DNA of 64,000 bases from Chloroflexota bacterium (GTDB taxonomy: Bacteria; Chloroflexota; UBA11872), in assembly GCA_026708035.1 (NCBI GenBank), contig JAPOVQ010000013.1, positions 9,372 to 73,371 on the forward strand, in the 5' to 3' direction. Below the pieces are notes generated by a model. That model was given only the letters and a program-made list of their open reading frames with translations. It had not been told where the DNA came from and did no database searches. Position 1 is the first letter of the stretch. The number at the start of each line of letters is the position of its first letter. Shown piece after piece: positions 1-64,000 of the stretch. The position numbers and the translations under genes are program-made.

Positions 1-619
1 CGGTGTAAAACGCGGTCGTCTGCTTCGCCGCCGCGGCCGCGGATTCGGGATCCGTTCCGGCCGCCGCCGACGCTCGTCCCCAGCCCTCGCTGCTGCCGGT
101 GATGGACGCCTTGCCGTCCGCCGAGGTGGCGAACTCCATTTCGTCAGGCTTCGGCGCGTCCGGCTCCGCGAGATACAGCGCCAATCCCAGGAAGCCCATC
201 TCCCACCCGACGCCGACCGCCCCCGGCCCGTAGGTGTCCCAGTGCTCCGACAGGTGCGCCGTGTGCGTGAGCGTCAGCCGTGCGCGGCCCGATCCTTTAT
301 CGGCCACGCGCACATCCACCCAGCTCAAGCTCCCGCCGAACTCCCATGTGAGGGCGTAGTGTGACTGTTGCTCGCAGTCGGTGATCGCGCCGCCGGCATT
401 GCCTTCCACCTGGTAGCGCCCGCCGAGCTGGAAATCCCCGCTCACCGGCGCAAACCATCGCGGTATGCGCTCGCCGTTGGTCACCGCGTCCCACAGGTCT
501 GCAAGCGTCGTCTCGTAGCTGCGCGCAAGCGTGACCCCGCCGGCGGGTCGTCCATCGCGATCCCGCAATGACACCGAGCGCTCCATCGCCCCGAGGTGAT
601 GGTCGACGTCGAAGTTCAT
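1..619 (-). CDS. SRPBCC-superfamily protein, AHSA1 (activator of Hsp90 ATPase homolog)-like. Partial: the C-terminal part runs off the window start.
   Basis: Own minus-strand translation from the ATG at ~617-619: MNFDVDHHLGAMERSVSLRDRDGRPAGGVTLARSYETTLADLWDAVTNGERIPRWFAPVSGDFQLGGRYQVEGNAGG... The frame stays open to position 1, so the ORF has no in-window stop and is absent from the ORF track. Codon third positions are GC-rich. Confidence 0.5.
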   Translation of the reverse strand, partial: MNFDVDHHLGAMERSVSLRDRDGRPAGGVTLARSYETTLADLWDAVTNGERIPRWFAPVSGDFQLGGRYQVEGNAGGAITDCEQQSHYALTWEFGGSLSWVDVRVADKGSGRARLTLTHTAHLSEHWDTYGPGAVGVGWEMGFLGLALYLAEPDAPKPDEMEFATSADGKASITGSSEGWGRASAAAGTDPESAAAAAKQTTAFYT

Positions 620-823
620 GGGCTTCCACCGGCCGTTCACGTGCGGAGTGTTAGTCCGGAGCTTAGTCCAGGAATCGGCGCCCTGCCGCAAGAGCGTCGC
701 TGACGCCATGTGGGGCACGGTAGGAAGAAAGAGCGGCCAGGTGCGAAATCTTCGGTGCGGCCCTTACCCTGTGGGCGCGGGACCGTCGGGTTTCGCTCCT
801 GCGGAAACGGAGTGCGTGGCGGG

Positions 824-2422
824 ATGAAACCGCACCGACTGATCCTTTGCAACGACGGAGGCACGCTGGTCGCGCCGACCATGGAAGCGCCGATTGGCGC
901 CGAAGGGCTGGCGCGGCTGGCCATCGCCCCCCTCCGCGACACCCAGATCGACACCTTGTATTGGCAGCTCGGCACCGATCCCTTCCTCGGCACGCCCACG
1001 CATCGCCTGTCCGACCACTACAGCCACGACACCGCGGTTGGCCCGCGCTGGGGCCAGGACGGATCGCCGTTCACGACCGCTTCCAACTGGCGCATCCATG
1101 AGAACGCCAGGCAGATGTCCGAGTCGGGCGCCGATCCCGCCGCCGTCGTCATCGAGCACGGCCACCGGGCCGGGCTCGAGGTCTTCCTCTCAATGCGCGT
1201 CAACGATGTGCACGACCTCAGGCTCGCCGGTGGGCTGGACGATCCGCTGATGTCGCCCACGAAGCGGGCCAATCCCGACTGGCTTCTGGGGCAGGATGCT
1301 CCCGAGCGCGCCGAAGATCGGGCAATCCGAAGGGACGCAGGTCGGGCGCGCACGGCCTATAACTTCGCCATTCCGCAGGTGCGGGACTACAAGCTGGCCC
1401 TGGCCCGGGAGGCCATTGCCAACTACGACCTGGACGGCCTCGACTGGGATTTCTGCCGCTATCCAAGGCTATTCCCCGAAGGCGAAGAGCAAGCGGGCTC
1501 GGTGCTGCTGACCGATTTGATGCGCGAGATCAGAGCCGCGCTTGACGCCAAGGGCCGGCAGGCCGGCCGGCCTGTCCACTTCTCCGCCCGAATTCCCGGC
1601 TCGCTGGATCAAGCCCGGTCCGAGGGAATGGACGTTCGAGCGTGGCTGGCTGAGGGTCTGCTCGACATCCTCGTCGTCGGTCACACCCTGGGCAACAAGC
1701 ACCGGCTGCCGGTCGAGGAGTACGTCGAGGCGGCGCGGGGCACCAGCGTGCAGGTCATCGCACAGAACCTTGGGCTGTTCGGCCAGAACCGATCGTTCTC
1801 GGCCCGGCTGCTGTGGAACGAGCGCGACTACTACTCCACCGAGATGTGTCGCGCGGTAGCCGCCGCCCACTGGCGGGCCGGCGCGGACGGCATCTACCTC
1901 TTCAACAACCACCTCATCCCCTTCACCCGCGACCTGGGCTACGACCGCCAACCCTGGAAGGAGATGGCCGACCCGGACCTGATTGCTCGCAAAGACAAGC
2001 ACTACCTGGTGGATCAGCGAGAGTGGGCCGGCGGTCCCCTGCCGGCAACGCTCGAGAAACCCGGAGATGAAGTCGAAGTCTCGGTCGACGTCGCGGATGA
2101 CCTCGCGTCAGCCGCCGGGGACGGGTCGCTCACGTCGGTCACGCTGCGTCTGCTCGTCGAGCAGCTCACGGCGCCTGACGAGCTCCAGCTCGACCTGAAC
2201 GGCCACACGCTCGACGCATCCCAGGCCCGAACGCGCCAGCTCTACAACGACACCTGGCTCGAATTCGACGTGTCGCCACCCCTTGCGCGACAGGGCTGGA
2301 ACCGGCTCCGCGTCACGGTGATCGGACGCAACCCCATGATCGACTGTCAGCTCAGCCTCGCCAGCGTCGAGGTGCTCGTCAGCTACCGGATGGAGTCTGC
2401 CGACCGGCCTCGCCCGTCGTAG
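824..2422 (+). CDS. Hydrolase-like protein (putative glycoside-hydrolase-like TIM-barrel), paralog 1 of a three-member family in this window.
   Basis: Track ORF 710..2422 trimmed to the in-frame start MKPHRLILCNDGG at 824. The C-terminal half shares motifs with 23272..25071 and 25322..27103 (TDLMREIRAALDAKG vs TGFMREVRAAMDEAG; VRAWLAEGLLDILVVG vs LRAWMDEGLIDTLIPY; GADGIYLFN vs GAGHMFFWD). The family assignment is inference. Confidence 0.4.
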   Translation: MKPHRLILCNDGGTLVAPTMEAPIGAEGLARLAIAPLRDTQIDTLYWQLGTDPFLGTPTHRLSDHYSHDTAVGPRWGQDGSPFTTASNWRIHENARQMSESGADPAAVVIEHGHRAGLEVFLSMRVNDVHDLRLAGGLDDPLMSPTKRANPDWLLGQDAPERAEDRAIRRDAGRARTAYNFAIPQVRDYKLALAREAIANYDLDGLDWDFCRYPRLFPEGEEQAGSVLLTDLMREIRAALDAKGRQAGRPVHFSARIPGSLDQARSEGMDVRAWLAEGLLDILVVGHTLGNKHRLPVEEYVEAARGTSVQVIAQNLGLFGQNRSFSARLLWNERDYYSTEMCRAVAAAHWRAGADGIYLFNNHLIPFTRDLGYDRQPWKEMADPDLIARKDKHYLVDQREWAGGPLPATLEKPGDEVEVSVDVADDLASAAGDGSLTSVTLRLLVEQLTAPDELQLDLNGHTLDASQARTRQLYNDTWLEFDVSPPLARQGWNRLRVTVIGRNPMIDCQLSLASVEVLVSYRMESADRPRPS

Positions 2423-2429
2423 TCTCCCC

Positions 2430-2454
2430 GTGCGCCGCCTCGGCGCCGACGCAC
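2430..2454. terminator. Imperfect GC-rich hairpin between convergent genes; possible bidirectional terminator.
   Basis: gtgcgccgcctcggcgccgacgcac: the outer arms gtgcg/cgcac and the inner ccgcc..ggcg can pair. No T-tract. Confidence 0.2.
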
Positions 2455-2502
2455 GTGAGAGCCGTAGGGCGGGTGGCCCCGGCGTGCTTCAGTCGGCGGC
2501 GC

Positions 2503-4662
2503 CTATGAGTCCGAGACGTTGAACCTGATTTGATGCCAGCCCTCGGCGCCGTTCGGCGCTGGGGGCCTGGGACCCTCGGGTTGCACTTCGCCGTTGGCCT
2601 CGGTCGCCCGCACCCTGACCGTGTGCGCGCCCGGGGTGGCATCCCATTCGTGCACCCACTGCACCCAGGTGTGCTTGCTGATCGGCAGGGCGAGCCTGGC
2701 TTCCTGCCAGTCGCCGCCGTCGATCTGCACCTCCACTTTGCTGACACCGCGATTCTGCGCCCACGCCACACCGGCGATGGGTTGCCGGCCGGGGCTTATC
2801 GTCGCTGCGGGCCTGGGAACGTCGATTCGGGATTGCAGCTTGACCGGACCGCGCTTGGACCATCCGCGCGGGATCCAGTAGCCGTTGAACCCTTCCCAGG
2901 TTGTGAGTTCGATCTCTTGCAGCCATTTGGTGGCGGATACGTAGCCGTAGAGCCCCGACACGATCAGGCGCGCCGGAAAGCCGTGTTTGAATGGCAGCGC
3001 TTCGCCATTCATGCCCACGGCCACTAGCGCCGGACGTCCGTCGAACGCCACATCGCGCGGGAACCCGACCGTAAAGCCGTCGACCGACCGCCCGACGATC
3101 TGGGTGGCTTCAGGCTTCACCCCGGCGTGGTTGATCAGGTGCCAGATCGGCACGCCCTGCCATTTGGCATTGCCGATGAGGTTTCCTCCCACTTGGTTCG
3201 AGACGCAGCACAGCGTGATGAACTCCTCGAAGGTCGAGAGTCCGAGCAACTCGTCGAAGGAAATGCTGTACGGACGCTCCACCATGCCGGAGATGTTGAG
3301 CCGCCAGCTATTGACGTCGACGCGTGGAATCGAGAACGCGGTGTCAATCCGATAGAAGTCGTTGTTCGGCGTGACCAGCGGCGTCATCCCGTCCACCGGA
3401 ACCGTCGTCGTTGTCAGCGGTTGGACCGGTGCGGGCGTCGGCGTCGGTGTTGGGGTGGGTTCGGGCGTGGGAGTGGGCGTCGGCTCCGGCGTGGGAGTCG
3501 GTGTGGGCTCGGGCGTAGGCGTGGGCGTCGGTTCGGGTGTGGGAGTCGGTGTCGGTTCGGGTGTGGGAGTTGGGGTTGGCTCGGGTGTAGGAGTTGGTGT
3601 CGGCTCGGGTGTGGGGGTAGGCGTGGGCTCAGGCGTGGGAGTCGGCGTGGGCTCCGGCGTAGGTGTGGGCGCAGGCGCGGCTGTCCGCTCGGCGCGGGCC
3701 ACGGTCGCGGGTGTGGGCTCGGGTGTGGGGGTCGGCGTGGGCTCGGGGGTGGGCGTGGCCGTCGGTTCGGGTGTGGGCGTCGGTGTGGGCTCGGGCGTGG
3801 GAGTGGGCGTGGGCTCCGGTGTGGGAGTCGGCGTGGGCTCGGGCGTCGACGTAGGCGTCGGCTCAGGCGTGGCCGTGGGTGTGGGCTCGGGAGTGGCCGT
3901 GGGCGTCGGCTCGGGCGTGGGAGTCGGCGTGGGCTCGGGGGTGGGCGTTGGCGCCAGCGCCTCCGCGACGCTGATCGTCGGCGCCGGTCCCGGCAGCGTC
4001 ACCGCCGGGCGGTCGCTCACGGGTGGCAGCACCACGTCCTCACGCTTGGCCACGACCACCTTGGCGCGTTCAATCAGATTGCGTCCAACGACACCGGTCG
4101 CAACCGAGGCCGCGGCAACCAGCGTGGCCGTACCAAGAAAGAGCCGTCGCTGTCGCCGCATCTGGATCGCCAGTGGCGTCTCAGCGGCAGGTGCTGGCTC
4201 CCGAGTCAGGCGGACCAGCCACAGGAGCGCCGCCACCGCCAGCCCGACCGAAACCGCAGCCGAGGCCGCTCCATGGGCCGGCGTTGATTGGGCGTCGAAG
4301 GCGTTCGCCAGACCTGCCAGGATGCCGAATGCCACAAAGCCGGCCACCGCCACCGGTCGCGACCGCAAGGCCACGACGCCGAGCGTGGCGCTGAAGATTG
4401 CGGTGAGCACCACGAGGAAGATGATGAGCGCCAGCTTGTCGCTGGTGCCGAATACGCTGATCGCGAACTCTTCCATGGCCCGCGGACTCAAGTCGACGAT
4501 TCGGCCGCTCATGGAGACGAGCAGCGACGGCAAGCCACCGAAGATTCCGGCGTAGAGCTCGCTGACACCCACGGCCAGCAGTCCGGATAAGACCCCCGCC
4601 AGGCCGGCGGGCGCCCAGGACTTCAAAATGCGGGCCAGCCGCCGGGCGATCTCGTCAGCCAT
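2503..4662 (-). CDS. Membrane-anchored molybdopterin-dependent oxidoreductase (sulfite-oxidase / MsrP-YedY-like Mo-binding domain) with a very long Pro/Thr/Glu linker.
   Basis: N-terminus has several hydrophobic segments ([23 protein letters not shown].., [23 protein letters not shown]..). The C-terminal domain reads [43 protein letters not shown]...[64 protein letters not shown], typical of the oxidoreductase molybdopterin-binding fold. Confidence 0.6.
3390..3960 (-). repeat. In-CDS low-complexity repeat encoding a ~190 aa (PTPEPT)n linker.
   Basis: The protein has [24 protein letters not shown]... repeated dozens of times. The antisense frame gives the spurious [14 protein letters not shown] at 3362..4555. 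Confidence 0.85.
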
Positions 4663-4937
4663 CCGGTCCTCCTAGGCGCACAGCGCTCCCACACACCTAT
4701 ACGTGCCTGTGGCCGGGCCGGATGCCCACCCGGCCGCCCGCCATTCTATGGCGTGTACGAGTAGCTCGAGCCCATTTCGGTAAGCCATCTCACGGTCCGC
4801 GCGGGAGGTTTGACTTGAAATCATCGCTGGTGTAAAAGACTGCGCTCCCTTGGCCCGCCAAGGTGGCGGGCGAAACTGGAGAAAGGCGTGCTCCATTGAT
4901 TAGAACTAGCTACGTGCCCGCGCGGTTGCGTGCGCTG

Positions 4938-5480
4938 ATGCTCTTGGTCGTCGTGAGCGCATTGGTCCTCGCCACGCTGTCGCCGGCACTGGCGGACATG
5001 CATCCGGCCGCCAAAGACGGCCAGCGGCTCGAAGATCAGTCCGCTGATGTGCAGGCGACCTACCGCGCGATTTACGGCGACGACGCCGCGGGTCAGTGGA
5101 TTCACGATCACAACGCCGAGCTCGACTCGATGATGATGATGATGGACTCGCCGACCGACAACATGTACTACGACCGCATCGTTGCCGTGGCCGAAGCTCG
5201 AATCGCTGCCGGTATGGCCATGATGGGCGACGACATGTCGATGGGCGATGACATGTCCATGGGCGACGACATGTCGATGGACGATGACATGTCCATGGAT
5301 GACGACATGGGCATGGACGACATGGGCATGGGTCTGTCGCACCGCATCGCGGTCGACGTGATCAGTCGAGGCACCGAGGCTGAGTTCCTGGCCGGCACCG
5401 ACGAGGGTGTGATTTACGGCGTGGGGACCTCGGAGGACGAGCTCAACAAGATGAGCGACATGTCCATGGACATGATGTAG
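4938..5480 (+). CDS. Secreted Met/Asp-rich repeat protein (possible metal/copper-binding).
   Basis: Track ORF 4863..5480 trimmed to MLLVVVSALVLATLSPALA (signal-peptide-like). It contains MMMMMDSP and MGDDMSMGDDMSMGDDMSMDDDMSMDDDMGMDDMGMG. Third-position GC favours this strand over the antisense His-rich ORF 4821..5711. Confidence 0.45.
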   Translation: MLLVVVSALVLATLSPALADMHPAAKDGQRLEDQSADVQATYRAIYGDDAAGQWIHDHNAELDSMMMMMDSPTDNMYYDRIVAVAEARIAAGMAMMGDDMSMGDDMSMGDDMSMDDDMSMDDDMGMDDMGMGLSHRIAVDVISRGTEAEFLAGTDEGVIYGVGTSEDELNKMSDMSMDMM

Positions 5481-5508
5481 CGCCGATCGAGCGCACGCCG
5501 TCCACTTC

Positions 5509-5541
5509 CGACGCCAGCCGCGATCAGCGCGGCTGGCGTCG
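5509..5541 (+). terminator. Perfect 14-bp GC-rich stem-loop immediately downstream of the Met-rich gene.
   Basis: cgacgccagccgcg-atca(g)-cgcggctggcgtcg: the arms are exact reverse complements. There is no T-run, as is usual in high-GC genomes. Confidence 0.4.
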
Positions 5542-5730
5542 GAGCTTGTCGAGGATTCGCGCTCAATGCTCCAGGGCTGAAGCCGACTGCGCCTCAGCGC
5601 AATTGCGTGCAGTCCCCTGAGTGTCTCTGCGGCCGGCGTTTGACTGCGTCGAGGTGTTAGGCAGCAATCGCGACGGTGCCTGACGTTAGACTCCGCCCGC
5701 CCGACGCTCACGCCGCAGGCAGTCGCGCAA

Positions 5731-7257
5731 ATGACTGACTTCGACGACTACCTGATGGAGTCCTACGAGCTGCGGGAGAAGCTCGTCGCGGACAAGTTTC
5801 GACCGCGATACCACTTCGTTCCGCCGGAAGGCCGCTGGAACGACATCAACGGCGCCATCTTCTGGAAGGGCCGATATCACCTCGGCTACCTGCAGAAGAT
5901 CGCCAATGGTCCTGGCGAGATCTACTTCTCAAGCTGGCAGCACATCAGCAGCCGGGATCTGCTCCACTGGCGCTACCACACGGCCTCGCTGCGAGAGCCC
6001 CTGGAAGGCGCCAAGGGCGACTACTTCAACAGCGGAGACGTGATGGAGGGCACGGCCCCGCCCACCATCATCACCAACATGCCCACGCGGGGCATCTGCA
6101 TCTACCAATGCCACGACGACGACCTTGACCGCTGGGTCCCGCTGGCCGAAAACCCCGTCATACCCCTGGACCCGCCCGAGGAGGGAGCACCGCCCAAGTC
6201 CTCCAGCAAGTTTCCGGAGTGCGTGATCTTCGATCCCAGCGGCTGGAAGCAGGGCGATGTCTACTACGCCCTGGTCGGGAACAAGAACCTCCGCCCCGGC
6301 TACGAGGGAGATTCCACCAGCCTGTTCAAGTCCAGGGACCTCAGGCAGTGGGAGTACGTCGGCCCGTTCTACAAGTCCGATCGGCGGTGGACGGCGGAGG
6401 TGGAGGACTGCGCCTGCTCCAACTTCTTTCCATTCGGCGACAGGCACATGCTCTTGATGCACACCCATTGGCCCTATAACAAGGCCCAGTACTACATCGG
6501 ACGCTACGAGCAGGAGCGGTTCACCCCCGAAATCCACGGGCAGCTGAGCCATTTGGGCAGCCTGGTTGCCGGCCCCGAGACGCTGGTGGACGACCGGGGC
6601 CGCAGGATCTTCTGGGGATGGATCAGGGACGCGCGGGAGCACGAATGGGAGAAACACGGCTGGAACGGCGTCATGACCCTGCCCTGGCACTTCACCCCCG
6701 CCGGCGACCACAGCCTTCGCATCGACCCCGTGGCGGAGCTGCGCGCCCTGCGCTACGACGAGCGGCGGCATGGCGACGTCACCCTCTCGGAGGGCGAGGA
6801 GCGAACCGTCCGCGAATTCGGGTCTGACTGCATGGAGGTCAAGCTGACCATCGAGCCCAACGACGCCGCCCGCTTCGGGATCAAGGTGCTGTGCGCGCCC
6901 GGAGGCCAGGAGGAAACGGTGGTGACCTACGACGCCGAGCGGCAGCAGTTCGTGGTCGACTTTGAGCGGGCCAGCGAAGACGAGGAATTGACCTACGGCT
7001 ACGACGCCGGAGTCTACTCCAGGGGCGTCCGCCGACAGGTCGTGCCCTTTGCGCTCGAGCGCGACGCGCGGCTGGACATCGACCTCTTCGTCGACCGCTC
7101 CGTCGTCGAGATGTTCGTCAACTCACGCATTTGCATCGTCCAGCGGGTCTACCCCACCAGGGACGACAGCGAAGACTTCAAGCTCTTCACCGAGGATCGG
7201 CCTATCGGCGTCACGAACCTCGTGAAATGGGAGATGGACGCCACCAACCCCTGGTGA
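5731..7257 (+). CDS. Glycoside hydrolase family 32-like (beta-fructofuranosidase/levanase-type five-bladed propeller).
   Basis: N-terminal RYHFVPPEGRWNDINGAIFWKGRYHLGYLQ matches the GH32 WMNDPNG...YHLFYQ nucleophile block. A later FPECVIFD matches the GH32 EC motif. No signal peptide. Confidence 0.55.
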   Translation: MTDFDDYLMESYELREKLVADKFRPRYHFVPPEGRWNDINGAIFWKGRYHLGYLQKIANGPGEIYFSSWQHISSRDLLHWRYHTASLREPLEGAKGDYFNSGDVMEGTAPPTIITNMPTRGICIYQCHDDDLDRWVPLAENPVIPLDPPEEGAPPKSSSKFPECVIFDPSGWKQGDVYYALVGNKNLRPGYEGDSTSLFKSRDLRQWEYVGPFYKSDRRWTAEVEDCACSNFFPFGDRHMLLMHTHWPYNKAQYYIGRYEQERFTPEIHGQLSHLGSLVAGPETLVDDRGRRIFWGWIRDAREHEWEKHGWNGVMTLPWHFTPAGDHSLRIDPVAELRALRYDERRHGDVTLSEGEERTVREFGSDCMEVKLTIEPNDAARFGIKVLCAPGGQEETVVTYDAERQQFVVDFERASEDEELTYGYDAGVYSRGVRRQVVPFALERDARLDIDLFVDRSVVEMFVNSRICIVQRVYPTRDDSEDFKLFTEDRPIGVTNLVKWEMDATNPW

Positions 7258-7599
7258 TTGCGAGGAGCGTCGATTCGCCCCATCACCCGCTCCGGGAGGC
7301 AAACTCTGCGCGCACGTGAGGCAGGTATGGCTGAATTCATCGCTCTTCGCCGGGAGATTCCCATATGGGGAAACTGACTTAGGCCCTTAGCCAGCCTCCA
7401 GCCGCCGCGGTTCAGAGGGTTGGTTATGGACACATTTGTAGGCGCGAATACCCCACGAAACGGACATGGTGGGCGATGCAACTAGTAGGAAAGGGTTACT
7501 TCCTGATTGCCATGCCACAACACTTGCGTCACGATGTATGCGAAGAGGGATCGAACCCAGTGGATCCTTCTCGCGACATCACATAGGGGAGATTCAAAC

Positions 7600-8280
7600 A
7601 TGGGCACAATATCCGTGAACCGACTAGCGGGTCTGTCCCTCATATTCGGCCCGATAATCGCCTTCGTCTTCTTTCTCGTAGAGCCGGGCGGGCTACTGAT
7701 AGACAGCGCCCCCGTGTCGGACGCCGTCGGCTCCATCACGGCCAAAGGTGACAACGCCGCGCTGACCAATGTCACGAACATCGGAATCATTCTTGGCCTG
7801 GCCCTCATCCTCTCCGGCCTCTACGCGCTCATGCGGAACGTGACCTTGCAGGGCAACGGCAAGGCGCTGGTTCAGATGGGCTTTTTCATGATGTTCGTCG
7901 GACTGACCGGTTGGATCCTGTCCGGCGGCATGGACTTCATTCTGGCCGATGCTCAAACCAGCGACCAGATCAGCGGAAGCGTTCCCGTCTACTACGCCGG
8001 CTCCGCCCTCGTCTACGCCGGCGGGATTGCCCTTGGATTCGGCGGCTTCATTTTCGCGTTGGGCCTTTCCACGCGCGACGACCACAGCCGGATAGTCTCG
8101 CTGCTGGCTGCCCTTGTCAGCCTGGCCATCATGGTCTTCTTCGCGGTAGCCATACTCAGCAACGAGGGCCGCGACACCTTCATCTCGCTGGCCCGGAGCC
8201 TCTACGTCCTGCTGGTGATCTGGTATGGATACCTGGGCTTCGGACTGATGCGGCGACCCGATCCCCTCCTGTGGCAGTAG
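7600..8280 (+). CDS. Integral membrane protein of unknown function.
   Basis: Track ORF 7507..8280 trimmed to MGTISVNRLAG, which has an aggggag RBS-like sequence ~8 nt upstream. There are multiple hydrophobic helices. The upstream ~300 bp is lower in GC and noncoding. Confidence 0.5.
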   Translation: MGTISVNRLAGLSLIFGPIIAFVFFLVEPGGLLIDSAPVSDAVGSITAKGDNAALTNVTNIGIILGLALILSGLYALMRNVTLQGNGKALVQMGFFMMFVGLTGWILSGGMDFILADAQTSDQISGSVPVYYAGSALVYAGGIALGFGGFIFALGLSTRDDHSRIVSLLAALVSLAIMVFFAVAILSNEGRDTFISLARSLYVLLVIWYGYLGFGLMRRPDPLLWQ

Positions 8281-8465
8281 CCTCAATCTAGGGCTTGCCC
8301 GCGGCCGTCCGACGGTCGACGGGCGGTGGCGGCGCACGAGCCGCTGCTAGCGCGAGTCTGCGCCTGGACAACTCCGGCGGCTCGGGTCTGGAGCGTGCCT
8401 ATGTGAAGAGGCTGTGACGCAAACCGGGTGACGACGCCAGCAACCGAATATTCAGCTTCGCCGAG

Positions 8466-9683
8466 TTACGCGTCGGCCTGTTCCCACTCGTCGCTCAGCA
8501 CGCGGTAGAACACGACATCGACCCGCGAACGGCCGGTGCCGGGAGCCTTGTAGTGGTCTCGGGCCAGACCTTCGCACTGCATACCCAGCTTCTCCATCAC
8601 CCGCCGGGACTGCCGATGCTCGGCGTCGGTTCGGGCCCAGATCTTGGCCAGGCCACGCCGTCGAAACCCCCAGTCGATCACGGCGCCGGCGGCCTCCGGC
8701 ATGAGGCCCTTGCCCCAGTTCGACTTCGCCAAGGCGTAGTGCAGCTCGCCGGTCTCGTGCCTTGCGTCGATGCTGAGGGTGATGATCCCGACGCAGGCGC
8801 CGTCCAGCACGATGGCCCAGGAGGGCCTGGTGTCCGGCGAATCGAGCAAATGACGCGCAACCACCTCCTCGGCGTCTCGGCGTGTGTACGGCCGCGGCGC
8901 CTCGTCCAGCAGATGCCTGGCCCACTCGGGGTCGCTGGTGAACGCAAACACGCCGTCTACGTCGCCTGGTTCCAATGGCCGCAGCAGCAGCCGGCGGGTG
9001 GTCAACTCGCGGAGCTCGCCACGGTCGGTTGAGTCGTACTCGTCGATCGGTGCGGGGATTGGAGGCAGAGGCTCGACGAGCCTGCTCCACTCGTCCCGCA
9101 GCACGGAGTAGTAGGCCGCATCGACCCGTGTTCCGCCCATCACTTCGCTCCGAAGCGTTCCGTCGCGGGCCATTCCCAGCTTTTTCATCACTCGCAGCGA
9201 GCGCGTGTTGCGCGCGTCGGCGGCCGCGTAGATCTTCGCGAGCCCGTACTGGCGGAAGCCCCAATCGCAGACGGCAGCCGTCGCCTCGGTCGCGATGCCC
9301 CGTCCCCACATATCTCTGGCCACGTCGTAGCCCAACTCGGCCGTTTGGTCCTCGGAATCGACGTCGAGGCTGACCACGCCAATGACGCGATCTTTCAGGA
9401 CGATGGCGAACCTGGCGCCCTTGTCCCATGACGCCAGCACGGCCTGCGCCACCATGTGCTCGGCGGCGCCCCGCTCGTACGGACGCGAATAGAACTCGGC
9501 CCACTCGGGATCGCTGCCGTATCTGAGCACGTCGTCGATATCCGACAGCCTGAACGGCCGCAAGAGCAGTCGCTCAGTTGTCAGATCCGTGGGATTGGTC
9601 ACTGATGGTCCCTTTGCCAACGCTGCGGCAATGGTGCCGGTCCACCCCGCAACGCTACTACGGGCGGACCACGCCACCGACAC
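8466..9683 (-). CDS. Tandem-domain GNAT N-acetyltransferase (two RimJ/RimL-like halves).
   Basis: Internal duplication: LLLRPFRLSDIDDVLRYGSDPEWAEFYSRPY... and LLLRPLEPGDVDGVFAFTSDPEWARHLLDEAPRPY..., each followed by a WAIV/WAIVL...G.IG...D core typical of Acetyltransf_3. Confidence 0.65.
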   Translation of the reverse strand: MSVAWSARSSVAGWTGTIAAALAKGPSVTNPTDLTTERLLLRPFRLSDIDDVLRYGSDPEWAEFYSRPYERGAAEHMVAQAVLASWDKGARFAIVLKDRVIGVVSLDVDSEDQTAELGYDVARDMWGRGIATEATAAVCDWGFRQYGLAKIYAAADARNTRSLRVMKKLGMARDGTLRSEVMGGTRVDAAYYSVLRDEWSRLVEPLPPIPAPIDEYDSTDRGELRELTTRRLLLRPLEPGDVDGVFAFTSDPEWARHLLDEAPRPYTRRDAEEVVARHLLDSPDTRPSWAIVLDGACVGIITLSIDARHETGELHYALAKSNWGKGLMPEAAGAVIDWGFRRRGLAKIWARTDAEHRQSRRVMEKLGMQCEGLARDHYKAPGTGRSRVDVVFYRVLSDEWEQADA

Positions 9684-9794
9684 TTGATTTGCGGGCGCCG
9701 CACGTTCCCGATCACGCCAGTTGCTGACTCCGTGGGCCTTGGCCGACCGGGATGTCGGGTGCGCGTCTCAAGCTGGCCACATCGTCACGCTGGA

Positions 9795-9867
9795 CAAACT
9801 GGGTGGGCCGGGTGGGACTCGAACCCACGACCTTCGGATTAAAAGTCCGCTGCTCTACCAACTGAGC
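9795..9867 (-). tRNA. tRNA-Lys (anticodon TTT).
   Basis: Reverse complement reads GGGTCGGTAGCTCAGTTGGTAGAGCAGCGGACTTTTAATCCGAAGGTCGTGGGTTCGAGTCCCACCCGGCCCA. The acceptor stem pairs (one U-G), D arm GCTC/GAGC, anticodon loop CTTTTAA, T arm GTGGG/CCCAC with TTCGAGT loop. Ends +/-1 nt. Confidence 0.85.
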
Positions 9868-9918
9868 TACCGACCCGGCCCAAGCTTAGCGACCGGACGG
9901 TCAAAGGCCGCGGCCTTG

Positions 9919-10617
9919 CTAGACCGCCTCCCCGTTCGTGATCCGGCCGTCCAGCATCTCGACGATCCGGCCGCAGGCCTCGCCGACGCGGGGATCGTGG
10001 GTGACCATCAGGATCGTCTGCTGGCGCTCGGTGTTGAACCGGCGCAGCAGGTCCAGGACCTCGTTCGTGCTCTCCGAGTCGAGGTTCCCCGTCGGCTCGT
10101 CGGCCAGCATCAGGTCGGGCTGGGTCACCAGCGCCCGGGCGACGGCGACGCGCTGCTGCTGGCCGCCCGAGAGCTCCGTCGGCCGGTGGTCGGCCCGATC
10201 CGCGAGCCCAACCCAGTCCAGCGCCTCCGCCGCCGCTTTCATGGCCTCGGACCGGCGGCGGCCCGCATATTCGGCCGGCAGCGCCACGTTTTCGATGGCC
10301 GTCAGCGTGGGCACCAGGTTGAACGCCTGGAAAACGAAACCCATCCGTTCCGCCCGCATCTTGGTGCGCTCGCGGTCCGACAGGTCGGCCACGTCCGTGC
10401 CGCCGATCACCAGGCTGGCCGGCGGGTCCGAGTCGTCGGGCGAGTGCAGCAGGCCCAGGATGTGCATCAGGGTGCTCTTGCCGCAGCCCGAAGGACCCAT
10501 AATCCCCACCATCTCCCCGGCCTCGATGGAAATGTCGGCGCCGCGCAGCGCGAGCACGTGATTCTGTCGGCCGAGCCGATAGGTCTTATGCAGGTGGCGG
10601 GCCTCGAGGAATGCCAT
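9919..10617 (-). CDS. ABC transporter ATP-binding protein (MacB/LolD/FtsE-like).
   Basis: Walker A GPSGCGKST, signature LSGGQQQRVAVARAL, Walker B LMLADEPTGNLD. Confidence 0.85.
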   Translation of the reverse strand: MAFLEARHLHKTYRLGRQNHVLALRGADISIEAGEMVGIMGPSGCGKSTLMHILGLLHSPDDSDPPASLVIGGTDVADLSDRERTKMRAERMGFVFQAFNLVPTLTAIENVALPAEYAGRRRSEAMKAAAEALDWVGLADRADHRPTELSGGQQQRVAVARALVTQPDLMLADEPTGNLDSESTNEVLDLLRRFNTERQQTILMVTHDPRVGEACGRIVEMLDGRITNGEAV

Positions 10618-10624
10618 GCGCGCC

Positions 10625-11812
10625 TTACTCGTACCTGAGCGCCTGGACCGGATCGAGCCGGGCGGCGTTCCAGGCCGGCAGCAGTCCGGCCACCGCGCCG
10701 AGCACGGTGGCGAATGCCAGCGCCACCACCGCGGTCGGCGCCGTTAGTTGGAACAGGATGTTTCCTGAATCGCGTCCAAGCTCGTTCGCCACGCTTACCA
10801 CGATGGCGCCGAGCCCCAGTCCCAGCAGGCCGCCGAGCAGGCCGATGCTGGCGGCCTCGATCACGATCTCGCGCATGATCCGTCCGCGGGTGGCCCCGAT
10901 CGCTCGCTTGATGCCGATCTCGCGCGTCCGCTCCGCCACGCTCATGGCCATGGTGTTGATCACCGACAGGCCGCCCACGACCAGGCTGATGAGGCCGATG
11001 CCGATGACGATGGCGTTGAAGATCTCCGTCGCCGAGGTGATCTCCTGGTCGAAGTCCGTCCCTGTCAGCGTGCCCACTTGCGCCACGCTGGCCTCGATGG
11101 CGTCGGCCAGGTCTTCCGTGTCCACACCCGCTTCCGGATAGACGGTCGCCTGGGAAATCAATTGGTCGGCTCCCAGGCCGGCCGTGGCCAGAATGGGCGC
11201 GTCGGCGGCGAGCAGCGCCTGGGCCGCCTGGAGCGGGACGAAAGCGAAGGTGTCAGGGCCGGTCAGGGTCGGCTCGAGAACGCCGATGACGTCGAATTGC
11301 ACCCGACGCAGTTCGATGGAGTCGCCGGCGCGCTTGCCGAACTTCCGGGCGAGATCGGCGCCCAGGACCACCACGTTCGCTCCTTCGTCGTCCGGCGTCG
11401 TCAGCCGCCCTTGGGCCGCCCGGACCTGCAACGCTTCACGCCCCTGGTCGGCGTCCGCGACGGCGCCGACGATGAAGTCCGGCAGACCGAAGCCCCCGCC
11501 CCCCGCCTCGTTCGGATCGAGCAGCAGCTGGACTTCGGGAACCACGACCGCTACCCCGGGAACGTTGGCAATCTGGTCGGCCACGCTGAGCGGCATTGGG
11601 GTGGACCCGAGGCCAAACGCGGGATTCGTGGCATCGCTGACGATGATCTTGTCCTGGTAGTAGGTCGAACCGCCGTCGACGATGAAGCTGATTCGGTTCG
11701 CCATCGAACTCATCACGACCAGCACCCAAATCCCGATCGTGATGCCGACGACGGTTAGCGCCGTACGGAATCTCCGGCGGGCCAGGTTGCGCAGAATTCG
11801 GATGACGTACAT
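10625..11812 (-). CDS. ABC transporter permease, FtsX/MacB-type.
   Basis: Track ORF 10625..11890 trimmed to MYVIRILRNLARRRFRTALTVVGITIGIWVLVV. A large periplasmic loop is followed by C-terminal TM helices (FtsX-like). Adjacent to, and co-oriented with, the ATPase. Confidence 0.75.
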   Translation of the reverse strand: MYVIRILRNLARRRFRTALTVVGITIGIWVLVVMSSMANRISFIVDGGSTYYQDKIIVSDATNPAFGLGSTPMPLSVADQIANVPGVAVVVPEVQLLLDPNEAGGGGFGLPDFIVGAVADADQGREALQVRAAQGRLTTPDDEGANVVVLGADLARKFGKRAGDSIELRRVQFDVIGVLEPTLTGPDTFAFVPLQAAQALLAADAPILATAGLGADQLISQATVYPEAGVDTEDLADAIEASVAQVGTLTGTDFDQEITSATEIFNAIVIGIGLISLVVGGLSVINTMAMSVAERTREIGIKRAIGATRGRIMREIVIEAASIGLLGGLLGLGLGAIVVSVANELGRDSGNILFQLTAPTAVVALAFATVLGAVAGLLPAWNAARLDPVQALRYE

Positions 11813-11924
11813 CAGGTGCGTGCTCGGCAAACGGGTCAGGCGGCAGCCAGGCGGAACGGTACCGCACGGACCGGCCTTGAGATGTAGCAACGGTCACAAA
11901 CGATGCCGCCCCCCCGCTGTCTCT

Positions 11925-12140
11925 CGGCGCCCGACGCCCTCACCCTTGAGGAGACCCTTGCCTAGTCCCTCCAGTACAGATTTGAGGGCAGGTCGGGTCC
12001 CCTCTCCCTTGATGGGAGAGGGCTAGGGTGAGGGTGATTCGCGGCTTGGGAATGGGATGTCGACCATTCATTCAAAGGTCTCCTCGAGGGAGAGGGTTGG
12101 GGTGAGGGGGTCCCCTGGCACTCCCGCACCGTTTGTCGCC
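11925..12140. repeat. Cluster of palindromic intergenic repeats (module B: CCCCTCACCC..GGGAGAGGG).
   Basis: ggtcccctctcccttgatgggagagggctagggtgaggg and gagggagagggttggggtgagggggtcccc. The same module recurs at ~13085-13215, 25150-25300 and 49915-50055. Confidence 0.7.
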
Positions 12141-12148
12141 CCGCGCCC

Positions 12149-12718
12149 TCAGCTCCCGTCCAGCGTCCCCTCCACCTCGAGAATCGCGTCGAGAATCGTG
12201 CTGAGCGACGGACGGTCGCCAATGTTCGTACCCACCTGGCGCCAATGCACCACGCGCCACTTCCCGATCAGCAGCACCGCCGGCGCGGCCACATCGTCCT
12301 TTAGCAGATTGAATACGCCGAAGCTCTCGGCCACCGCGTGATCAGGGTCGGCGAGGATCGGGTATTCGGCGCGCACGTACCGGGCCATATCCGCGGCTCC
12401 CTCGACATCGTCCGTGCTGATGGCGACCGGTCGATACCCCACCTCGGCGAAGAGGGGAATGGCTCCCTGCAGCTCCACGAGCTGCGCGCGGCAGATTCCT
12501 CAGAAGAAGCCCCGGTAGAACACCAGGATGACGCCTTGACCGTCCTCAACCAGGCCCGAGAGCGTCACCGCGTTCCCGTGCGCGTCCTGCACGGTGAAGT
12601 CCGGCGCGATCTCCGCGCCCTCCGGCGGACCCTCCTCGCCGCACGCCAATAGCAAGCTGCCGACCAGCGCGACGGCGGCCAAAACGACCAAGGATTTCAT
12701 GCGGCAAGGATACGGCAC
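12149..12718 (-). CDS. Thioredoxin-fold redoxin (AhpC/TSA_2 / PRXL2-like thiol-disulfide oxidoreductase) lipoprotein, interrupted by an in-frame TGA at 12500..12502 within a UxxC motif. Candidate selenoprotein; alternatively a nonsense pseudogene.
   Basis: Track ORFs 12500..12718 and 12149..12478 are in the same frame (12502-12478=24). Read-through gives MKSLVVLAAVALVGSLLLAC(lipobox)...GQGVILVFYRGFF-[TGA]-GICRAQLVELQGAIPLFAEVGYRPVAISTDDVEGAADMARYV... The R-G-F-x-[C/U]-x-x-C-R block resembles the redox motif of AhpC/TSA_2-type proteins. Confidence 0.5.
12463..12490 (-). promoter_or_regulatory. Candidate bacterial SECIS-like hairpin ~12 nt downstream of the in-frame UGA.
   Basis: The mRNA reads UGA-GGAAUCUGCCGC-GCAGCUC-GUG-GAGCUGC-AGGG. 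The arms GCAGCUC/GAGCUGC are a perfect 7-bp stem (or 6 bp with a CGUGG loop containing G/U). Coordinates are +/-2 nt. Confidence 0.3.
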
Positions 12719-12769
12719 CTACCATCGCCCGTTCGCCCTGAGCCTGTCGAAGGGCGAGCCTCCCGACCA

Positions 12770-13260
12770 CTTCCGCGCCCCCCTCTGTCATTCCGGCGAC
12801 GCCTGTCCCCGCGCAGGCGGGGAGCCGGAATCCAAGTCCGGTCAATCCTGCCCGGTGGCCCAGGCTGCGGGCAGCCTGGGAGATACAACCACGGCCAGTC
12901 CCACGTCGCACGCTGTGCGGGCCACCGAGACGCCAACCCAAAGAACCTCGTCGGCCCCACCGTCATTCCGAGAGCAGCGAGGAATCCAGGACGTTCGTCC
13001 ACGGCCGCCGGAAGTGACGCGTCACCCCTCCGTCATTCCCGCGTAGGCGGGAATCTACCCCGAGTTGATCCCCGAGCCGGAATCCCACGTCCGGCTCCCT
13101 CTCCCCACCGTGGGAGAGGGTTGGGGTGAGGGGGCCGCGCTGACTCGTCATTCTGGCGAAGGCCCGAATCCAGTCCGGCTCCCGCTCCCACGGGGAGAGG
13201 GTCGGGGTGAGGGGGACCGTCACCGACCGTTTGCGGCGGCACTTATCACCCGCCGCTATA
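12770..13260. repeat. Dense array of palindromic repeats (modules A, B and C).
   Basis: Module A (GTCATTCC..GGAATCCAG) occurs four times: gtcattccggcgacgcctgtccccgcgcaggcggggagccggaatccaag, cgtcattccgagagcagcgaggaatccagg, ccgtcattcccgcgtaggcgggaatc, cgtcattctggcgaaggcccgaatccag. They are interleaved with module B (ctctccccaccgtgggagagggttggggtgaggggg; ctcccgctcccacggggagagggtcggggtgaggggg) and a partial module C (ggcccaggctgcgggcagcctgggag). Confidence 0.75.
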
Positions 13261-13304
13261 GACTGGCCTCACCCCCGGCCGCCCGGCCTCACCTGGACTC
13301 CGCC

Positions 13305-14516
13305 ATGCGCATTACCCGCGTGCGGCTCTTCGAGCTTCACGGCGAGCTCGACTACGACGGCGAGCTGTGGGAAGAGCGCGTCGTTCGCCCCATCGACGTC
13401 TACCCCGAGCACAAGCACGAGCGCGGCTATCCCATAGCGAGCGGCGGCGTCGGGCAGCAGCGCAACGCGCATGGCGCCTATCCAGTCTCGTCGATCTTCG
13501 TCTCGGTCGAGACCGACGAGGGCATCACCGGCCTGGCGGGGACCATCGACCGGCAAACGGCCTTCGTCATCGACACCGACGTCGCGCCACACGTCATCGG
13601 CGAGGACCCGCTGGCCATCGAGCGCATTTGGGACAAGCTCTACCGCCAGCTCATCCATGCCCGCAAGGGCCAGCCCATGTTCGCCATCAGTGCCCTCGAC
13701 GTGGCGCTGTGGGACCTCAAGGGCAAGTGGCTCGGCCAGCCGGTTTACCGTCTGCTGGGCGGTCCCGTGCGAGAAAGTATCCCGGCCTACGCCAGCATGC
13801 TCGGCTATTCGCTCCAGCCCGACCGCGTCGCCGCCCGCGCGCGCCAGGTCGTGGACGCCGGCTTCACCGCCACCAAGTGGTTCATGCGCCACGGTCCCGA
13901 CGACGGCGAGCCGGGCGCCCGCGCCAACGTGGAGCTGGCGCGAACCGTGCGCGAGGCCGTAGGCGACGACGTCGAGGTGATGCTCGACGCCTGGAACAGC
14001 TGGAACGCGCGCTACGCCATCGACATGGCCCGGCGCATGGCCGAATTCCGCCCGCGCTGGATCGAGGAGCCGGTCAAGCCCGACGACATCCCGGCCTATG
14101 CCCGCATCCGCGCCGCCTCACCCGTGCCGATTGCCGGCGGCGAGCACGAATACACCCGCTGGGGCACGCGCGACTACATGCGCGCCGGCGCCGTCGACGT
14201 GTTCCAGCCCGACACCATGTGGTGCGGCGGCATCAGCGAGACCATGAAGATGGCCACCATCTGCTCGGTCTACGACGTCCCGATCATTCTCCACGGATCC
14301 AGCGTGCCGGTGAACGTCCACGTCAGCGCGGCGCTGCCGCCCACCCTCTGCCCCTACGTCGAATACCTCATCAAGTGGAACGACATCCGCCAACTGCACC
14401 TCGAGCACAAAACCCAGCCCGTCAACGGCCGCATCGCCCCCACCAACACCCCCGGCCTCGGCCTCGACATCGACGAATCCACCGTCACCGAGAGGCGCGA
14501 GCTCTCCTGGCGGTAG
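13305..14516 (+). CDS. Enolase-superfamily (mandelate racemase/muconate lactonizing enzyme family) dehydratase, L-rhamnonate dehydratase (RhmD)-like.
   Basis: Track ORF 13065..14516 trimmed to MRITRVRLFEL at 13305; the upstream part is translated repeat sequence. ISALDVALWDLKGKWLGQPVYRLLGG, AGGEHE, DVFQPDTMWCGG, ILHGSSVPVNVH and PVNGRI match the corresponding RhmD blocks. Confidence 0.75.
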   Translation: MRITRVRLFELHGELDYDGELWEERVVRPIDVYPEHKHERGYPIASGGVGQQRNAHGAYPVSSIFVSVETDEGITGLAGTIDRQTAFVIDTDVAPHVIGEDPLAIERIWDKLYRQLIHARKGQPMFAISALDVALWDLKGKWLGQPVYRLLGGPVRESIPAYASMLGYSLQPDRVAARARQVVDAGFTATKWFMRHGPDDGEPGARANVELARTVREAVGDDVEVMLDAWNSWNARYAIDMARRMAEFRPRWIEEPVKPDDIPAYARIRAASPVPIAGGEHEYTRWGTRDYMRAGAVDVFQPDTMWCGGISETMKMATICSVYDVPIILHGSSVPVNVHVSAALPPTLCPYVEYLIKWNDIRQLHLEHKTQPVNGRIAPTNTPGLGLDIDESTVTERRELSWR

Positions 14517-14550
14517 CCGCGCCCTTGCGCGGGTTGAGTTGGGAAGGGCG

Positions 14551-14570
14551 GCAAACGGTTTTCCGTTTGC
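14551..14570. terminator. Hairpin gcaaacgg-tttt-ccgtttgc between convergent genes; bidirectional terminator candidate.
   Basis: 8-bp perfect stem with a 4-nt loop, flanked by a T-run on one side (ggttttcc). It lies between the stop of 13305..14516 (+) and the stop of 14611..20073 (-). Confidence 0.45.
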
Positions 14571-14610
14571 GACCTTTACCAAACCGTCCTCAACGAGGGT
14601 ATGAGTTCGC

Positions 14611-17600
14611 CTAAGCCTCGGCGGCGAGCCATGTGTATACGTGATACGGCTGGCGCGTGATGGTGAAAACGTCGAACGCCTGAACTCTCGCGGCGGGGTG
14701 CGCGGTTAGAGCTGCTGCTGCCGCCTCGTGTTGTTGCCGAGTGTAGTGCGCTGGATCACGCCGCCATAGCGGATGGCCAACGACCGCGATTCGTTCTCCA
14801 TCGGGTGCAACGATCCCTGGCAGCAGCCCAAACTTCTCAAGACGGAGGCCAGGTAACGCGTCTTGGAAACCGCCAACGAACGCGCGTGTCTGCTTGTCGG
14901 CCAGTTGCGCCCACCGATCGAAAGAGGGCGCCTTGCCCAGCGCGGCCTCGGTCAGATCGAGCGCGAGACGCCAGTCGAGCCAACCGTGAAGCTGCCGATT
15001 GTCGTAGCTGCGCAGGCAGTCCGGGCAAGCGGCGTCGCAGGTCTCTGCGTGTGCTGGGTCTTCAAACGTCACGCCAATCTCACGGCGCATCACGTGTAAG
15101 ACTCGCCGCATTGACTCGGGTCGCGCGAGGAAGGCTGCGTATCCTGCCCCATTCTCGAGGCGGTCCGCGACGAAGGCGCGCGCGGTCAACCCACGACTGC
15201 CTCGCCTCGGCTGCAGCCCGATCTGAAGCTCTCTGGAATCTACGTCTAGCTCAGACGCGCAAGCGCGGCGTAGCAACTCCGCGAACGACCACAGCGCCGC
15301 TATTCCACCGGGCATCGCGTCGTTGTCGCGGGGGACGAACCCGCCGGGAATCGGAAGCTCGGAGCGATCAAACGCTACAACCAAAGCGTCGGTGCGCTTC
15401 ACGTAGCCGATGGCGCCCTCGTCATCTGGAGTATTCTCTGGCTCTGGAAAAGGCGAATCTCGCCCGTACAGATCAGGCTGCGGGACTATGACCTCACGTC
15501 CATCTTGGTACATCTCGAATCTTTCGCCGTTGTTGTCGTTCACGACAAAGACGTCAGCCTGTGGATATCGAGTAACGGTGACCATGCCAACCGCAAATGA
15601 TTCGTCATCCTCAGATGTGATTCCTAGCTGCGGCGAAGGCAGTAGTGGACCGCGCTCGGTGTAGTCGTCATAGTCCCTCGGGGCGTACGTCGTGCGGAAT
15701 CCACGAGGCTGGAAAAGTTTGAACCGATTTATGTCGTCGCCATTGCAGACGACGCAACTTCCTTGGTGCTCTCCCTCAACATCCTCAACAATTGACTCGC
15801 AATTGGCACATTGGGCAATTCGCAGGGGCGTACCCAGCGGATTGATGGGGTATGGACTCTGCCCCTGAAACCCCCACGCAGCGAACCCCGCGCAGACATG
15901 TATCTCCTTGTCTCGGAGAACCTCTGCGCCGGGTGCGAAGTCCGAGATCGCCATTTCGAGATCGCGCTGAGCAACAATGGCGCGATCTTGCTCCCGCAGA
16001 CTGCGCGGCTGGTCGCGGTAGAGATCGCGTGAGCGCGTGGGGAATCCAAACATCGGCAGCACGCCGGCCGAGGCCAGACGCTCGCTCAACTCCTGCTGCG
16101 TGTAATTCGGGTTATCGATCGCGGCATCGATCGCACGCACTAGATCCGTACGCAGCCACGGCGCAAGCTGATTCCGCTCGCCGGGGTCTAGTCCAGTGAA
16201 CGCCGTAATCCCCTCGACGATAGAGTCAATCTCATGGGAGTCGCGCAACCACGCCGCGACGGAGGCGCGGTAGGCGGACTTCCAGCCGTCCACACGCCCA
16301 AAGGCGCCGTGAATGCTGTCCCGGCCGGTTCGCGGACGCTCATGCGGCGGCAGATTCCGAAACGCCCGACGCAGGCACTCCGTGGCCACCACGCGGCGGC
16401 TGATTTGGGGCTGCCGCAGGTCCAGGTAGGGATACGGAGGCGGCAGGCCTGCCATGCGCTTCGGGTGGTTGAAATGGAAGTCGTCGTGCGCGCGGTCGCG
16501 GCACAGCGTCAGCGCGTAGGCGAACGGCTGGCCAGTCCGGCCGGCCCGCCCAACGCGCTGCTGGTAGTTGAAGCGCTCGGGCGGCATGTTGGCCATGAGC
16601 ACCGACTCTAGCGACCCAATGTCGACACCCACTTCCATCGTGGTCGTCACGCTCAGCGCGTCGATGCCATGGGTCAGCGGGTTCTCACGCGGTGGATCGA
16701 GACGCGCTCCTTTGAACCACCGCTGCCGCTGGCGCTGAACCGCCAGCGGACGAGTCTGCCCGGTTAACTCCTCGACCCGGAGCCGGCGTGGGCGATCATT
16801 GCGGGCCAGCCAGCCGTAGTAGTCGTCGAATCCATGCTCTCCAGGCCTGTCTTGCAGGCTCGTCGAGAGACAGGCGCCATTCGTACACACGCCGGCACTG
16901 GCGTGCAGGTGGGCGCGGGCGCACGTCCGGCATTCCCAAACGGGCGCGTCCGGCCGCGTGCGCACGACTGCGAACGGGGCGTTCAGGTCGTCCAGTGGCA
17001 AGCGCCAGTGCGCATCGACAACACCTGCGGTTCGCAAGCCTGTCTTGACAGCCTCCCAAAGGTCATTCGCCTCGACGCCGTGCGCGTCGGCAATGGCTGA
17101 TACGTAGTCCTGCAGCACTCTTGGTGCGTTCGGCGAAGGCGGCCAACGGGATCCTGGGCGCCGCCCGGCCAGTCCACAAATGCGAATCGCGCCGAGGACC
17201 AACTGTTCCGCATACTCGCCGCGCAACGGGATATCTGAAATGGGAATTGTGGTCGGCGCGAGATACCCGAGGCGCGCGGATTCCAAGTCGCGGCTCGCCC
17301 TGCCAAACAGGACGTCGGCGGCGTGAACTGCAAGGCGCTCGAGGTGTTCATCGTTGGCCCGCCCACGCAACTCCTGGGAGTCGATTGGCTCCCATTCAAC
17401 TTGCGGCGGGTCGTGGATTCGCCACCACGGCTGGCGGTTCCATTCCTGCACCGAGGCGCCGGGACCCGCCGGGTTCACGCCAAGGCGTACCAGGCGATCT
17501 TGCAAGGCCAGCAATAGGTCACCCCAGGCGCGGCCCGACGGCCGTGCCTGCTCCCGCGCTTCAAACTCGCCAATCAGGCGCTCGTGTTCAGGATCGGCCA

Positions 17601-20073
17601 CACCGCGAGCGCGCAGGAGATAGGCCACCCAAACTTCTTGGTGCAGCCGTTGCAGGCGGCCTGCGACTGTGGCCTCGGACGAGGCAAGCGACTTGCCGTC
17701 TGCTGCTCGCCGCAGGATCTCCGCAGGGGAGGCAAACTCCGCCAACTCCGTGCATATGAGTTGACGCACGAGGTCGCGGAAGTGGTTCAACTCCAGTCCC
17801 GCAGCCGTGGCTGCGGCATCCGCACGGCTGTCTGTAAAGACGATCGTTCGCGACGGTTCGTCTTCGGAACCCAAGCTGGCGAGCAAGCGGTCCGTGATGA
17901 TCTGGCCAGTAACCGCGACCCGGGTCGTGTGCGCTCGGACCGGCGAGCGGACGACGCCGCGGAAGAACAGCCGAGGGTCACGATTCCATCCTCTCGATTG
18001 ACAATGGGGGCAAGATTCGGGCAGTGCTGGTGCCCGATGCTTGCCGCTGCGGGATTGCGACGGAACGTTGAACATTGTTCCTGTTGCGCTCCCGACGGCG
18101 CGTGGCTGGAGCAGCCCCGTACGGTGACTGTACGCGGCAGGCACGAAACTGAACGTGGCAGAACTCGTCGCCCCAGGCGGCGTATGCGTCCAGTCTTTGA
18201 TGTGCTGTGCACCGCGCCGCGGCCAATACCACATGTAGTCGCCCCACTTACGCCGGTGCACTGGCGCAACATCCCACTCGGCGAGCTCGGTCGGTCCCGG
18301 ACCGAGGTACCAACACAGCTCGTTGTTCCCCACAGCAGGCGGCCGGACCGCAAACCCGCCCAGGAAAGTCTCGCCACACTGATCGCAGCAAAGGAGTTCA
18401 AGCACCCGGCTTCCGCAGGCGCACGTATGGGTTGGTCGCGCAAACAGCTTTCCGATGCGGCGGTCGGGCGAGCGCCAGCGATCGTCAACCGCCGGGCACT
18501 CGGGGTTGCTGCACGCCCAGAGCCCACGAATCGTCCGCACAAACATGTGCGCGCGGAAGGTCGGCTCGCCCCGCCGTGCCTTGTCCCTTGCGACGGCGGC
18601 GAGCACGGCGTCCAGCGCTTGGTCTTTTTCAGCCGTTGCCGGCGCATCGAATAAACGCTCGTCGACCTCGACTCGCGTAGTTGGCTGCGGTGCGCCCGAT
18701 TCGTCAAGGCACGCGCTGGCCAGTGCGGCGCGAAGGTCGTCGCGCTCAAGCGCCTGCCGTAGGCGCAGGTCGGTCGCAAGCGAAGCATCCGCGTGATCAA
18801 GCTCGCCGTAGGTCGCCCGAGAAAGCGGCTGATTCGGTCTGATCTCGCTTGGCTTGCCAGGAATGATCGCAAACGTCTCGCGCGGTACGCCGAAGAACTG
18901 TTCGAGAAACCCGCGCCCCGCATTGTCTTGAGCCAGGGACGCGCTTGTCGCGACGCAGCGCAACTGCGGTGAATTGGGAGCGAGCCCCAGGCGACGCAAC
19001 ATGTTCCGGATGACTAGCGCCACTTCGCTGCCTTGCGTGCCTCGGTAGAGATGCAGCTCGTCAACCACTAACGTGAACGTGTGATCGACGCTCTGGGCGA
19101 GCCAGGCTGCGGTCTGCTCGAATAGCGGTTCCTCGCGGTGGCGCATGAGCATGACGTTGAGCATGGAGAAGTTCGTGACTAGGATGTCTGGCGGATCCGC
19201 CACCATGTCCCACCGCGTGAGCAACTCCCCTTCGCGGGGATCGGGAAACTGAACGCGAGTCGAGCGGTCAAGCTGGACAATAGAGTCACATTCATGTTCC
19301 ATTGAGCGAAGCGCTTCCGCCGCCTCGCGAACGCTTGGATGACTGTTCAGCCTTGGACGGTCGCCAGCGCCGAGCGTCACGCCGGTGTACCGGCCAAAGT
19401 AGAGGCGCCGTGAACCCTCGTCCCGCAGGCGCGATACGGCTGACCGCAAGCGCGAAATCTGATCCTCAACCAGCGCGTTGGTTGGATACAGGATCATGGC
19501 CCGCATGGCCGCTGGTCGCTCCGCGCTCGACCTAACGCTCCGCCACCTACCGCCGCTTTCCCGCCACCAGCGATGTTCGTCACGGTCGTTGGGCCACGCG
19601 CGCGACTCCGCTAGCAGCCGGGCGAAGATGGGAAGTAGGAAGCACTCAGTCTTGCCGGAGCCGGTACCCGAAGTGACGGCGGCGTTGCGTTGTGACGCAC
19701 CATCCCGTAGCAGCGTGGACAGCGCCTGGACTTGATGCTCGCGCAAACGGAAGTGCCCGTCCTCACTAAACAGCGCAGCGCCAAGGAGATCGGCGGTCTC
19801 GCGATCAGTGCCTATCGAAGCGCAAGCATCGAAGATGGAAGTGGTGGATGGGTAGGACAGGACAGGCTCGATGAGCGGATCGGTGAACACCGTGCCAGGG
19901 CGCTCCAAGAGCTCGCGCCGCTCGTGCAGCATCGCGTCGTCTCGCAGCCAGAGCGCCGTGTCGTAGTAGCGCAGGTAGCTGTCGCGGATGTCCTGATAAA
20001 GCGCGGCGGGCCCGCCGCGGCTGCGCATCGCGTTGGTCAAATCGCGACTCCATTCGACTGCAGGCGAGTCCAC
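14611..20073 (-). CDS. Giant (1820 aa) DEXH-box helicase with a central Zn-ribbon and a C-terminal DUF1998/MrfA-like Cys cluster. DruE-like (Druantia) defense helicase.
   Basis: Motif [17 protein letters not shown], motif [19 protein letters not shown], internal [20 protein letters not shown], helicase-C motifs [39 protein letters not shown], and C-terminal [31 protein letters not shown]. Its start overlaps the upstream gene by 37 nt. Confidence 0.65.
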
Positions 20074-23000
20074 AGGCCCGCCGCAATCTCCGGCGGAACG
20101 CTTGCGTAGCGGTGCGTTCCATCATCGAACCGCTGCGGCGGGGAACCGCTGCAGAGCATGGCAACGCGCTCGTACAGCCCGGGCAGCTGCGCTCCCAGCC
20201 GTACCGCCAGCTCGCGTCGCTCGGGGTCGTAGGCGACCAGTGGCGCGCCGGACCTCACCGACTCCAAGTGCTTGACGAGCCGCGCCGAACCGAGCCGTGC
20301 CTCGGTTCGGCCGTTCGTGATCGGTGGGACAAAGGCGTATGTGCGCGGGAAGGAACGCGTGCGAATCGCGCCAGGCGCGGTGGATCGATCTGTCCGCGTC
20401 CAACGGCCAGATGCCGCATTGAACCGTTCGATGTCGTCATGAGGCAGTCGCCACTTGGGGAGCGTCTCAACGAGCCTGGCGATGTGCGGCAACCCAGACA
20501 GGAGCCGCGCCGCAACATTGTCGACTGCCCGCACCTCGAACCCAAGCGCAGCGCTTGACGATTCGGTTGCGAGGCAGAGGTCGGCGTGCTCCAGCCCAGT
20601 CACACGGACGCGCGGCGGAACGCCGTCCACAGGCTCGACATCGAACGAACCGCCAAGTTCTTCGACATCTCCTCGCAACTGGTCGAGCAGCCGGTCGGAC
20701 CTAAACCCCGTCAGGAAGGCGTCACCATAGGGCAATCCTGCCAGCGCCGGAGGGGCGACTGACCAGCGCTCCACCGCCAGCGTCTCGCGGTTTCGCTCGA
20801 TCTCTATGTACCCCAACCCCGCCAACTGCCGCGCAAACTCGGAGGTAAACCACGGCGAATCGCCGATGTGACGGGCAAGCGAGGCGAGTGCGGCCCACGT
20901 GCCTTCCCCAATCAGGGAAATGGCGTCGAGGACTATCCCAAAGTTTGTCCGCGACTGATCGCTCATGGATTCTGCTATGACTCGCGGTAAGGCACGCGCC
21001 GGACGCTCGGACCTGCTTTGGTTCCCACCCACGTCGCGCACTCGCCGCCTTCGCCGAGTTGGCCTCGTGCGTTGCCACTGCGTCAGTCCGCAGCGCTTGC
21101 ACCGACCAAGCCGGCGCCGGTTCTCATTGGCCACGCCTTCACCGAGGTCCCAGTAGTGGGCACCGCTCCGAACGAAACAGCTTGGCGCGGCACCGCTTCG
21201 CGCCGTCGTTCCTTGAGTTGGCGCCTCGTCGCGATCTTCGGCATGGTGCGCTGGCTCTAGAGTTCGCGACGGAAGCAGTCCGCCTCGCTCGGTCACGCGC
21301 TCGAGCTCGGCGACGCCGCCAGCCACAACAGGTTCGCCCGGCTCAGTGGACCCGCGCATGGCAGAAACCGTGGCCCAGCTGGGATCGCCGAAAACGGCCC
21401 GACGCAGCCCGGCCGCTTGGTCGAGAGGACGCGCGGCATTGGCCGAGCGCAGACGAACCGTCGCCGTCGCGACAGGGCGGCTGGAACGCTTGCCTGATTT
21501 ACCGACTCCATAGGCCGCCACACGATACTCCCCGGCGGCCGGATTGGACTCGCCCAGACCGGCCACGCCCACAGCCTCGAACCGGCCCAGTGCAATCTCG
21601 CCTCCATCAGCGCCCGATGCTTCGAGAATTGGCTGTACGACCAAATCGATCGATGCGTTGGTATCCGTCGAGAACGACACTTCCGGGGGCAGTGCCGCGT
21701 GCCACGATTGCCGTTCGGGCAGGGCCAGGCCGCCGCTGAACGCGATTGCGGCCGATGACGTGGGCACGAGCGGAAGCAGGTCATCCGACAACTCGTCCTC
21801 CGGGACTGCTGCCACCGAGACGTTCCGGATGAGAGTCCACCCTTCTGGGCAGCCGGACATCGATTTGGTTTCGAATCGTTCACATCCGGGACGAGCGTAC
21901 TTCTCCAAGAACCCCATCACTTCCGATTCGAGACCACTACGTACGAGCAGGGCGTGGTTCGCCAAAAGGGAGATTCGGTCGATCTCGACGTAGCAATGAC
22001 GCTCCTGGTCGAAGGCGAGCATGACAATCTGCTTGGCGCGACGCTCCAACTCGATGTCGCCGTCGCGATCGGAGAGCTTTACGTTGGCAATCAGCACGTC
22101 GGGAATGGATATGCGTGCGTCTTCGCTGAACCCGCACCAGCCGTCCGGGATCGATTCGGCCAGCGTGAGCCAGTCGCCGCAGGTCTCGAATGCCGCGCGT
22201 GCCGCCTCACTGGCATCCGACAGCGTGACGGTTTGGCCGGGCAGCGCCTCGGCGGCGCGGAGGCGCAGCCTCAAATCGAGCCTTCGGCTGGGGTACGTCC
22301 GCACGTCAGCAACCAGACGGAGGGGAAATCGCCTCTGGCCTGGCGCAGTGCTTTGGGCGGCCACGCCGTCCCATGCCGCAAGCTCATCGCATGCGATGGC
22401 CGCGATTTGTATTCGGATTTCCCCTCTTTCGTGGACATGCTCCGATGGTCCCCAGAGTCGGCGGAGATTGCTCGACGCTTGGCTGCTCGAACGACCGATC
22501 CACTCATCGAGCAACTGCTCCATCTCCTCCACGGAAAATGACCCGGGCGCGAGTTCGTTTTCCGCGAACAGTTCAGACAAACACTGGCGATCCTCGTCGC
22601 GCATAAGCGCCTGGGAGATGGGAATGCCGACGTGTACGCGCGAGTCGAAAGCAAACGCGGTGGGCCGCCCAAGCCGCCCGTCTCGCTTGACGAGAAATGC
22701 GTTCAGCGAGTCCCAGAATAGGTGCGACCACTTTCTGAAGTCTCGCTGGAGCTTCTTCCCGAGCGGGTGGTCGATCTCGACCTCTACGGCTTGCGCAAGT
22801 CGACCGTAGTAGTTGGTTGCCCTGAATTTGGCATCGCTTTGCATCGCCTCAGCCGCGAGGGTGAAGAATGCCAGCAGCCCCATGAAAGGCGGCGTGTCTC
22901 CGTCCTCTGCTTCTTCCCATTCTTCGAGCAGGGAGGCATGGGACTTGAAGGTGTTGGCCCGCCAGTCGATGTCCAGCGTCCTGCGGACGGCCCGGCGAAA

Positions 23001-23174
23001 GGCCGCCTTGGGATCCGAAATGCTCGCGTCGATTTGCGCCGCGAGTTCTTGGAGCCTTTCGGCGTCCAAATCCAGATACAGCGGGCGATTGCGCCACTCT
23101 CCGCTTAGGTAGTGCCTCGCAATTGCGTCATTCCATAACCAGTAGTCGCCAAACCGGTCTTCTTCCGCCCTCAT
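20037..23174 (-). CDS. Large (~1045 aa) protein with no recognisable domain, first gene of the helicase operon. DruH-like partner (inference).
   Basis: Track ORF 20037..23306. I prefer the start [14 protein letters not shown] at 23174 because GGAGGG sits 7 nt upstream and the alternative N-terminus is an Arg-rich read-through. No motifs recognised by eye. Translationally coupled to the helicase gene. Confidence 0.5.
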
Positions 23175-23271
23175 CGGCCATCCCTCCCCGCCGAATCCTA
23201 GCTGCTGCACGGCGCGGCGGCGTGTCGAACCAGGGCGCCTGATCGGCGGCGGTGCCTTGCGATTTCGGGTC

Positions 23272-25071
23272 CTACCCCGGCGTCTCGTAGGCGAAGTCCC
23301 ACCCATCCCACTTGCGCAGGGGCTTGATGGTGCGTGGGAGGTCGGGCTCGCCGGCGGCTTGCCAGGCCGCGATTTCGTCCTGGTGACCCAGGCGTTTCAG
23401 GCCGCTCCACATGGGCTGGTGGTTCGCCCGCCCGCAGCCGCCCGCGGCGTCCCAGAAGAACATGTGTCCCGCCCCGGCCTCGTAGACCGTCGACGCCCGA
23501 CGGCGAAAATCCTCCGGCGATTGGTGCCGCGGCATCAGGTTCGGCGCCAGCACGCAGTCGGTCCCGCGCACCAGGTCCACGAAGAACGCCAGCTGTGACG
23601 GGTCCGTCCATGAGGAGTGGTGGCTGTCGTAGACCGGCTCGGAGCTATAGGGAATCAGCGTGTCGATCAATCCCTCGTCCATCCACGCGCGCAGGTCGAT
23701 GCCGTCATGCAGGTTCTCCTGCTCGGTGGCCGCCACCACCGCGCCCACGTCGATGCGCGACCCCCGCGCCTCGCCAGCCTCGTCCATCGCCGCGCGCACC
23801 TCGCGCATGAAGCCCGTCAGCGTGCGCGCGCGGTAGGTCAGCCAGCGTGGATCGTCCGCCGCCAGCTCCCGCGGGTCGAGTCGGTATTCCTGCTGGAATC
23901 CTTCCACCACCGGCGGCTCGTACTCCACCAGCGGCATGCGGCGGTTGAACAGCAGGCACACGCCGTCCACCGGCCGCTCCACGATCTCCCCCAGCAGTGA
24001 GATCACGAACTCCCGCACCGCGGGATAGCTGTAGGCCATGCGCGGCGTGCGGTTGCCCGCCCGATCCTCGCCGCGGCACTCGGGATGCCGGTCGAAGAAG
24101 ACCTCCCCCAGGCTCGCGCCGTCCAGCGGCGGCGGGTATTTGAACCCCGCGACGCGGTAGCACGCGTGGAACTCCATGCCCAGCGCGTGCGTGTGCGCCA
24201 GCGCCACGTCGAACGGGTCCACGCCCTGCTGCTGGAAGTCGCGCCAGCTTTCCGCGTGCATGCGATCGCCGCGCCGTCCGAAGTCCTCCTGGCCCTCCAT
24301 GATCTCGGCGCGGGCGATGCGGCTGAAGAACCGCGTGCGGTCGCCCCCGCCGGCTTCCCAGTAGATGCGGGATACGTCGGTGTCGCGGTAAGGCTCGATC
24401 TCGCGTCGCACCTCTTCCTCGGTGGTGAGCCGGAACAGGTAGTGCGGCCCGTGTGAGTCGTTGTGGGCGAACAGGCGCCGCGTATCCGTCCGCGCCTGGT
24501 CCGCCTGCCAAATCTCGAGTTCGTCGTCGGTCAGCGGTACCAGCTTGACGTAGGCCACCCGCGCCGCCGGACCGCTGAACGACCCCGGCGCGTTGCCCGG
24601 CGCCACTCGCCGGACCAGCTGGCAGATATCGAGGCTCCGGTCCGTCAGGTCGGCGATCTTCCAGAACATCTCCGCCACTCCGCCGCCGGGCCAATCCGGC
24701 AGCAGCCGGGTTTGCAGCGGGGACAGGTCCAGCGTCAGGAGGGAATAGGTGTCCTCGCTGCTGAGCTTGACCGGCACGGCCACCGTGGCGGTGTCGTCGG
24801 TGCACTTGAAGTGCGGCACGATGCCCACCGACACCGCGTGCCAGCCGCTCGCGCGCAGCGGAAAGCTCACCGCAGGCGCGGCGGTCTCCGGCCCCGCCGT
24901 GATCATGGTGCCCGCCACGTCGTCGGCCTCGAATGACATGGTTCGCCAGTGCCCCCGCTTGCCCGTCGCGCTCAGCGCCGAGGCCGGCTCGCAGCGGTCC
25001 AGGTCCGTGCGGTATTGCGGCGGGCTGCTGAGCCAGCCGTCGGCAAAGAGATCGGTCGTGGCTGTCGTCAT
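23272..25071 (-). CDS. Hydrolase-like protein, paralog 2 of the three-member family (tandem with 25322..27103).
   Basis: 599 aa. Shares with the neighbour YVKLVPLTDDELE..RTDTRRLFAHNDSHGPHYLFRL, IYWEAGGGD, GDRMHAESWRDFQQQGVDPFDVA, YSYPAVREFVISLLGEIVERPVDGVCLLFNRRMPLVEYEPP and HMFFWDAAGGCGRANHQPMW. Confidence 0.4.
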   Translation of the reverse strand: MTTATTDLFADGWLSSPPQYRTDLDRCEPASALSATGKRGHWRTMSFEADDVAGTMITAGPETAAPAVSFPLRASGWHAVSVGIVPHFKCTDDTATVAVPVKLSSEDTYSLLTLDLSPLQTRLLPDWPGGGVAEMFWKIADLTDRSLDICQLVRRVAPGNAPGSFSGPAARVAYVKLVPLTDDELEIWQADQARTDTRRLFAHNDSHGPHYLFRLTTEEEVRREIEPYRDTDVSRIYWEAGGGDRTRFFSRIARAEIMEGQEDFGRRGDRMHAESWRDFQQQGVDPFDVALAHTHALGMEFHACYRVAGFKYPPPLDGASLGEVFFDRHPECRGEDRAGNRTPRMAYSYPAVREFVISLLGEIVERPVDGVCLLFNRRMPLVEYEPPVVEGFQQEYRLDPRELAADDPRWLTYRARTLTGFMREVRAAMDEAGEARGSRIDVGAVVAATEQENLHDGIDLRAWMDEGLIDTLIPYSSEPVYDSHHSSWTDPSQLAFFVDLVRGTDCVLAPNLMPRHQSPEDFRRRASTVYEAGAGHMFFWDAAGGCGRANHQPMWSGLKRLGHQDEIAAWQAAGEPDLPRTIKPLRKWDGWDFAYETPG

Positions 25072-25084
25072 GCCTCCCGCCTCC

Positions 25085-25310
25085 TATCGCTCATGCCGCT
25101 GTCCGCGCATCGTCCGGCCGGGTAGGGGGGCTTCGCGAACCGCCCTCCTCTCCCTCGATGGGCGAAGGTCGTCCGGCCCCCTCTCCCGGGGGGAGAGGGT
25201 TGGGGTGAGGGGACGCCCGTGTTCGCGCTCTCGGAAACCGCTGCAGCCGCGACCCGACTCCCGTCCCTCGATAGGAGAGGGCTGAAGCGAGGGTGATCCG
25301 GCACACAACC
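25085..25310. repeat. Intergenic palindromic repeats (module B, two copies) between the tandem paralogs.
   Basis: ccccctctcccggggggagagggttggggtgaggggacgcc and cgtccctcgataggagagggctgaagcgagggtgatcc. Confidence 0.65.
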
Positions 25311-25321
25311 GAGGGCCGCCA

Positions 25322-27103
25322 TCATCCCGGCGTCGTGTAGGACAGATCCCACTCGTCCAGCACGTCCACGTCGTGTGCGGTGGGTTGCAGCGGAGGCTCC
25401 CCCGCCGCGCGCCAGGCCTCGATCTCCTCGCGATGTCCCAGACGTCGCAGCGCATTCCACATCGCGCCGAAGTTCGCCCGGCCGGCGCCGCCCGCCGAAT
25501 CCCAGAAGAACAGGTGATCGGCGCCCGCGCCGTAGATGCCCGCCGCCTGACGGCGCACCTCCTCGGGCGGGCGGTGTCGCGGCAGCATCCCCGGCGCCAG
25601 CACGCAGTCCGTCCCGCGCACCAGGTCCACGAAGTACGCCAGATCCTCCGGATCCTCCCAGGACTCCTCGCGCGGCTCACCCATCGGCACCGAGGTGAAG
25701 GGAATCAGCGTGTCGACGATGCCTTCCTCGACCCAGGCTCCCAGGTCAATTGCATGCTGCAGGTTCTCCTGCTCGCTGCTCACCACCACGGCGGACACGC
25801 CAAGCCGTTTGCCGTGCACCGCGCCCATCTCATCCATCGCCTGCCGCACCTCGCGCATGAACTGGGTTAGCTCGCGCGCGCGGAACCGCAGCCAGCGCTC
25901 GTCGTCCGCCGGCAGCGCGTGCGGATCGAGGCCGTATTCATCCTTGAAGCCCGCCACCACCGGCGGCTCGTATTCCACCAGCGGCAGGCGCCGGTTGTAG
26001 AGCAGGCACACCCCGTCGATGGGCCGTTCGGCCATCTCGCGCAGCAGCGAAACGATGTAGGCCCGCACCTCGGGATAGGAATAGGCGATGCGCGGCGTCG
26101 TCTGGCCGTTGCGGTCCACCCCGCGCCATTCCGGGTGCGCTGCGGCGAAGGTGTCGCCCACGTTGATGTAGTCCATAGGCGGCGGATACAGGAAGCCGGC
26201 GACCCGGTACGACGCGTGAATCTCCAACCCGACGTCGTGACAGTGCTCGATGGCCACATCCAGCGGATCCACGCCCAGCTCGCGGAACTCCCGCCAACTC
26301 TCGGCGTGCAACCGGTCGCCCACGCGGGCGAAATCCTCGGCCTCGTCGAACGTGCACCAGCGCGCGATCTTGCTGAAGTAGTAGCTGATGTCGCCTTCGC
26401 CGGCTTCCCAATACATGCGGGAGAAGTCGGTGTGACGATAGGGCTCGATTTCGCGCCGGATGCCCTCGGCATCGTTCAATCGCCACAGGTAGTGCGGTCC
26501 GTGCGCGTCCTGGTGGGCGAAGAGTGTGCGGGTGTCGGTGCGCTGTCGCTCGGCCTGCGCCTCGGCCACCTCAGCGTCGGACAAGGGCGTCAGCTTGACA
26601 TAAGCAATACGCACGATCTCCGACCGCCACGCGCCAACCTCGTCAACCGGCGCGGTCTGCCACTGCGGCTGCCCCAGCACCAGTTGCTGACCCGTCAGGT
26701 CCGCCGTGCGCCAATACAGCTCCACGAGTTGCAGGTCGTGCCCGACCTCTGGATGCGCCGGCTGCGCCGTCAGCATCGTCGGCGTCGCGTCGCCGCTCAG
26801 CCGCGCCGTCACGCATAGCCGCGCGCTCTCGTAGCCCGGCGGCGGCATCACCCCCAGCGATACCGCGTGCCATCCGGCCGCGTTCAGGTCCAGCGTCACG
26901 TCCGGCGCGGCCGTCTCGGGGCCCGCCAGCAGCATCCGGCCGCTCATGTCGCCGGCGGTGTACGACATCGCGCGCCAGCGGTGAAACGCCGGCACCGAGC
27001 CCACGGCGTCCGGCGGCTGCACGTCGCTCAGGTCGGTGATGTAGACCGGGTCGTTGACCAACCCGCGGTCGGCGATGCCGTCTGCCATATACACCTCACC
27101 CAC
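25322..27103 (-). CDS. Hydrolase-like protein, paralog 3 (tandem duplicate of 23272..25071).
   Basis: 593 aa, collinear with paralog 2: YVKLTPLSDAEVAEAQAERQRTDTRTLFAHQDAHGPHYLWRL, MYWEAGEGD, HLFFWDSAGGAGRANFGAMW. Confidence 0.4.
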   Translation of the reverse strand: MGEVYMADGIADRGLVNDPVYITDLSDVQPPDAVGSVPAFHRWRAMSYTAGDMSGRMLLAGPETAAPDVTLDLNAAGWHAVSLGVMPPPGYESARLCVTARLSGDATPTMLTAQPAHPEVGHDLQLVELYWRTADLTGQQLVLGQPQWQTAPVDEVGAWRSEIVRIAYVKLTPLSDAEVAEAQAERQRTDTRTLFAHQDAHGPHYLWRLNDAEGIRREIEPYRHTDFSRMYWEAGEGDISYYFSKIARWCTFDEAEDFARVGDRLHAESWREFRELGVDPLDVAIEHCHDVGLEIHASYRVAGFLYPPPMDYINVGDTFAAAHPEWRGVDRNGQTTPRIAYSYPEVRAYIVSLLREMAERPIDGVCLLYNRRLPLVEYEPPVVAGFKDEYGLDPHALPADDERWLRFRARELTQFMREVRQAMDEMGAVHGKRLGVSAVVVSSEQENLQHAIDLGAWVEEGIVDTLIPFTSVPMGEPREESWEDPEDLAYFVDLVRGTDCVLAPGMLPRHRPPEEVRRQAAGIYGAGADHLFFWDSAGGAGRANFGAMWNALRRLGHREEIEAWRAAGEPPLQPTAHDVDVLDEWDLSYTTPG

Positions 27104-27264
27104 TTGAAGGGGCTGCGGTGGATGTCTCAGCCCCGCGACTAGATCCCGCGCCGCAGAGGTGAACTTACTTTAGGCGGCGGGATTCCGAACGCACAAACCC
27201 AGCATCTCCGCTCCAGCCGCACCTCCGTCCAAACTGCACCCTCAGGCGCGCTATCGGGCGCCGC

Positions 27265-27305
27265 CATGTCCGTCATTCCGGCGGAAGCCGGAATCCAGCC
27301 ACTCG
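27265..27305. repeat. Module A palindromic repeat copy.
   Basis: ccgtcattccggcggaagccggaatccagcc. Confidence 0.7.
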
Positions 27306-27338
27306 GGGCGTCGGCATCCCGAACTGCGGGTCTCCCGC

Positions 27339-27887
27339 TCAGTCGGCGCCAGCCATCTCGAGCAGCTTGCCGACCGTGCGCCAATTGCGAATGGTGATCG
27401 TCGTTCCCAATGTCCGGTCGAAGTAGTCGACCGTCAGCTTCGACCGCGCCGTGCCATTCGGAAAGTGCAGATAGACCTCGCGTCCCCGAATCTCGAAGGC
27501 GTCCTGCGGCGAGCGGTCCGGATCGAGTTCCGCGATCCGCGCTGCGCTCGGCGTACTCGCCAAGAACCCCACATGAAGGTGGGCCGGGTCGGCCCCCGCC
27601 GCCAGAAACGGATTGCCGTCCACGACCGCGGTCCACTCGGCCGCCGTCCGTGTCACGACCGGCACCTCGAACCCGTGGCTTGCGGCGATCTCAGCTTCGA
27701 TGAGCGACGGAAGACGCTCCGCCAGCGCCGGCTCCGCCCGGAACACGACGTTGCCGCTTTGGATATACGTCCGCACATCGGAGCAGCCCGACGCCTCGAA
27801 CATCGCCCGAAGGTCGGCCATCAGCAGCTTCTTCGTGCCGCCGACATTGATGGCCCGCAGCAGCGCGATGTAAACGCCATCGCTCAT
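27339..27887 (-). CDS. DUF1697-family protein.
   Basis: Track ORF 27339..27911 trimmed to MSDGVYIALLRAINVGGTKKLLMADLRAMFEASG, which is characteristic of the DUF1697 N-terminus. Confidence 0.5.
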   Translation of the reverse strand: MSDGVYIALLRAINVGGTKKLLMADLRAMFEASGCSDVRTYIQSGNVVFRAEPALAERLPSLIEAEIAASHGFEVPVVTRTAAEWTAVVDGNPFLAAGADPAHLHVGFLASTPSAARIAELDPDRSPQDAFEIRGREVYLHFPNGTARSKLTVDYFDRTLGTTITIRNWRTVGKLLEMAGAD

Positions 27888-27994
27888 GCGCCGCTCCCCC
27901 GCGATCGTCACCGAATGGCAAGACGCCGCTAAGTATCGTCCATTCCATCCGAGCCGGCGCCGAACCGGCCCTCACTTGCAGCACTCGTGTCCGC

Positions 27995-28507
27995 CTAGAG
28001 CCTCGCCGCCGTCATCACCTCGATCAGCCGACCCCGCAAGGGCCTCGTCGCCTGCAACAGATCGTAGAGCCGCTCCTCGACCTCAGCCTTGTTGGGCACC
28101 TTCCAATCGGGATATCCGCCAATCCTCCTCTTGAGGAACTGCCGCAACTCACCGGGTCCGTCGAACATCTCTTTCGCCGCCAACAGCTCGGCCAGGTATG
28201 CCCGGCGATGGGCATAGGCGTGGGATCGCCCCGCCAGCTTGTGGACGATCTCGACGTGCTCGTGCAGCACCACCAGGTAGGCGAATTCCGGCTCGGCGCT
28301 GACAAAGCTCTCCGGCAGATAGATGTTGCCGTCCTCGTCGTACATGGCCAGGTCCGCCCACTCGGGCCACGGATCGCAGATGAAATAGCGGACGTCGGTC
28401 CCCTCCACCTCGCACGTACCCACACGGGTCACATTGGCCTTGAGGACCGCCACGAGTTCTTGAAGCTCCGGATGCGGCAGCTTGAGCTTGTCGGTGGGCT
28501 TTGGCAT
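27995..28507 (-). CDS. Hypothetical protein (170 aa), same strand as the DUF1697 gene.
   Basis: ORF with GC-rich third positions: MPKPTDKLKLPHPELQELVAVLKANVTRVGTCEVEGTDVRYFICDPWPEW... No motif recognised. Confidence 0.4.
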   Translation of the reverse strand: MPKPTDKLKLPHPELQELVAVLKANVTRVGTCEVEGTDVRYFICDPWPEWADLAMYDEDGNIYLPESFVSAEPEFAYLVVLHEHVEIVHKLAGRSHAYAHRRAYLAELLAAKEMFDGPGELRQFLKRRIGGYPDWKVPNKAEVEERLYDLLQATRPLRGRLIEVMTAARL

Positions 28508-28815
28508 TCCTGGCTACTCCTTTGTTCACTCCAGCGCCCTAGCGGCCTTTTCGCCGTGTACAACGCGCCGCAGCGCCCGTGCGCCACGCGTTCACGATCA
28601 GAACGTGGCAGGCGACCACAGCCCATGTGATCCGCCGGCCCGTTCGTGGTGAGCCCTTCGGCAAGCTCAGGGCAGGCTCCGTCGAACTACAACGGGTTGT
28701 CACCGCCGACCGATCCTCGATCATCTCGCCTGTGCCGATGGCCCGTGCGGTGAAATCTGCATCGAGTTTCCCAGCGGATGCTGACGCGCTCGCGCACGTG
28801 AGGCACGATTCCTTC

Positions 28816-31374
28816 ATGTCCACCGACCAGCCGGCCCTCAATCCCGCCTGGCCCGTGTTGCGCCGCTATCGCGGCGAGCACCTGCGGCGCGTGGCCATGC
28901 CCATCGGCGGCATCGGCACCGGCACCGTCTCGCTGGGCGGACGCGGCAATCTCCGCGACTGGGAAATCGTCAACCGCCCCGCCAAGGGCTTCGTCCCCAA
29001 CGTCCCCATCACGCGCAACATGACCGAGCCGCGCGCATTCTTCGCCGCCCGAGTTCAGGTCCAGGGCCATCCTCCTGTCACCCGACTGCTCGAAGGCGAT
29101 CTCGATCCGGTCGAATATGAAGGGACGCTGGGCTCCCCAGCGTCGCACCACGGCCTGCCGCGCTTTGCCGACGCCTCGTTTCACACCGCCTATCCGCTGG
29201 CGCAGGTGTGCTTGCGCGATCCCGATGTTCCCGTCGACCTCCGCCTCGAAGCGTTCAACCCGCTCATCCCCGGCCGCGCCGACGACAGCGGACTTCCCGT
29301 GGCGGTGCTGCGCTGGATGGCCGGCAACCCGTCGGACGTCCCGATGCAGGTTTCGGTCTGCGCCGTCCTGGCCAACTTCATCGGCACCGACGGAAAGCAC
29401 GGCCAGCCCAAGCGCAACGTCAACCGCTGGCGCCTGGGCAACGGCCTGCGCGGGCTCGACATGCGCTCCGACGGTGTGCCCGCCGACGCCGAGCAGTGGG
29501 GCACCCTGGCCCTCACGGTCCTCGACGCCCCTGACCAGACCGTCACCGCCCGCACCGCCTGGTACGACGTGCCCTGGGGCGACGCGCTGCTGGACTTCTG
29601 GGAGGACTTCAGCGCCGACGGCCGGCTAGACGATCGCCCGCCCGGCGCCGCCGATTCGCCCACGGCCTCACTCGCCGCAACGGTGGACCTGGCACCGGGC
29701 CAGGATCGCGCCGTCACCTTCCTGCTCGCCTGGCACTTCCCCAACCGCCTCACCTGGGACGTCATGCGCACCGGCGATGACCGCGCTGACTGGGTCGGCA
29801 ATCACTATGCCGCCCGCGTCCCGGACGCCTGGACCGCCGCCGAAGACGCCGCAGCCCGTCTGCCCGACCTCGAGCGCGACACGGTCCGGTTTGTGCGCGC
29901 CTTTTGTGACGCCGACATTCCCGACGCGATAAAGGAAGCCGCGCTCTTCAACCTCAGCACGCTGCGCTCCCAGACTGCCTTTCGCAGCGCCGACGGCGGC
30001 TTCTACGGCTTCGAGGGCTGCTTCGACGACGCCGGCGCGGGCTTCGGCACCTGCACCCACGTTTGGAACTACGAGCACGCCACGGGTTATCTCTTCGGCG
30101 ACCTGGCGCGGGGCATGCGCGACGTCGAGTTCAACGAGTCCACCGCCAGCGACGGCCACATGGAGTTCCGCGCGGCGCTCCCCCGCGGCCGCGCCTCCGC
30201 CTGGGGTCTGGCCGCCGCCGACGGCCAGCTTGGCTGCCTGGTCAAGCTCTACCGCGACTGGCAGCTCAGCGGTGACGACGACTTCCTGCGGCGCCTATGG
30301 CCCGGTGCGCGCCGCGCGCTCGAGTTCTGCTGGATCGAGGGCGGCTGGGACGCCGACCGCGACGGCGTCATGGAGGGCTGCCAGCACAACACCATGGACG
30401 TGGAGTACTTCGGCCCCAACCCCGAGATCGGCGGCTGGTATCTGGCGGCGCTGCGCGCGGGGGAGGAGATGGCCGCCCACGTCGGCGAGACCGAATTCGC
30501 CGCCGAGTGCCGCCGCCTCTTCGAGCAGGGACGCGCCTGGATCGACGCCAACCTCTTCAACGGCGACTACTTCGAGCACCAAATCCGACCGCAGCCGGAC
30601 CGCTCGCGCATCGCCCCGGGCCTGCGCCGGCCCGAGAAGTACGCCGCCCAGAACCTAGAAGACCCCGAGCACCAGGTGGGCAGCGGCTGTCTGGTCGGCC
30701 AGCTCGTCGGCCAGGCCGCCGCCCGCCTCGGCGGGCTCGGCCCGCTGCTCGATCCCGACCACGTGGCCGCGACGCTGCGGTCGATCATGCGCCACAATTT
30801 CCGCCCGTCGATGCGGGGCCACGTCAACCACTTCCGCAGCTACGCCCTCGCCGACGAGGCCGGCCTAGTCATCGCCGCCTATCCCCGCGGCGACCGCCCC
30901 GAGCGCCCCTTCCCCTACTGCAACGAGGTTTGGTCCGGCCTCGAATACACGGCCGCCGTCGGCATGCTGCAGGAGGGCCAGCCGGACGCCGCGCTGCAAG
31001 TGATCGAGGCCGTGCGCGCCCGCCACGACGGCGCGCGGCGCAATCCGTTCGACGAGCCGGAATACGGCCATCACTACGCCCGCGCCATGGCCGCCTGGGG
31101 TGCCGTGGTCGCCGTCGCCGGCTTCGGCTACTCCGCTGTCCGCGCCGAGATGCGCTTCGCCGCCGACCCCGGCACGGCCTTCTGGTCCAACGGCTCCGCC
31201 TGGGGCACCTGCACCCGCACCAAGAACGACCACGGCTGGCACGTGCGTCTGGACGTGCTCGGCGGCGAGGTCCGCCTGCGCGCCTTCGAGCTCACGGACG
31301 TCGGTCGCGTGGAGTTCGATGCCGGATGCGAGGTGCATCTGGACAGTCCGCTCACGCTTCACATACCTGCCTAG
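28816..31374 (+). CDS. GH116-family (GBA2-type beta-glucosidase / non-lysosomal glucosylceramidase-like) glycoside hydrolase.
   Basis: Track ORF 28579..31374 trimmed to MSTDQPALNPAWP. N-terminal RRVAMPIGGIGTGTVSLGGRGNLRDWEIVNRP matches the GH116 N-domain signature; the large C-terminal portion is consistent with a six-hairpin catalytic region. Confidence 0.6.
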   Translation: MSTDQPALNPAWPVLRRYRGEHLRRVAMPIGGIGTGTVSLGGRGNLRDWEIVNRPAKGFVPNVPITRNMTEPRAFFAARVQVQGHPPVTRLLEGDLDPVEYEGTLGSPASHHGLPRFADASFHTAYPLAQVCLRDPDVPVDLRLEAFNPLIPGRADDSGLPVAVLRWMAGNPSDVPMQVSVCAVLANFIGTDGKHGQPKRNVNRWRLGNGLRGLDMRSDGVPADAEQWGTLALTVLDAPDQTVTARTAWYDVPWGDALLDFWEDFSADGRLDDRPPGAADSPTASLAATVDLAPGQDRAVTFLLAWHFPNRLTWDVMRTGDDRADWVGNHYAARVPDAWTAAEDAAARLPDLERDTVRFVRAFCDADIPDAIKEAALFNLSTLRSQTAFRSADGGFYGFEGCFDDAGAGFGTCTHVWNYEHATGYLFGDLARGMRDVEFNESTASDGHMEFRAALPRGRASAWGLAAADGQLGCLVKLYRDWQLSGDDDFLRRLWPGARRALEFCWIEGGWDADRDGVMEGCQHNTMDVEYFGPNPEIGGWYLAALRAGEEMAAHVGETEFAAECRRLFEQGRAWIDANLFNGDYFEHQIRPQPDRSRIAPGLRRPEKYAAQNLEDPEHQVGSGCLVGQLVGQAAARLGGLGPLLDPDHVAATLRSIMRHNFRPSMRGHVNHFRSYALADEAGLVIAAYPRGDRPERPFPYCNEVWSGLEYTAAVGMLQEGQPDAALQVIEAVRARHDGARRNPFDEPEYGHHYARAMAAWGAVVAVAGFGYSAVRAEMRFAADPGTAFWSNGSAWGTCTRTKNDHGWHVRLDVLGGEVRLRAFELTDVGRVEFDAGCEVHLDSPLTLHIPA

Positions 31375-31389
31375 CGAGACCTTCGCGCA

Positions 31390-31445
31390 ACCCCTCCGTC
31401 ATTCCGGCGAAGGCCGGAAGCCAGGTCCGGGGCGGCCGGGTCCCA
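31390..31445. repeat. Module A palindromic repeat copy downstream of the GH116 gene.
   Basis: cgtcattccggcgaaggccggaagccaggtccggg. Confidence 0.7.
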
Positions 31446-31536
31446 GTCGGACACCTGAAACGGATGGTCCGAGACTCCTCGCTTCACTCGGAGATTCTGT
31501 ATTCGGCCGTGAAGGATCTTCAGGTAGTTGGCTCGG

Positions 31537-31612
31537 TGGCCCGCGCTGCGTGCAGCGTGGGACCGGCCGTGATCGTGTCTCCCAGGCTGCACGCAGCCTG
31601 GGCCACTGGGTA
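31537..31612. repeat. Module C palindromic repeat (hairpin-forming), inserted within the hicA region.
   Basis: ggtggcccgcgctgcgtgcagcgtgggaccggccgtgatcgtgtctcccaggctgcacgcagcctgggccactggg. The arms cccgcgctgcgtgcagcgtggga / tcccaggctgcacgcagcctggg are near reverse complements. A near-identical copy lies at 47095..47175. Confidence 0.75.
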
Positions 31613-31613
31613 G

Positions 31614-31775
31614 TCACCGTCGCCGATCGCACCTTTAGGTGCGAACATGCACCATGCCGAGCCGAGTCTCTACGTCGGCTCCCGCTTCACCACGGTGAAG
31701 CAAGGCGAACTGTCGAGGGGTCTGGTTGCCGCAATGCTTTGGCAACTGAACATTGACCGGGAGGAGTTTTTGACC
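31614..31775 (+). pseudogene. HicA-like toxin remnant (C-terminal part), N-terminally truncated at the repeat insertion and fused in-frame to hicB.
   Basis: The frame upstream of HicB reads ..HHAEPSLYVGSRFTTVKQGELSRGLVAAMLWQLNIDREEF. This resembles HicA C-termini (..GSHxxYxHP..RvTVp.HsGdLppGlfrkILrdtGLTEEDF). The frame is closed by TAG at ~31611-13, exactly at the end of the module C repeat. Confidence 0.3.
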
Positions 31776-32204
31776 ATGACCTACGCCTACCCCTGCGAGC
31801 TCACGCCGGTGGACGACGGCAGCCTGATTGCCACCTTTCCGGATGTCCCGGAAGCCATTTCCGGCGGCGCGGACCGTTCCGAAGCCCTGGCGATGGCCGA
31901 GGACGCCCTCGCCGCGGCCCTGGCCGGCTACGTGCATGAAAAGCGGGAGATCCCCGCGCCCAGCGAAGCGGTAGAAGGTCAGGCGTTGGTCCCCGTGTCT
32001 CCGGTCGTGGCCGCCAAGCTCGCGCTGTATTCGGCCATGCGAACGCAGCGCATCACCAAGGTCGAACTCGCCCGCCGGCTGGGCATCAGCGAGTCGGCCG
32101 CGCGCAAGCTCACCAACCCGGACCATCGCTCCCACGTCAGCCAGGTCCACAAGGCGCTCAGGGCCCTAGGGCGCAGCCTGAGGGTCGAAGTCACCGCCGC
32201 CTGA
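31776..32204 (+). CDS. hicB: HicB-family antitoxin (type II toxin-antitoxin).
   Basis: Track ORF 31647..32204 trimmed to MTYAYPCELTPVDDGSLIATFPDVPEAISGGADRSEALAMAEDALAAALAGYVHEKREIPAPSE (HicB RNase-H-like fold N-domain) plus a C-terminal HTH region. GGGAGGAG RBS 9 nt upstream. Confidence 0.65.
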   Translation: MTYAYPCELTPVDDGSLIATFPDVPEAISGGADRSEALAMAEDALAAALAGYVHEKREIPAPSEAVEGQALVPVSPVVAAKLALYSAMRTQRITKVELARRLGISESAARKLTNPDHRSHVSQVHKALRALGRSLRVEVTAA

Positions 32205-32366
32205 CGGCGAAGAGCCGCCGGGAATCACCTGACGCTTTACTTTGCGTTCGAGCGCCAGATCGAATGATCTGCGGCCAGAATTCCAGCGCTCTTGTCATTA
32301 GCAGGTCTTACATGCTGTCATTGCTATGCCATAATCCACGACACCAACTTGATCCGCGAGACGACA

Positions 32367-32702
32367 ATGGCATTGCTCGCAGAGCGCCTGGGGCAGGTAG
32401 CAACGGAACTGCGTCTCGATCAGGCTGACTTGGCGCGAATCCTTGGGGCGAGTCCCCGCACCGTGGCGCGCTGGCTCCAGGAAGAAACTGCGCCGCGAAG
32501 AGATACGCGCGAGCGCATACTGGAGCTCGTCGCGGTGTTGAACGCCTTGTCGAAGACCGTCCACGGGCAGGCCGCCTACGACTGGCTCTATTCACCGATT
32601 CCGGCTCTCGAGCATCGAAAGCCCGCCGATCTCCTCGCCCAAGGCCGCTACCGCGAAGTATTGGGCGCGATCGACGCGTTGGCCGAAGGGGTGTTTGTCT
32701 AG
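32367..32702 (+). CDS. Xre-family/DUF2384 antitoxin (MbcA/ParS-like) partner of the RES toxin.
   Basis: Track ORF 32292..32702 trimmed to MALLAERLGQVATELRLDQADLARILGASPRTVARWLQEE... (HTH) and a C-terminal AAYDWLYSPIPALEHRKPADLLAQGRYREVLGAIDALAEGV typical of DUF2384. Confidence 0.65.
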   Translation: MALLAERLGQVATELRLDQADLARILGASPRTVARWLQEETAPRRDTRERILELVAVLNALSKTVHGQAAYDWLYSPIPALEHRKPADLLAQGRYREVLGAIDALAEGVFV

Positions 32703-32707
32703 CCGTC

Positions 32708-33247
32708 GTGTTGGACCCGCGGATCGTCGAACGCATCGATTCGATCGAGCCAGTTGGTTTTGGCGGCCGCGCCTATCGGCACGTTTCCCCGACACACTCG
32801 TCCATGTCGGGCGAAGGCGCCCGGCTACACGGCGGACGGTGGAACCCACCAAGGAGCTTTCCCACGCTCTACCTGGCGCTGGACCGTCCCACGATGTTGG
32901 CGGAACTGAAGCGTACGGCGCTCAGATTCGGAATTCCGCCCGAGAGTTTGCTGCCGCGAGCGGTCTATCGCTTCTACATAGCGCTCCACCATTGTCTCGA
33001 CCTGCGGGATGCGAGCGGCCGGGAGGCTGTGGGTCTGAGTCTCGATGCCATTCGCAGCGACGACTTGCGGCGATGTCGAAAGGTCGCAACGGCGGCGCAC
33101 TACCTCGGTCTCGAAGGATTGCTGGCGCCGTCCGCCACGGGCGCGGGTTTCACGATCGCCATCTTCACGGACCGGCTCCGGCCGGACTCATGCATAGAGC
33201 CGGGCGATGCCGAGATTCTGAACGCGCTGCCCCAACCCTGGACCTGA
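32708..33247 (+). CDS. RES-domain toxin (MbcT/Res-type, putative NAD+-targeting).
   Basis: GGRAYRHVSPTHSSMSGEGARLHGGRWNPPRSFPTLYLALDRPTMLAEL fits the R..E..S domain layout. GTG start 5 nt after the antitoxin stop. Confidence 0.65.
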   Translation: MLDPRIVERIDSIEPVGFGGRAYRHVSPTHSSMSGEGARLHGGRWNPPRSFPTLYLALDRPTMLAELKRTALRFGIPPESLLPRAVYRFYIALHHCLDLRDASGREAVGLSLDAIRSDDLRRCRKVATAAHYLGLEGLLAPSATGAGFTIAIFTDRLRPDSCIEPGDAEILNALPQPWT

Positions 33248-33436
33248 TCCCAAGTCGCGTTGGCCTCGCCGCGCAGCGGAAGCAGGGATCGGAGAGCCGC
33301 ACCGAAATGCCAACCGCCATCAGCGGCTCGCACAGATTGCAAGTAGTACTTTCAATCTGCGCAGCCGCTCGGCTAACTGGGCCGTTCAGCCATGATCGCC
33401 TGCACAACGGGCGCGGCGATCGGCCGCCCGCCTACC

Positions 33437-34738
33437 TCATTCCGGCACCGGCATCTCCGCCAGCATCTCGTCCGTGATGTAGCGACCCAGCCCGAACACC
33501 TTGCGGTCCGAGTACCAGAAGATCCGCTCGCCGTTCAGCTCCGTCAGGCTGGCGTACATCGAGAGCCACCATTTGTAGAACGGCGGCACGCCCACGCAGT
33601 TGGTGTCAAAGAGCAGCACTGGGTCGCTGAACCAGATCGGCTGATGCGCGTCGGGGCGGTACTCGCCCAGCGAAATGAACTGCGGCCGGCGGCTGCTGTT
33701 CGAGTCGCCGATGCCTACCGAGCCATAGCCCCACCCGTCGTGATTCTGGAGCAGCTGGAGATAGCGGCCGTCGTTGAGGCGGTAGAGCGGCGTCGGGGAC
33801 ACCGGGTTCTCCATCGGCTCGCCGCCATCCCTGTACCGGAGCATCTCCGTGGGCCGCCACGAGTGGCCGTGGTCGTCCGAAACCGTGTACCAGATCTGCC
33901 CATTGCGCGTGCGCATCACCGTCATCAGCCGGTCGTCCGGCAGCAGCACCGGCGCCGGCTCCTGGCAGAACGACGAGCCTTCCGGGGCGTCCGGGTCGCT
34001 TTCGAGCGGCACGGTGATCAGCTCTTCGTCGTCCGGCAGCCAGGTGATCTTCACGTCGCGCGGATCCGGGTCCTCGTCGATGTTGTCGAAGCGCATGAAC
34101 TGGCAGCGGCAGTCGCTGCGGTAGTACTGCACCTTGCCGTCCGGCCGGCGCACCCCGGTTACCTGCCGCGCCGCCGGCGAGGCCCACTCGGTGTAGCCCA
34201 CCAGGACCCGGTCCAGCGCGTCCCGGATCGGCTTCTGCCACACGATGGAGTTTGTGCCAATGCTCGGGTCGGGATGGCTCAGGATCGTGCGCCGGTAGGA
34301 AATGTCCACGCCGCCCGGCGTCCAGGTGCGGCCGTCGTCGTCGGAGTAGCTGCAGCGCAGAAAGCTGGTCTGATAGCTGAGCCCGACGCCCGTCCCCTTG
34401 TTGTAGAAGGCATAGATGCGGCCCGTGCGGCTGATCACCGGAAACCCGAAGCACGTCGCCTGGCCGGGCTTGGGTCCCGGCGGGTCGAACTCGCCCGGCT
34501 CGGACCAGCTGCGCCCGCCGTCCTCACTGCGCGCGTAGAGCACCGTGTGGTCCGAGGCGTCCTGCTTGGTGCCATAGGTCCAGATGGCCAGCAGATCGCC
34601 GCCCGGCGTCTCGGACACCAGCACGTGGTCCACCGCCTCCACCCACTCCGGCGGCTGCTTGGGCAGGAAGAAGACCAGGTCAGGATTCGTGCGGCGCCAA
34701 TCGTCGCTAAAGCACTCGTAGTCGCCCTCGACCGGCAT
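33437..34738 (-). CDS. BNR-repeat (sialidase/exo-alpha-sialidase-like six-bladed propeller) glycoside hydrolase, paralog A.
   Basis: MPVEGDYECFSDDWRRTNPDL..; BNR Asp-boxes SEDGGRSW, SDDDGRTW, SDDHGHSW. 45-50% identical by eye to 37022..38320. Confidence 0.6.
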   Translation of the reverse strand: MPVEGDYECFSDDWRRTNPDLVFFLPKQPPEWVEAVDHVLVSETPGGDLLAIWTYGTKQDASDHTVLYARSEDGGRSWSEPGEFDPPGPKPGQATCFGFPVISRTGRIYAFYNKGTGVGLSYQTSFLRCSYSDDDGRTWTPGGVDISYRRTILSHPDPSIGTNSIVWQKPIRDALDRVLVGYTEWASPAARQVTGVRRPDGKVQYYRSDCRCQFMRFDNIDEDPDPRDVKITWLPDDEELITVPLESDPDAPEGSSFCQEPAPVLLPDDRLMTVMRTRNGQIWYTVSDDHGHSWRPTEMLRYRDGGEPMENPVSPTPLYRLNDGRYLQLLQNHDGWGYGSVGIGDSNSSRRPQFISLGEYRPDAHQPIWFSDPVLLFDTNCVGVPPFYKWWLSMYASLTELNGERIFWYSDRKVFGLGRYITDEMLAEMPVPE

Positions 34739-34898
34739 GACACACCCCGCTCACCATCACCCCGGACGCGCTCCGTCCGGCTAGCCGCAGCCTAGTCCGT
34801 CCCAAGCAGCGGCGCGAACGATTCAGCGCCCCTCACGTCCGCGTTCCCACGCGGGTACGATGCGCGGCACGTGGTGGCGGAGGCGTGGGGGTGGCGTG

Positions 34899-37001
34899 AT
34901 GGCGCAGGACAACCGATTCGGCATCCCCGGCGTGCCGTTTCCCGTCGGGGTGGAGTACTACCGCCCGCCCACGCCCAAGCCCGAGGTCTGGGACGAGGAC
35001 TTTGCGCGACTCAGCGCCGCCGGGTTGCGCGTCGTGCGCTCGTTCCCTTACTGGCAGTGGTTCGAGCCGAGCCCCGGCGTCTACGAGATGGACGACATCG
35101 ACCTGCTTTTCGACACCGCCGAGAAGCACGGGCTCTACGTCTGGCTGGACGTGCCCACGGCCACTCACGGCGCCGGTCCCGACTGGCTGCTGCGCCACTA
35201 CCCCGACATGCAAGTCGTCAACTACCGCAACGAGCTGGTCGTGCAGGACGCGCACCCGGCCTATGCCCAGGGCGCCCAGGTCCATTGCTTCGATCACCCC
35301 GAGTTTCGCCGCCTGGCCGGCGACTTCCTGCGGCACGCCATCAACCGCTACAAGGACCGGCCCAATCTGCTGATCTGGGGCATCTGGGACGGACCGAACC
35401 TGTCGTCGGCCTGGGCGGCCCAGGGCGGTGGTTTCCCCTGCTACTGCGTGCACACGTTGGCGCTCTACAAGGCCTGGCTGCGGAAGCAATTCACCCTGGA
35501 CGAGCTCAACGTGGTGTTCGACCGCCGCTTCCGCCGCTGGGAGGACGTCGAGCCGCCGCGCTCCAACCGCAACGTCGTCGAGATGCGCTGGTACCGGCGC
35601 TTCCATCACGAGAACATCGCCGACTATCTGAAGTGGATGATGGACCTGGCGAACTCTATCGACCCCGTGCACGAAAAGCGCGCCCACGGCGGCTGGCGGC
35701 CGCAGCCGAAGGACGAGTACTGCGCCCCGCTGGTCGACAGCTGGGGCATGTCCATGTCGTCCAACCACCTGCTGACCGTGGACGACCCGAACTTCATCGC
35801 CGACCGGGCCCTCGGCTTCGACTGGTCACGCCAGGTGGGGCGCAACGGGCGCTGGTGGAACGAGGAGATCTACGCCGGCATGTCGCGCGGTGGCGTGACC
35901 TGGAAGAAGCAGTCGCACCCCTGTGAACAGACCATGCTGCTCTGGATGACGCTGATCGGCGGCGCGGCCGGCGCCATGTTCTGGCAGTACCGGCCCGAAT
36001 ACCTGAGCTTCGAGTCGCCCGGCTACAACATGGTGGCGCTGGACGGCGAGCCCACGCCCCGTTTCCGAGCGGTGGTCGAGGCCCTGGAGCAGATTGAGGG
36101 GCTGAGCGATCACCTGCCGCTGGAGGTACCGCGCGCCGACGTGGCCATCGTCTACGACGCCCACGCGCACGAGCTGTTCCAATTCGGCGAGCAGGACGAG
36201 CGCTTCATGGCCGACTTTCGCGGCGTCTACCGCACGCTCTGGCTGCGGGGAATCCCGGCGGACCCGGTCACGCCCAAGATGGACTGGTCCGGTTACCGGC
36301 TGCTGGTGCTGCCGAACGTGGCGCTGATGGACGACGCGACGCGCGACCGCCTGGCGCGCACGCTCGACGAAGACCCTGAGGTCCAGGTGCTGATCGAGGG
36401 CAGCTTCGGCACCTACTCGCATGACGGCCAGTCCAGCTACAACCCGCCCGAGGGCTTCGCCGACCGGATCGGCGTGCGCGTGGCGGACCTCTCGGCAGTC
36501 ACCGAGACCGACATCGCAAACGGGCGCAACGTCCTCGAGACGCCCCACGGCCCGGTACCCGTCACGACCACGTGCGGCTACGCCATCCTCGAACCTCAGG
36601 GCTCGACCGAAGCCATCGCCCATCTGGGTGATCAGACGGTTGCCGTGCGCAGCGGAGACGGCCGCATCACCTGGTACGGCCTCACCCTGTCCGCGGGATT
36701 CGACGACGTCGCCATTCCCGCCGTCGTGCAGGGCGCGGTCGACGACGCGGGCGTCAGCGCCCCGGTCGACGTCGACGGCGACCCCATCGTGCCGGTTCTC
36801 AGGCGATCGAAGCAGGGCGGTTGGCTCATCTTCACGCAGAACCTGTCGCGGCAGGGGGCCTCGGCCACGCTGCGTCCGGCTTGGCCGGTGTCGGAGGTCA
36901 CGGACCTTATCGCGCACGCCCCGGTCGCCATCGATGACAGCGGCTTCCAGGTCACCATGGAGCCCTGGAGCGTCGGCGTGTTCCACTGCAACGAGGCCTA
37001 G
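34899..37001 (+). CDS. GH42-family beta-galactosidase.
   Basis: Track ORF 34860..37001 trimmed to MAQDNRFGIPGVPFPVGVEYYRPPTPKPEVWDEDFARLSAAGLRVVRSFPYWQWFEPSPGVYEMDDIDLL (GH42 N-terminal TIM-barrel signature). The size, ~700 aa, fits GH42. Confidence 0.7.
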   Translation: MAQDNRFGIPGVPFPVGVEYYRPPTPKPEVWDEDFARLSAAGLRVVRSFPYWQWFEPSPGVYEMDDIDLLFDTAEKHGLYVWLDVPTATHGAGPDWLLRHYPDMQVVNYRNELVVQDAHPAYAQGAQVHCFDHPEFRRLAGDFLRHAINRYKDRPNLLIWGIWDGPNLSSAWAAQGGGFPCYCVHTLALYKAWLRKQFTLDELNVVFDRRFRRWEDVEPPRSNRNVVEMRWYRRFHHENIADYLKWMMDLANSIDPVHEKRAHGGWRPQPKDEYCAPLVDSWGMSMSSNHLLTVDDPNFIADRALGFDWSRQVGRNGRWWNEEIYAGMSRGGVTWKKQSHPCEQTMLLWMTLIGGAAGAMFWQYRPEYLSFESPGYNMVALDGEPTPRFRAVVEALEQIEGLSDHLPLEVPRADVAIVYDAHAHELFQFGEQDERFMADFRGVYRTLWLRGIPADPVTPKMDWSGYRLLVLPNVALMDDATRDRLARTLDEDPEVQVLIEGSFGTYSHDGQSSYNPPEGFADRIGVRVADLSAVTETDIANGRNVLETPHGPVPVTTTCGYAILEPQGSTEAIAHLGDQTVAVRSGDGRITWYGLTLSAGFDDVAIPAVVQGAVDDAGVSAPVDVDGDPIVPVLRRSKQGGWLIFTQNLSRQGASATLRPAWPVSEVTDLIAHAPVAIDDSGFQVTMEPWSVGVFHCNEA

Positions 37002-37021
37002 CCGAAGAGAGGAAAGCGCCA

Positions 37022-38320
37022 ATGCCGGTTGAAGGCGACTACGCCTGCTACAGCAAGGATTGGCGGCGCACGGACCCGGACCTGGTGCTCCACCTGCCCA
37101 CGCGGGTGCCCGAACACCCCGAGCACCAGGACCACGTGCTGGTGGACTACACGCCGGGCGGCGACCTGCTCGCCATCTGGACCCTGGCCTATGAGCCGGA
37201 CGCACGCGACTACGGCGTCTACTTCGCCCGCAGCTCGGATCACGGCCACACCTGGACCGAGCCGGCGCAGATTCACGAGGCCGGGACGGCCGGCCAGGTC
37301 AGCAGCTTCGGCTTTCCCGTCATTGCGTCCAGCGGGCGCATCTACTGCTACTACAACCGGTCCGTCGGCTACGGCGAGAACGCTCTCAACGCCGTGCTGC
37401 GCTGTCGCTACTCCGACGACGACGGCCACACCTGGATCGACGGCGGCGTCGACATCGAGTACCGCCGCACGCCCATCGATCATCCCGATCCCACGGTTCC
37501 GCCCATGGGGATCGTCTGGCAGAAGCCGATTCGCGACGCCAAGGGGCGCCACGTGGTGGCGTTCACCCGCTGGGCCGCGCAGTACATCACGCCCAAGCCC
37601 TACGTGCCGCACATGGGCGACCGGCCCAACGGCATGTTCCGCGAGTTTCGCTGCGAGTTCCTGCGCTTCGAAAACATCGACGAGGGACCGGACCCCACTG
37701 ACGTGCAGATCACCTGGCTGCCCGAGGACGAGAACCTGATCCAGGTGCCGGTCAGCTTCGAGCCGCAGGCCTCCGACGGCTACACCTTCTGCGAGGAGCC
37801 GGGGCTGGTGCTGCTGCCGGACGGCCGCCTGTTCGCCGAGATGCGCACCGCCAACGGCGAGCTCTGGTACACGGTGTCGGACGACGCCGAGGCGCTCACC
37901 TGGCGTCCCACCGAGGTCCTGCGCTTTCGCGATGGCGGAGAGCCCATGCTCAACCCCAACTCGCCGTCGCCGATGTATCGGTTGGAGGACGGGCGCTACC
38001 TGCTCCTCTTCCAAAACCACGACGGCTGGGGCTATGGCGGCAAGGGACCGCTCGCGTTAGAGAGCCGCCGCCCGCAGTTCCTGGCCGTCGGCGAGTACCG
38101 GCCGGAGGCCCATCAGCCGGTGTGGTTCAGCGAGCCGCTGCTGCTGTTCGACACGCACAAGGTGGGCGTCTTTCCGCTCTTCATGTGGTGGCTGTCCATG
38201 TATTCCAGCCTCACCGAGCGCGACGGGCGCCGCATCCTCTGGTACACCGACCGCAAGCTGTTCTCGCTGGGCAAATACATCACCGACGAGATGCTGGAGC
38301 CGCTGACAGTCCCGGTGTGA
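37022..38320 (+). CDS. BNR-repeat sialidase-like glycoside hydrolase, paralog B.
   Basis: MPVEGDYACYSKDWRRTDPDL..; Asp-boxes SSDHGHTW, SDDDGHTW, SDDAEALTW. Starts 21 nt after the GH42 stop. Confidence 0.6.
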   Translation: MPVEGDYACYSKDWRRTDPDLVLHLPTRVPEHPEHQDHVLVDYTPGGDLLAIWTLAYEPDARDYGVYFARSSDHGHTWTEPAQIHEAGTAGQVSSFGFPVIASSGRIYCYYNRSVGYGENALNAVLRCRYSDDDGHTWIDGGVDIEYRRTPIDHPDPTVPPMGIVWQKPIRDAKGRHVVAFTRWAAQYITPKPYVPHMGDRPNGMFREFRCEFLRFENIDEGPDPTDVQITWLPEDENLIQVPVSFEPQASDGYTFCEEPGLVLLPDGRLFAEMRTANGELWYTVSDDAEALTWRPTEVLRFRDGGEPMLNPNSPSPMYRLEDGRYLLLFQNHDGWGYGGKGPLALESRRPQFLAVGEYRPEAHQPVWFSEPLLLFDTHKVGVFPLFMWWLSMYSSLTERDGRRILWYTDRKLFSLGKYITDEMLEPLTVPV

Positions 38321-38393
38321 CGCGCTCGCGGCATTGACAGGGAGCGGCTCGGCCGGTACGCCATAGCCGCACCACCACCGAGATCAGCGCCTG

Positions 38394-39221
38394 ATGTATA
38401 GCCGGATCAAGCGCCGCGCCTACGAGATCGTCGAGCCGACGCCCGAAGGCGACCGCCCAAGCCACTTCTTCGACATGGCCCTTATCACGCTCATTTCGCT
38501 CAACCTGCTGGCGATCGCCCTCGAGACGATTTCGCCCCTTGACGAGCGGGCCGGCGGCGCCTTTCTTGTCTTCGAGATCGTATCCGTGGCGATCTTCACG
38601 GTGGAATATCTCGTGCGCGTCTGGGCGTGCACGGAAGATCCGGCCTTCGCCCACCCAATAAAGGGACGGCTGCGGTTTGCGATTCAGCCGATGGTGCTGA
38701 TGGACCTGATCGCCATCCTTCCGTTCTACATCCCGCTGCTGGTGACGGCCGACTTGCGCTTCGTGCGCTCGCTGCGGCTGCTGCGAGTCTTCCGGCTGGT
38801 CAAGATCACGCGCTATTCCGAGTCCATGACAATCGTCGGCTCGGTCCTGCGCAGTCGTCGCGAGGTGTTGCTCTCCACCCTGTTCGTCACCTTCGTCCTC
38901 CTGTTCATGGCGTCGGTGCTGATGTACTTGGCGGAGCGCGACGCGCAGCCCGAAGGCTTCTCGAGCATTCCGGCCGCCATGTGGTGGGGCATGGTGACGC
39001 TGACGACCGTGGGCTATGGCGACCTGGCGCCGGCGACGCCGGTCGGTCGCATTCTGGGCGCCGTGGTCGCGCTGTTTGGCATTGGGCTCTTCGCCTTGCC
39101 CGCCGGAATCCTGGGGTCGGCCTTCGTGGACGAAATCGAGGCCCGCCGGTCCGCGAGGCAAGTGCAGGCGTGCCCCCATTGCGGCAAGCCCATCGGCGAC
39201 CACGCGTCATCCGACACATGA
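38394..39221 (+). CDS. Voltage-gated K+ channel (6-TM Kv/KvAP-like).
   Basis: Selectivity filter TTVGYGD (MVTLTTVGYGDLAP); S4-like helix RFVRSLRLLRVFRLVKITR with Arg at every third position. Confidence 0.8.
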   Translation: MYSRIKRRAYEIVEPTPEGDRPSHFFDMALITLISLNLLAIALETISPLDERAGGAFLVFEIVSVAIFTVEYLVRVWACTEDPAFAHPIKGRLRFAIQPMVLMDLIAILPFYIPLLVTADLRFVRSLRLLRVFRLVKITRYSESMTIVGSVLRSRREVLLSTLFVTFVLLFMASVLMYLAERDAQPEGFSSIPAAMWWGMVTLTTVGYGDLAPATPVGRILGAVVALFGIGLFALPAGILGSAFVDEIEARRSARQVQACPHCGKPIGDHASSDT

Positions 39222-39272
39222 CCCAGGGCGCGTTGGTACCCTCGGCCATCCCGCGCGTGCGAGAGATCAGCC

Positions 39273-40121
39273 ATGACGTCTGACGCGCCCATCGTTGTCG
39301 ACGCCCACAACCACTATTGGGTGATCGGGAAGTCCCACTTGAATTGGATGGACGACTCCATCCCCGACACGTTGCGCCGGACGTACACCCCGTCCACCCT
39401 CAAGCCGCGCATGGACGCCGCGGGCGTGCATCGCTCGGTCATCGTCGAGGCGAGCACGGAGTGGGCCGAGCAGCCCTGGTACCTGGACCTGTGCGACGAG
39501 TACGACTTCGTCGTCGGCGTGATCGCCAACCTGGATCTTACGGCCTCGGATCTCGAAGCGAAGCTGGAAAAGCTTGCGGCCAGTCCCTGGTTCAAGGGCC
39601 TGCGCGCCGGGGCCGAGAACATGCCCGACACCGCCTGGCTGGCCCGCGACGACGTGCGCCGCGGCATCCGTACCGTGGTCTCGCGCGGCTACATCGTGGA
39701 GCTGCTGGTCAAGACGCCGCACCTGCCCCACATCCCCACGATCGCGCGGGAAAACGATGGCGGGAAGCTGATCGTGGATCACATGGCCAAGCCGCCGTTC
39801 GAATCGGGCGACCTCTCGGCGTGGCATGAGGGCATGCGCGCGCTGGCGCCCTACGAGCACCTGCGGGTGAAGGTTTCGGGCCTGCTCACCGAGTGCCCCT
39901 CGTCGCCGACCACGGCAACCATCCAGCCGGCGGTCGACACGGTCCTCGACGCGTTCGACATCGACCGGCTGATCTGGGGCAGCGACTGGCCGGTGGCCCT
40001 GATGGCCGCCCCCTACGAGGACACGTTCGAGCGGGTCACGGCCGCACTGGGCGGGCTCAGCCCCAGCGAACGCGCGGCGCTGCTTGGCGGAAACGCCATT
40101 GATTTCTACGAGCTTGCATGA
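39273..40121 (+). CDS. Amidohydrolase_2-family metal-dependent hydrolase (TIM barrel; family includes sugar-acid lactonases).
   Basis: MTSDAPIVVDAHNHYW...; a C-terminal ..DRLIWGSDWP.. block fits the amidohydrolase_2 family. Confidence 0.55.
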   Translation: MTSDAPIVVDAHNHYWVIGKSHLNWMDDSIPDTLRRTYTPSTLKPRMDAAGVHRSVIVEASTEWAEQPWYLDLCDEYDFVVGVIANLDLTASDLEAKLEKLAASPWFKGLRAGAENMPDTAWLARDDVRRGIRTVVSRGYIVELLVKTPHLPHIPTIARENDGGKLIVDHMAKPPFESGDLSAWHEGMRALAPYEHLRVKVSGLLTECPSSPTTATIQPAVDTVLDAFDIDRLIWGSDWPVALMAAPYEDTFERVTAALGGLSPSERAALLGGNAIDFYELA

Positions 40122-40267
40122 GACGTGCCTGCCGAACATGAGCAATTGGAGATCGTCGGCGCACCGGACGGAATGCGCGCTGCGTGCGTTTCAACTTCCA
40201 ACACGTACTTTCGGGCACGCTCTAGCGTGATGGAATACCGGCCAAACCCCGCAACCGTCTGCTGTAG

Positions 40268-42082
40268 ATGCCTGACGAAAGGAATAGGATGCCCGTACAA
40301 CGCTATTCGGTAAACCAATATCCAATCGAGACCTTACTCACCTGGATCAAGACGGATGAGATCGCTATCCCAGAGATCCAAAGACCATTTGTTTGGAACG
40401 CGGCTAAGGTGAGGGACTTCATAGACTCTCTCTACAACGGCTATCCCGTCGGTTATCTGATCGCATGGCGGAACCACGATGTTCGACTGAAGGACGGAAC
40501 TCAGTCGGCAGGCAAGCGCATATTGATCGACGGTCAGCAGCGCGTAACCGCGTTACTGGCTGCACTGCTTGGCGAGCAAGTAGTCACCAAGGCCTACAAG
40601 CGCACCCGAGTTTCCATAGCTTTTCACCCCGGTGAAGAACGCTTCGAAGTAACGAATGCGGCAATTCGCCGCGACCGCGGATGGATCGCCGATATCTCTA
40701 CCATGTTCTCGTCAGACGTTAAGATATTACAGATATTAGATCAATATTGTAACGCGAATCCAGCGGCAGACCGGGACAAATCCTACGAGTGCCTTGAGAA
40801 GCTTCGCGGGATTACCAGTAACCATCTCGGCCTAATCGAGTTGAACTCGGATCTTGAGGTGGAGACCGTGGCGGAGATCTTCGTGCGCATCAACCGCCAG
40901 GGAGTGACGCTCAATGCGGCCGATTTCGCAATGTCCAAGATGGCGGCAACCGAACAGCACAACGGCCACCTGCTACGCAAGTGCATCGATTACTTCTGCC
41001 ACCTTGCAGTTGCTCCGGAAGCGTACTCGAATCTAGCGAACGATGGAGACTTTGCCTCCACTGAGTACTTTCGTACATTGGAGTGGCTGAAGCACGAAAA
41101 AGACGACCTTTATGATCCCTCATATACAGATATGCTGCGGGTCGCATTCACATCACGGTTCAAGCGCGGAAGCTTAGAAGATTTGGTTGCACTACTCTCG
41201 GGCCGTAATTTCGAGACCCGAGTCTTTGAAGAAGCAACGGCGCAGAAGTCATTCGAGACACTTGAGAATGGCATCCTGAGCTATATGAACGAGACTAACT
41301 TCAAGCGGTTTACTATGATCCTACGCTCTGCTGGATTCGTAGATTCGTCTTTAATACGGTCCCACAATACTGTAAATTTTGCTTACATACTCTATCTGAC
41401 ACTACGTGAACAGCAGGAAGCTCCTCATCGGATAGAACGGCTCGTTCGCCGTTGGTTTGTGATGTCAATCCTGACTGGCCGGTATACTGGCTCTCCTGAA
41501 ACCGCCTTCGGCGTCGATATTGGCAACATTGATTCGCAAGGCGCAGCTGCCTATCTTGATACCATCGAACGCGGTGAGCTCTCAAGCGCGTTCTGGGATG
41601 TTGGTCTGCCTCAACAGATGGATTCGTCTGTGGCTAGCAGCCCTTATGTCAACGTTTACCTTGCCAGTCAAATAAGAGCACAGGACAAGGGATTTCTCTC
41701 GCGCGACATAACCGTTCGTGACTTAATCGAAGGTCAACTGCACATTCATCATGTTTTCCCCCGAAACTACTTGAGGCAGCATGGGTTGCAACGAAGGCGG
41801 TATAATCAGATTGCGAATTATGTAGTGATGCAGCCGGAAATCAACATCGCAATTGGAGACAATGCTCCATCGGCATATTTTTCCGAGCTATGGCACCAAT
41901 GTAACAATGGGCAGACTCGGTACGGAGGGATTACTGACGCCGATGAACTGAAAGACAATCTTGGTTCTCACTGCATCCCTGGCGGGATGGATTCGGCTAC
42001 AGCTGGAGACTATGACCGGTTTCTTATAGAACGGCGAAGGTTAATGGCTGGAAAGATGCATGATTACTATGTGGCTCTATAG
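40268..42082 (+). CDS. GmrSD-like type IV restriction endonuclease: DUF262 (ParB-like NTPase/nuclease) N-domain plus DUF1524 (His-Me/HNH-like) C-domain.
   Basis: DUF262 signature ...[33 protein letters not shown]...[13 protein letters not shown] (DGQQR). C-terminal ...[16 protein letters not shown]... (DUF1524 His-Me finger). The gene and its flanks (40125..42310) are markedly AT-richer than the rest of the window. Confidence 0.75.
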
Positions 42083-42317
42083 TGACTCTGCCGAACAGCC
42101 ATCGCTCGTTATTGTGTATATGGACCTTTGCAAGTGTCGGTTGTCCTGGCCCGAAGGCTTGTGGAGCTGTCGGTTGGAACAGTCTTTCTCTCGGTTTGGC
42201 TGTAGAGTGTGGTTGAATGCAAGATTGGAATGTTTTCATTCGTAATAGAACCGTCGGATGCTCGTATTGGCAGCGCGCGGCGGGCGAGTTGAGCGCGCAC
42301 ACAAGGGAGGCGTATAG

Positions 42318-43898
42318 ATGTCATCGATGACGATGCGGCTGACGAAGCGGCAGTTCCTGCGGCTGGTCGGATCGGCCGCCGGCGTGGCGGCGACCTACCA
42401 CACCATGAACACGCTGGGCCTGTTGGGCCCGGCGAGCGCGCAGGCGGCGACGCCGGACCTGCCGAACGGCTCGGGCTTCGGCAAGCGCGTGGTGATCCTG
42501 GGCGCCGGCATCTCCGGCATGACGGCCGCCTACGAGCTATCCAAGGCGGGCTATCACTGCACCATCCTGGAAGCCACCAACCGCGCCGGCGGTCGCAATC
42601 TGACGGCTCGCGCGGGTGACGTGATCCACGAGGTCGACAGCCGGCAATGGGTGGACTTCGACCACGAGGACCATCTCTACGCCAACCTCGGCCCGGCCCG
42701 CATCCCCTACCACCACCGCGCCATCCTTGGCTACTGCAAGGCGTTCGGCGTCGAGCTCGAGATGTTCACCAACGACAACCGCGCCGCCTTCTTCCACAAC
42801 GCCGAGCGGTTTGGCGGGCAGCCGGTCGTGGGGCGGCGGGTGATGACCGACCAGCGCGGCTACATCGCCGAGCTGCTGGCCAAGGCCATCAACCGCAACG
42901 CGCTGGACGACGACCTGACCGCCGACGACAAAGAGCGGCTCCTGCCCATGCTGGTCGAGTTCGGCGGCCTGGACGCCGACTATCTTTACGCTGGCTCGAA
43001 TCGCGCCGGCTACCAGGGCGAGAGCGTCAATGCGGGGCTCGCGCCGGGTGACGTCAACGATCCCCTGGACTTCAGCGAGCTGCTGCGGTCGGAGTTCTGG
43101 GAATACAAGCTCCACTTCAGCCAATTCCTCAACCAGAATCCGACCCTGTTTCAACCCGTGGGCGGCATGGACGCCATCGCCAAGGCCTTCGAGACAAGGG
43201 TCAGGCGGATCATCCGCTACAACAGCCCCGTCGAGGAGATCCGCAAGACTGCCGACGGCGCCCGCGTGGTCCACCGGAACCAACGCAGCGGAGTCAGCGA
43301 AGCCGTCGACGCCGATTACGTCATCTGCACCATCCCCGCGCCGGTCCTGAAGGACATCCCCAACGACTTCACGCCCGAGACCCAGGCCGCCATCGAGTCC
43401 GTCGCGTTCGTTCCCGCCGTCAAGATCGGCTTCCAGGCTCGCCGCCGCTTCTGGGAAGACGACCACGCCATCTATGGCGGCATCTCGTGGACCGACCAGG
43501 ACATCACCCAAATCTGGTATCCGGCGAACGGGTACCACCGCGAGAAGGGCGTCGTCATGGGCGCCTACATCTGGGACGACTTCCCAGGCCAGGGCGAGCG
43601 CTGGGCGAATATGACCCCGCCGGAGCGCCTGCGGACCGCCATCGCCGAGGGCGAGCACCTCCACCCCGGATATGCCCAGGAGATCGAGTCGGGCATCAGC
43701 CGCGCCTGGCTCAAGGCGCCCTATCAGCTCGGTGCCTGGCCCGAGAGCTACCAGCCCCCCGCTGAGATCCTCGCCCCCGACGGCCCGATCTACTTCGCCG
43801 GCGACCAGGTCACCGCACTGCCGGGCTGGCAGGAAGGCGCCGCCCTGGCGGCCCACGCGGTGGTGAACGCCATCCACGCGCGGATCATGGCGGGCTAA
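42318..43898 (+). CDS. Tat-exported flavin-containing amine oxidase (L-amino-acid/monoamine oxidase family).
   Basis: Tat motif TKRQFLRLVGSAAGVA; dinucleotide-binding VVILGAGISGMTAAYELSKAGYHCTILEATNRAGGR. Confidence 0.7.
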   Translation: MSSMTMRLTKRQFLRLVGSAAGVAATYHTMNTLGLLGPASAQAATPDLPNGSGFGKRVVILGAGISGMTAAYELSKAGYHCTILEATNRAGGRNLTARAGDVIHEVDSRQWVDFDHEDHLYANLGPARIPYHHRAILGYCKAFGVELEMFTNDNRAAFFHNAERFGGQPVVGRRVMTDQRGYIAELLAKAINRNALDDDLTADDKERLLPMLVEFGGLDADYLYAGSNRAGYQGESVNAGLAPGDVNDPLDFSELLRSEFWEYKLHFSQFLNQNPTLFQPVGGMDAIAKAFETRVRRIIRYNSPVEEIRKTADGARVVHRNQRSGVSEAVDADYVICTIPAPVLKDIPNDFTPETQAAIESVAFVPAVKIGFQARRRFWEDDHAIYGGISWTDQDITQIWYPANGYHREKGVVMGAYIWDDFPGQGERWANMTPPERLRTAIAEGEHLHPGYAQEIESGISRAWLKAPYQLGAWPESYQPPAEILAPDGPIYFAGDQVTALPGWQEGAALAAHAVVNAIHARIMAG

Positions 43899-44316
43899 GG
43901 CGCGGTCCCCGCGCTGATGGATCGTCAGGCGGTCTGGATTGGGGCCGATCCAGGCGGAACTACGAATTTTGGCATCGCGGAGCTGTACGCGGACGGCACT
44001 ACTAGGACCGCCTGCGTCTCATCCGCCCGCGAAGCCGCCGGGTGGGTCAGAGGCGCAGATCGGGCCAAGCACCAACATATTGCCTAGCGGCCGTGTGTTG
44101 CGGTCCTCGTCCGAGCGGCTTTCGAATATAGACATTTCATCATATCTGGATATTCTCCTGTGCTAACGTTCACGCGCCGTTAAACGAGTAGGCATTGCGG
44201 GGCGTGTGCATGCTTAGTGACAGCCACATGCAGGCCGCGGCGCCGGTCCTGTTGCAAGTGAGAGTGACGACCACGCGCCTGACAGTGCGGCTGGCTTCCG
44301 ACGTGCAGAACTGACC

Positions 44317-45996
44317 ATGGAACTAATCCTGGCGATCCTAGTCTTGAGCGCCATCGCCGCTCTCGTCGGAGCCATCATCAGGCAGATTTCATTCAATAGG
44401 GCGGCACGGACCTTCGACGTTCCCGCCCTTGTCCGCCAGGGCTGGCGAATAGAAAGCGAAACTGACCAGCACGTAGTGCTCGTCAAAGGGCATCGCGTCA
44501 ACCACGTCCTTCACCTGCTTCTGTGCATTCCGACCGTCGGTCTATGGGTAGTCGTCTGGGTCCTCCTGGCCATCACCGGTGGCGAGCAGCGGAAAGTGAT
44601 ACCAAATCGCGACCCAGAAGTCGACCCCACCACTCGATCGCGCACAGTGCCGACGACTCGATCCAGCAGACCAATCGCCGATCGATTGGACAAACCTGAG
44701 ACTGCTGGATCAAAAGCGCGCTCGACAGCGTCACCAGGCGAACACTCACAAGTCGGATCTGCGGCAAAGTGGCTAACCACTAGCTTTACGGGGCTAATCG
44801 TCCTAGTAGTCCTAATCGCGTTCATTGTGGGTGCCGTGGCCGACAATCAGGCTTCCAGAATCCAACCTTCTTACACCCCGAACTTTCTCGCTAGCACACC
44901 TACTCCGTCCGCCCCGCGTGCTCTACTTCTCCGTCTCACGCCTACTCCAGCCTCTCGTTCAGCTCCCACCTCAACACCCGCACTCTTGCGCACGCCCACC
45001 CCAACCCAAAGCCCACCTCCGAGTCCTACGCCTACGATAACTCCCACCCCCGTACCTACCCCGACTCCCACTCCGCGGCCCACTCCTACCCCTACTCCCG
45101 CGCCCATCGAGATGGCACTTGCCGAACTCCTAGACGAATATGACCAAAACAAAGTGCGCGCCAATACCCAACTGCGATACCAGCAGAATGGCAAACGAGA
45201 AGTAGCTACCTCCGGCTTTATTTCTCGTATCGAAGAACTTTATAGTGTTCTCACGCCCACGCAGGAAGGGTACTCAGCTCAAGAGCTGCGTTGCTATTAC
45301 GCCAATACAGAAGCAGCATTGCACATTACAAAAGGTGAATCCGTTTCAGTGATCGGTAGAATCCGAGGGGTAGGTGAATATTCGGGTGTATTGCACATGT
45401 ATGCATGTAAATTGAAGGGACTGGAATTGGAGTCATATCCCAAAGTATCTATCAGATCGCTTCGCGAAAATGTTGTGCAGGTATTTTGCGTTCAGGAAGC
45501 ATCTGTCTTCGGTGTCGTAAGGCTCTCGTCGGAAAACAGAGGAACAGGTGTGATTATAGATGCCGAAGAGGGCACAATATTAACCGTGCATCATGTAGTC
45601 GCAGACGAAAACGACTGCAAAAGGGTGGAGATTTCGTTACCCGGATCTGCACAACGAATCCCGGTGGCGATTCGCAAGCACTGTGCATCGATCGACAGGG
45701 CCCGGCTACAGGTATCTCCCCGAGTCTTCGGGTCACGGCCAATTGAAGCCATCTACAGATCGTCTGCTCCTGCTCAGATTGATGAAGAGGTCCACTTTTG
45801 GGGATACGGTCCTGGCGCACTACGAATGGAAACCGGACTGGTACAAGAGGCCTGGGGTGATAACTTCGTCATTGACGCGTATGCAGTGCTAGGAGATTCA
45901 GGATCCCCGGTGTTTGATGAGAATGGGCACTTACTTGGAACGATCTCCCGAGGTAACCGATCTGACCGAACGGTGTTTACGGGCGATGAGTGCTAG
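44317..45996 (+). CDS. Membrane-anchored trypsin-like (S1) serine protease with a Pro/Thr-rich linker, in a low-GC insertion.
   Basis: N-terminal TM helices ([21 protein letters not shown]; [23 protein letters not shown]), a PT linker ([70 protein letters not shown]), and a protease domain with TVHHVV (His), IDRARL (Asp) and [19 protein letters not shown] (Ser). GC falls to roughly 45-55% across 43900..46060. Confidence 0.65.
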
Positions 45997-46115
45997 TGCG
46001 ACCCGGTGAGTTCGCTGGAAGTGTCCTGACCGCCAATGCCATCACCTGCCCCCACCAGCTCACACTGGCCTAAGATGCACCTGCCCACGCTCGCACCGAT
46101 TCCCGGAGACGCCTG

Positions 46116-47015
46116 ATGGAGCTATGGAACAACGTGTGGGACGCCTTCAATGCGCCCATGTTCAGCCTGGGGGAAGAGCCCATCACCCCCCTCAGCATCC
46201 TTGTGCTGCTGGTCATCCTGGCGGTCACCTGGATCATCGCCGGCCGCGTGCGCTGGCTGATCGAGCGCCGCATTGGCGAAGTCGCCGACATCCAGGAAAG
46301 CACGCTACACATCATTGGAAACCTCGGCCGATACTTCATCATCCTCGCCGGCCTCTTCATCGGCTTTCAGTCGATCGGCCTGCAGCTGGATTCCGTGCTC
46401 ATCATCTTCGGCGCCCTGGGCGTGGGCATCGGCTTCGGCCTGCAGAATATTGCCAACAACTTCGTCTCCGGCGTCATCCTCCTCATCGAGCGCCCGGTCA
46501 AGGTCGGCGACATCATCGACGTGGGCGGTGAGTTGGGCACCGTTGAGCGCATCAGCATCCGCGCCACGACCCTGCGCAAGTTCGACCAGACGCAGGCCAT
46601 CGTGCCCAACGGCGACCTCATTTCCACCACCGTCACCAACTGGACCCACGACGACCGCCGCGTGCGGGTCGACTTCATTGTCGGCGTCGCCTACGGCTCT
46701 GATACCCGTCTAGTCGAGCGCCTGATTCGCGAAGCCGTCAACGGCCACGAGAAGATTCTCGACGATCCGGAACCCCGCATCTTCTTCTTCGAATTCGGCG
46801 ACTCATCGCTCAATTTCCGCATCCTGTGTTACGTCGCCGACATCAGCGAGCGATTTGCCACGCTCAGCGATTTGCACTTCCAGATCGACGAGGCGTTCCG
46901 GGAGCACGACGTCGAGATCCCGTTCCCGCAGCGCGATCTGCACGTACGCTCGATCGACTCCGACGCGGTGCTGCGGCACGCGCCAAACGGCACGAACGGC
47001 TCGCCGAAGGCGTAG
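46116..47015 (+). CDS. Small-conductance mechanosensitive channel (MscS family).
   Basis: IANNFVSGVILLIERPVKVGDIIDVGGELGTVERISIRATTLRKFDQTQAIVPNGDLISTTVTNWT is the conserved MscS beta-domain block, preceded by 3 TM helices. Confidence 0.8.
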   Translation: MELWNNVWDAFNAPMFSLGEEPITPLSILVLLVILAVTWIIAGRVRWLIERRIGEVADIQESTLHIIGNLGRYFIILAGLFIGFQSIGLQLDSVLIIFGALGVGIGFGLQNIANNFVSGVILLIERPVKVGDIIDVGGELGTVERISIRATTLRKFDQTQAIVPNGDLISTTVTNWTHDDRRVRVDFIVGVAYGSDTRLVERLIREAVNGHEKILDDPEPRIFFFEFGDSSLNFRILCYVADISERFATLSDLHFQIDEAFREHDVEIPFPQRDLHVRSIDSDAVLRHAPNGTNGSPKA

Positions 47016-47094
47016 AGGGCAAACGGGCGGCCACAAGGGCCGCCCCTACAAGACAGCATCCGGCGTCCGGCCGGTCCTTGCGGCCGCCCGGATG

Positions 47095-47175
47095 CCCGGT
47101 GGCCCGCGCTGCGTGCAGCGTGGGACTGGCCCCGGTTGGGTCTCCCAGGCTGTGCGCAGCCTGGGCCGCCGGGCG
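47095..47175. repeat. Module C palindromic repeat between convergent genes.
   Basis: ggtggcccgcgctgcgtgcagcgtgggactggccccggttgggtctcccaggctgtgcgcagcctgggccgccggg is almost identical to 31537..31612. It is positioned like a bidirectional terminator/REP element. Confidence 0.75.
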
Positions 47176-47177
47176 GC

Positions 47178-49793
47178 CTAGTGCGGGATCCCCAGCGCGT
47201 GCATGCGCCGGTGGATGGCTTCGCGGGCCTCGTGGAACGGTCGCTCGAGAAACGCCCCGTGGTCGACTTCGCCGTGGTGGTGGCTGGCGTGACCCGCCGG
47301 ATATTGCGTGCTGCGGTGGCGGATGTAGTCCAGGCTGCCGTCGATCAGCGTGAGCATGTATTGCGCCGTGGCGTCGCTCCACATGGACCACTCGGCGTCG
47401 CCGTCGGCGACGTAGACCGGCGACGTGTGGGCGAACCGCTGGCGGTGCCAGCCGTCGTGGTGCTCGGGTGCGTCGAAATAGGACGGCCCGCCGCAGCGCG
47501 CCGCGAGCCAGCTGGGCGCCGCGACCTCCAGCGTCTCGGACAGCCGCAGTTGCCGCGCGCCTCCTGACGCCTGCGCCTCGGCCACCACCTGCCCTTCCCG
47601 CACGATCTGCAGGCTGTGGACCGGCAGGATCGACTCGACCGACGCCTCAACCGTGACGCTGCCGCCGTTGCTATCCAGATGCAGCGTGTCGCCGGGCTCG
47701 TGGCCCTCCACGCGCAGGCTGATGATCGGCCCGCCGCTGAGGAAGGTGCGCCCCGCCGCCATGTTCGCGCACCAGGACTCGTAGCTGAACGGCTGGTCGG
47801 ACGGCAGCCGCACGTAGGTGCGATAGAGCCCGACCGGCACCTCGGACGACATCTTGTCCGTGCCCCCGACCAGCGGCAGGCGGTAGCCGCCGTTGAGATA
47901 GCGGTAGTACTCGATGTGCGCGAACGGCCCCTGGGTGAGCATCTCGACGGCGTCGGCGCGGCCGGTCGCGATCAGGGCAGCCGGCTCGCCGTTGGGAAAC
48001 GGCAGATGCGGGATGACCACCGTGCCGCCCTGGGCATGGCAGGCGTCGGCCCAGTGGGAGAGCGTGGTCTCCATTGATCCGCCCGGCTCCGCCTCGGTCG
48101 GCCCGTCGGAGCACCAGGGCATCACCGGGTCCGTGAGCCCCAGCAGGGTCAGGTGTCCCAGGAAGTGCTGCCGGTTCTCCTGCGAGACGTAGACGATGGT
48201 GCGGCCGTCGTTCGACACGCGTGGCCGGCCGATGAAGTCCTCGGTGTTGGTGAAGAGCGAGCCCCACTGCGACTGCAAGACGTTGACCACGTTCAGGTCC
48301 TCGCCCGCGGCCTCGACGTTGGCGCCGTCGCCCGAGAGGAAGTGGACGTGCGTGTCGCCGCTGTACCAGCCCTGGGCGTTCATATCGGTCCAACGGTCGA
48401 GGCGCAGCTCGAGCTCGCGCTGGCCGGGATTGATGTCGATCGCGGCGCGCAACGGCTCGTACTCGAACCCGCGGGCCACGTCCACCAGCACCCGACCCGT
48501 GGGCAGCCACCCCTGGCAGCGGCCGTCGATGTAGGCGTAGGTGGCCTGGTCCATTCGCAGGTCGCCCCCCACGTCCACGTGCCAGGTGTCGTGCTCGGCG
48601 TTCAGGTGGGAGTGGTGTCCGTGGGGCTGATATGGCACGCCCTCCGGCGAGCGGAAGTGAATGCGGCAGGGCACGGGGCGTCCGGTGGCCGCGTCGACGA
48701 CGCGCGTGTGCACCCAGGCGCGTCCGGACTCCGATGCGCGCACGGTGAGCCGATCGGACGGCGTCAGCTCGCCCTTGGCCGTGAGCTCGCCAAAGCGCAC
48801 CCGTCCCAGCTCCTCGCCCTCCAACTCCACGCGCACGGTGGCCGACGGCGTGGCCGCGATTTCGCTGTAGGCCGGGCTGCTGCCCGGGTTCTTGGGCTCG
48901 CCCCAGCCGGCGGTGTCCGAGGCCAAGAATGCGTCCGGGTCGCGGGGCAGCGGGTGGGCGTGCGTCGCGGTGCCGCGGTCGACGGCAACCTCCACCGCGA
49001 ACGGTCGCTCCGCGTCCTCCGGCTGCGGCAGCTCGACCACCACCGCCCGGCGAGCGTCGGCGCGCAGCGGGTCCTCGTCGACCGTGCCCACGCAGATTCC
49101 GCAGAGGACAACGTCGCGTTCAGTGGGACGCACTTCGACCGACGCGATCTCAACGTCGGGGTGGGGATTGCGCCAGGGGAACAGCGAGAACGCGGGCAGC
49201 GGCGGCGTGCCGACATCCGTCAGCACGCGCCCCATTCCGTCGCGCTCGACCACATCGCGCGGGGCCGCGGGCGGGTCGGCTTGGGGAAGCGCCAGGAACG
49301 GGGCGCCGACGCGGAACATGTCGGTGGAGTGCGCGGTCACGCCGATCTCGAAGCGCTCGCGAATCGGAATGTCGTGCGTCTCACCGTCGGCGAAGTGCAC
49401 CCGGTAGACGGCGACTGTGTCGCCCGGCAGATCGCCCTCGGGCAGGCGCGATGACGCCAGCGAGTGCGCGAAGGTGACGGTAAGCGCCGCGCGCCCGATC
49501 TCGATGCGCCGCGGCTCGGAGTGGCCGTCAGGACCGAATAGCGCCACCTGCGAGGCTTCCGCGTCACCGATATCAAAGGGCAAACCGCGCACGTCCCGCC
49601 GCCCGAGCCACTCACGGCCTTCGTCGCCGATCAAGCCGGCATCGGCATTGCACAGGGGAGCAATCGTCAGCGCCTCGTAGTCGGACATGAGAAACCTCGC
49701 GCGGCCGGCCGGCGTGCCGCGATGGTGGCGGTCCGGCGCTCGGGCGTCAACGCGCCCGGCAGCGAGGGATCCGCGGCCGGTCGGGGCGGCCAC
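47178..49793 (-). CDS. Large protein with a PHP/CehA-McbA-like metallohydrolase motif; function unknown.
   Basis: GWYSGDTHVHFLSGDGANVEAAG resembles the PHP-domain DxHxH..S.DG metal site. 871 aa in the track; the likely true start is the internal MSDYEALTIAPL at ~49688. My reading of this N-terminal stretch disagreed with the track by 1 nt, so the coordinate is approximate. Confidence 0.4.
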   Translation of the reverse strand: MAAPTGRGSLAAGRVDARAPDRHHRGTPAGRARFLMSDYEALTIAPLCNADAGLIGDEGREWLGRRDVRGLPFDIGDAEASQVALFGPDGHSEPRRIEIGRAALTVTFAHSLASSRLPEGDLPGDTVAVYRVHFADGETHDIPIRERFEIGVTAHSTDMFRVGAPFLALPQADPPAAPRDVVERDGMGRVLTDVGTPPLPAFSLFPWRNPHPDVEIASVEVRPTERDVVLCGICVGTVDEDPLRADARRAVVVELPQPEDAERPFAVEVAVDRGTATHAHPLPRDPDAFLASDTAGWGEPKNPGSSPAYSEIAATPSATVRVELEGEELGRVRFGELTAKGELTPSDRLTVRASESGRAWVHTRVVDAATGRPVPCRIHFRSPEGVPYQPHGHHSHLNAEHDTWHVDVGGDLRMDQATYAYIDGRCQGWLPTGRVLVDVARGFEYEPLRAAIDINPGQRELELRLDRWTDMNAQGWYSGDTHVHFLSGDGANVEAAGEDLNVVNVLQSQWGSLFTNTEDFIGRPRVSNDGRTIVYVSQENRQHFLGHLTLLGLTDPVMPWCSDGPTEAEPGGSMETTLSHWADACHAQGGTVVIPHLPFPNGEPAALIATGRADAVEMLTQGPFAHIEYYRYLNGGYRLPLVGGTDKMSSEVPVGLYRTYVRLPSDQPFSYESWCANMAAGRTFLSGGPIISLRVEGHEPGDTLHLDSNGGSVTVEASVESILPVHSLQIVREGQVVAEAQASGGARQLRLSETLEVAAPSWLAARCGGPSYFDAPEHHDGWHRQRFAHTSPVYVADGDAEWSMWSDATAQYMLTLIDGSLDYIRHRSTQYPAGHASHHHGEVDHGAFLERPFHEAREAIHRRMHALGIPH

Positions 49794-49794
49794 T

Positions 49795-50090
49795 AGGGCC
49801 GCCCCTGCAGGAACGGCCCCTTCGGTGTAGGGGCAGCCCTAGTGGCTGCCCTGCCCGGAGGCCCAGGCTGCGCGCCCGGTGGCCCACGCTGCGTGCAGCC
49901 TGGGAGACTCACACGCAGCCGGTCCGGTCCCCTCTCCCGCGGGGAGAGGGACAGGGTGAGGGGACGGCCGCTCCCGCGCTGCGTGCAGCCTGGGAGACTC
50001 ACACGCAGCGAGTCCGGTCCCCTCTCCCGCGGGGAGAGGGACAGGGTGAGGGGACGGCCGCTCCAACGCTGCGCGCAGCGCGGGCCACCG
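49795..50090. repeat. Repeat cluster with a tandem duplication of an ~85-bp unit (module C half plus module B).
   Basis: Two consecutive copies of ctgcgtgcagcctgggagactcacacgcagc[c/g]gg/agtccggtcccctctcccgcggggagagggacagggtgaggggacggccgctcc, preceded by cccggaggcccaggctgcgcgcccggtggcccacg and followed by aacgctgcgcgcagcgcgggcc. Confidence 0.8.
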
Positions 50091-50107
50091 AACGCCCCCT
50101 GCGCCCG

Positions 50108-50863
50108 TCAGACCTTGAGCGGGTGGTCCTCGTCGAGCAAGGCCTGGATCGGCTCCTCGTCCACGTGACTCGCATCCGTGCGGATGTAGTGGCAGGCATA
50201 GGCCCGCCGCCAGGCGTCGCTGGTGTTGGGCGCGGACATGTGGAACGTCAGCAGGTGATGGAAGATCACGCCGCCCGCGCGCACCGGCGCGTGCACCGGC
50301 GCGGGCAAGTCCAGACGCTCCGGTATCAGATGCGTCGTGCCGCCCTCCCACACGTGCTGCACGGCGCCCTCAAGATGCGAGCCGGCGAAGTACTGCATGC
50401 AGCCGTTGGCCACCGTGGCGTCGTCCAGCGCGCACCACACCGTCACGCCCCAATCGGCAGGGTCGATGCCGAAGTGGGCGTTGTCCTGGTGCGGGGGCTT
50501 GGCGCTGCCCTGCCGTGGCGGCTTGAGAAACGCCTGATCGGAGTACAGCCGCAGCGGCTCGCCAATGAGCTGGCCCACCATCTCCAGCAACCCTGGCGAC
50601 TCGGCGTGCCGGAGAAAGACGGCGTCGTGCGGCGCCAGTTCGTTCAGCTTGCGGGGCAACGCGCCGTCGGCGGGAGCGTCGGGCTCGAGCTGCACTCCCA
50701 TGCGCTCGGCGTCGGCGCTGCCGGCGGGCGACGTCACGGCGTCGATGCGCCGGCGCATTTCTTCCACCTGGGCCGGAGGCACGACGTTTTCCACGACGAG
50801 GTAGCCATCGGCGCGGAATTGGGCGACTTGAGCGTCGGTCAGCGGCATCGGCTCAACTTCCAA
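50108..50863 (-). CDS. Phytanoyl-CoA dioxygenase (PhyH)-family Fe(II)/2-oxoglutarate oxygenase.
   Basis: [36 protein letters not shown].. (PhyH N-terminal signature); later His/Asp blocks (..HQDNAHFG.., ..[12 protein letters not shown]..). Confidence 0.65.
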
Positions 50864-50879
50864 GCAGGACGAATTGCCC

Positions 50880-51377
50880 TTACTCTAGCGTTTCCTCGAG
50901 GATTTCCGCCGCCTGCGCCTCACGCCGCTGCCGCAGCGTCTCGCGCAGCGCCGGATCGGCCGTGGCGAGAATCTGCGTGGCCAGGATCCCGGCGTTCACC
51001 GCGCCGGCCTTGCCGATGGCGACCGTGGCCACGGGGATTCCGCGCGGCATCTGCACCGTCGACAGCAGCGAGTCGAGGCCGTCAAGCGACCAGGCCTGCA
51101 TCGGCACGCCGATCACGGGCAGCATGGTGTGCGCGGCCACGACGCCGGCCAGGTGCGCCGCGCCGCCGGCGGCGGCGATGATCACGCCCAGCCCGCGCGC
51201 CTCCGCCGTGCTGGCGTATTCCGCCGTTTCGGCGGGCGTGCGATGAGCCGAGAGCACCCGCGCCTCGTGCGCGATGCCCAGCTCTTCCAGGGTGTCGGCA
51301 GCAGATTTCATCGTGCCCCAGTCGGAGGCGCTGCCCATCAAGATGCCGACTTTCGGGTCGGAGGATTCGTTGCTCAT
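50880..51377 (-). CDS. purE: N5-carboxyaminoimidazole ribonucleotide mutase PurE.
   Basis: Track ORF 50880..51473 trimmed to [92 protein letters not shown]. Confidence 0.85.
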
Positions 51378-51384
51378 AGATTCG

Positions 51385-52836
51385 TCACTCGCCTTGCGCC
51401 AGGGAATATGCGCGCTCGCCGTCAAACGTACACAAGTGCTCGGTTTTGGTGAAGTCCAGACCCGTCGCGACAATGCGCCCCAGAAGGGCGACGATTTGGG
51501 CGTGATCCACGGCCGCGCCGTCGTCGCCCGTGAACCGGGCCCGCCACTGGTCCACCAATAGGCCGTCGGCCACGTTGACGGGCCAGACCTGGGCGCCGCG
51601 GTTGCTGATCATCTGTAGGGAGAGGTCGGCACCGTCAGCTTCGTGCAGCTGCCGTGCCAGGTCCTCGGGCTCTCCGCCGCTCCAATCCAGAAAGACATCG
51701 ACGCCGACGGTCAGCTTGGCTGGTGTGGTGCTCGGGACCGACGCCGGGTGCACCGGGGTTCGGCCGCCAACTCCGTATACGGCGACGGGCAGCGTCCGGG
51801 GCAACTCACCGATGCGGTCGGCCACGGCCTGTCCGAATTCCCGCGTGCCGACCTTGGCCTTGCTGTACTCCGGCGTGTGGATGTCGTAGGTGTGAATGCC
51901 GTCCTCGAGCGTTCGCAGCCAAGCGTTTTGCACGCGCCCGGCCACGTCGGCCTGGCCGATGTGGTCCAGCATCAGCACCGCGGCGTTGAGCAGGCCTGAC
52001 GGATTGGCCAGGTTCTGTCCCGCGCGTCGCGGCGCGGACCCGTGGATGGCCTCGAACATCGCCGCGTTCTCGCCGATATTGGCGGCCCCGGCGAGTCCCA
52101 CCGAGCCGGCGATCTGCGCCGCCACGTCGGACAGGATGTCGCCGTAGAGGTTCGGCAGCACCACCACGTCGAACATCTCCGGCGTGTCGGCCAGCTTGGC
52201 CGCGCCGATGTCCACGATCCAGTACTCGGCTTCGATGTCCGGATACTCCGCCGCAAGCTCGTCGAAGACCTCGTGAAAGAGGCCGTCCGACAGCTTCATG
52301 ATGTTGTCCTTGGCGAAGGCGGTGACCTTGGACCGACCGTGATGCCGCGCGTACTCGAAGGCGTAGCGAATGATGCGCTCGCTGCCGGGACGGCTGATGA
52401 GCTTGAGCGACTGCATCACGTCGGCGGACTGGCGGTATTCGATCCCGGCGTAGAGGTCTTCTTCGTTCTCGCGGATCAGTACGACGTTCATGTCCGGGTG
52501 GTGCTTGGTCTGGATGCAGGGGTGAAACGTGGCGGCGGGGCGCACGTTGGCAAAGAGGCCGAGCGCGACGCGCGTGGTGACGTTGAGGCTCTTGAAGCCA
52601 CCGCCCTGCGGCGTGGTGATGGGCGCCTTGAGAAAGACCCGAGTGCGCCGGATGGACTCCCAAGCGGCGTCGTCGATGCCGGTGGTGATGCCGCGCCGGT
52701 AGACCTGCTCACCAATCTCGATGACTTCAGGCTCGATGCGCGCCCCGGCGGTTTCGAGCACGTGCATGACGGCCGGCATGATTTCGGGGCCGATGCCGTC
52801 GCCATAGGCCACGGTGATCGGGGTCTTTTCGGTCAT
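51385..52836 (-). CDS. Isocitrate/isopropylmalate dehydrogenase-family enzyme, isocitrate-dehydrogenase-like.
   Basis: [49 protein letters not shown] and [18 protein letters not shown] match conserved IDH blocks. There is an unusual C-terminal extension. Confidence 0.65.
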
Positions 52837-52913
52837 TCAGGACTCCTGCGCGAGGCAACGGCGCCTAGCATATCGCCGCCGTCACCCGGCGTCTCCGGTT
52901 CGGGTCACCGCGC

Positions 52914-53489
52914 TCACGCCCAACGCAGCGTGGGATCGCCGGGGACGTAGCGGACGAACTCGCGAAGTGCCGCCATGAGCTGGCGCACCCGCTCGCGCAG
53001 GCGCTCGTCGGTGAGCCGACCGTGATCGTCAAATGCGCGCCAGGCCCCGGCCACGAACACCTCCGGGTCGATCATCACGCGCATGCTGTTGTGCAGCGCG
53101 ATCTCCCGTAGATGCATCTGCGCTCGCACCGTGCCGAAGCGCCCGCCCGCGCCCATGATGGCCATGGGCTTGCCGTCCAGCGGCGAGTCGGGCCCCCGCG
53201 AGGCCCAGTCGATGGCGTTCTTGAGCACGCCGGGGATGGAGTAGTTGTACTCCGGCGTCGCTACCACCAGGCCGTCGGCGGCTGCAAGGGCCTGGCGAAA
53301 CTCCTCGACCGGCGCGGGAAGGCCGTCGTCCTCGAGGTCGCGGTTGTAAAGCGGAAGCGGCGCCAGGTCAACGATGTCGATGCGCGTATCGGCGGGCGCG
53401 AGAGCCTGGGCTTCGCGCAAGAGCGCCGCGTTGAACGAATCGCGGCGCAGGCTCCCGGCGATTCCCGCCAGCACAATCTCTTCGGCCAT
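52914..53489 (-). CDS. NADPH-dependent FMN reductase family protein.
   Basis: Track ORF 52914..53618 trimmed to MAEEIVLAGIAGSLRRDSFNAALLREAQALAP...VVATPEYNYSIPGVLKNAIDWASRG. Confidence 0.7.
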   Translation of the reverse strand: MAEEIVLAGIAGSLRRDSFNAALLREAQALAPADTRIDIVDLAPLPLYNRDLEDDGLPAPVEEFRQALAAADGLVVATPEYNYSIPGVLKNAIDWASRGPDSPLDGKPMAIMGAGGRFGTVRAQMHLREIALHNSMRVMIDPEVFVAGAWRAFDDHGRLTDERLRERVRQLMAALREFVRYVPGDPTLRWA

Positions 53490-53625
53490 CGTGCAACCTG
53501 TTCCTCGGCGCCATGGGTCCGGCGACTTGTCTTCCCCACCATGATCAGCGGGTGGCGGCGCGCGGCCAAGAGGATTCCTGGGCTCCACTGCCGCGGCGGA
53601 CGCCCCAGCCGCGTTCAACGCCGAT

Positions 53626-54555
53626 CTAGACCGGCATGTCGCGCTTGGTGTAGCTCCGTCCGAATGCGGCGTGGGCCTCGCCGCCGCCGATGATCAGGGC
53701 GCCGATCTCGTCGATCAGATGCCGCACCTGCTCCTCGCCGGTCATGGCCGGGTCCGCCCAGCTGCACAGGAACGGGAGGCCCGCCGCGCCGCAGGCGGCG
53801 CGGACGGCCGTGCGGGCGGCGTCCATCTCGGGTGGGTAGGGCGGGTCGTGCCGCGAGGCATGGCCGAATGACATGCCCATGTCGCCCGGACCCCACTCGG
53901 CGAAGCCGATCCCGGGCACGGCGGTCGTCTCACGGGCGCGTTGTACGGCGTGCCGGTCCTCGATCTTGAGACCCAGCAGCAGCTCCCCATGCGGGTTGAG
54001 CGGCCATGGATCGGCGACGCGCAGGTATGCCTCGGAATCGAGCCCCCATATCTCGGCCGCGGCGGCCTGCCCGCCGGCGCCGCGCGTGCCCTCGCCCAGG
54101 CCCGACCCGACGCCGATGGTCTGAAACGGATAGCGGCAGGCCTCCACGAAGGCGCGCACCGCCGCCGGGTCGCGCGCGTGGCACAGCAGCAGCCCATGAA
54201 CGCCCGCGGTGAGGATGTGCCGGATCTGCCACGCGTTGGCGTGGATCTCGGCCGGGGACGCGCCGTGGGCCGGGAGCGTGCAAATCACCGTCGGCGTGGG
54301 ATGGCCGCTCCGCGTCGGCCCCGCATCGCGCAGTCCGCGCATGAAGGCGGCCAGCCCGACCACGTCGAGCGGAAAGTGCTCGAACTCGACGGTGAGGTAG
54401 TCCGCCCAGGTGCCGGACTGCTCGCGGCCGGCCTCGTAGCTCAGCTCGGGCACGCCGTCCATGTAGATCGGCTGGCCGGACTCGAGCAGCTCAATGCAAC
54501 GGTTGACGCGGGCCACACGCGGTCCTCTCGCTAAAGCGAACTCTCGCGCCGCCAT
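53626..54555 (-). CDS. HpcH/HpaI-family aldolase (2-keto-3-deoxy-sugar-acid aldolase; RhmA-like).
   Basis: Track ORF 53626..54675 trimmed to MAAREF... The block ELSYEAG..GTWADYLTVEFEHFPLD parallels RhmA LIDGEHAP. The gene start abuts the stop of the upstream phosphorylase gene. Confidence 0.55.
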   Translation of the reverse strand: MAAREFALARGPRVARVNRCIELLESGQPIYMDGVPELSYEAGREQSGTWADYLTVEFEHFPLDVVGLAAFMRGLRDAGPTRSGHPTPTVICTLPAHGASPAEIHANAWQIRHILTAGVHGLLLCHARDPAAVRAFVEACRYPFQTIGVGSGLGEGTRGAGGQAAAAEIWGLDSEAYLRVADPWPLNPHGELLLGLKIEDRHAVQRARETTAVPGIGFAEWGPGDMGMSFGHASRHDPPYPPEMDAARTAVRAACGAAGLPFLCSWADPAMTGEEQVRHLIDEIGALIIGGGEAHAAFGRSYTKRDMPV

Positions 54556-54556
54556 C

Positions 54557-55354
54557 CTACGCTTTGGCGGCGACGAGCTTGCGGGCCGCCGCCAGCATGA
54601 CCCGCGCGAGGTCGGCGCAATTGGCGCGATATTCGTCCGTGCCGAAGATGTTGCCCCACCCGGGGTCGAACACATGGTCGCTGACGGTGAGGACCATCCC
54701 GATGTCGACGCCCCGCACGGCGGCCAGCGTCAACACCGCCGAGGTCTCCATCTCGACGCCCAGGTCACCCTCGGCGGCGTAGCGCACGACCTTGCCGCGA
54801 AACTCGCGGTACGGGGCGTCGGTGGTCCAGACACGGCCCTCGTGAGCGGGACGCGGGCCCTCGTGCGCGGCCTCCAGCAGCGCGTGCGTGGCGGGGCCTG
54901 AAGCGGCGGCCGCATGCTCGGGCCCGGCGTAGTGAAATGACGTGCCCTCCTCGCGCCGCGCGTCGGTGGGCACGACGTTGTGGCCAATGTGAATGTGCGG
55001 CTGCAGGCTGCCAATGGCGCCGCCGATGAGGATGGTGCGCGCTCCGCCCGCGATCAGCTCTTCGAGCGTCATGACCGTCCACGATGCCCCGGCCGACAGC
55101 TTGGCGACCGCCGCAGGCATCCCATCGAGCTCGCCGACGCGCACGCCGGAGCGCCACGTGGGCTGGCCCCCAATCGTGTCTGCGATGACTTCAACGGTCG
55201 GCGGCATGAACGAGGCAAGCACCAGTGGGGCGCTCGCGGTGCTCTGGGCCTCGCCGGCGCGCTCGGCCATCTCGCACATATGGCGGCCGGGATCGATGAC
55301 CGGCGCGTCGTCGCCGAACGCGTCGAGCCAGTCGAAGGGTGCGGTTGGCGGCAT
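54557..55354 (-). CDS. PNP/UDP-family nucleoside phosphorylase/hydrolase (MTAP/MTAN-like).
   Basis: GVEMETSAV EME motif and TILIGGAIGSLQP Gly-rich block. Confidence 0.55.
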   Translation of the reverse strand: MPPTAPFDWLDAFGDDAPVIDPGRHMCEMAERAGEAQSTASAPLVLASFMPPTVEVIADTIGGQPTWRSGVRVGELDGMPAAVAKLSAGASWTVMTLEELIAGGARTILIGGAIGSLQPHIHIGHNVVPTDARREEGTSFHYAGPEHAAAASGPATHALLEAAHEGPRPAHEGRVWTTDAPYREFRGKVVRYAAEGDLGVEMETSAVLTLAAVRGVDIGMVLTVSDHVFDPGWGNIFGTDEYRANCADLARVMLAAARKLVAAKA

Positions 55355-55454
55355 GCGGAGTCGGTGGAGATGAGTGGGCGAAAAACGAGCCTAGCAGCCC
55401 GCGGCCGGCGCCCTTGCGCAGCGGGCCTGCGAGCCGCCGCCGCTAGAATGCCGC

Positions 55455-56480
55455 ATGGCAGACGGTCCGATCCTGGTCATTGCCGGGGGTGCGGGATTCA
55501 TCGGCGCGAACTTCGCGCGCTATGTCGCCGCCGCCCGCCCGGAGTGGCAGCTGCGCGTGCTGGACAAGCTCACCTATGCGGGCGACCGGGCGCGCCTGGC
55601 GGGCATTGACGCCGACTTCATCGCGGGCGACATTGCCGACCCGCAGGCTGCAGCATCGGTCCTGGCGGACGCGCGCTGGCTGGTGAACTTCGCCGCCGAA
55701 ACGCACGTGGACCGGTCGCTCCAGGACGCCCAGGCCTTCCTGCGCACCAACGTCACCGGAACCTTCGTGCTCATGAGCGCGGCCAGCGAGGCGGGCGTCG
55801 AGCGCATCGTGCACATCAGCACCGACGAGGTGTACGGCGAGAGCCACGGCGAATCGTTTCACGAGGACGATTTGCTGCGGCCGCGCAGTCCCTATTCCGC
55901 CAGCAAGGCCGGCGGCGACTTGCAGGTGCTGGCGCTCCACGCCACATACGGCCTGCCCGTGTGCATCACGCGCGGGGCCAACACCATCGGCGGCTGGCAG
56001 CACCCCGAGAAGGCCGTGCCGCTGTTCACCATCAACGCCTTGCTCAACAAGCCGCTGCCCCTCTACGGCCGGGGCGAGCAGCGCCGGGACCGGCTGCACG
56101 TGGACGACCACTCGCGCGCCGTCCTCACCGTCCTGGAACGAGGCGAGGTAGGGACGGTGTACAACGTGGCCGCCGGCAACAACCGGGACAACCTCACCGT
56201 CGCCAAGGCAGTTCTTGAGCGGCTGGACCGGCCCGAATCGCTGATCCGGTTCGTCGAGGACCGGCCCGGCCACGACTGGGACTACATCATGGACGCCTCG
56301 CGGCTGGCCGCCCTCGGCTGGCAGCCTGAGCACGACTTTGAGTCGGCGCTGAGCCTCACGGTGGATTGGTACGTCGCGCACCGCGACTGGTGGGAGCCGA
56401 TCGTGGCCGGCGAGTTCCAGGACTACTACGACCGTCTGTACGGCCGGCGTCTCGCCACTTCCGAGGCCTATCGGCCCTAG
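55455..56480 (+). CDS. rmlB: dTDP-glucose 4,6-dehydratase (RmlB/RfbB; extended SDR).
   Basis: ILVIAGGAGFIGANF Rossmann, HISTDEVYGE, catalytic YSASKAG..; length 341 aa. Confidence 0.75.
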   Translation: MADGPILVIAGGAGFIGANFARYVAAARPEWQLRVLDKLTYAGDRARLAGIDADFIAGDIADPQAAASVLADARWLVNFAAETHVDRSLQDAQAFLRTNVTGTFVLMSAASEAGVERIVHISTDEVYGESHGESFHEDDLLRPRSPYSASKAGGDLQVLALHATYGLPVCITRGANTIGGWQHPEKAVPLFTINALLNKPLPLYGRGEQRRDRLHVDDHSRAVLTVLERGEVGTVYNVAAGNNRDNLTVAKAVLERLDRPESLIRFVEDRPGHDWDYIMDASRLAALGWQPEHDFESALSLTVDWYVAHRDWWEPIVAGEFQDYYDRLYGRRLATSEAYRP

Positions 56481-56519
56481 AAGTCCGGCGCGCCGGATCG
56501 TCCCAGGGTCCCGGCGCTC

Positions 56520-57227
56520 ATGCATCGTCCCGCTGGCAAGATGTACTGGTCTGACAAAGGAAGGGCGCTGATGGAGTCGAGCGGTCCCCTCATCGCGCGG
56601 CGCGGCTGGCGCGACGCCTGGGCCTGGATGCGCTGGGACGTTCCCACGCGCATCGTGCTGCTGATCGCCGCACCGTTGATCTGGATCGCCGTGGCTGGCA
56701 TCGACCCGTCCGCAATTGGATTGCGGCTAAGCCTCAACCTGCGCGATTGGCTGCTGACCGCCGCCCTGGCTCTCGGCGCCGCCCTCGTATCGCTGGCCTA
56801 CCGTCGTTGGCTGTGGCGGCCTCGCGCCGCCCCCGACCGATCCGCGCTCGCGCTCGAGTTGCCCTTCTTCGCGGTGCTGAATCCATTCGCCGAGGAGCTG
56901 TTCTTCCGCGGCGCCGCGCTGTTCGGCCTGGCCAATCTGGTGGGCATGCCCTGGGCCATCGCGATCACCTCCGTCGTGTTCGGCGTGCATCACGCGCTGG
57001 CGCGATTTCCGGTCTCGTTCCTTGTCCTAGGGACTCTCGGCGGGGCGCTCTTCGGGATCATCACCGCGTACTTTTGGACCATCATCCCGGCCATCGTCAT
57101 TCATGCAGCCGCCGATCTTGCGGTGTTCGTTGTCGCAGGACCCATGGCTGCTCGGGCGTGGGCCAACGACCCTCAGCCAGGGGTCGAGCCACCCCCGATT
57201 GATAGACTTGCCATGCCGACCCCGTAG
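56520..57227 (+). CDS. CPBP-family (CAAX/Abi) intramembrane metalloprotease.
   Basis: EELFFRG motif (FAEELFFRGAALFGL), second His motif FGVHHAL, multiple TM helices. The true start may be an internal Met. Confidence 0.65.
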   Translation: MHRPAGKMYWSDKGRALMESSGPLIARRGWRDAWAWMRWDVPTRIVLLIAAPLIWIAVAGIDPSAIGLRLSLNLRDWLLTAALALGAALVSLAYRRWLWRPRAAPDRSALALELPFFAVLNPFAEELFFRGAALFGLANLVGMPWAIAITSVVFGVHHALARFPVSFLVLGTLGGALFGIITAYFWTIIPAIVIHAAADLAVFVVAGPMAARAWANDPQPGVEPPPIDRLAMPTP

Positions 57228-57291
57228 CTCAGTTGGATAGAGCGTGTGGTTGCGGACCACAAGGTCGGAGGTTCGAGTCCTCTCGGGGTCG
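57218..57291 (+). tRNA. tRNA-Arg; anticodon read as GCG (unusual, needs tRNAscan confirmation).
   Basis: GACCCCGTAGCTCAGTTGGATAGAGCGTGTGGTTGCGGACCACAAGGTCGGAGGTTCGAGTCCTCTCGGGGTCG. Acceptor GACCCCG/CGGGGTC, anticodon stem TGTGG/CCACA, loop TTGCGGA, T arm identical in type to the bacterial tRNA-Arg(ACG) T arm. Overlaps the stop of the CPBP ORF. Confidence 0.75.
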
Positions 57292-57396
57292 CCCGCGATT
57301 TCCGGCGTTAACGGCTGTGCCAACGGTGCGGCCGCAGTGGCACTTGGAAGTCGGTATCACGCCCTGCCCGAATCCCAAGCCATCGGAGGCTGCTCG

Positions 57397-57669
57397 GTGG
57401 AAATTGCACTAGCCGAGGCGAAAGCACGCCTCTCTGAGCTTGTCACCGCCGCGCAGCGCGGCGAGCGCGTGGTCATTTCCAAAGATGGCGAACCCGCGGC
57501 TGAGCTTGTTCGCTGCCGCAAGGCCGGTGGCATCGACTTCGACAGGCTGAACGCGGCGCGCAAGCGGCTCGGCATCGACGAGAATGCGAACGAATGGCCG
57601 CCGGATTTCGATGATGCGGCGTTCAGCCGCCGGGTTCTCGAGCTTGAATCGCGGGACCATCGGTCATGA
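57397..57669 (+). CDS. Phd/YefM-family type II antitoxin-like small protein (orphan).
   Basis: GTG start with a GGAGG RBS 8 nt upstream. VEIALAEAKARLSELVTAAQRGERVVISKDGEPAAELVRCRK matches the Phd/YefM N-terminal fold signature. Its stop overlaps the AKR start (ATGA). Confidence 0.5.
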   Translation: MEIALAEAKARLSELVTAAQRGERVVISKDGEPAAELVRCRKAGGIDFDRLNAARKRLGIDENANEWPPDFDDAAFSRRVLELESRDHRS

Positions 57670-58637
57670 GCGACACGTGCCGCCTGGGCGGCACCGGCAT
57701 CACCGTCGGGCGGGTTGGCGTGGGCACCTGGCAATGGGGCGACACGAAGTACTGGAAGTATGGGCGGGTGCACGGGCGCGAGGACGTGGAGGCCGCCTTT
57801 GCCGCCGCGCGAGACGCCGAATGCAACCTGTTCGACACTGCCGAAATCTACGGGCGTGGCGAGTCGGAGCGGATTCTCGGGCCGCTGGCCCGCGCGTCGC
57901 GCGGAACGGTGGTGGCCACCAAGTATTGGCCGTCACCGCGGCGGTTGCGGTCCACCTCGGTCGATGACGCGATCGATCGCAGCCTGGCGCGTCTTGGTCT
58001 TGATGCCATCGACCTCTATCAGATCCACTGGCCGATGAGCCTGATTCCACAGCGAAGGCTTGCCGAGGCCCTGGCGCGCGCCGTGCGCGACCGACGCGTC
58101 CGCGCGGTGGGCGTGAGCAACTTCACTGCCCGCGCCATGCGGCGGATGCACGTGCGCCTGGCCGACCTCGGCGTGCCCCTGGCATCGAACCAGGTGGAGT
58201 ACAGCCTGCTGCGGCGCGCGCCCGAGACCAACGGCGTGCTCAAGGCGTGCCAGGAGTTGAATGTGACGCTTCTTGCGTACAGCCCGCTTGCCCAGGGCAT
58301 GCTCGGGGGCAACTACCACTTCAACAGTCGTCCGGGCGACGGCCGGCGCTGGTCGCCGCGGTTTCGCGACAAGGGCTACGAAGCCGCGGGCCCGGTGGTC
58401 GACACGCTGACCAAGGTGGCCGAACGGCACGATTGCTCCCCGGCGCAGGTGGCGCTGGCCTGGCTGCTGCGGCGCCCGGGCGTCGTGGTCATTCCCGGCG
58501 CCAAATACGCGGAGCAGGCCCGCACCAACGCCGGCGCCCTGGAGATCACGCTCACGCCCGAGGACGAGCGCGAGCTCGACGTCAAGACCGAGAAGTTCAA
58601 GTACGGGTCCCTGCTTGCCCGACCTTTTATGGGATAA
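57666..58637 (+). CDS. Aldo/keto reductase.
   Basis: LGGTGITVGRVGVGTWQWGD..., DTAEIYGRGESERILG, IDLYQIHWP. Confidence 0.8.
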   Translation: MSDTCRLGGTGITVGRVGVGTWQWGDTKYWKYGRVHGREDVEAAFAAARDAECNLFDTAEIYGRGESERILGPLARASRGTVVATKYWPSPRRLRSTSVDDAIDRSLARLGLDAIDLYQIHWPMSLIPQRRLAEALARAVRDRRVRAVGVSNFTARAMRRMHVRLADLGVPLASNQVEYSLLRRAPETNGVLKACQELNVTLLAYSPLAQGMLGGNYHFNSRPGDGRRWSPRFRDKGYEAAGPVVDTLTKVAERHDCSPAQVALAWLLRRPGVVVIPGAKYAEQARTNAGALEITLTPEDERELDVKTEKFKYGSLLARPFMG

Positions 58638-58655
58638 ACGCCGTCCCGGCGGTGG

Positions 58656-59423
58656 CTACTCCTCTGCCGCCACCGGGTTCGACAACACGCCGCACCCGTC
58701 CACGTGCACCTCGACCACGTCGCCGGGCTTGAGCGCGGTCGTCGACTGCGGAGTGCCGGAGAAGATGACGTCGCCCGGCTCGAGCGTCATGTGCTGCGAG
58801 ATGAAACTCAAGGTCGTGTCGATGTCGTGCACCATGTCGTCCTTGGTGTTGGTCGACTGAACCACTTCGCCGTTGACCAGGGTCTTCAGGTTGATGTCGC
58901 GATAGTTCAATCCGGTGGTGATCCACGGCCCGAACGGTGAGAAGGTGTCGCCGCCCTTGGCGCGCCACCACTGCACGTCCTTGTCGTCGCCGTTTTGCCA
59001 ATCGCGCTCGCTGACGTCGTTGGCGGGGCAAATGCCGAGGATGTGGTTCGGAGCGTCGTCAACCGAGACCTTGTGCGCCCGCTTGCCGATGATGACGGCG
59101 ATCTCGCCCTCGTAGTCGACGTTGACGCTGCCGGCCGGAATCACAATGTCGTCCCCCGGGTCGATCACCGACGACGGCGGGGCCAGGAAGGGCTGCGGCC
59201 GCGTGAACGGCGGGCTGTCGCCCAGGTGGCTGTAGAAGTTTCCGGCAATGTTCAGGATCTTGCTCGGCATCGTCGGCGACTTGAGCTTCACGTCGCTGAG
59301 CGCGGCGACAGCGCCGGTGCGCTGCAGGTCGCCGAAGAAATCGCCCTCGATCTCGGCGACGTTGTCGCCCTCGCGGATGCCGTGGCGAATCTCACCCTGA
59401 TATTCGTAGCGAACGAGGTCCAT
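58656..59423 (-). CDS. Fumarylacetoacetate hydrolase (FAH)-family protein (2-keto-4-pentenoate hydratase / diketo-acid hydrolase type).
   Basis: NIAGNFYSHLGDSPPF..PFLAPPSSVIDPGDDIVIPAGSVNVDYEGEIAVIIGKRAHKVSVDDAPNHILGICPANDVSERDWQ. Confidence 0.7.
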   Translation of the reverse strand: MDLVRYEYQGEIRHGIREGDNVAEIEGDFFGDLQRTGAVAALSDVKLKSPTMPSKILNIAGNFYSHLGDSPPFTRPQPFLAPPSSVIDPGDDIVIPAGSVNVDYEGEIAVIIGKRAHKVSVDDAPNHILGICPANDVSERDWQNGDDKDVQWWRAKGGDTFSPFGPWITTGLNYRDINLKTLVNGEVVQSTNTKDDMVHDIDTTLSFISQHMTLEPGDVIFSGTPQSTTALKPGDVVEVHVDGCGVLSNPVAAEE

Positions 59424-59495
59424 GAGCCGTGCCTTTCGCAGATGGCGTTGCGTCCCGCGCAGGATACGCGCTCGCCGCCCGGCCTTGTCGGCGGG

Positions 59496-60449
59496 TCAGT
59501 CGCGCGGCAGGGCGTCCGCGCGGCGCAGGGCGCCGAATACTTCGAGCTGCTGGCGCTCCAGCTTCGTCCAATAGGCCGCGAAATCAACGTCCGACCAGTC
59601 GCAGAAGCCGCGCCCGGTCTTGAGCCCCAGATGTCCTTCGGCCGCCAGGTCGCGGAGCGAGGCGTGCGGCTCCGAGGCGTTGGAAAGGTCCGGCCAGACG
59701 CGCTCGGCGCCTCTTGTCGTGATGTCAAGTCCAACGAGATCGCGGTCGCGGATCACGCCCATGAGCGGCATGCGCGGACCGAACGAGAAGCCGGCAAGCT
59801 CGTCGATGTCCTCGGCGGAGATCACGCCGCGCTCCACCAGGTCCAGCGCCTCGCGGAACAGCGCCTGGCGCAGGCGATTGGCCACCTGCCCCGGCAGGTC
59901 CACGTTGATGCGCACGGGGCGCAGGCCGGCCCCGCGCAGGAGCGCGAGCACCCGCGTGACGGTGGCCTCGGAGGTCTGCTCGCCCTTGGTGACCTCGACC
60001 ATGGGGATGATGTAGGCCGGGCGGAAGAAATGGGTGGTGGTGAAGCGGTCGGGACGGTCGGTGGCGTCGGCGAGGACGCGAATCGGAATGCTCGAGGTGT
60101 TGGTCGCCAGAATCGTCTCGGGACGCAGGTGCGGCGCCAGGTTGCCGTAGACCTCGCGCTTGATCTCGGCGTCTTCGGCGACGGCCTCGATGATGAGCTT
60201 GGCCGGCGCCAGGGCGGCGAGATCGGTGGAGGTGTCGATGCGCGGCAGGACGGCGTCGGCCGCGTCAGCGTCGAGCCACTCGTACTCCACGAGCAGGTCG
60301 AGGTTTTGGCGGATCTTCGCGCGGGCGCGATCGAAGGCCGTGGGGTCGGTGTCGACCATCACCACCGGGTGGCCCGCCGCAGCGAAGACCTGGGCAATGC
60401 CGTGGCCCATGAGGCCCGCACCCAGGACGCCAATCGTTTCCGCGCTCAT
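59496..60449 (-). CDS. 3-hydroxyacyl-CoA (3-hydroxybutyryl-CoA) dehydrogenase.
   Basis: IGVLGAGLMGHGIAQVFAAAGHPVVMVD Rossmann; typical HADH N- and C-domains. Confidence 0.8.
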   Translation of the reverse strand: MSAETIGVLGAGLMGHGIAQVFAAAGHPVVMVDTDPTAFDRARAKIRQNLDLLVEYEWLDADAADAVLPRIDTSTDLAALAPAKLIIEAVAEDAEIKREVYGNLAPHLRPETILATNTSSIPIRVLADATDRPDRFTTTHFFRPAYIIPMVEVTKGEQTSEATVTRVLALLRGAGLRPVRINVDLPGQVANRLRQALFREALDLVERGVISAEDIDELAGFSFGPRMPLMGVIRDRDLVGLDITTRGAERVWPDLSNASEPHASLRDLAAEGHLGLKTGRGFCDWSDVDFAAYWTKLERQQLEVFGALRRADALPRD

Positions 60450-60531
60450 TCGGCAAGTCCGCTCGCTGCGATTGCGCGCGCCATGCTACTAGAGCGGCGC
60501 ACTTGAGCGGCCTGAGTTCCGCCGGAACGAC

Positions 60532-61380
60532 TCACTCGCCGGTCGCGGCAGGCGTCGAGTACTCGGCGATGAACCGCCGCAGCATGGGAATGGCGGCGGC
60601 GATGTCGGCGCGCTCGTCGCCCTGGCCCTCGTACACCAGGCTCACCCAGCCGTTGTAGGACACGCCGCGCAGCGCGCGGAATATGCGCTCATAGTCCAGG
60701 CTGGTCTCGCGGCCGTCGCGCATCTCGTAGATCTTGGCGCGCACGTGCGTGGCCAAGGGCGCGGTCTGCTCGATGCTGGCGAGATAGTCGTAAGCGCCGC
60801 GATCAGGGTCCGCGGCATATCCGCTGGCGCCGGGCGATCCGGCGTATTGCCCGCAGTCGAGCACGTGTCCCATGTTTCGATGGGCCACGTCCTGCAGCAG
60901 GCGCTGCACGTCTTCCCCCGTGCGCGCGATCTGCAGGTGATTGTGGTTTTGCAAACTGACCCGCACGCCCAGCTCAGCGCCAAGCGCGGCCGACTGCCGC
61001 AGCGCCGCGACGCAGCGCGTCCACGCGGCAGACTCGTCGCCGGGCTCCGCCGTGCCGGCGAAGACCCGCACCTGCGGCGCCTTCAGCCGCGCCGCCGCGC
61101 GAATCCAACGGTGGGTCATGGCGATTTGCTCGTGCAAATCGGCGGCCGGACTGGCGTACGTGTTGCCGATCGAGACGCACGGGATCGAGAGTCCGCGGTG
61201 GAGACACGCGCGCGCGACTTCGTCGAGCACGCGGTGGTCGTCCGACGGAAGCCCAAGCGCGTGCAGGTCCACACCGTCGAATCCGAGGTCCCTGGCCACG
61301 TCGAGGAACGACCAGACGTCCATCGCGCCCGCCGCGAATGCGCGCTTGAACGAGAGCGAGAGCAGACAGAGTTTCATCAT
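60532..61380 (-). CDS. Sugar phosphate isomerase/epimerase (xylose-isomerase-like TIM barrel).
   Basis: MMKLCLLSLSFKRAFAAGAMDVWSFLDVARDLGFDGVDLH...; typical AP-endonuclease-2/Xyl-isomerase-like layout. Confidence 0.65.
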   Translation of the reverse strand: MMKLCLLSLSFKRAFAAGAMDVWSFLDVARDLGFDGVDLHALGLPSDDHRVLDEVARACLHRGLSIPCVSIGNTYASPAADLHEQIAMTHRWIRAAARLKAPQVRVFAGTAEPGDESAAWTRCVAALRQSAALGAELGVRVSLQNHNHLQIARTGEDVQRLLQDVAHRNMGHVLDCGQYAGSPGASGYAADPDRGAYDYLASIEQTAPLATHVRAKIYEMRDGRETSLDYERIFRALRGVSYNGWVSLVYEGQGDERADIAAAIPMLRRFIAEYSTPAATGE

Positions 61381-61449
61381 CGGGTCATCGCCTCTCTTGG
61401 TGGAACGTTGCCCGCGTCGGGCCGTCCGGCGGGCACTGCGGCGGTTTGC

Positions 61450-63414
61450 TCATCCGGGAAGTGGTACGCCGACGATCCGTACGCCCGAAAACACGACGTA
61501 GTCGCGACCCGGATCGACCAATCCCGTGCAACCCACCGAAAGCTTCGGGTATTCGTATGCCAAGCCATCTTCGACGTAGCGTTCCTCGTCGTCGATCAAC
61601 AGCTGAACCGATCCGGCGTCATATACAAGTATCAGCGTGTACGACGTTGAATCCGCGGGGATCGCCACATTCTCGTCGGATGCCACGACCTCGAGGTGGC
61701 CGTCGGTCATGCGAACCCACGTGAACAGCGACCGCTCACCGTTCCAAATGTGGGGCCCCAGATACAGCGTGTCGCGGTTCTGGAACCCGGTGTCGAACGC
61801 ATCGTTGAAGGTGATCACCGCCGCGGCGGCGCCAAACGTTTCGATCGTCGTTCCCAAGGCGAAGTTGATGCTCGCAGACTCGAGATTGGATCCCCCGAAG
61901 CCGTCGCAGCGGACCCGCTCGCTCCGTTGCAACAGCTCGGGTTGTCCCGGCGGCGGGATTTCCGGCGGCGCTTCGCCGACGCGGATGTCTTCGCGCCAGG
62001 CATCGATCAATGCGCGCACTTCGGAACCGGGAATGACGAAGTTCGTGTTCTGGAGGTCGGCAAACCCGGCCACGGTTACGCCGATGACTTCGCCCGACGT
62101 CGTGGCGACGGCACCGCCGCTGCTCCCGGGGTTCAACGCGGCGTCGGTCTGGAGATAGCCGACCCCTTCATTGACGACGCGATTGGACAATACACCGGTC
62201 GTCACCGTCGGCAACGGTGGACAGTTGGAGCCGCGCTGGACCAGCGTCACGCTGTAGCCGAGCGCCACCAGCTCGTCGCCGACCTGCACGGCGTCGGAGT
62301 CGCCCCAGATCACCGGGACGTGGCCCTTGTCCGGGACCTTCAGCAGGGCAATGTCGCGATCGGCGTCACCCGCCACGATCTCCGCCTCAGCGATGAAGCC
62401 CCCTGGACTCGACACGACGATGCCGTCGGCGTCTTGCACGACGTGCCAGTTCGTGACGGCATAGCCGTCGGCGGTGACGAAGAAGGCCGACCCGCAACCC
62501 TTATCGGTCTGCACGCGCAGCAGGGACAGCTGAAGGAACTCCGCCGCGTCGGCCACGGTTGGGCCGCGAGGCCCGCGGCGACTTTCGAGTCCGAGTTCGA
62601 GCGGATCGCCGGCCGCCAGCGGCGCTTCGGGGGCAAACGCCAGGTATTGCCGCCAAGCGCCGAAGGGATATCGGCTGTCGCGCACGGTGTCCCCGAGCAA
62701 GCGCAGCTTAACGGGCGATCCCGGCGACTCCGGGTGGTATTCGAGCACCGCCGCCTGGAAGTACTGGCGAATGCGGTTATCGACCGGCCGCGTGGGGTCG
62801 TGCAGCACAGCCTGCGAGTGATCGTCGCGCCGAGCGTCGGTCTTGGGGAAGCCGAATGACTCGACGCCGCCGAGCCGGTAGAAGAAGTCGGCGAAGCCGG
62901 TGCTCTCACCTTCGACCGAGACGTTTGAGGCCTTGTGCCCCCAGGGACCGAGCGCCTCGCCGGGGTTGGGATTGGTGAGGTCCGGCTCGACGCCCTGATC
63001 CTCCGATCCGCCCAGCCCGCCGCCCAGGTAGTCCCACGCGAGGCGGCGGAGGAACGTGTGGGCGCCCCCGCCGGGCGGCGGCCGCCAGTCCACCACGCCG
63101 CGCTGGTAGTACTGCGTCAGTGTTCCGGGCGTCTCCTCGACGATGGCCGAGGTCGGGAACCCCCAGCGATCCAGGCCGCCGGTTCGCTCGAAGTGCTGTA
63201 GGAAGCTCGCCGTGTAGCCATGGCCGTCCGCGAAGGTGCCGGAGATGTCAGCCACGTTGTGCTCGAGTTCCGGGAAGTACCTGGCGGCAGAAACCTGCGC
63301 GGTGGCAAATCCCGATTCAGCCGCGAAGACCGGCGACGGTGCGACGAGGATCGCGACGGCGATGACAATCGCAAGCTCCCGCGCCAGCGCCTTTCCAGTG
63401 ACCGCCCGCGACAT
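61450..63414 (-). CDS. Secreted trypsin-like (S1C/HtrA-type) serine protease with an N-terminal LGFP-like repeat region.
   Basis: Signal-peptide-like MSRAVTGKALARELAIVIAVAILVAPSPVFA; LGFP-type repeat GGLDRWGFPTSAIVEETPGTLTQYYQRGVVDW; protease core GSAFFVTADGYAVTNWHVV, DRDIALLKV, GSSGGAV. Confidence 0.6.
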   Translation of the reverse strand: MSRAVTGKALARELAIVIAVAILVAPSPVFAAESGFATAQVSAARYFPELEHNVADISGTFADGHGYTASFLQHFERTGGLDRWGFPTSAIVEETPGTLTQYYQRGVVDWRPPPGGGAHTFLRRLAWDYLGGGLGGSEDQGVEPDLTNPNPGEALGPWGHKASNVSVEGESTGFADFFYRLGGVESFGFPKTDARRDDHSQAVLHDPTRPVDNRIRQYFQAAVLEYHPESPGSPVKLRLLGDTVRDSRYPFGAWRQYLAFAPEAPLAAGDPLELGLESRRGPRGPTVADAAEFLQLSLLRVQTDKGCGSAFFVTADGYAVTNWHVVQDADGIVVSSPGGFIAEAEIVAGDADRDIALLKVPDKGHVPVIWGDSDAVQVGDELVALGYSVTLVQRGSNCPPLPTVTTGVLSNRVVNEGVGYLQTDAALNPGSSGGAVATTSGEVIGVTVAGFADLQNTNFVIPGSEVRALIDAWREDIRVGEAPPEIPPPGQPELLQRSERVRCDGFGGSNLESASINFALGTTIETFGAAAAVITFNDAFDTGFQNRDTLYLGPHIWNGERSLFTWVRMTDGHLEVVASDENVAIPADSTSYTLILVYDAGSVQLLIDDEERYVEDGLAYEYPKLSVGCTGLVDPGRDYVVFSGVRIVGVPLPG

Positions 63415-63608
63415 CTCGACCGGACGTGGAATGGCGCAGTTCCCCAGGGCGCGCGAAGTCGCCGCCTAGCATGGCGTGGTGCGCTAACGATGTCGAGCGG
63501 CTTGCTGCCGCGTCCGGTTGCGCGCGCTGGCCGCGATTCGGTGAGAATGCGTGGCCACGGCAATCGTCGAAACCGGCCGAGATCGGTGGACGGGATGCGC
63601 GAACGACC

Positions 63609-64000
63609 ATGACGAACAAGGACGCGGCCGATCTGCTGGAAGCGTTCGCGGACGTGCTGGAGCTCCGCGGCGCCAATCAGTTTCGCGTGCGAGCGTTTCG
63701 CACGGCCTCGCGCCGGGTGGACGGGCTGACCGTCGACCTGGGCGAGCTGGTCGCGAGCGACTCGCTGGAGTCCGTGCCGGGCATCGGTAAGGGAATCGCG
63801 GGATTCCTGCGCGAACTCGTCACCACGGGACGTGTCGCGGAATACGAGGAGTTGCGAGCGGAGATTCCGCCCGGCGTCTTCGAGATGCTGCGAGTGCCCG
63901 GCCTCGGCCCGAAGACCGCGGCGACGCTCTATTCGAAGCTGGAGATCACCAGCATCGACGAGTTGGAAGCGGCGGCGCGAGCGAACGAGCTGGCGCAGGT
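63609..64000 (+). CDS. DNA polymerase X family protein (PolX), N-terminal 8-kDa/HhH part; partial, continues past the window end.
   Basis: Own translation from the ATG at 63609: MTNKDAADLLEAFADVLELRGANQFRVRAFRTASRRVDGLTVDLGELVASDSLESVPGIGKGIAGFLRELVTTGRVAEYEELRAEIPPGVFEMLRVPGLGPKTAATLYSKLEITSIDELEAAARANELAQ. No stop in window, so it is not in the track. Confidence 0.7.
   Translation, partial: MTNKDAADLLEAFADVLELRGANQFRVRAFRTASRRVDGLTVDLGELVASDSLESVPGIGKGIAGFLRELVTTGRVAEYEELRAEIPPGVFEMLRVPGLGPKTAATLYSKLEITSIDELEAAARANELAQ

Follow-up and report, generated by a model that had tools for sequence, protein, structure and literature searches.

The closest described relatives of the protein analyzed here are predicted selenoproteins with a peroxiredoxin-like domain. 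Zhang & Gladyshev (2008) listed 225 sequences in their GOS analysis of ocean metagenomes as 'Prx-like 1, pfam00578, UxxC' (PMC2398784), and reviews include a 'Prx-like thiol:disulfide oxidoreductase' (PF00578, UxxC or UxxU) as a high-confidence predicted family (PMC9312934, PMC13188914); the two designations are equivalent. The protein that we studied is encoded in a 64-kb stretch of Chloroflexota DNA (64,000 nucleotides, hereafter the window) and shares with Prx-like 1 the Pfam domain, the UxxC position and the predicted selenocysteine (Sec). It was 34% identical over 177 residues (E 2e-36) to JCVI_READ_852987, a '#Prx-like 1' member of the GOS set that reads ...LTILSCSS...VIIVFYRGYFUGICRAQLGEL...VFNVLGDGVAAPAAFIVGK..., and the two have in common the FYRG(F/Y)F-U-GIC-RAQLxEL motif, the VAAPA motif and a lipoprotein signal. 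With a PF00578 domain, a UxxC Sec and homology to a listed member, the window protein belongs to Prx-like 1, and since an F-U-GIC member is present in the GOS set, its kind was known and its subfamily had already been detected. The part of the GOS supplement covered here contained 67 Prx-like 1 reads of the W-U-PYC type as against one of the F-U-GIC type, and as far as this material extends, no earlier work had set the F-U-GIC lipoprotein subfamily apart, placed it in Chloroflexota/SAR202 or built a curated model for it. A literature search found no paper linking selenoproteins with SAR202.

The original prediction, which was made from the sequence alone, placed two minus-strand ORFs (12500..12718 and 12149..12478) in a common frame with one TGA between them, and we found them exactly as listed, with the single TGA at 12502..12500. 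Reading through from the ATG at 12700, which is likely the start codon rather than the GTG at 12718, gave a complete CDS (12149..12700, minus strand) of 183 codons that encodes MKSLVVLAAVALVGSLLLAC...VILVFYRGFF-U-GICRAQLVELQG..., with Sec as residue 67. The part following MKSLVVLAAVALVGSLLLAC opens GEEGPP, and the frame after the TGA runs GICRAQLVELQGAIPLF... to the stop codon, TGA, at 12151..12149. The in-frame TGA (12500..12502, minus strand) thus corresponds to a predicted Sec67 in the first position of a UxxC motif (U-G-I-C), and the second redox residue of the motif is Cys70 (TGC, 12491..12493, minus strand), which aligns with the peroxidatic Cys of peroxiredoxins. The placement of the TGA at the first Cys of a CxxC motif was borne out by a full-length Cys homolog, P0015, which reads FYRGFFCGICRGQLVELQ with a TGT codon at this position. 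We conclude that the two adjacent ORFs are one real gene for a membrane-anchored peroxiredoxin-like redox protein, in which the TGA almost certainly encodes selenocysteine. The fuller reading, to which we assign a probability of about 0.88, is that of a single functional gene encoding an extracytoplasmic, lipid-anchored oxidoreductase of the peroxiredoxin fold that contains selenocysteine, and hence a predicted selenoprotein.

Related loci were collected by scanning one genome per GTDB species with the peptide patterns LVFYRGFF and GICR[AG]QLVE, so that the disputed codon was left out of the search. The scan found 111 loci, of which 80, from 80 species-level genomes, were kept. These span four phyla: Chloroflexota (including Dehalococcoidia/SAR202), Gemmatimonadaceae, Latescibacterota and Nitrospinota. 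The window's own clade is represented by eight Chloroflexota species (L001-L008) with 79-94% identity, and the orthologs in these species align across residues 1-183.

The claim that read-through yields a single lipoprotein of the thioredoxin fold held on both counts. The first 20 residues, MKSLVVLAAVALVGSLLLAC (12641..12700, minus strand), form a lipoprotein signal peptide with the lipobox LLAC, in which Cys20 is the predicted lipidated residue; the segment VGSLLLAC fits the PS51257-type lipobox pattern of predicted lipoproteins. A lipobox was found in 72 of the 81 family members and the remainder had a TM or signal anchor, indicating that the family as a whole is tethered outside the cytoplasmic membrane. 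Judging from the lipobox, the window product would be exported, lipidated at Cys20 and then held on the outer face of that membrane. When Cys was put in place of the stop, Pfam AhpC-TSA (PF00578) matched residues 31-153 as one domain running across the TGA (E 1.3e-23, 83.7 bits), and Redoxin (PF08534) matched the read-through protein as well. On the other hand, the affiliation with AhpC-TSA_2/PRXL2 that had also been proposed was not recovered, since PF13911 gave no Pfam match at E <= 0.01 and AhpC-TSA and Redoxin were the only families found. No NCBIfam model reached its cutoff for this protein; the best match, NF040769 ('SelL-related redox protein'), covered the motif region with 52.4 bits as against a cutoff of 120 bits, and the window protein is therefore not a member of it. 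The AlphaFold model of P0015, which is 55% identical, had a pLDDT of 96 and showed a single peroxiredoxin fold that superposed on Bcp4 and AhpE with a TM of 0.9 and an rmsd of 1.8-1.9 A. The first Cys of this model, at the Sec position, lies directly before the long active-site helix.

The fold modeled for P0015 is that of AhpE and of the BCP/PrxQ-type 1-Cys and atypical 2-Cys peroxiredoxins, and the best sequence match in the PDB was M. tuberculosis AhpE (Rv2238c; E 4e-10), followed by Bcp-type peroxiredoxins and ResA. The alignments pair FFPLAF-T-GIC-Q of AhpE with FYRGFF-U-GIC-R, so that the peroxidatic Cys45 of AhpE falls on Cys70, which is retained in an invariant column. The remaining positions differ: the catalytic Thr of peroxiredoxins (PxxxTxxC) is replaced by Sec67, their Pro by Arg63 and their distal Arg by Pro140. 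Where a peroxiredoxin has P-x-x-x-T-x-x-C and a distal Arg, this protein has R-x-x-x-U-x-x-C and a Pro, and the Thr and Arg that activate peroxide are absent. Checked against the canonical peroxiredoxin pattern (PxxxTxxC plus Arg), the protein thus retained the Cys alone. It is a peroxiredoxin scaffold with a thioredoxin-style UxxC centre rather than a canonical peroxiredoxin. It resembles ResA, TlpA and StoA in having a domain of the thioredoxin superfamily tethered outside the membrane and an xCxxC-type dithiol at a helix N-terminus; it differs from them in its scaffold, which is of the peroxiredoxin type and not of the TlpA/ResA insert type, and in having Sec as the nucleophile, and its sequence matches to ResA were weak (34-58 bits, far below the family cutoffs).

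Since the Pro, Thr and Arg of peroxiredoxins are all replaced, a thioredoxin-like thiol/selenol-disulfide oxidoreductase is favored over a classical peroxidase, and the protein is probably an extracytoplasmic enzyme of the former kind. According to the alignment and the model of the Cys homolog, the redox centre U67-G-I-C70 lies where the first long helix begins, at its N-terminus. Sec67 would be an exposed nucleophile that attacks an oxidized substrate, which may be a disulfide of a protein or of a low-molecular-weight compound, a sulfenate or a peroxide. Cys70 would resolve the intermediate as a Sec67-Cys70 selenenylsulfide, and a membrane electron-transfer partner may re-reduce the centre. 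A rival reading is that the protein is a selenoprotein but works as a peroxidase and not as a protein-disulfide oxidoreductase, with the Sec67 selenolate directly reducing H2O2 or organic hydroperoxides as in GPx and Cys70 as the resolving residue. Selenols react rapidly with peroxides and do so without activation by Thr and Arg, and the fold is nearest to AhpE and Bcp. Against this, three of the four active-site residues of peroxiredoxins are replaced, a UxxC at a helix N-terminus is the arrangement of thioredoxin, TlpA and ResA (the last being among the sequence matches), and the gene in SAR202 lies in a CopC-CopD-cytochrome c cluster and in no oxidative-stress cluster. We consider peroxidase function a real but less likely alternative.

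Downstream of the TGA, the mRNA can form the hairpin GCAGCUC-GUG-GAGCUGC (12469..12485, minus strand), with a 7 bp stem and a GUG triloop, within the A-Q-L-V-E-L-Q codons. The sequence of this hairpin and its SECIS-like position were as originally predicted, while its start, given earlier as about 12 nt from the UGA, was measured at 14 nt. When the hairpin region was folded alone, its stability was not above that of shuffles of this 66% G+C sequence (z = -0.25). The hairpin of a single sequence is thus not significant by itself, and its significance rests on comparative data. Across 81 sequences the register of the hairpin was fixed, with standard pairs in 94.4% of cells, while sliding the 3' arm by 1-3 nt left only 15-41% paired. 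The covariation score was 0.269, compared with 0.128 +/- 0.012 for shuffles, none of which (0/500) reached the observed value, and it exceeded that of all the register slides too. The closing pair 24-40 was GC in 39 and CG in 23 of the 81 sequences, and the internal pair 27-37 was GC in 47, AU in 24 and GU in 5, a switch that couples synonymous CAG/CAA (Gln) codons with CUG/UUG (Leu) codons. The loop was GUN or GGN, with G in first position in all but one of 79 distinct sequences (the exception being UUG).

The published consensus for bacterial SECIS (bSECIS) elements consists of a loop of 3-9 nt with G in its first two positions, a stem of 4-16 bp, a distance of 16-37 nt from UGA to loop and an MFE <= -7.5 kcal/mol (PMC13188914). 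The window hairpin lies within these limits (3 nt GUG loop, 7 bp stem, spacing of 21 nt, MFE of -10.1 kcal/mol), so that it both agrees with the consensus and covaries. With only 17 nt folded, 56 of the 81 family hairpins passed all four criteria and the other 25 missed that of -7.5 kcal/mol. The hairpin overlaps the conserved codons Q-L-V-E-L, and its conservation is therefore partly at the protein level. A search of Rfam, at gathering thresholds and at E <= 10, gave no match to a SECIS-type family, which we take to mean that Rfam has no model capturing this bacterial SECIS hairpin. On the sequence data, the hairpin looks like a bacterial SECIS-like element. A ribosome meeting UGA67 would have this hairpin 14 nt downstream as its bacterial SECIS, and the element would recruit SelB-GTP-Sec-tRNA(Sec), leading to insertion of Sec in place of termination.

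Searches for the decoding machinery were carried out by tblastn with E. coli SelA, SelB and SelD sequences, which served as probes only. Neither the 64-kb window nor the flanks (20 kb) of its eight closest relatives, L001-L008, gave a match to selA, selB or selD. Both lacked tRNA-Sec as well, the tRNAs of the window being tRNA-Lys and tRNA-Arg only. By tblastn, L041 and L027 each had a SelB homolog less than 10 kb away from the redoxin ortholog. The SelB of L041, 5 kb from the ortholog, passed the SelB equivalog model TIGR00475 with 330 bits against a cutoff of 242, and a database search with it returned, among the 120 nearest SAR202 matches listed, four that lie putatively on L020, L043, L045 and L049, and none that was assignable to the window's clade. 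One SelB locus (P0132, locus L083) is on contig ctg717532c (ENA ERZ21830300, also in NCBI), which at 3,500,881 bp is exactly as long as OY762634.1 of L020 and is on that basis taken to be the same chromosome. About 5 kb from this SelB, L083 encodes a SelD (16989-18000, minus strand) whose UxxK active site contains an in-frame stop (IRLTELASCAG*ASKF) and which the gene caller truncated to 295 aa; from its sequence, this is a predicted Sec-containing selenophosphate synthetase. The family thus co-occurs with Sec machinery in the genomes checked (L041, L027 and L083), all of which are outside the window's own genome.

We also weighed whether the UGA could be decoded without selenium. Either near-cognate read-through (with Trp, Cys or Arg) would occur, or translation would stop and begin anew at the GTG at 12478, a start codon 7 codons past the TGA that gene callers use, and yield two polypeptides. 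In favor of this reading are the presence of the GTG and the fact that the evidence for Sec machinery comes from other genomes. Two polypeptides would break the single peroxiredoxin fold after strand beta3, ahead of the active-site helix, and would not be foldable. A UGA aligned with the redox Cys, together with a covarying hairpin with a G-first triloop at the canonical distance, is a signature of Sec, and SelB and SelD co-occur with the family elsewhere. Decoding without selenium is therefore quite improbable.

The TGA was present at exactly the same codon in 80/80 kept loci (of the 111 found), at protein identities of 36-94%, and all 80 had a Cys three residues after it; Cys70 was conserved in all 81 family sequences. 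Within the window's clade, where dS was 0.16-0.76, dN/dS by the Nei-Gojobori method was 0-0.33 upstream of the TGA (47 codons) and 0.07-0.30 downstream of it (110 codons). As dS between the kept loci was 0.2-0.7, these do not represent one contaminating sequence. The window copy had no lesion besides the TGA, which answers the question of other inactivating damage raised with the original prediction, and both halves of the gene are under purifying selection. That prediction had also named a nonsense pseudogene as the alternative, in which a TGC/TGT->TGA change in a Cys-type redoxin gene would have left the two ORFs as decaying remnants, and although gene callers do split the locus into 66-aa and 109-aa ORFs and the copy of one relative (P0016) is frameshifted, this is excluded because the TGA is conserved across four phyla and dN/dS stays far under 1 in both halves of a gene that is otherwise intact in the window. 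Sequencing error, chance and a recoded genome were likewise rejected, given the conservation of the TGA, the dN/dS on its two sides and its use as an ordinary stop: the G+C content of the window is 66%, and many of its high-GC3 genes end normally at a TGA, indicating that the genome is not recoded.

We scanned the 64-kb window for TGA codons that have sequence of coding-type GC3 both before and after them. Apart from this site, nothing but one ordinary gene junction was returned, so the scan gave no further selenoprotein genes near the target. In the flanks of L001-L008, the same scan gave two sites, a junction between toxin-antitoxin genes and a TGA in a recombinase gene. The latter (L008, 15245-15247, minus strand) is flanked by coding-type sequence in a recombinase-like ORF (...YLLSGILR-TGA-ESCGRAMS...), at a position where a zinc-ribbon Cys is expected, and probably arose by nonsense mutation of a gene in a mobile element.

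A search of protein databases gave 14 close homologs (78-99% identity), all of which had been called as fragments following the TGA, of 109-112 residues (one of 131), as well as one N-terminal fragment ending ...VFYRGFF. The single full-length Cys form in this search was P0015, which reads ...VVLVFYRGFFCGICRGQLVELQ... and carries the motif FYRGFFCGICR, with TGT at the Sec position of its DNA. This sole Cys form of the subfamily found, at locus L081 (452-898, JGI metagenome 3300048637), retains a SECIS-like hairpin, G-CAGCUC-GUG-GAGUUG-C. Retention of the hairpin is a caveat to the SECIS assignment, though in this single case it is consistent with a recent conversion of Sec to Cys.

The surroundings of the gene were compared among the loci. 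The order in the window's clade was an enolase-superfamily sugar-acid dehydratase gene (divergent), the redoxin gene, an FtsX/MacB-type permease gene and an ABC ATPase gene in 6/8 species, and in the other 2/8 a GNAT gene took the place of the transporter, indicating that the link between redoxin and transporter is not obligate. In the window itself, a MacB/LolCDE-like ABC exporter (FtsX-family permease plus ATPase; 9919-11890, minus strand) lies directly downstream of the selenoprotein gene. We also noted a REP-like intergenic repeat, a hairpin CCCTCTCCC-N5-6-GGGAGAGGG followed by TTGGGGTGAGGG, with 7 copies in the window as against 0.01 expected by chance (11994-12113, 13092-13218, 25191-25211 and 49942-50052); four of the copies flank the selenoprotein gene, on both sides.

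A different neighborhood was found in SAR202/Dehalococcoidia, where a CopC-CopD-cytochrome c fusion (769 aa) directly follows the Sec-redoxin gene in 13-15 genomes. The cluster comprises five genes, which encode, in this order, a 337-aa protein, a His-rich 634-aa protein, the Sec-redoxin, the CopC-CopD-cytochrome c fusion and a 607-aa membrane protein; it lies at 7669-14300 in L041, with equivalents in L015, L017, L019-L021, L023, L024, L030, L034, L037, L043 and L049. Conservation of this cluster suggests a function related to copper or cytochromes in SAR202/Dehalococcoidia. One speculative and rather unlikely extension is that the F-U-GIC subfamily is an obligately Sec-dependent, lipid-anchored extracytoplasmic reductase with which marine Chloroflexota handle copper or mature their cytochromes; if true, it could be a functional counterpart of TlpA/Sco-type reductases that uses selenium, and would link the selenium and copper economies of these bacteria. 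The partner may differ in the sponge-associated clade of the window, where the gene has moved beside the MacB/FtsX-type ABC exporter.

Two further arrangements were observed among the Dehalococcoidia loci. About 14 of these carry a second, tandem Sec paralog 1.2 kb upstream, a lipoprotein with a Pro/Thr-rich linker of ~250 residues and a FYRGFW-U-PYC-R Prx-like domain, and a similar hairpin is present at the same distance from its UGA. This paralog occurs in L052 (about 8100-9400, TGA at 9003-9005) and also in L036, L051, L055, L060, L070, L071 and L073-L077. At L058 (10136-12433), the redoxin sequence following the TGA runs in frame into a family-5 solute-binding domain (SBP_bac_5), which reflects either a fusion or a lost stop codon.

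Neither the understanding of Sec decoding nor the set of selenoprotein classes is changed by this gene. To the earlier description of Prx-like 1, the present analysis adds that the subfamily occurs in Chloroflexota and three other phyla and uses Sec almost universally, that its SECIS covaries, that the family has a lipoprotein character, that Sec maps onto the Thr position of peroxiredoxins, and that current pipelines still split the gene. In ENA/NCBI, dozens of MAGs from Chloroflexota, Gemmatimonadota, Latescibacterota and Nitrospinota have it wrongly annotated as two ORFs, one of 66 aa and the other, 'AhpC/TSA', of 109 aa. It is covered by no curated NCBIfam model, and one that includes the Sec position would put the annotation of many genomes right. 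Nearly all of the subfamily is of the Sec form (80/80 kept genomes, with one metagenomic Cys form), which argues that the selenol is functionally required. As judged from this predicted selenoprotein, sponge-associated and marine Chloroflexota would rely on selenium for a redox function in the cell envelope.

Follow-up and report, generated by a model that had tools for sequence, protein, structure and literature searches.

Two co-directional open reading frames (ORFs) on the minus strand, druF (20037..23174) and druE (14611..20073), lie side by side in the window, by which we mean the whole 64-kb stretch of a 557-kb scaffold analysed here. The preliminary description had seen in them an operon of two genes, one for a giant DEXH helicase and one for a partner of about 1045 residues with no recognisable domain, and both ORFs are indeed found where it had placed them. 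Of the two starts it gave for druF, 23174 is the supported one: a ribosome-binding site (GGGGAGGGA) sits 6 nt upstream, within a 97-nt spacer (23175..23271, minus strand), and the resulting 1045-aa product is 100% identical to an NCBI/ENA protein. The other, an ATG at 23306, was rejected, since a gene beginning there would run into the 3' end of the GHL10 gene lying upstream. The spacer showed no sigma-70-like promoter, so druF and druE may be transcribed together with the upstream GHL10 genes. For druE, one gene caller starts at GTG 20073 (1820 aa) and a second at ATG 20028 (1805 aa, leaving an 8-nt spacer to druF), and a third candidate is TTG 20040, which is preceded by GGAG and would overlap druF by 4 nt. 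The 37-nt overlap described earlier exists only with the GTG start and not with the other two; the genes closely abut whichever start is taken. The stop codons of druE and an enolase-superfamily gene converge, and between them lies an 8-bp stem-loop (GCAAACGG-AAAA-CCGTTTGC, 14549..14571), which is not followed by a T-run, so that a role as terminator is a mere guess. The HMM search that had been suggested as a check returned full-length PADLOC matches for both proteins (E = 0 for DruE, E = 9e-167 for DruF), which indicates that they are not chance ORFs.

DruF has no match in Pfam or NCBIfam, and no DruH model among the PADLOC profiles matches it at E <= 0.1. It is spanned by the PADLOC DruF2 profile PDLC00023 (555 bits, residues 6-1038 on profile positions 4-1009 of 1011), and residues 781-1038 also match DruL4 (PDLC00057, 67.5 bits). 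In hhalign comparisons with a Nostoc reference locus of clear type IV (DruE4 1979 bits, DruL4 79.7 bits), columns 9-501 of the family alignment correspond to the short Nostoc DruF (probability 99.7%, E = 2.5e-27) and columns 732-1028 to its separate DruL (99.4%, E = 3.5e-21). These profile alignments show DruF to be the DruF and DruL of type IV Druantia joined in one polypeptide. An AlphaFold2 model was obtained with good confidence (pLDDT 85, pTM 0.85). Fold searches with the whole protein and with residues 1-275 gave, among the best 50-60 matches listed, no solved structural relatives beyond Ig/FN3-like sandwiches. The predicted structure appears to have no recognisable catalytic fold, and a weak match to a small enzyme domain could hide below those listed. 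The most conserved part is the all-helical N-terminal domain (residues 1-270, 22365..23174, minus strand as for all features of the two genes), with the motifs NYYGR (121-125) and PTAFAFD..RVHVG.PISQAL (171-190). It is followed by a central beta-rich region of FN3/Ig-like sandwiches (residues 280-620, 21315..22337) and by a zinc knuckle (C666, H673, C692 and C695, ending in CKRC; 21090..21179), whose Cys-His-Cys-Cys ligands are invariant across 10 aligned sequences. Composition and pLDDT then delimit an Arg-rich disordered linker (residues 700-744, 20943..21077), with 13 R/K against 4 D/E and with pLDDT below 50 for residues 706-731. The DruL-like module identified by the DruL4 and hhalign matches forms the C-terminus (residues 745-1045, 20040..20942); it carries the conserved motif LPGLYER..LCSG, has a pLDDT of about 88-98, and in the predicted model residues 745-806 show a winged-helix-like order of helices and strands.

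DruE belongs to the YprA/MrfA family of SF2 helicases and, within it, to the Druantia II/IV lineage. Its best PADLOC profile is DruE2 (PDLC00015, 1558.6 bits, residues 22-1818 on profile positions 5-1882 of 1887); DruE4 also aligns end to end (1451 bits), and DruE3 partially (404 bits). Pfam detects DEAD, Helicase_C and MZB domains, and the PDB matches are 9WAE ('Helicase', E = 2.6e-152), the E. coli type III-A DruE 9TU7 (E = 5.9e-49) and the YprA structure 6ZNP (E = 5e-8). Every motif named in the preliminary description is present. The RecA1 ATPase core (19051..19662) runs from motif I, GSGKT (residues 138-142, 19648-19662), to motif II, DELH (residues 338-341, 19051-19062), and RecA2 is marked by Helicase_C (PF00271, residues 1137-1181, 16531..16665) with the motif Q1171-R1179. 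Zinc ligands are found in a Cys-rich cluster (C521, C526, C551, C553, C563 and C566; 18376..18513), in a further Cys cluster at residues 688-691, in two zinc ribbons (C1048, C1051, C1063 and C1068, 16870..16932; C1422, C1425, C1440 and C1443, 15745..15810) and in the MZB (DUF1998) domain (PF09369, residues 1598-1687, 15013..15282). The MZB match is close to its threshold (E = 2.2e-5, 25.5 bits against a cut-off of 24.2), with the ligands H1675, C1679, C1683 and C1686 (CDAACPDCL). Across 12 pair-linked DruE homologues there is no variation in motifs I, II, III and VI, in the Q1171-R1179 motif or in any zinc ligand, and by this measure the ATPase/helicase motifs and five zinc sites are intact. 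The C-terminal domain (residues 1690-1820, 14614..15006) has no conserved catalytic constellation: its only invariants in the 12 homologues are W1701, R1702, L1703, L1705, D1706, R1720, W1721, P1768, L1769, W1770, P1809 and W1815. This agrees with the inactivated Vsr-like C-terminus of type I/II DruE (PMC12458937), as far as conservation can tell. An H.K....D (PLD/HKD) motif is absent from the entire sequence.

The pair has a GC3 of 0.71-0.72, whereas the genes adjoining it on either side have values of 0.81-0.92, a difference consistent with acquisition by horizontal transfer. The immediate neighbours are glycoside-hydrolase-like, enolase-superfamily and ABC-transporter genes of native codon composition. 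The surroundings had been described as a defence island, and the elements named are real: an Xre-RES toxin-antitoxin pair (32292-33247), a HicB-like gene (31647-32204), the type IV restriction enzyme GmrSD (40268-42082), a tRNA-Lys gene (9802-9876) and REP-like repeats (12.0-13.2 kb and 25.2-25.3 kb). They are not adjacent to the pair, however, and the framing was overstated, as the pair forms an isolated insertion among carbohydrate-metabolism genes, other defence-type genes are at least 8 kb away and no dense defence island surrounds it within the window.

The pair is conserved together and mobile, as had been expected. In 16/16 non-self loci a DruE homologue lies immediately downstream of a DruF homologue, and the identities co-vary, DruF at 49-54% going with DruE at 73-74% and DruF at 27-35% with DruE at 33-47%. 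Across phyla, the two genes are thus strictly adjacent and diverge together. Hosts include Chloroflexota, Dehalococcoidia, Acidobacteriota, Actinomycetes, and Alpha- and Gammaproteobacteria, and one pair is found on a mobilizable plasmid. The flanks of related pairs are not conserved and are often defence-rich. The long DruF family counts 4996 cluster representatives, of which the best 150 are all full-length fused proteins.

With PADLOC DruE2 and DruF2 profiles matching both proteins end to end, the proposed membership of the Druantia family is borne out, and we read the pair as a compact member consisting of a giant DruE helicase and a fused DruF-DruL partner. We consider it likely that these two genes make up a self-contained Druantia II/IV module, fused druF(-DruL) followed by druE, that was gained by horizontal transfer, and we draw its mechanism by analogy from work on MrfA/YprA and type III DruE. 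DruE would act as an ATP-driven 3'-to-5' DNA translocase/helicase that loads onto exposed ssDNA or duplex-ssDNA junctions in intermediates of phage replication or recombination and, by unwinding these intermediates, blocks replication or circularisation of the phage genome. Dimers of type III DruE unwind 3'-to-5' from exposed ssDNA, with PLD domains that are dispensable for defence (10.64898/2026.05.13.724758), and DruE is recruited to duplex-ssDNA junctions (10.64898/2026.05.13.724313); the DruE described here probably shares this ssDNA- or junction-triggered unwinding. The two preprints conflict on nuclease action by DruE/DruH, which makes the extrapolation shaky. Since DruF has no recognisable catalytic fold, our guess is that it might be an infection sensor which gates or recruits DruE, by way of its conserved helical N-domain, its Ig-like domains, the zinc knuckle, the Arg-rich linker and the C-terminal module. 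As there is no methylase, the module would have to tell self from non-self by DNA structure or by a phage cue instead of by methylation. Any DNA destruction would be left to host nucleases, and in some relatives an add-on DruK nuclease could serve. In the literature we found no experimental proof of defence by any type II or type IV Druantia, so that for this pair defence is deduced solely from the family to which it belongs and from its context. The interest of the pair lies in this branch without experimental tests in the literature found, and in a core without recognisable nuclease.

An incomplete or decayed type II system, a remnant of druM-druF-druG-druE (or of druF-druE-druK with a methylase) that is inactive or needs a methylase or nuclease encoded elsewhere, is the alternative that survives best, although we think it unlikely. 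Canonical type II needs DruM and DruG (PMC8565338), and in the 64 kb inspected of the 557-kb scaffold we found no DruM, DruG, DruK, DruH or C5 methylase; tblastn gave no C5 methylase or DruK, and neither the 34 other window proteins nor the 10 flanking ORFs scanned had a Dru or MTase match. The pair thus carries no recognisable nuclease or methylase, and either may be encoded elsewhere on the scaffold or in the remaining genome. Moreover, four related loci (L004, L009, L013, L017) have DruK right after DruE and a C5 methylase within 10 kb. Against decay, neither ORF is interrupted or truncated, no catalytic or zinc-binding residue has been lost, and the best family representatives are all full-length fusions, as noted above. 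The closest relatives (L001, L010, L011 and L014, DruE identity 73-74%, from at least two phyla) likewise consist of the pair alone: their available flanks, up to 10 kb long (about 0.75 kb downstream for L014), contain neither DruK nor a C5 methylase, which indicates that the two-gene form is maintained and is not a one-off loss.

Type III Druantia (DruH-DruE), which the preliminary description favoured, is refuted at the sequence level and now seems very improbable. The layout, a domain-less protein of about 1000 residues and then a giant DruE, is superficially alike, but DruF matches DruF/DruL and not DruH models, DruE reaches only its partial 404 bits on DruE3 against 1558 bits over its full length on DruE2, and the two PLD domains of type III DruE (PMC12458937) have no counterpart here. 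We give equally little credit to a distinct, undescribed helicase-based defence system, also raised earlier, or to a member of DISARM, Dpd, ARMADA or 'Type IV CoCoNuT'. DruE has weak partial matches to DpdJ (77 bits), DrmA (33 bits) and BrxH (39 bits), but these are confined to generic helicase motifs, and profile searches of the window proteins found no DrmB, DrmC, DrmM, Dpd genes or BrxHII/PglX partner. Druantia I/II have been regrouped as 'Type IV CoCoNuT' for an inactivated CnuB/McrB-like GTPase (PMC12458937), of which no homologue was detected; existing Druantia profiles already span both proteins, and the long DruF family runs to thousands of proteins. That druE might encode a housekeeping helicase of DNA repair, of MrfA/YprA or Lhr type, beside an unrelated gene is hardly credible: this reading would account for the SF2 core, the MZB domain and the weak match to B. 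subtilis YprA, but that match is limited to about 60 residues, repair-helicase models of NCBIfam stay far under their cut-offs, Druantia-specific regions are matched throughout the 1820 residues, and the constant DruF partner, variable and often defence-rich flanks, plasmid occurrence and foreign GC3 all speak against it.

Turning to known systems, DruE shares with MrfA/YprA (6ZNP) an SF2 DEXH core and, at the C-terminus, an MZB zinc domain, which together are the ancestral module of the whole family, but is more than 1000 residues longer, has four more zinc clusters and an obligate DruF partner, and occurs without MrfB in a mobile or defence-type context. To our knowledge only type III (DruH-DruE) and type I have been studied mechanistically. 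Like the pair, type III has two genes, in which a YprA-family DruE comes after a large partner without known domains, and its DruE has several zinc motifs, an MZB domain and a homologous helicase core (9TU7). It differs in its DruH partner, in both PLD domains and in a DruE about 290 residues longer (2108 aa in the solved E. coli type III-A chain against 1820 aa), and the alignment to DruE3 models is limited to the central helicase region. Type II is DruM-DruF-DruG-DruE (Doron et al. 2018, as summarised in PMC8565338 and PMC12458937); DruE2 and the long DruF2 are the top-scoring profiles for our two proteins, and the C-terminus of DruE without catalytic conservation is consistent with the inactivated Vsr-like domain of type I/II. 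In contrast to type II, neither the cytosine methylase DruM nor DruG is present in the operon or in the window, and the host is a Chloroflexota, whereas PADLOC saw complete type II in Proteobacteria only (PMC8565338). Type IV is DruF-DruL-DruE (PADLOC, Payne et al. 2021, PMC8565338), with DruF and DruL as two genes and not fused as here. The DruE scores slightly favour DruE2 (1558 bits against 1451 for DruE4), while the true type IV DruE of the Nostoc plasmid scores 1979 on DruE4 and 1580 on DruE2. In protein content, however, the pair and type IV are the same, the first ~500 residues of our fused protein being DruF and the last ~300 DruL; both are without DruM and DruG, both are found outside Proteobacteria, and the locus has, at ~8.6 kb, the size of the published Streptomyces pratensis example.

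Both genes of the pair lie on the minus strand, at the positions where the preliminary description had read two long ORFs. The upstream gene, druF, can be opened from its first ATG as an ORF of 1089 aa (20037-23306), and its true start is the ATG at 23174, which gives a protein of 1045 aa (20037-23174). This start is preferred because GGGGAGGGA precedes the ATG, because the resulting protein is a 100% match to a database entry (annotated as 'hypothetical protein' on a scaffold of 557,581 bp in a Chloroflexi bacterium MAG) and because, with a start at 23306, druF would overlap the gene before it. The 1045 aa form a single ORF with no internal stop. For druE (14611-20073, 1820 aa) the start is ambiguous among three candidates on the minus strand, namely GTG at 20073 (37-nt overlap with druF), TTG at 20040 (4-nt overlap, with GGAG upstream) and ATG at 20028 (8-nt spacer), and the two public gene calls differ accordingly in length, 1820 versus 1805 aa. 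The gap between the two genes is at most 8 nt. All of the DruE motifs listed earlier were verified, including GSGKT (motif I, residues 138-142), DELH (motif II, 338-341), QQRVGRAGR (1171-1179), several CxxC pairs, and CDAACPDCL (1679-1687), which falls within the Pfam match to MZB, formerly DUF1998.

The top PADLOC model for DruE is DruE2, with 1558.6 bits over nearly its whole length (residues 22-1818 on profile positions 5-1882 of 1887), ahead of DruE4 (1451 bits) and DruE1 (576 bits). Pfam reports DEAD, Helicase_C and MZB, and NCBIfam only sub-threshold helicase models. The protein carries the Druantia signature of a giant DruE, of about 1800-2100 aa, with an SF2 core and DUF1998/MZB. In an alignment of 12 pair-linked DruE homologues 403 residues are invariant, among them motifs I, II, III and VI and five zinc sites, formed by C521, C526, C551, C553, C563 and C566 (site 1), C688 and C691 (site 2), C1048, C1051, C1063 and C1068 (site 3), C1422, C1425, C1440 and C1443 (site 4), and H1675, C1679, C1683 and C1686 in MZB (site 5). 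The positions kept in the final 120 residues are mostly aromatic or aliphatic, plus two Arg and one Asp; this composition fits the 'inactivated Vsr-like' C-terminal domain of type I/II DruE (PMC12458937). The closest solved relative is a 1970-aa chain named only 'Helicase' from the 9WAE series (E = 2.6e-152), found in 7 PDB entries (9WAE/9WAF/9WDS-9WDY) for which our literature search returned no citing paper. It is followed by the E. coli type III-A DruE (9TU7, E = 5.9e-49) and B. subtilis YprA (6ZNP, E = 5e-8). The family PF27116 'YjiV_N' is annotated on every pair-linked DruE of the loci L001-L010 in precomputed Pfam data, and was not reported for the window's DruE in the Pfam search run here.

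The partner, DruF-L, matches the PADLOC long-form DruF2 with 555 bits (residues 6-1038 on positions 4-1009 of 1011) and spans both long DruF2 models, PDLC00023 and PDLC00016, end to end. The DruF2/DruF4 models of about 690 positions match its N-terminal part, as with residues 9-455 on the DruF4 model PDLC00052 (148 bits), and residues 781-1038 match DruL4 (67.5 bits); Pfam and NCBIfam give no match. A Nostoc plasmid found with this protein encodes dcm, followed by a DruF of 664 aa, a DruL of 302 aa and a DruE of 1862 aa, the latter with 1979 bits on DruE4 versus 1580 on DruE2. Except for the dcm directly upstream, it is a textbook type IV locus. In profile alignments with hhalign, columns 9-501 of the DruF-L family correspond to the short Nostoc DruF (probability 99.7%, E = 2.5e-27) and columns 732-1028 to its DruL (99.4%, E = 3.5e-21). 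It follows that DruF-L joins DruF and DruL in one polypeptide; put the other way round, type IV has them in split form. The end-to-end matches to DruE2 and DruF2 uphold the placement in the Druantia lineage already proposed for the pair, and we regard membership in this family as very probable.

Structure prediction had been suggested for the partner. The AlphaFold2 model of DruF-L is confident (pLDDT 85, pTM 0.85), and no solved relative of its conserved N-terminal helical domain is among the fold matches listed. The model contains this helical domain of 270 residues, which holds most of the invariant residues, beta-sandwiches over about 340 residues, an Arg-rich disordered linker and a DruL-like alpha/beta module in the C-terminal part; a CHCC zinc knuckle is seen in the alignment. 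As modelled, the fold is apparently new. Searching the family profile against PDB sequences gave weak matches to S-layer Sap domains only, and Pfam on 36 family members gave one MTaX1 and one DUF7662 match and otherwise none. The family is large: a full HMMER scan of 1.84 billion cluster representatives gives 4996 matches at E <= 1e-3, of which 1360 reach E <= 1e-30. The best 150 of the 4996 are all full-length fused proteins of about 970-1460 aa, plus one 2420-aa fusion. Three members have N-terminal additions that may be fusions or gene-call run-ons, with GmrSD_N and GmrSD_C in P0173 (2420 aa), MTaX1 'methylase-associated X1' in P0014 (1193 aa) and TPR repeats in P0065 (1463 aa).

The preliminary description had likened the pair to type III, in which DruE is accompanied by DruH. 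The profile searches it proposed did find MZB and DruE, and for DruF-L no DruH match at E <= 0.1 among the PADLOC profiles; DruF-L matches DruF and DruL models instead. A type III-clade DruE with C-terminal PLD domains is likewise not what we see. The DruE3 models reach at most 404 bits and only partially, over the central helicase part, Pfam finds no PLD domain, and the H.K....D motif is absent from the sequence. With full-length DruE2 and DruF2 matches, no DruH and neither PLD nor H.K....D, the pair is therefore Druantia and not type III, and that label was mistaken. Nor is the pair a new helicase-based system, the other reading offered then, as existing profiles recognise both proteins completely and the family is large. 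We also rejected membership in Type IV CoCoNuT, where Bell et al. 2025 regrouped Druantia I/II, since no homologue of the inactivated CnuB/McrB-like GTPase with extended coiled coil, which its operons encode, was detected. A repair helicase of the MrfA/YprA kind (about 750 aa, with or without MrfB, in a conserved housekeeping context) was rejected for the 1820-aa DruE, for which the 6ZNP match spans only about 60 residues, MrfB is missing and the flanks vary between genomes. DISARM, Dpd and ARMADA were rejected on weak helicase-motif matches to DrmA, DpdJ and BrxH only, with no DrmB/C/M, dpd cluster, or BrxHII and PglX partners in the 10 flanking ORFs and 34 other proteins of the window. The pair is a fused-partner two-gene member of the type II/IV branch.

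Related loci were collected from six exact-protein context look-ups of DruF-L homologues (ten loci, in which the window's own appears twice and the other eight are non-self), from a genome scan with a 10-sequence alignment (eight loci) and from a plasmid hit (one more pair locus). By tblastn, a DruE homologue begins only a few bases from where DruF stops in 16/16 non-self loci tested. The co-conservation for which a check had been suggested is therefore seen, in hosts that comprise Chloroflexota/Dehalococcoidia, Bryobacterales, Actinomycetes, a gammaproteobacterial sponge symbiont, SAR116 and a rhodobacterial mobilizable plasmid. The identities of DruF and DruE co-vary, with 49-54% and 73-74% in the close clade and 27-35% and 33-47% in the others. 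By these sequence comparisons the pair behaves as one unit.

The flanking genes of the window are not kept beside the pair elsewhere. In other loci the neighbours are often defence genes (HEPN/NTase, AbiEii, integrase, restriction enzymes, SNF2 helicase, McrB). For the window the idea of a defence island is overstated; here, as in the related locus L010, the pair stands alone among metabolic genes. Its flanking ORFs encode two copies of a GHL10 glycosyl-hydrolase-like protein, DUF1697, GH116, enolase-superfamily and AhpC-like proteins and MacB/ABC transporters. The window has a G+C content of about 67%, and the GC3 of the pair is 0.71-0.72 versus 0.81-0.92 in the adjacent genes on both sides, which identifies the pair as foreign. 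Its borders show neither a target-site duplication nor flanking inverted repeats, and a search for sigma-70-like promoters gave none. The GHL10 paralogues (23272-25071 and 25322-27103, about 74% nucleotide identity, 2050 nt apart) form a tandem immediately before druF, in the same orientation, and may be co-transcribed with it. A family of REP/MITE-like repeats, short, palindromic and built on the core GGGAGAGGGTTGGGGTGAGGGG, has 5-6 copies between genes, at 12005-12115, 13092-13214 and 25171-25300, away from the borders of the pair.

Other defence-type genes are found further along the window. A GmrSD_N-domain type IV restriction enzyme gene (40268-42082) has a GC3 of 0.55 versus about 0.87 in its neighbours and forms a separate insertion of one gene. 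In the window scan, PADLOC HEC-05 was matched in a call that names no member; the matching protein is probably this GmrSD_N one. A 559-aa ORF in a low-GC stretch (44317-45996, 0.55) ends in a trypsin-like peptidase domain; two window proteins match the PADLOC RT-Protease_XI models, probably via the protease domain. Toxin-antitoxin genes are also present, namely a HicB-like antitoxin (31647-32204) and the two genes of an Xre/ParS-RES pair (32292-32702 and 32708-33247), whose GC3 is lowered to 0.70-0.74.

Some relatives of the pair encode accessory enzymes. A gene matching DruK, a PD-(D/E)xK nuclease model in PADLOC, directly follows druE in four loci: L004 (18495-19553; the same locus as L015), L009 (18488-19672), L013 (18473-19315) and L017 (8953-9801). 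In 4/4 of them a C5 cytosine methylase lies at most 10 kb away. Neither gene is present in the available flanks of the window, of its closest relatives L001, L010, L011 and L014 (for L014 about 0.75 kb downstream of DruE), or of L007 and L016. In this small sample of about 14 distinct loci, the pattern suggests modular evolution, in which a conserved F-E core can be supplemented by DruK and the C5 methylase as a restriction-like add-on. On a mobilizable Alisedimentitalea plasmid (L019; NZ_CP123587.1, 41777-54935), a long DruF, DruE, a 655-aa hypothetical protein with a weak NERD/UvrD-like match, a Dcm methylase and an MvaI/BcnI restriction enzyme are encoded in one direction.

Druantia is among the most widespread helicase-based anti-phage families. 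The mechanistic work that we found in the literature concerns types I and III only, and the literature searched gave no experimental report on defence by type II or IV, which together account for about 40% of the loci in one survey (10.64898/2026.05.13.724313). In type III, DruE forms a dimer; it loads at exposed ssDNA or 5'-overhang junctions, and its unwinding proceeds 3'-to-5' (10.64898/2026.05.13.724758, 10.64898/2026.05.13.724313). In one study its PLD domains were fully dispensable for defence and nuclease activity was not seen (10.64898/2026.05.13.724758), which hints that DruE helicase activity, gated by a partner, may suffice for immunity; another group attributes 3'-5' exonuclease activity to DruH and calls DruE a helicase-nuclease (10.64898/2026.05.13.724313). 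A phage tail protein triggers a mycobacterial Druantia system, which depends on contact between DruH and DruE and blocks circularisation and replication of phage DNA.

In the window pair the SF2 motor motifs are intact and accompanied by many zinc modules. The obligate partner of DruE shows no recognisable catalytic fold, and methylase, recognisable nuclease and PLD are all absent. By analogy, DruF-L might sense an infection cue and gate or recruit DruE, which would interfere with the phage by the very act of unwinding its replication or recombination intermediates; host enzymes, or DruK in loci that encode it, would see to any DNA degradation. We propose this mechanism tentatively, leaning slightly against it. 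We consider it rather unlikely that the broader reading is correct in full, namely that the fused DruF-L and DruE are a complete defence system with neither nuclease nor methylase, stopping phages purely by helicase-driven remodelling of ssDNA-containing replication/recombination intermediates, with DruK and the C5 methylase as the optional add-on. DruF-L would in that case be a new kind of infection sensor, because the conserved N-terminal helical domain has no solved relative among the fold matches listed. The interest of the locus rests on having no recognisable effector enzyme, on a partner that models with high confidence, resembles nothing solved among those matches and apparently has a new fold, and on being a minimal test system. 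As a clean two-gene example of the type II/IV branch, with no methylase and no recognisable nuclease, it is suited to asking whether partner-gated DruE helicase activity alone gives immunity.

Among the known systems, type II consists of DruM-DruF-DruG-DruE and is reported by the PADLOC paper only from Proteobacteria, and type IV consists of DruE, DruF and the new protein DruL, without DruM or DruG, with 168 instances in 11 phyla (PMC8565338). A DruE phylogeny of 566 loci recovers the same four types, with I-IV at 14, 22, 46 and 18% (2026 preprint, 10.64898/2026.05.13.724313). The window pair shares with type II the DruE2-type helicase and DruF, but the DruM cytosine methyltransferase and the DruG of that type are missing. 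PADLOC finds no DruM or methyltransferase in the 10 flanking ORFs or 34 other window proteins, five C5 methylases and a DruK nuclease used as tblastn queries have no match in the 64-kb window, and DruG is found neither in the pair (E <= 0.1) nor in the flanking ORFs (E <= 0.01) or other window proteins (E <= 1e-5). With type IV it shares DruF, DruL and DruE and the absence of DruM and DruG, but DruF and DruL are a single fused gene here, whereas the PADLOC definition has a three-gene layout with DruL as its own gene. The published PADLOC definition of type I requires every named gene; fused DruF-L/DruE pairs lack genes named in the published type II and IV definitions, and therefore tools that require every named gene may miss them. 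As judged from sequence, the locus combines the protein content of type IV with best-scoring profiles of type II in a two-gene layout, which is outside the type II and IV definitions quoted in the PADLOC paper (PMC8565338).
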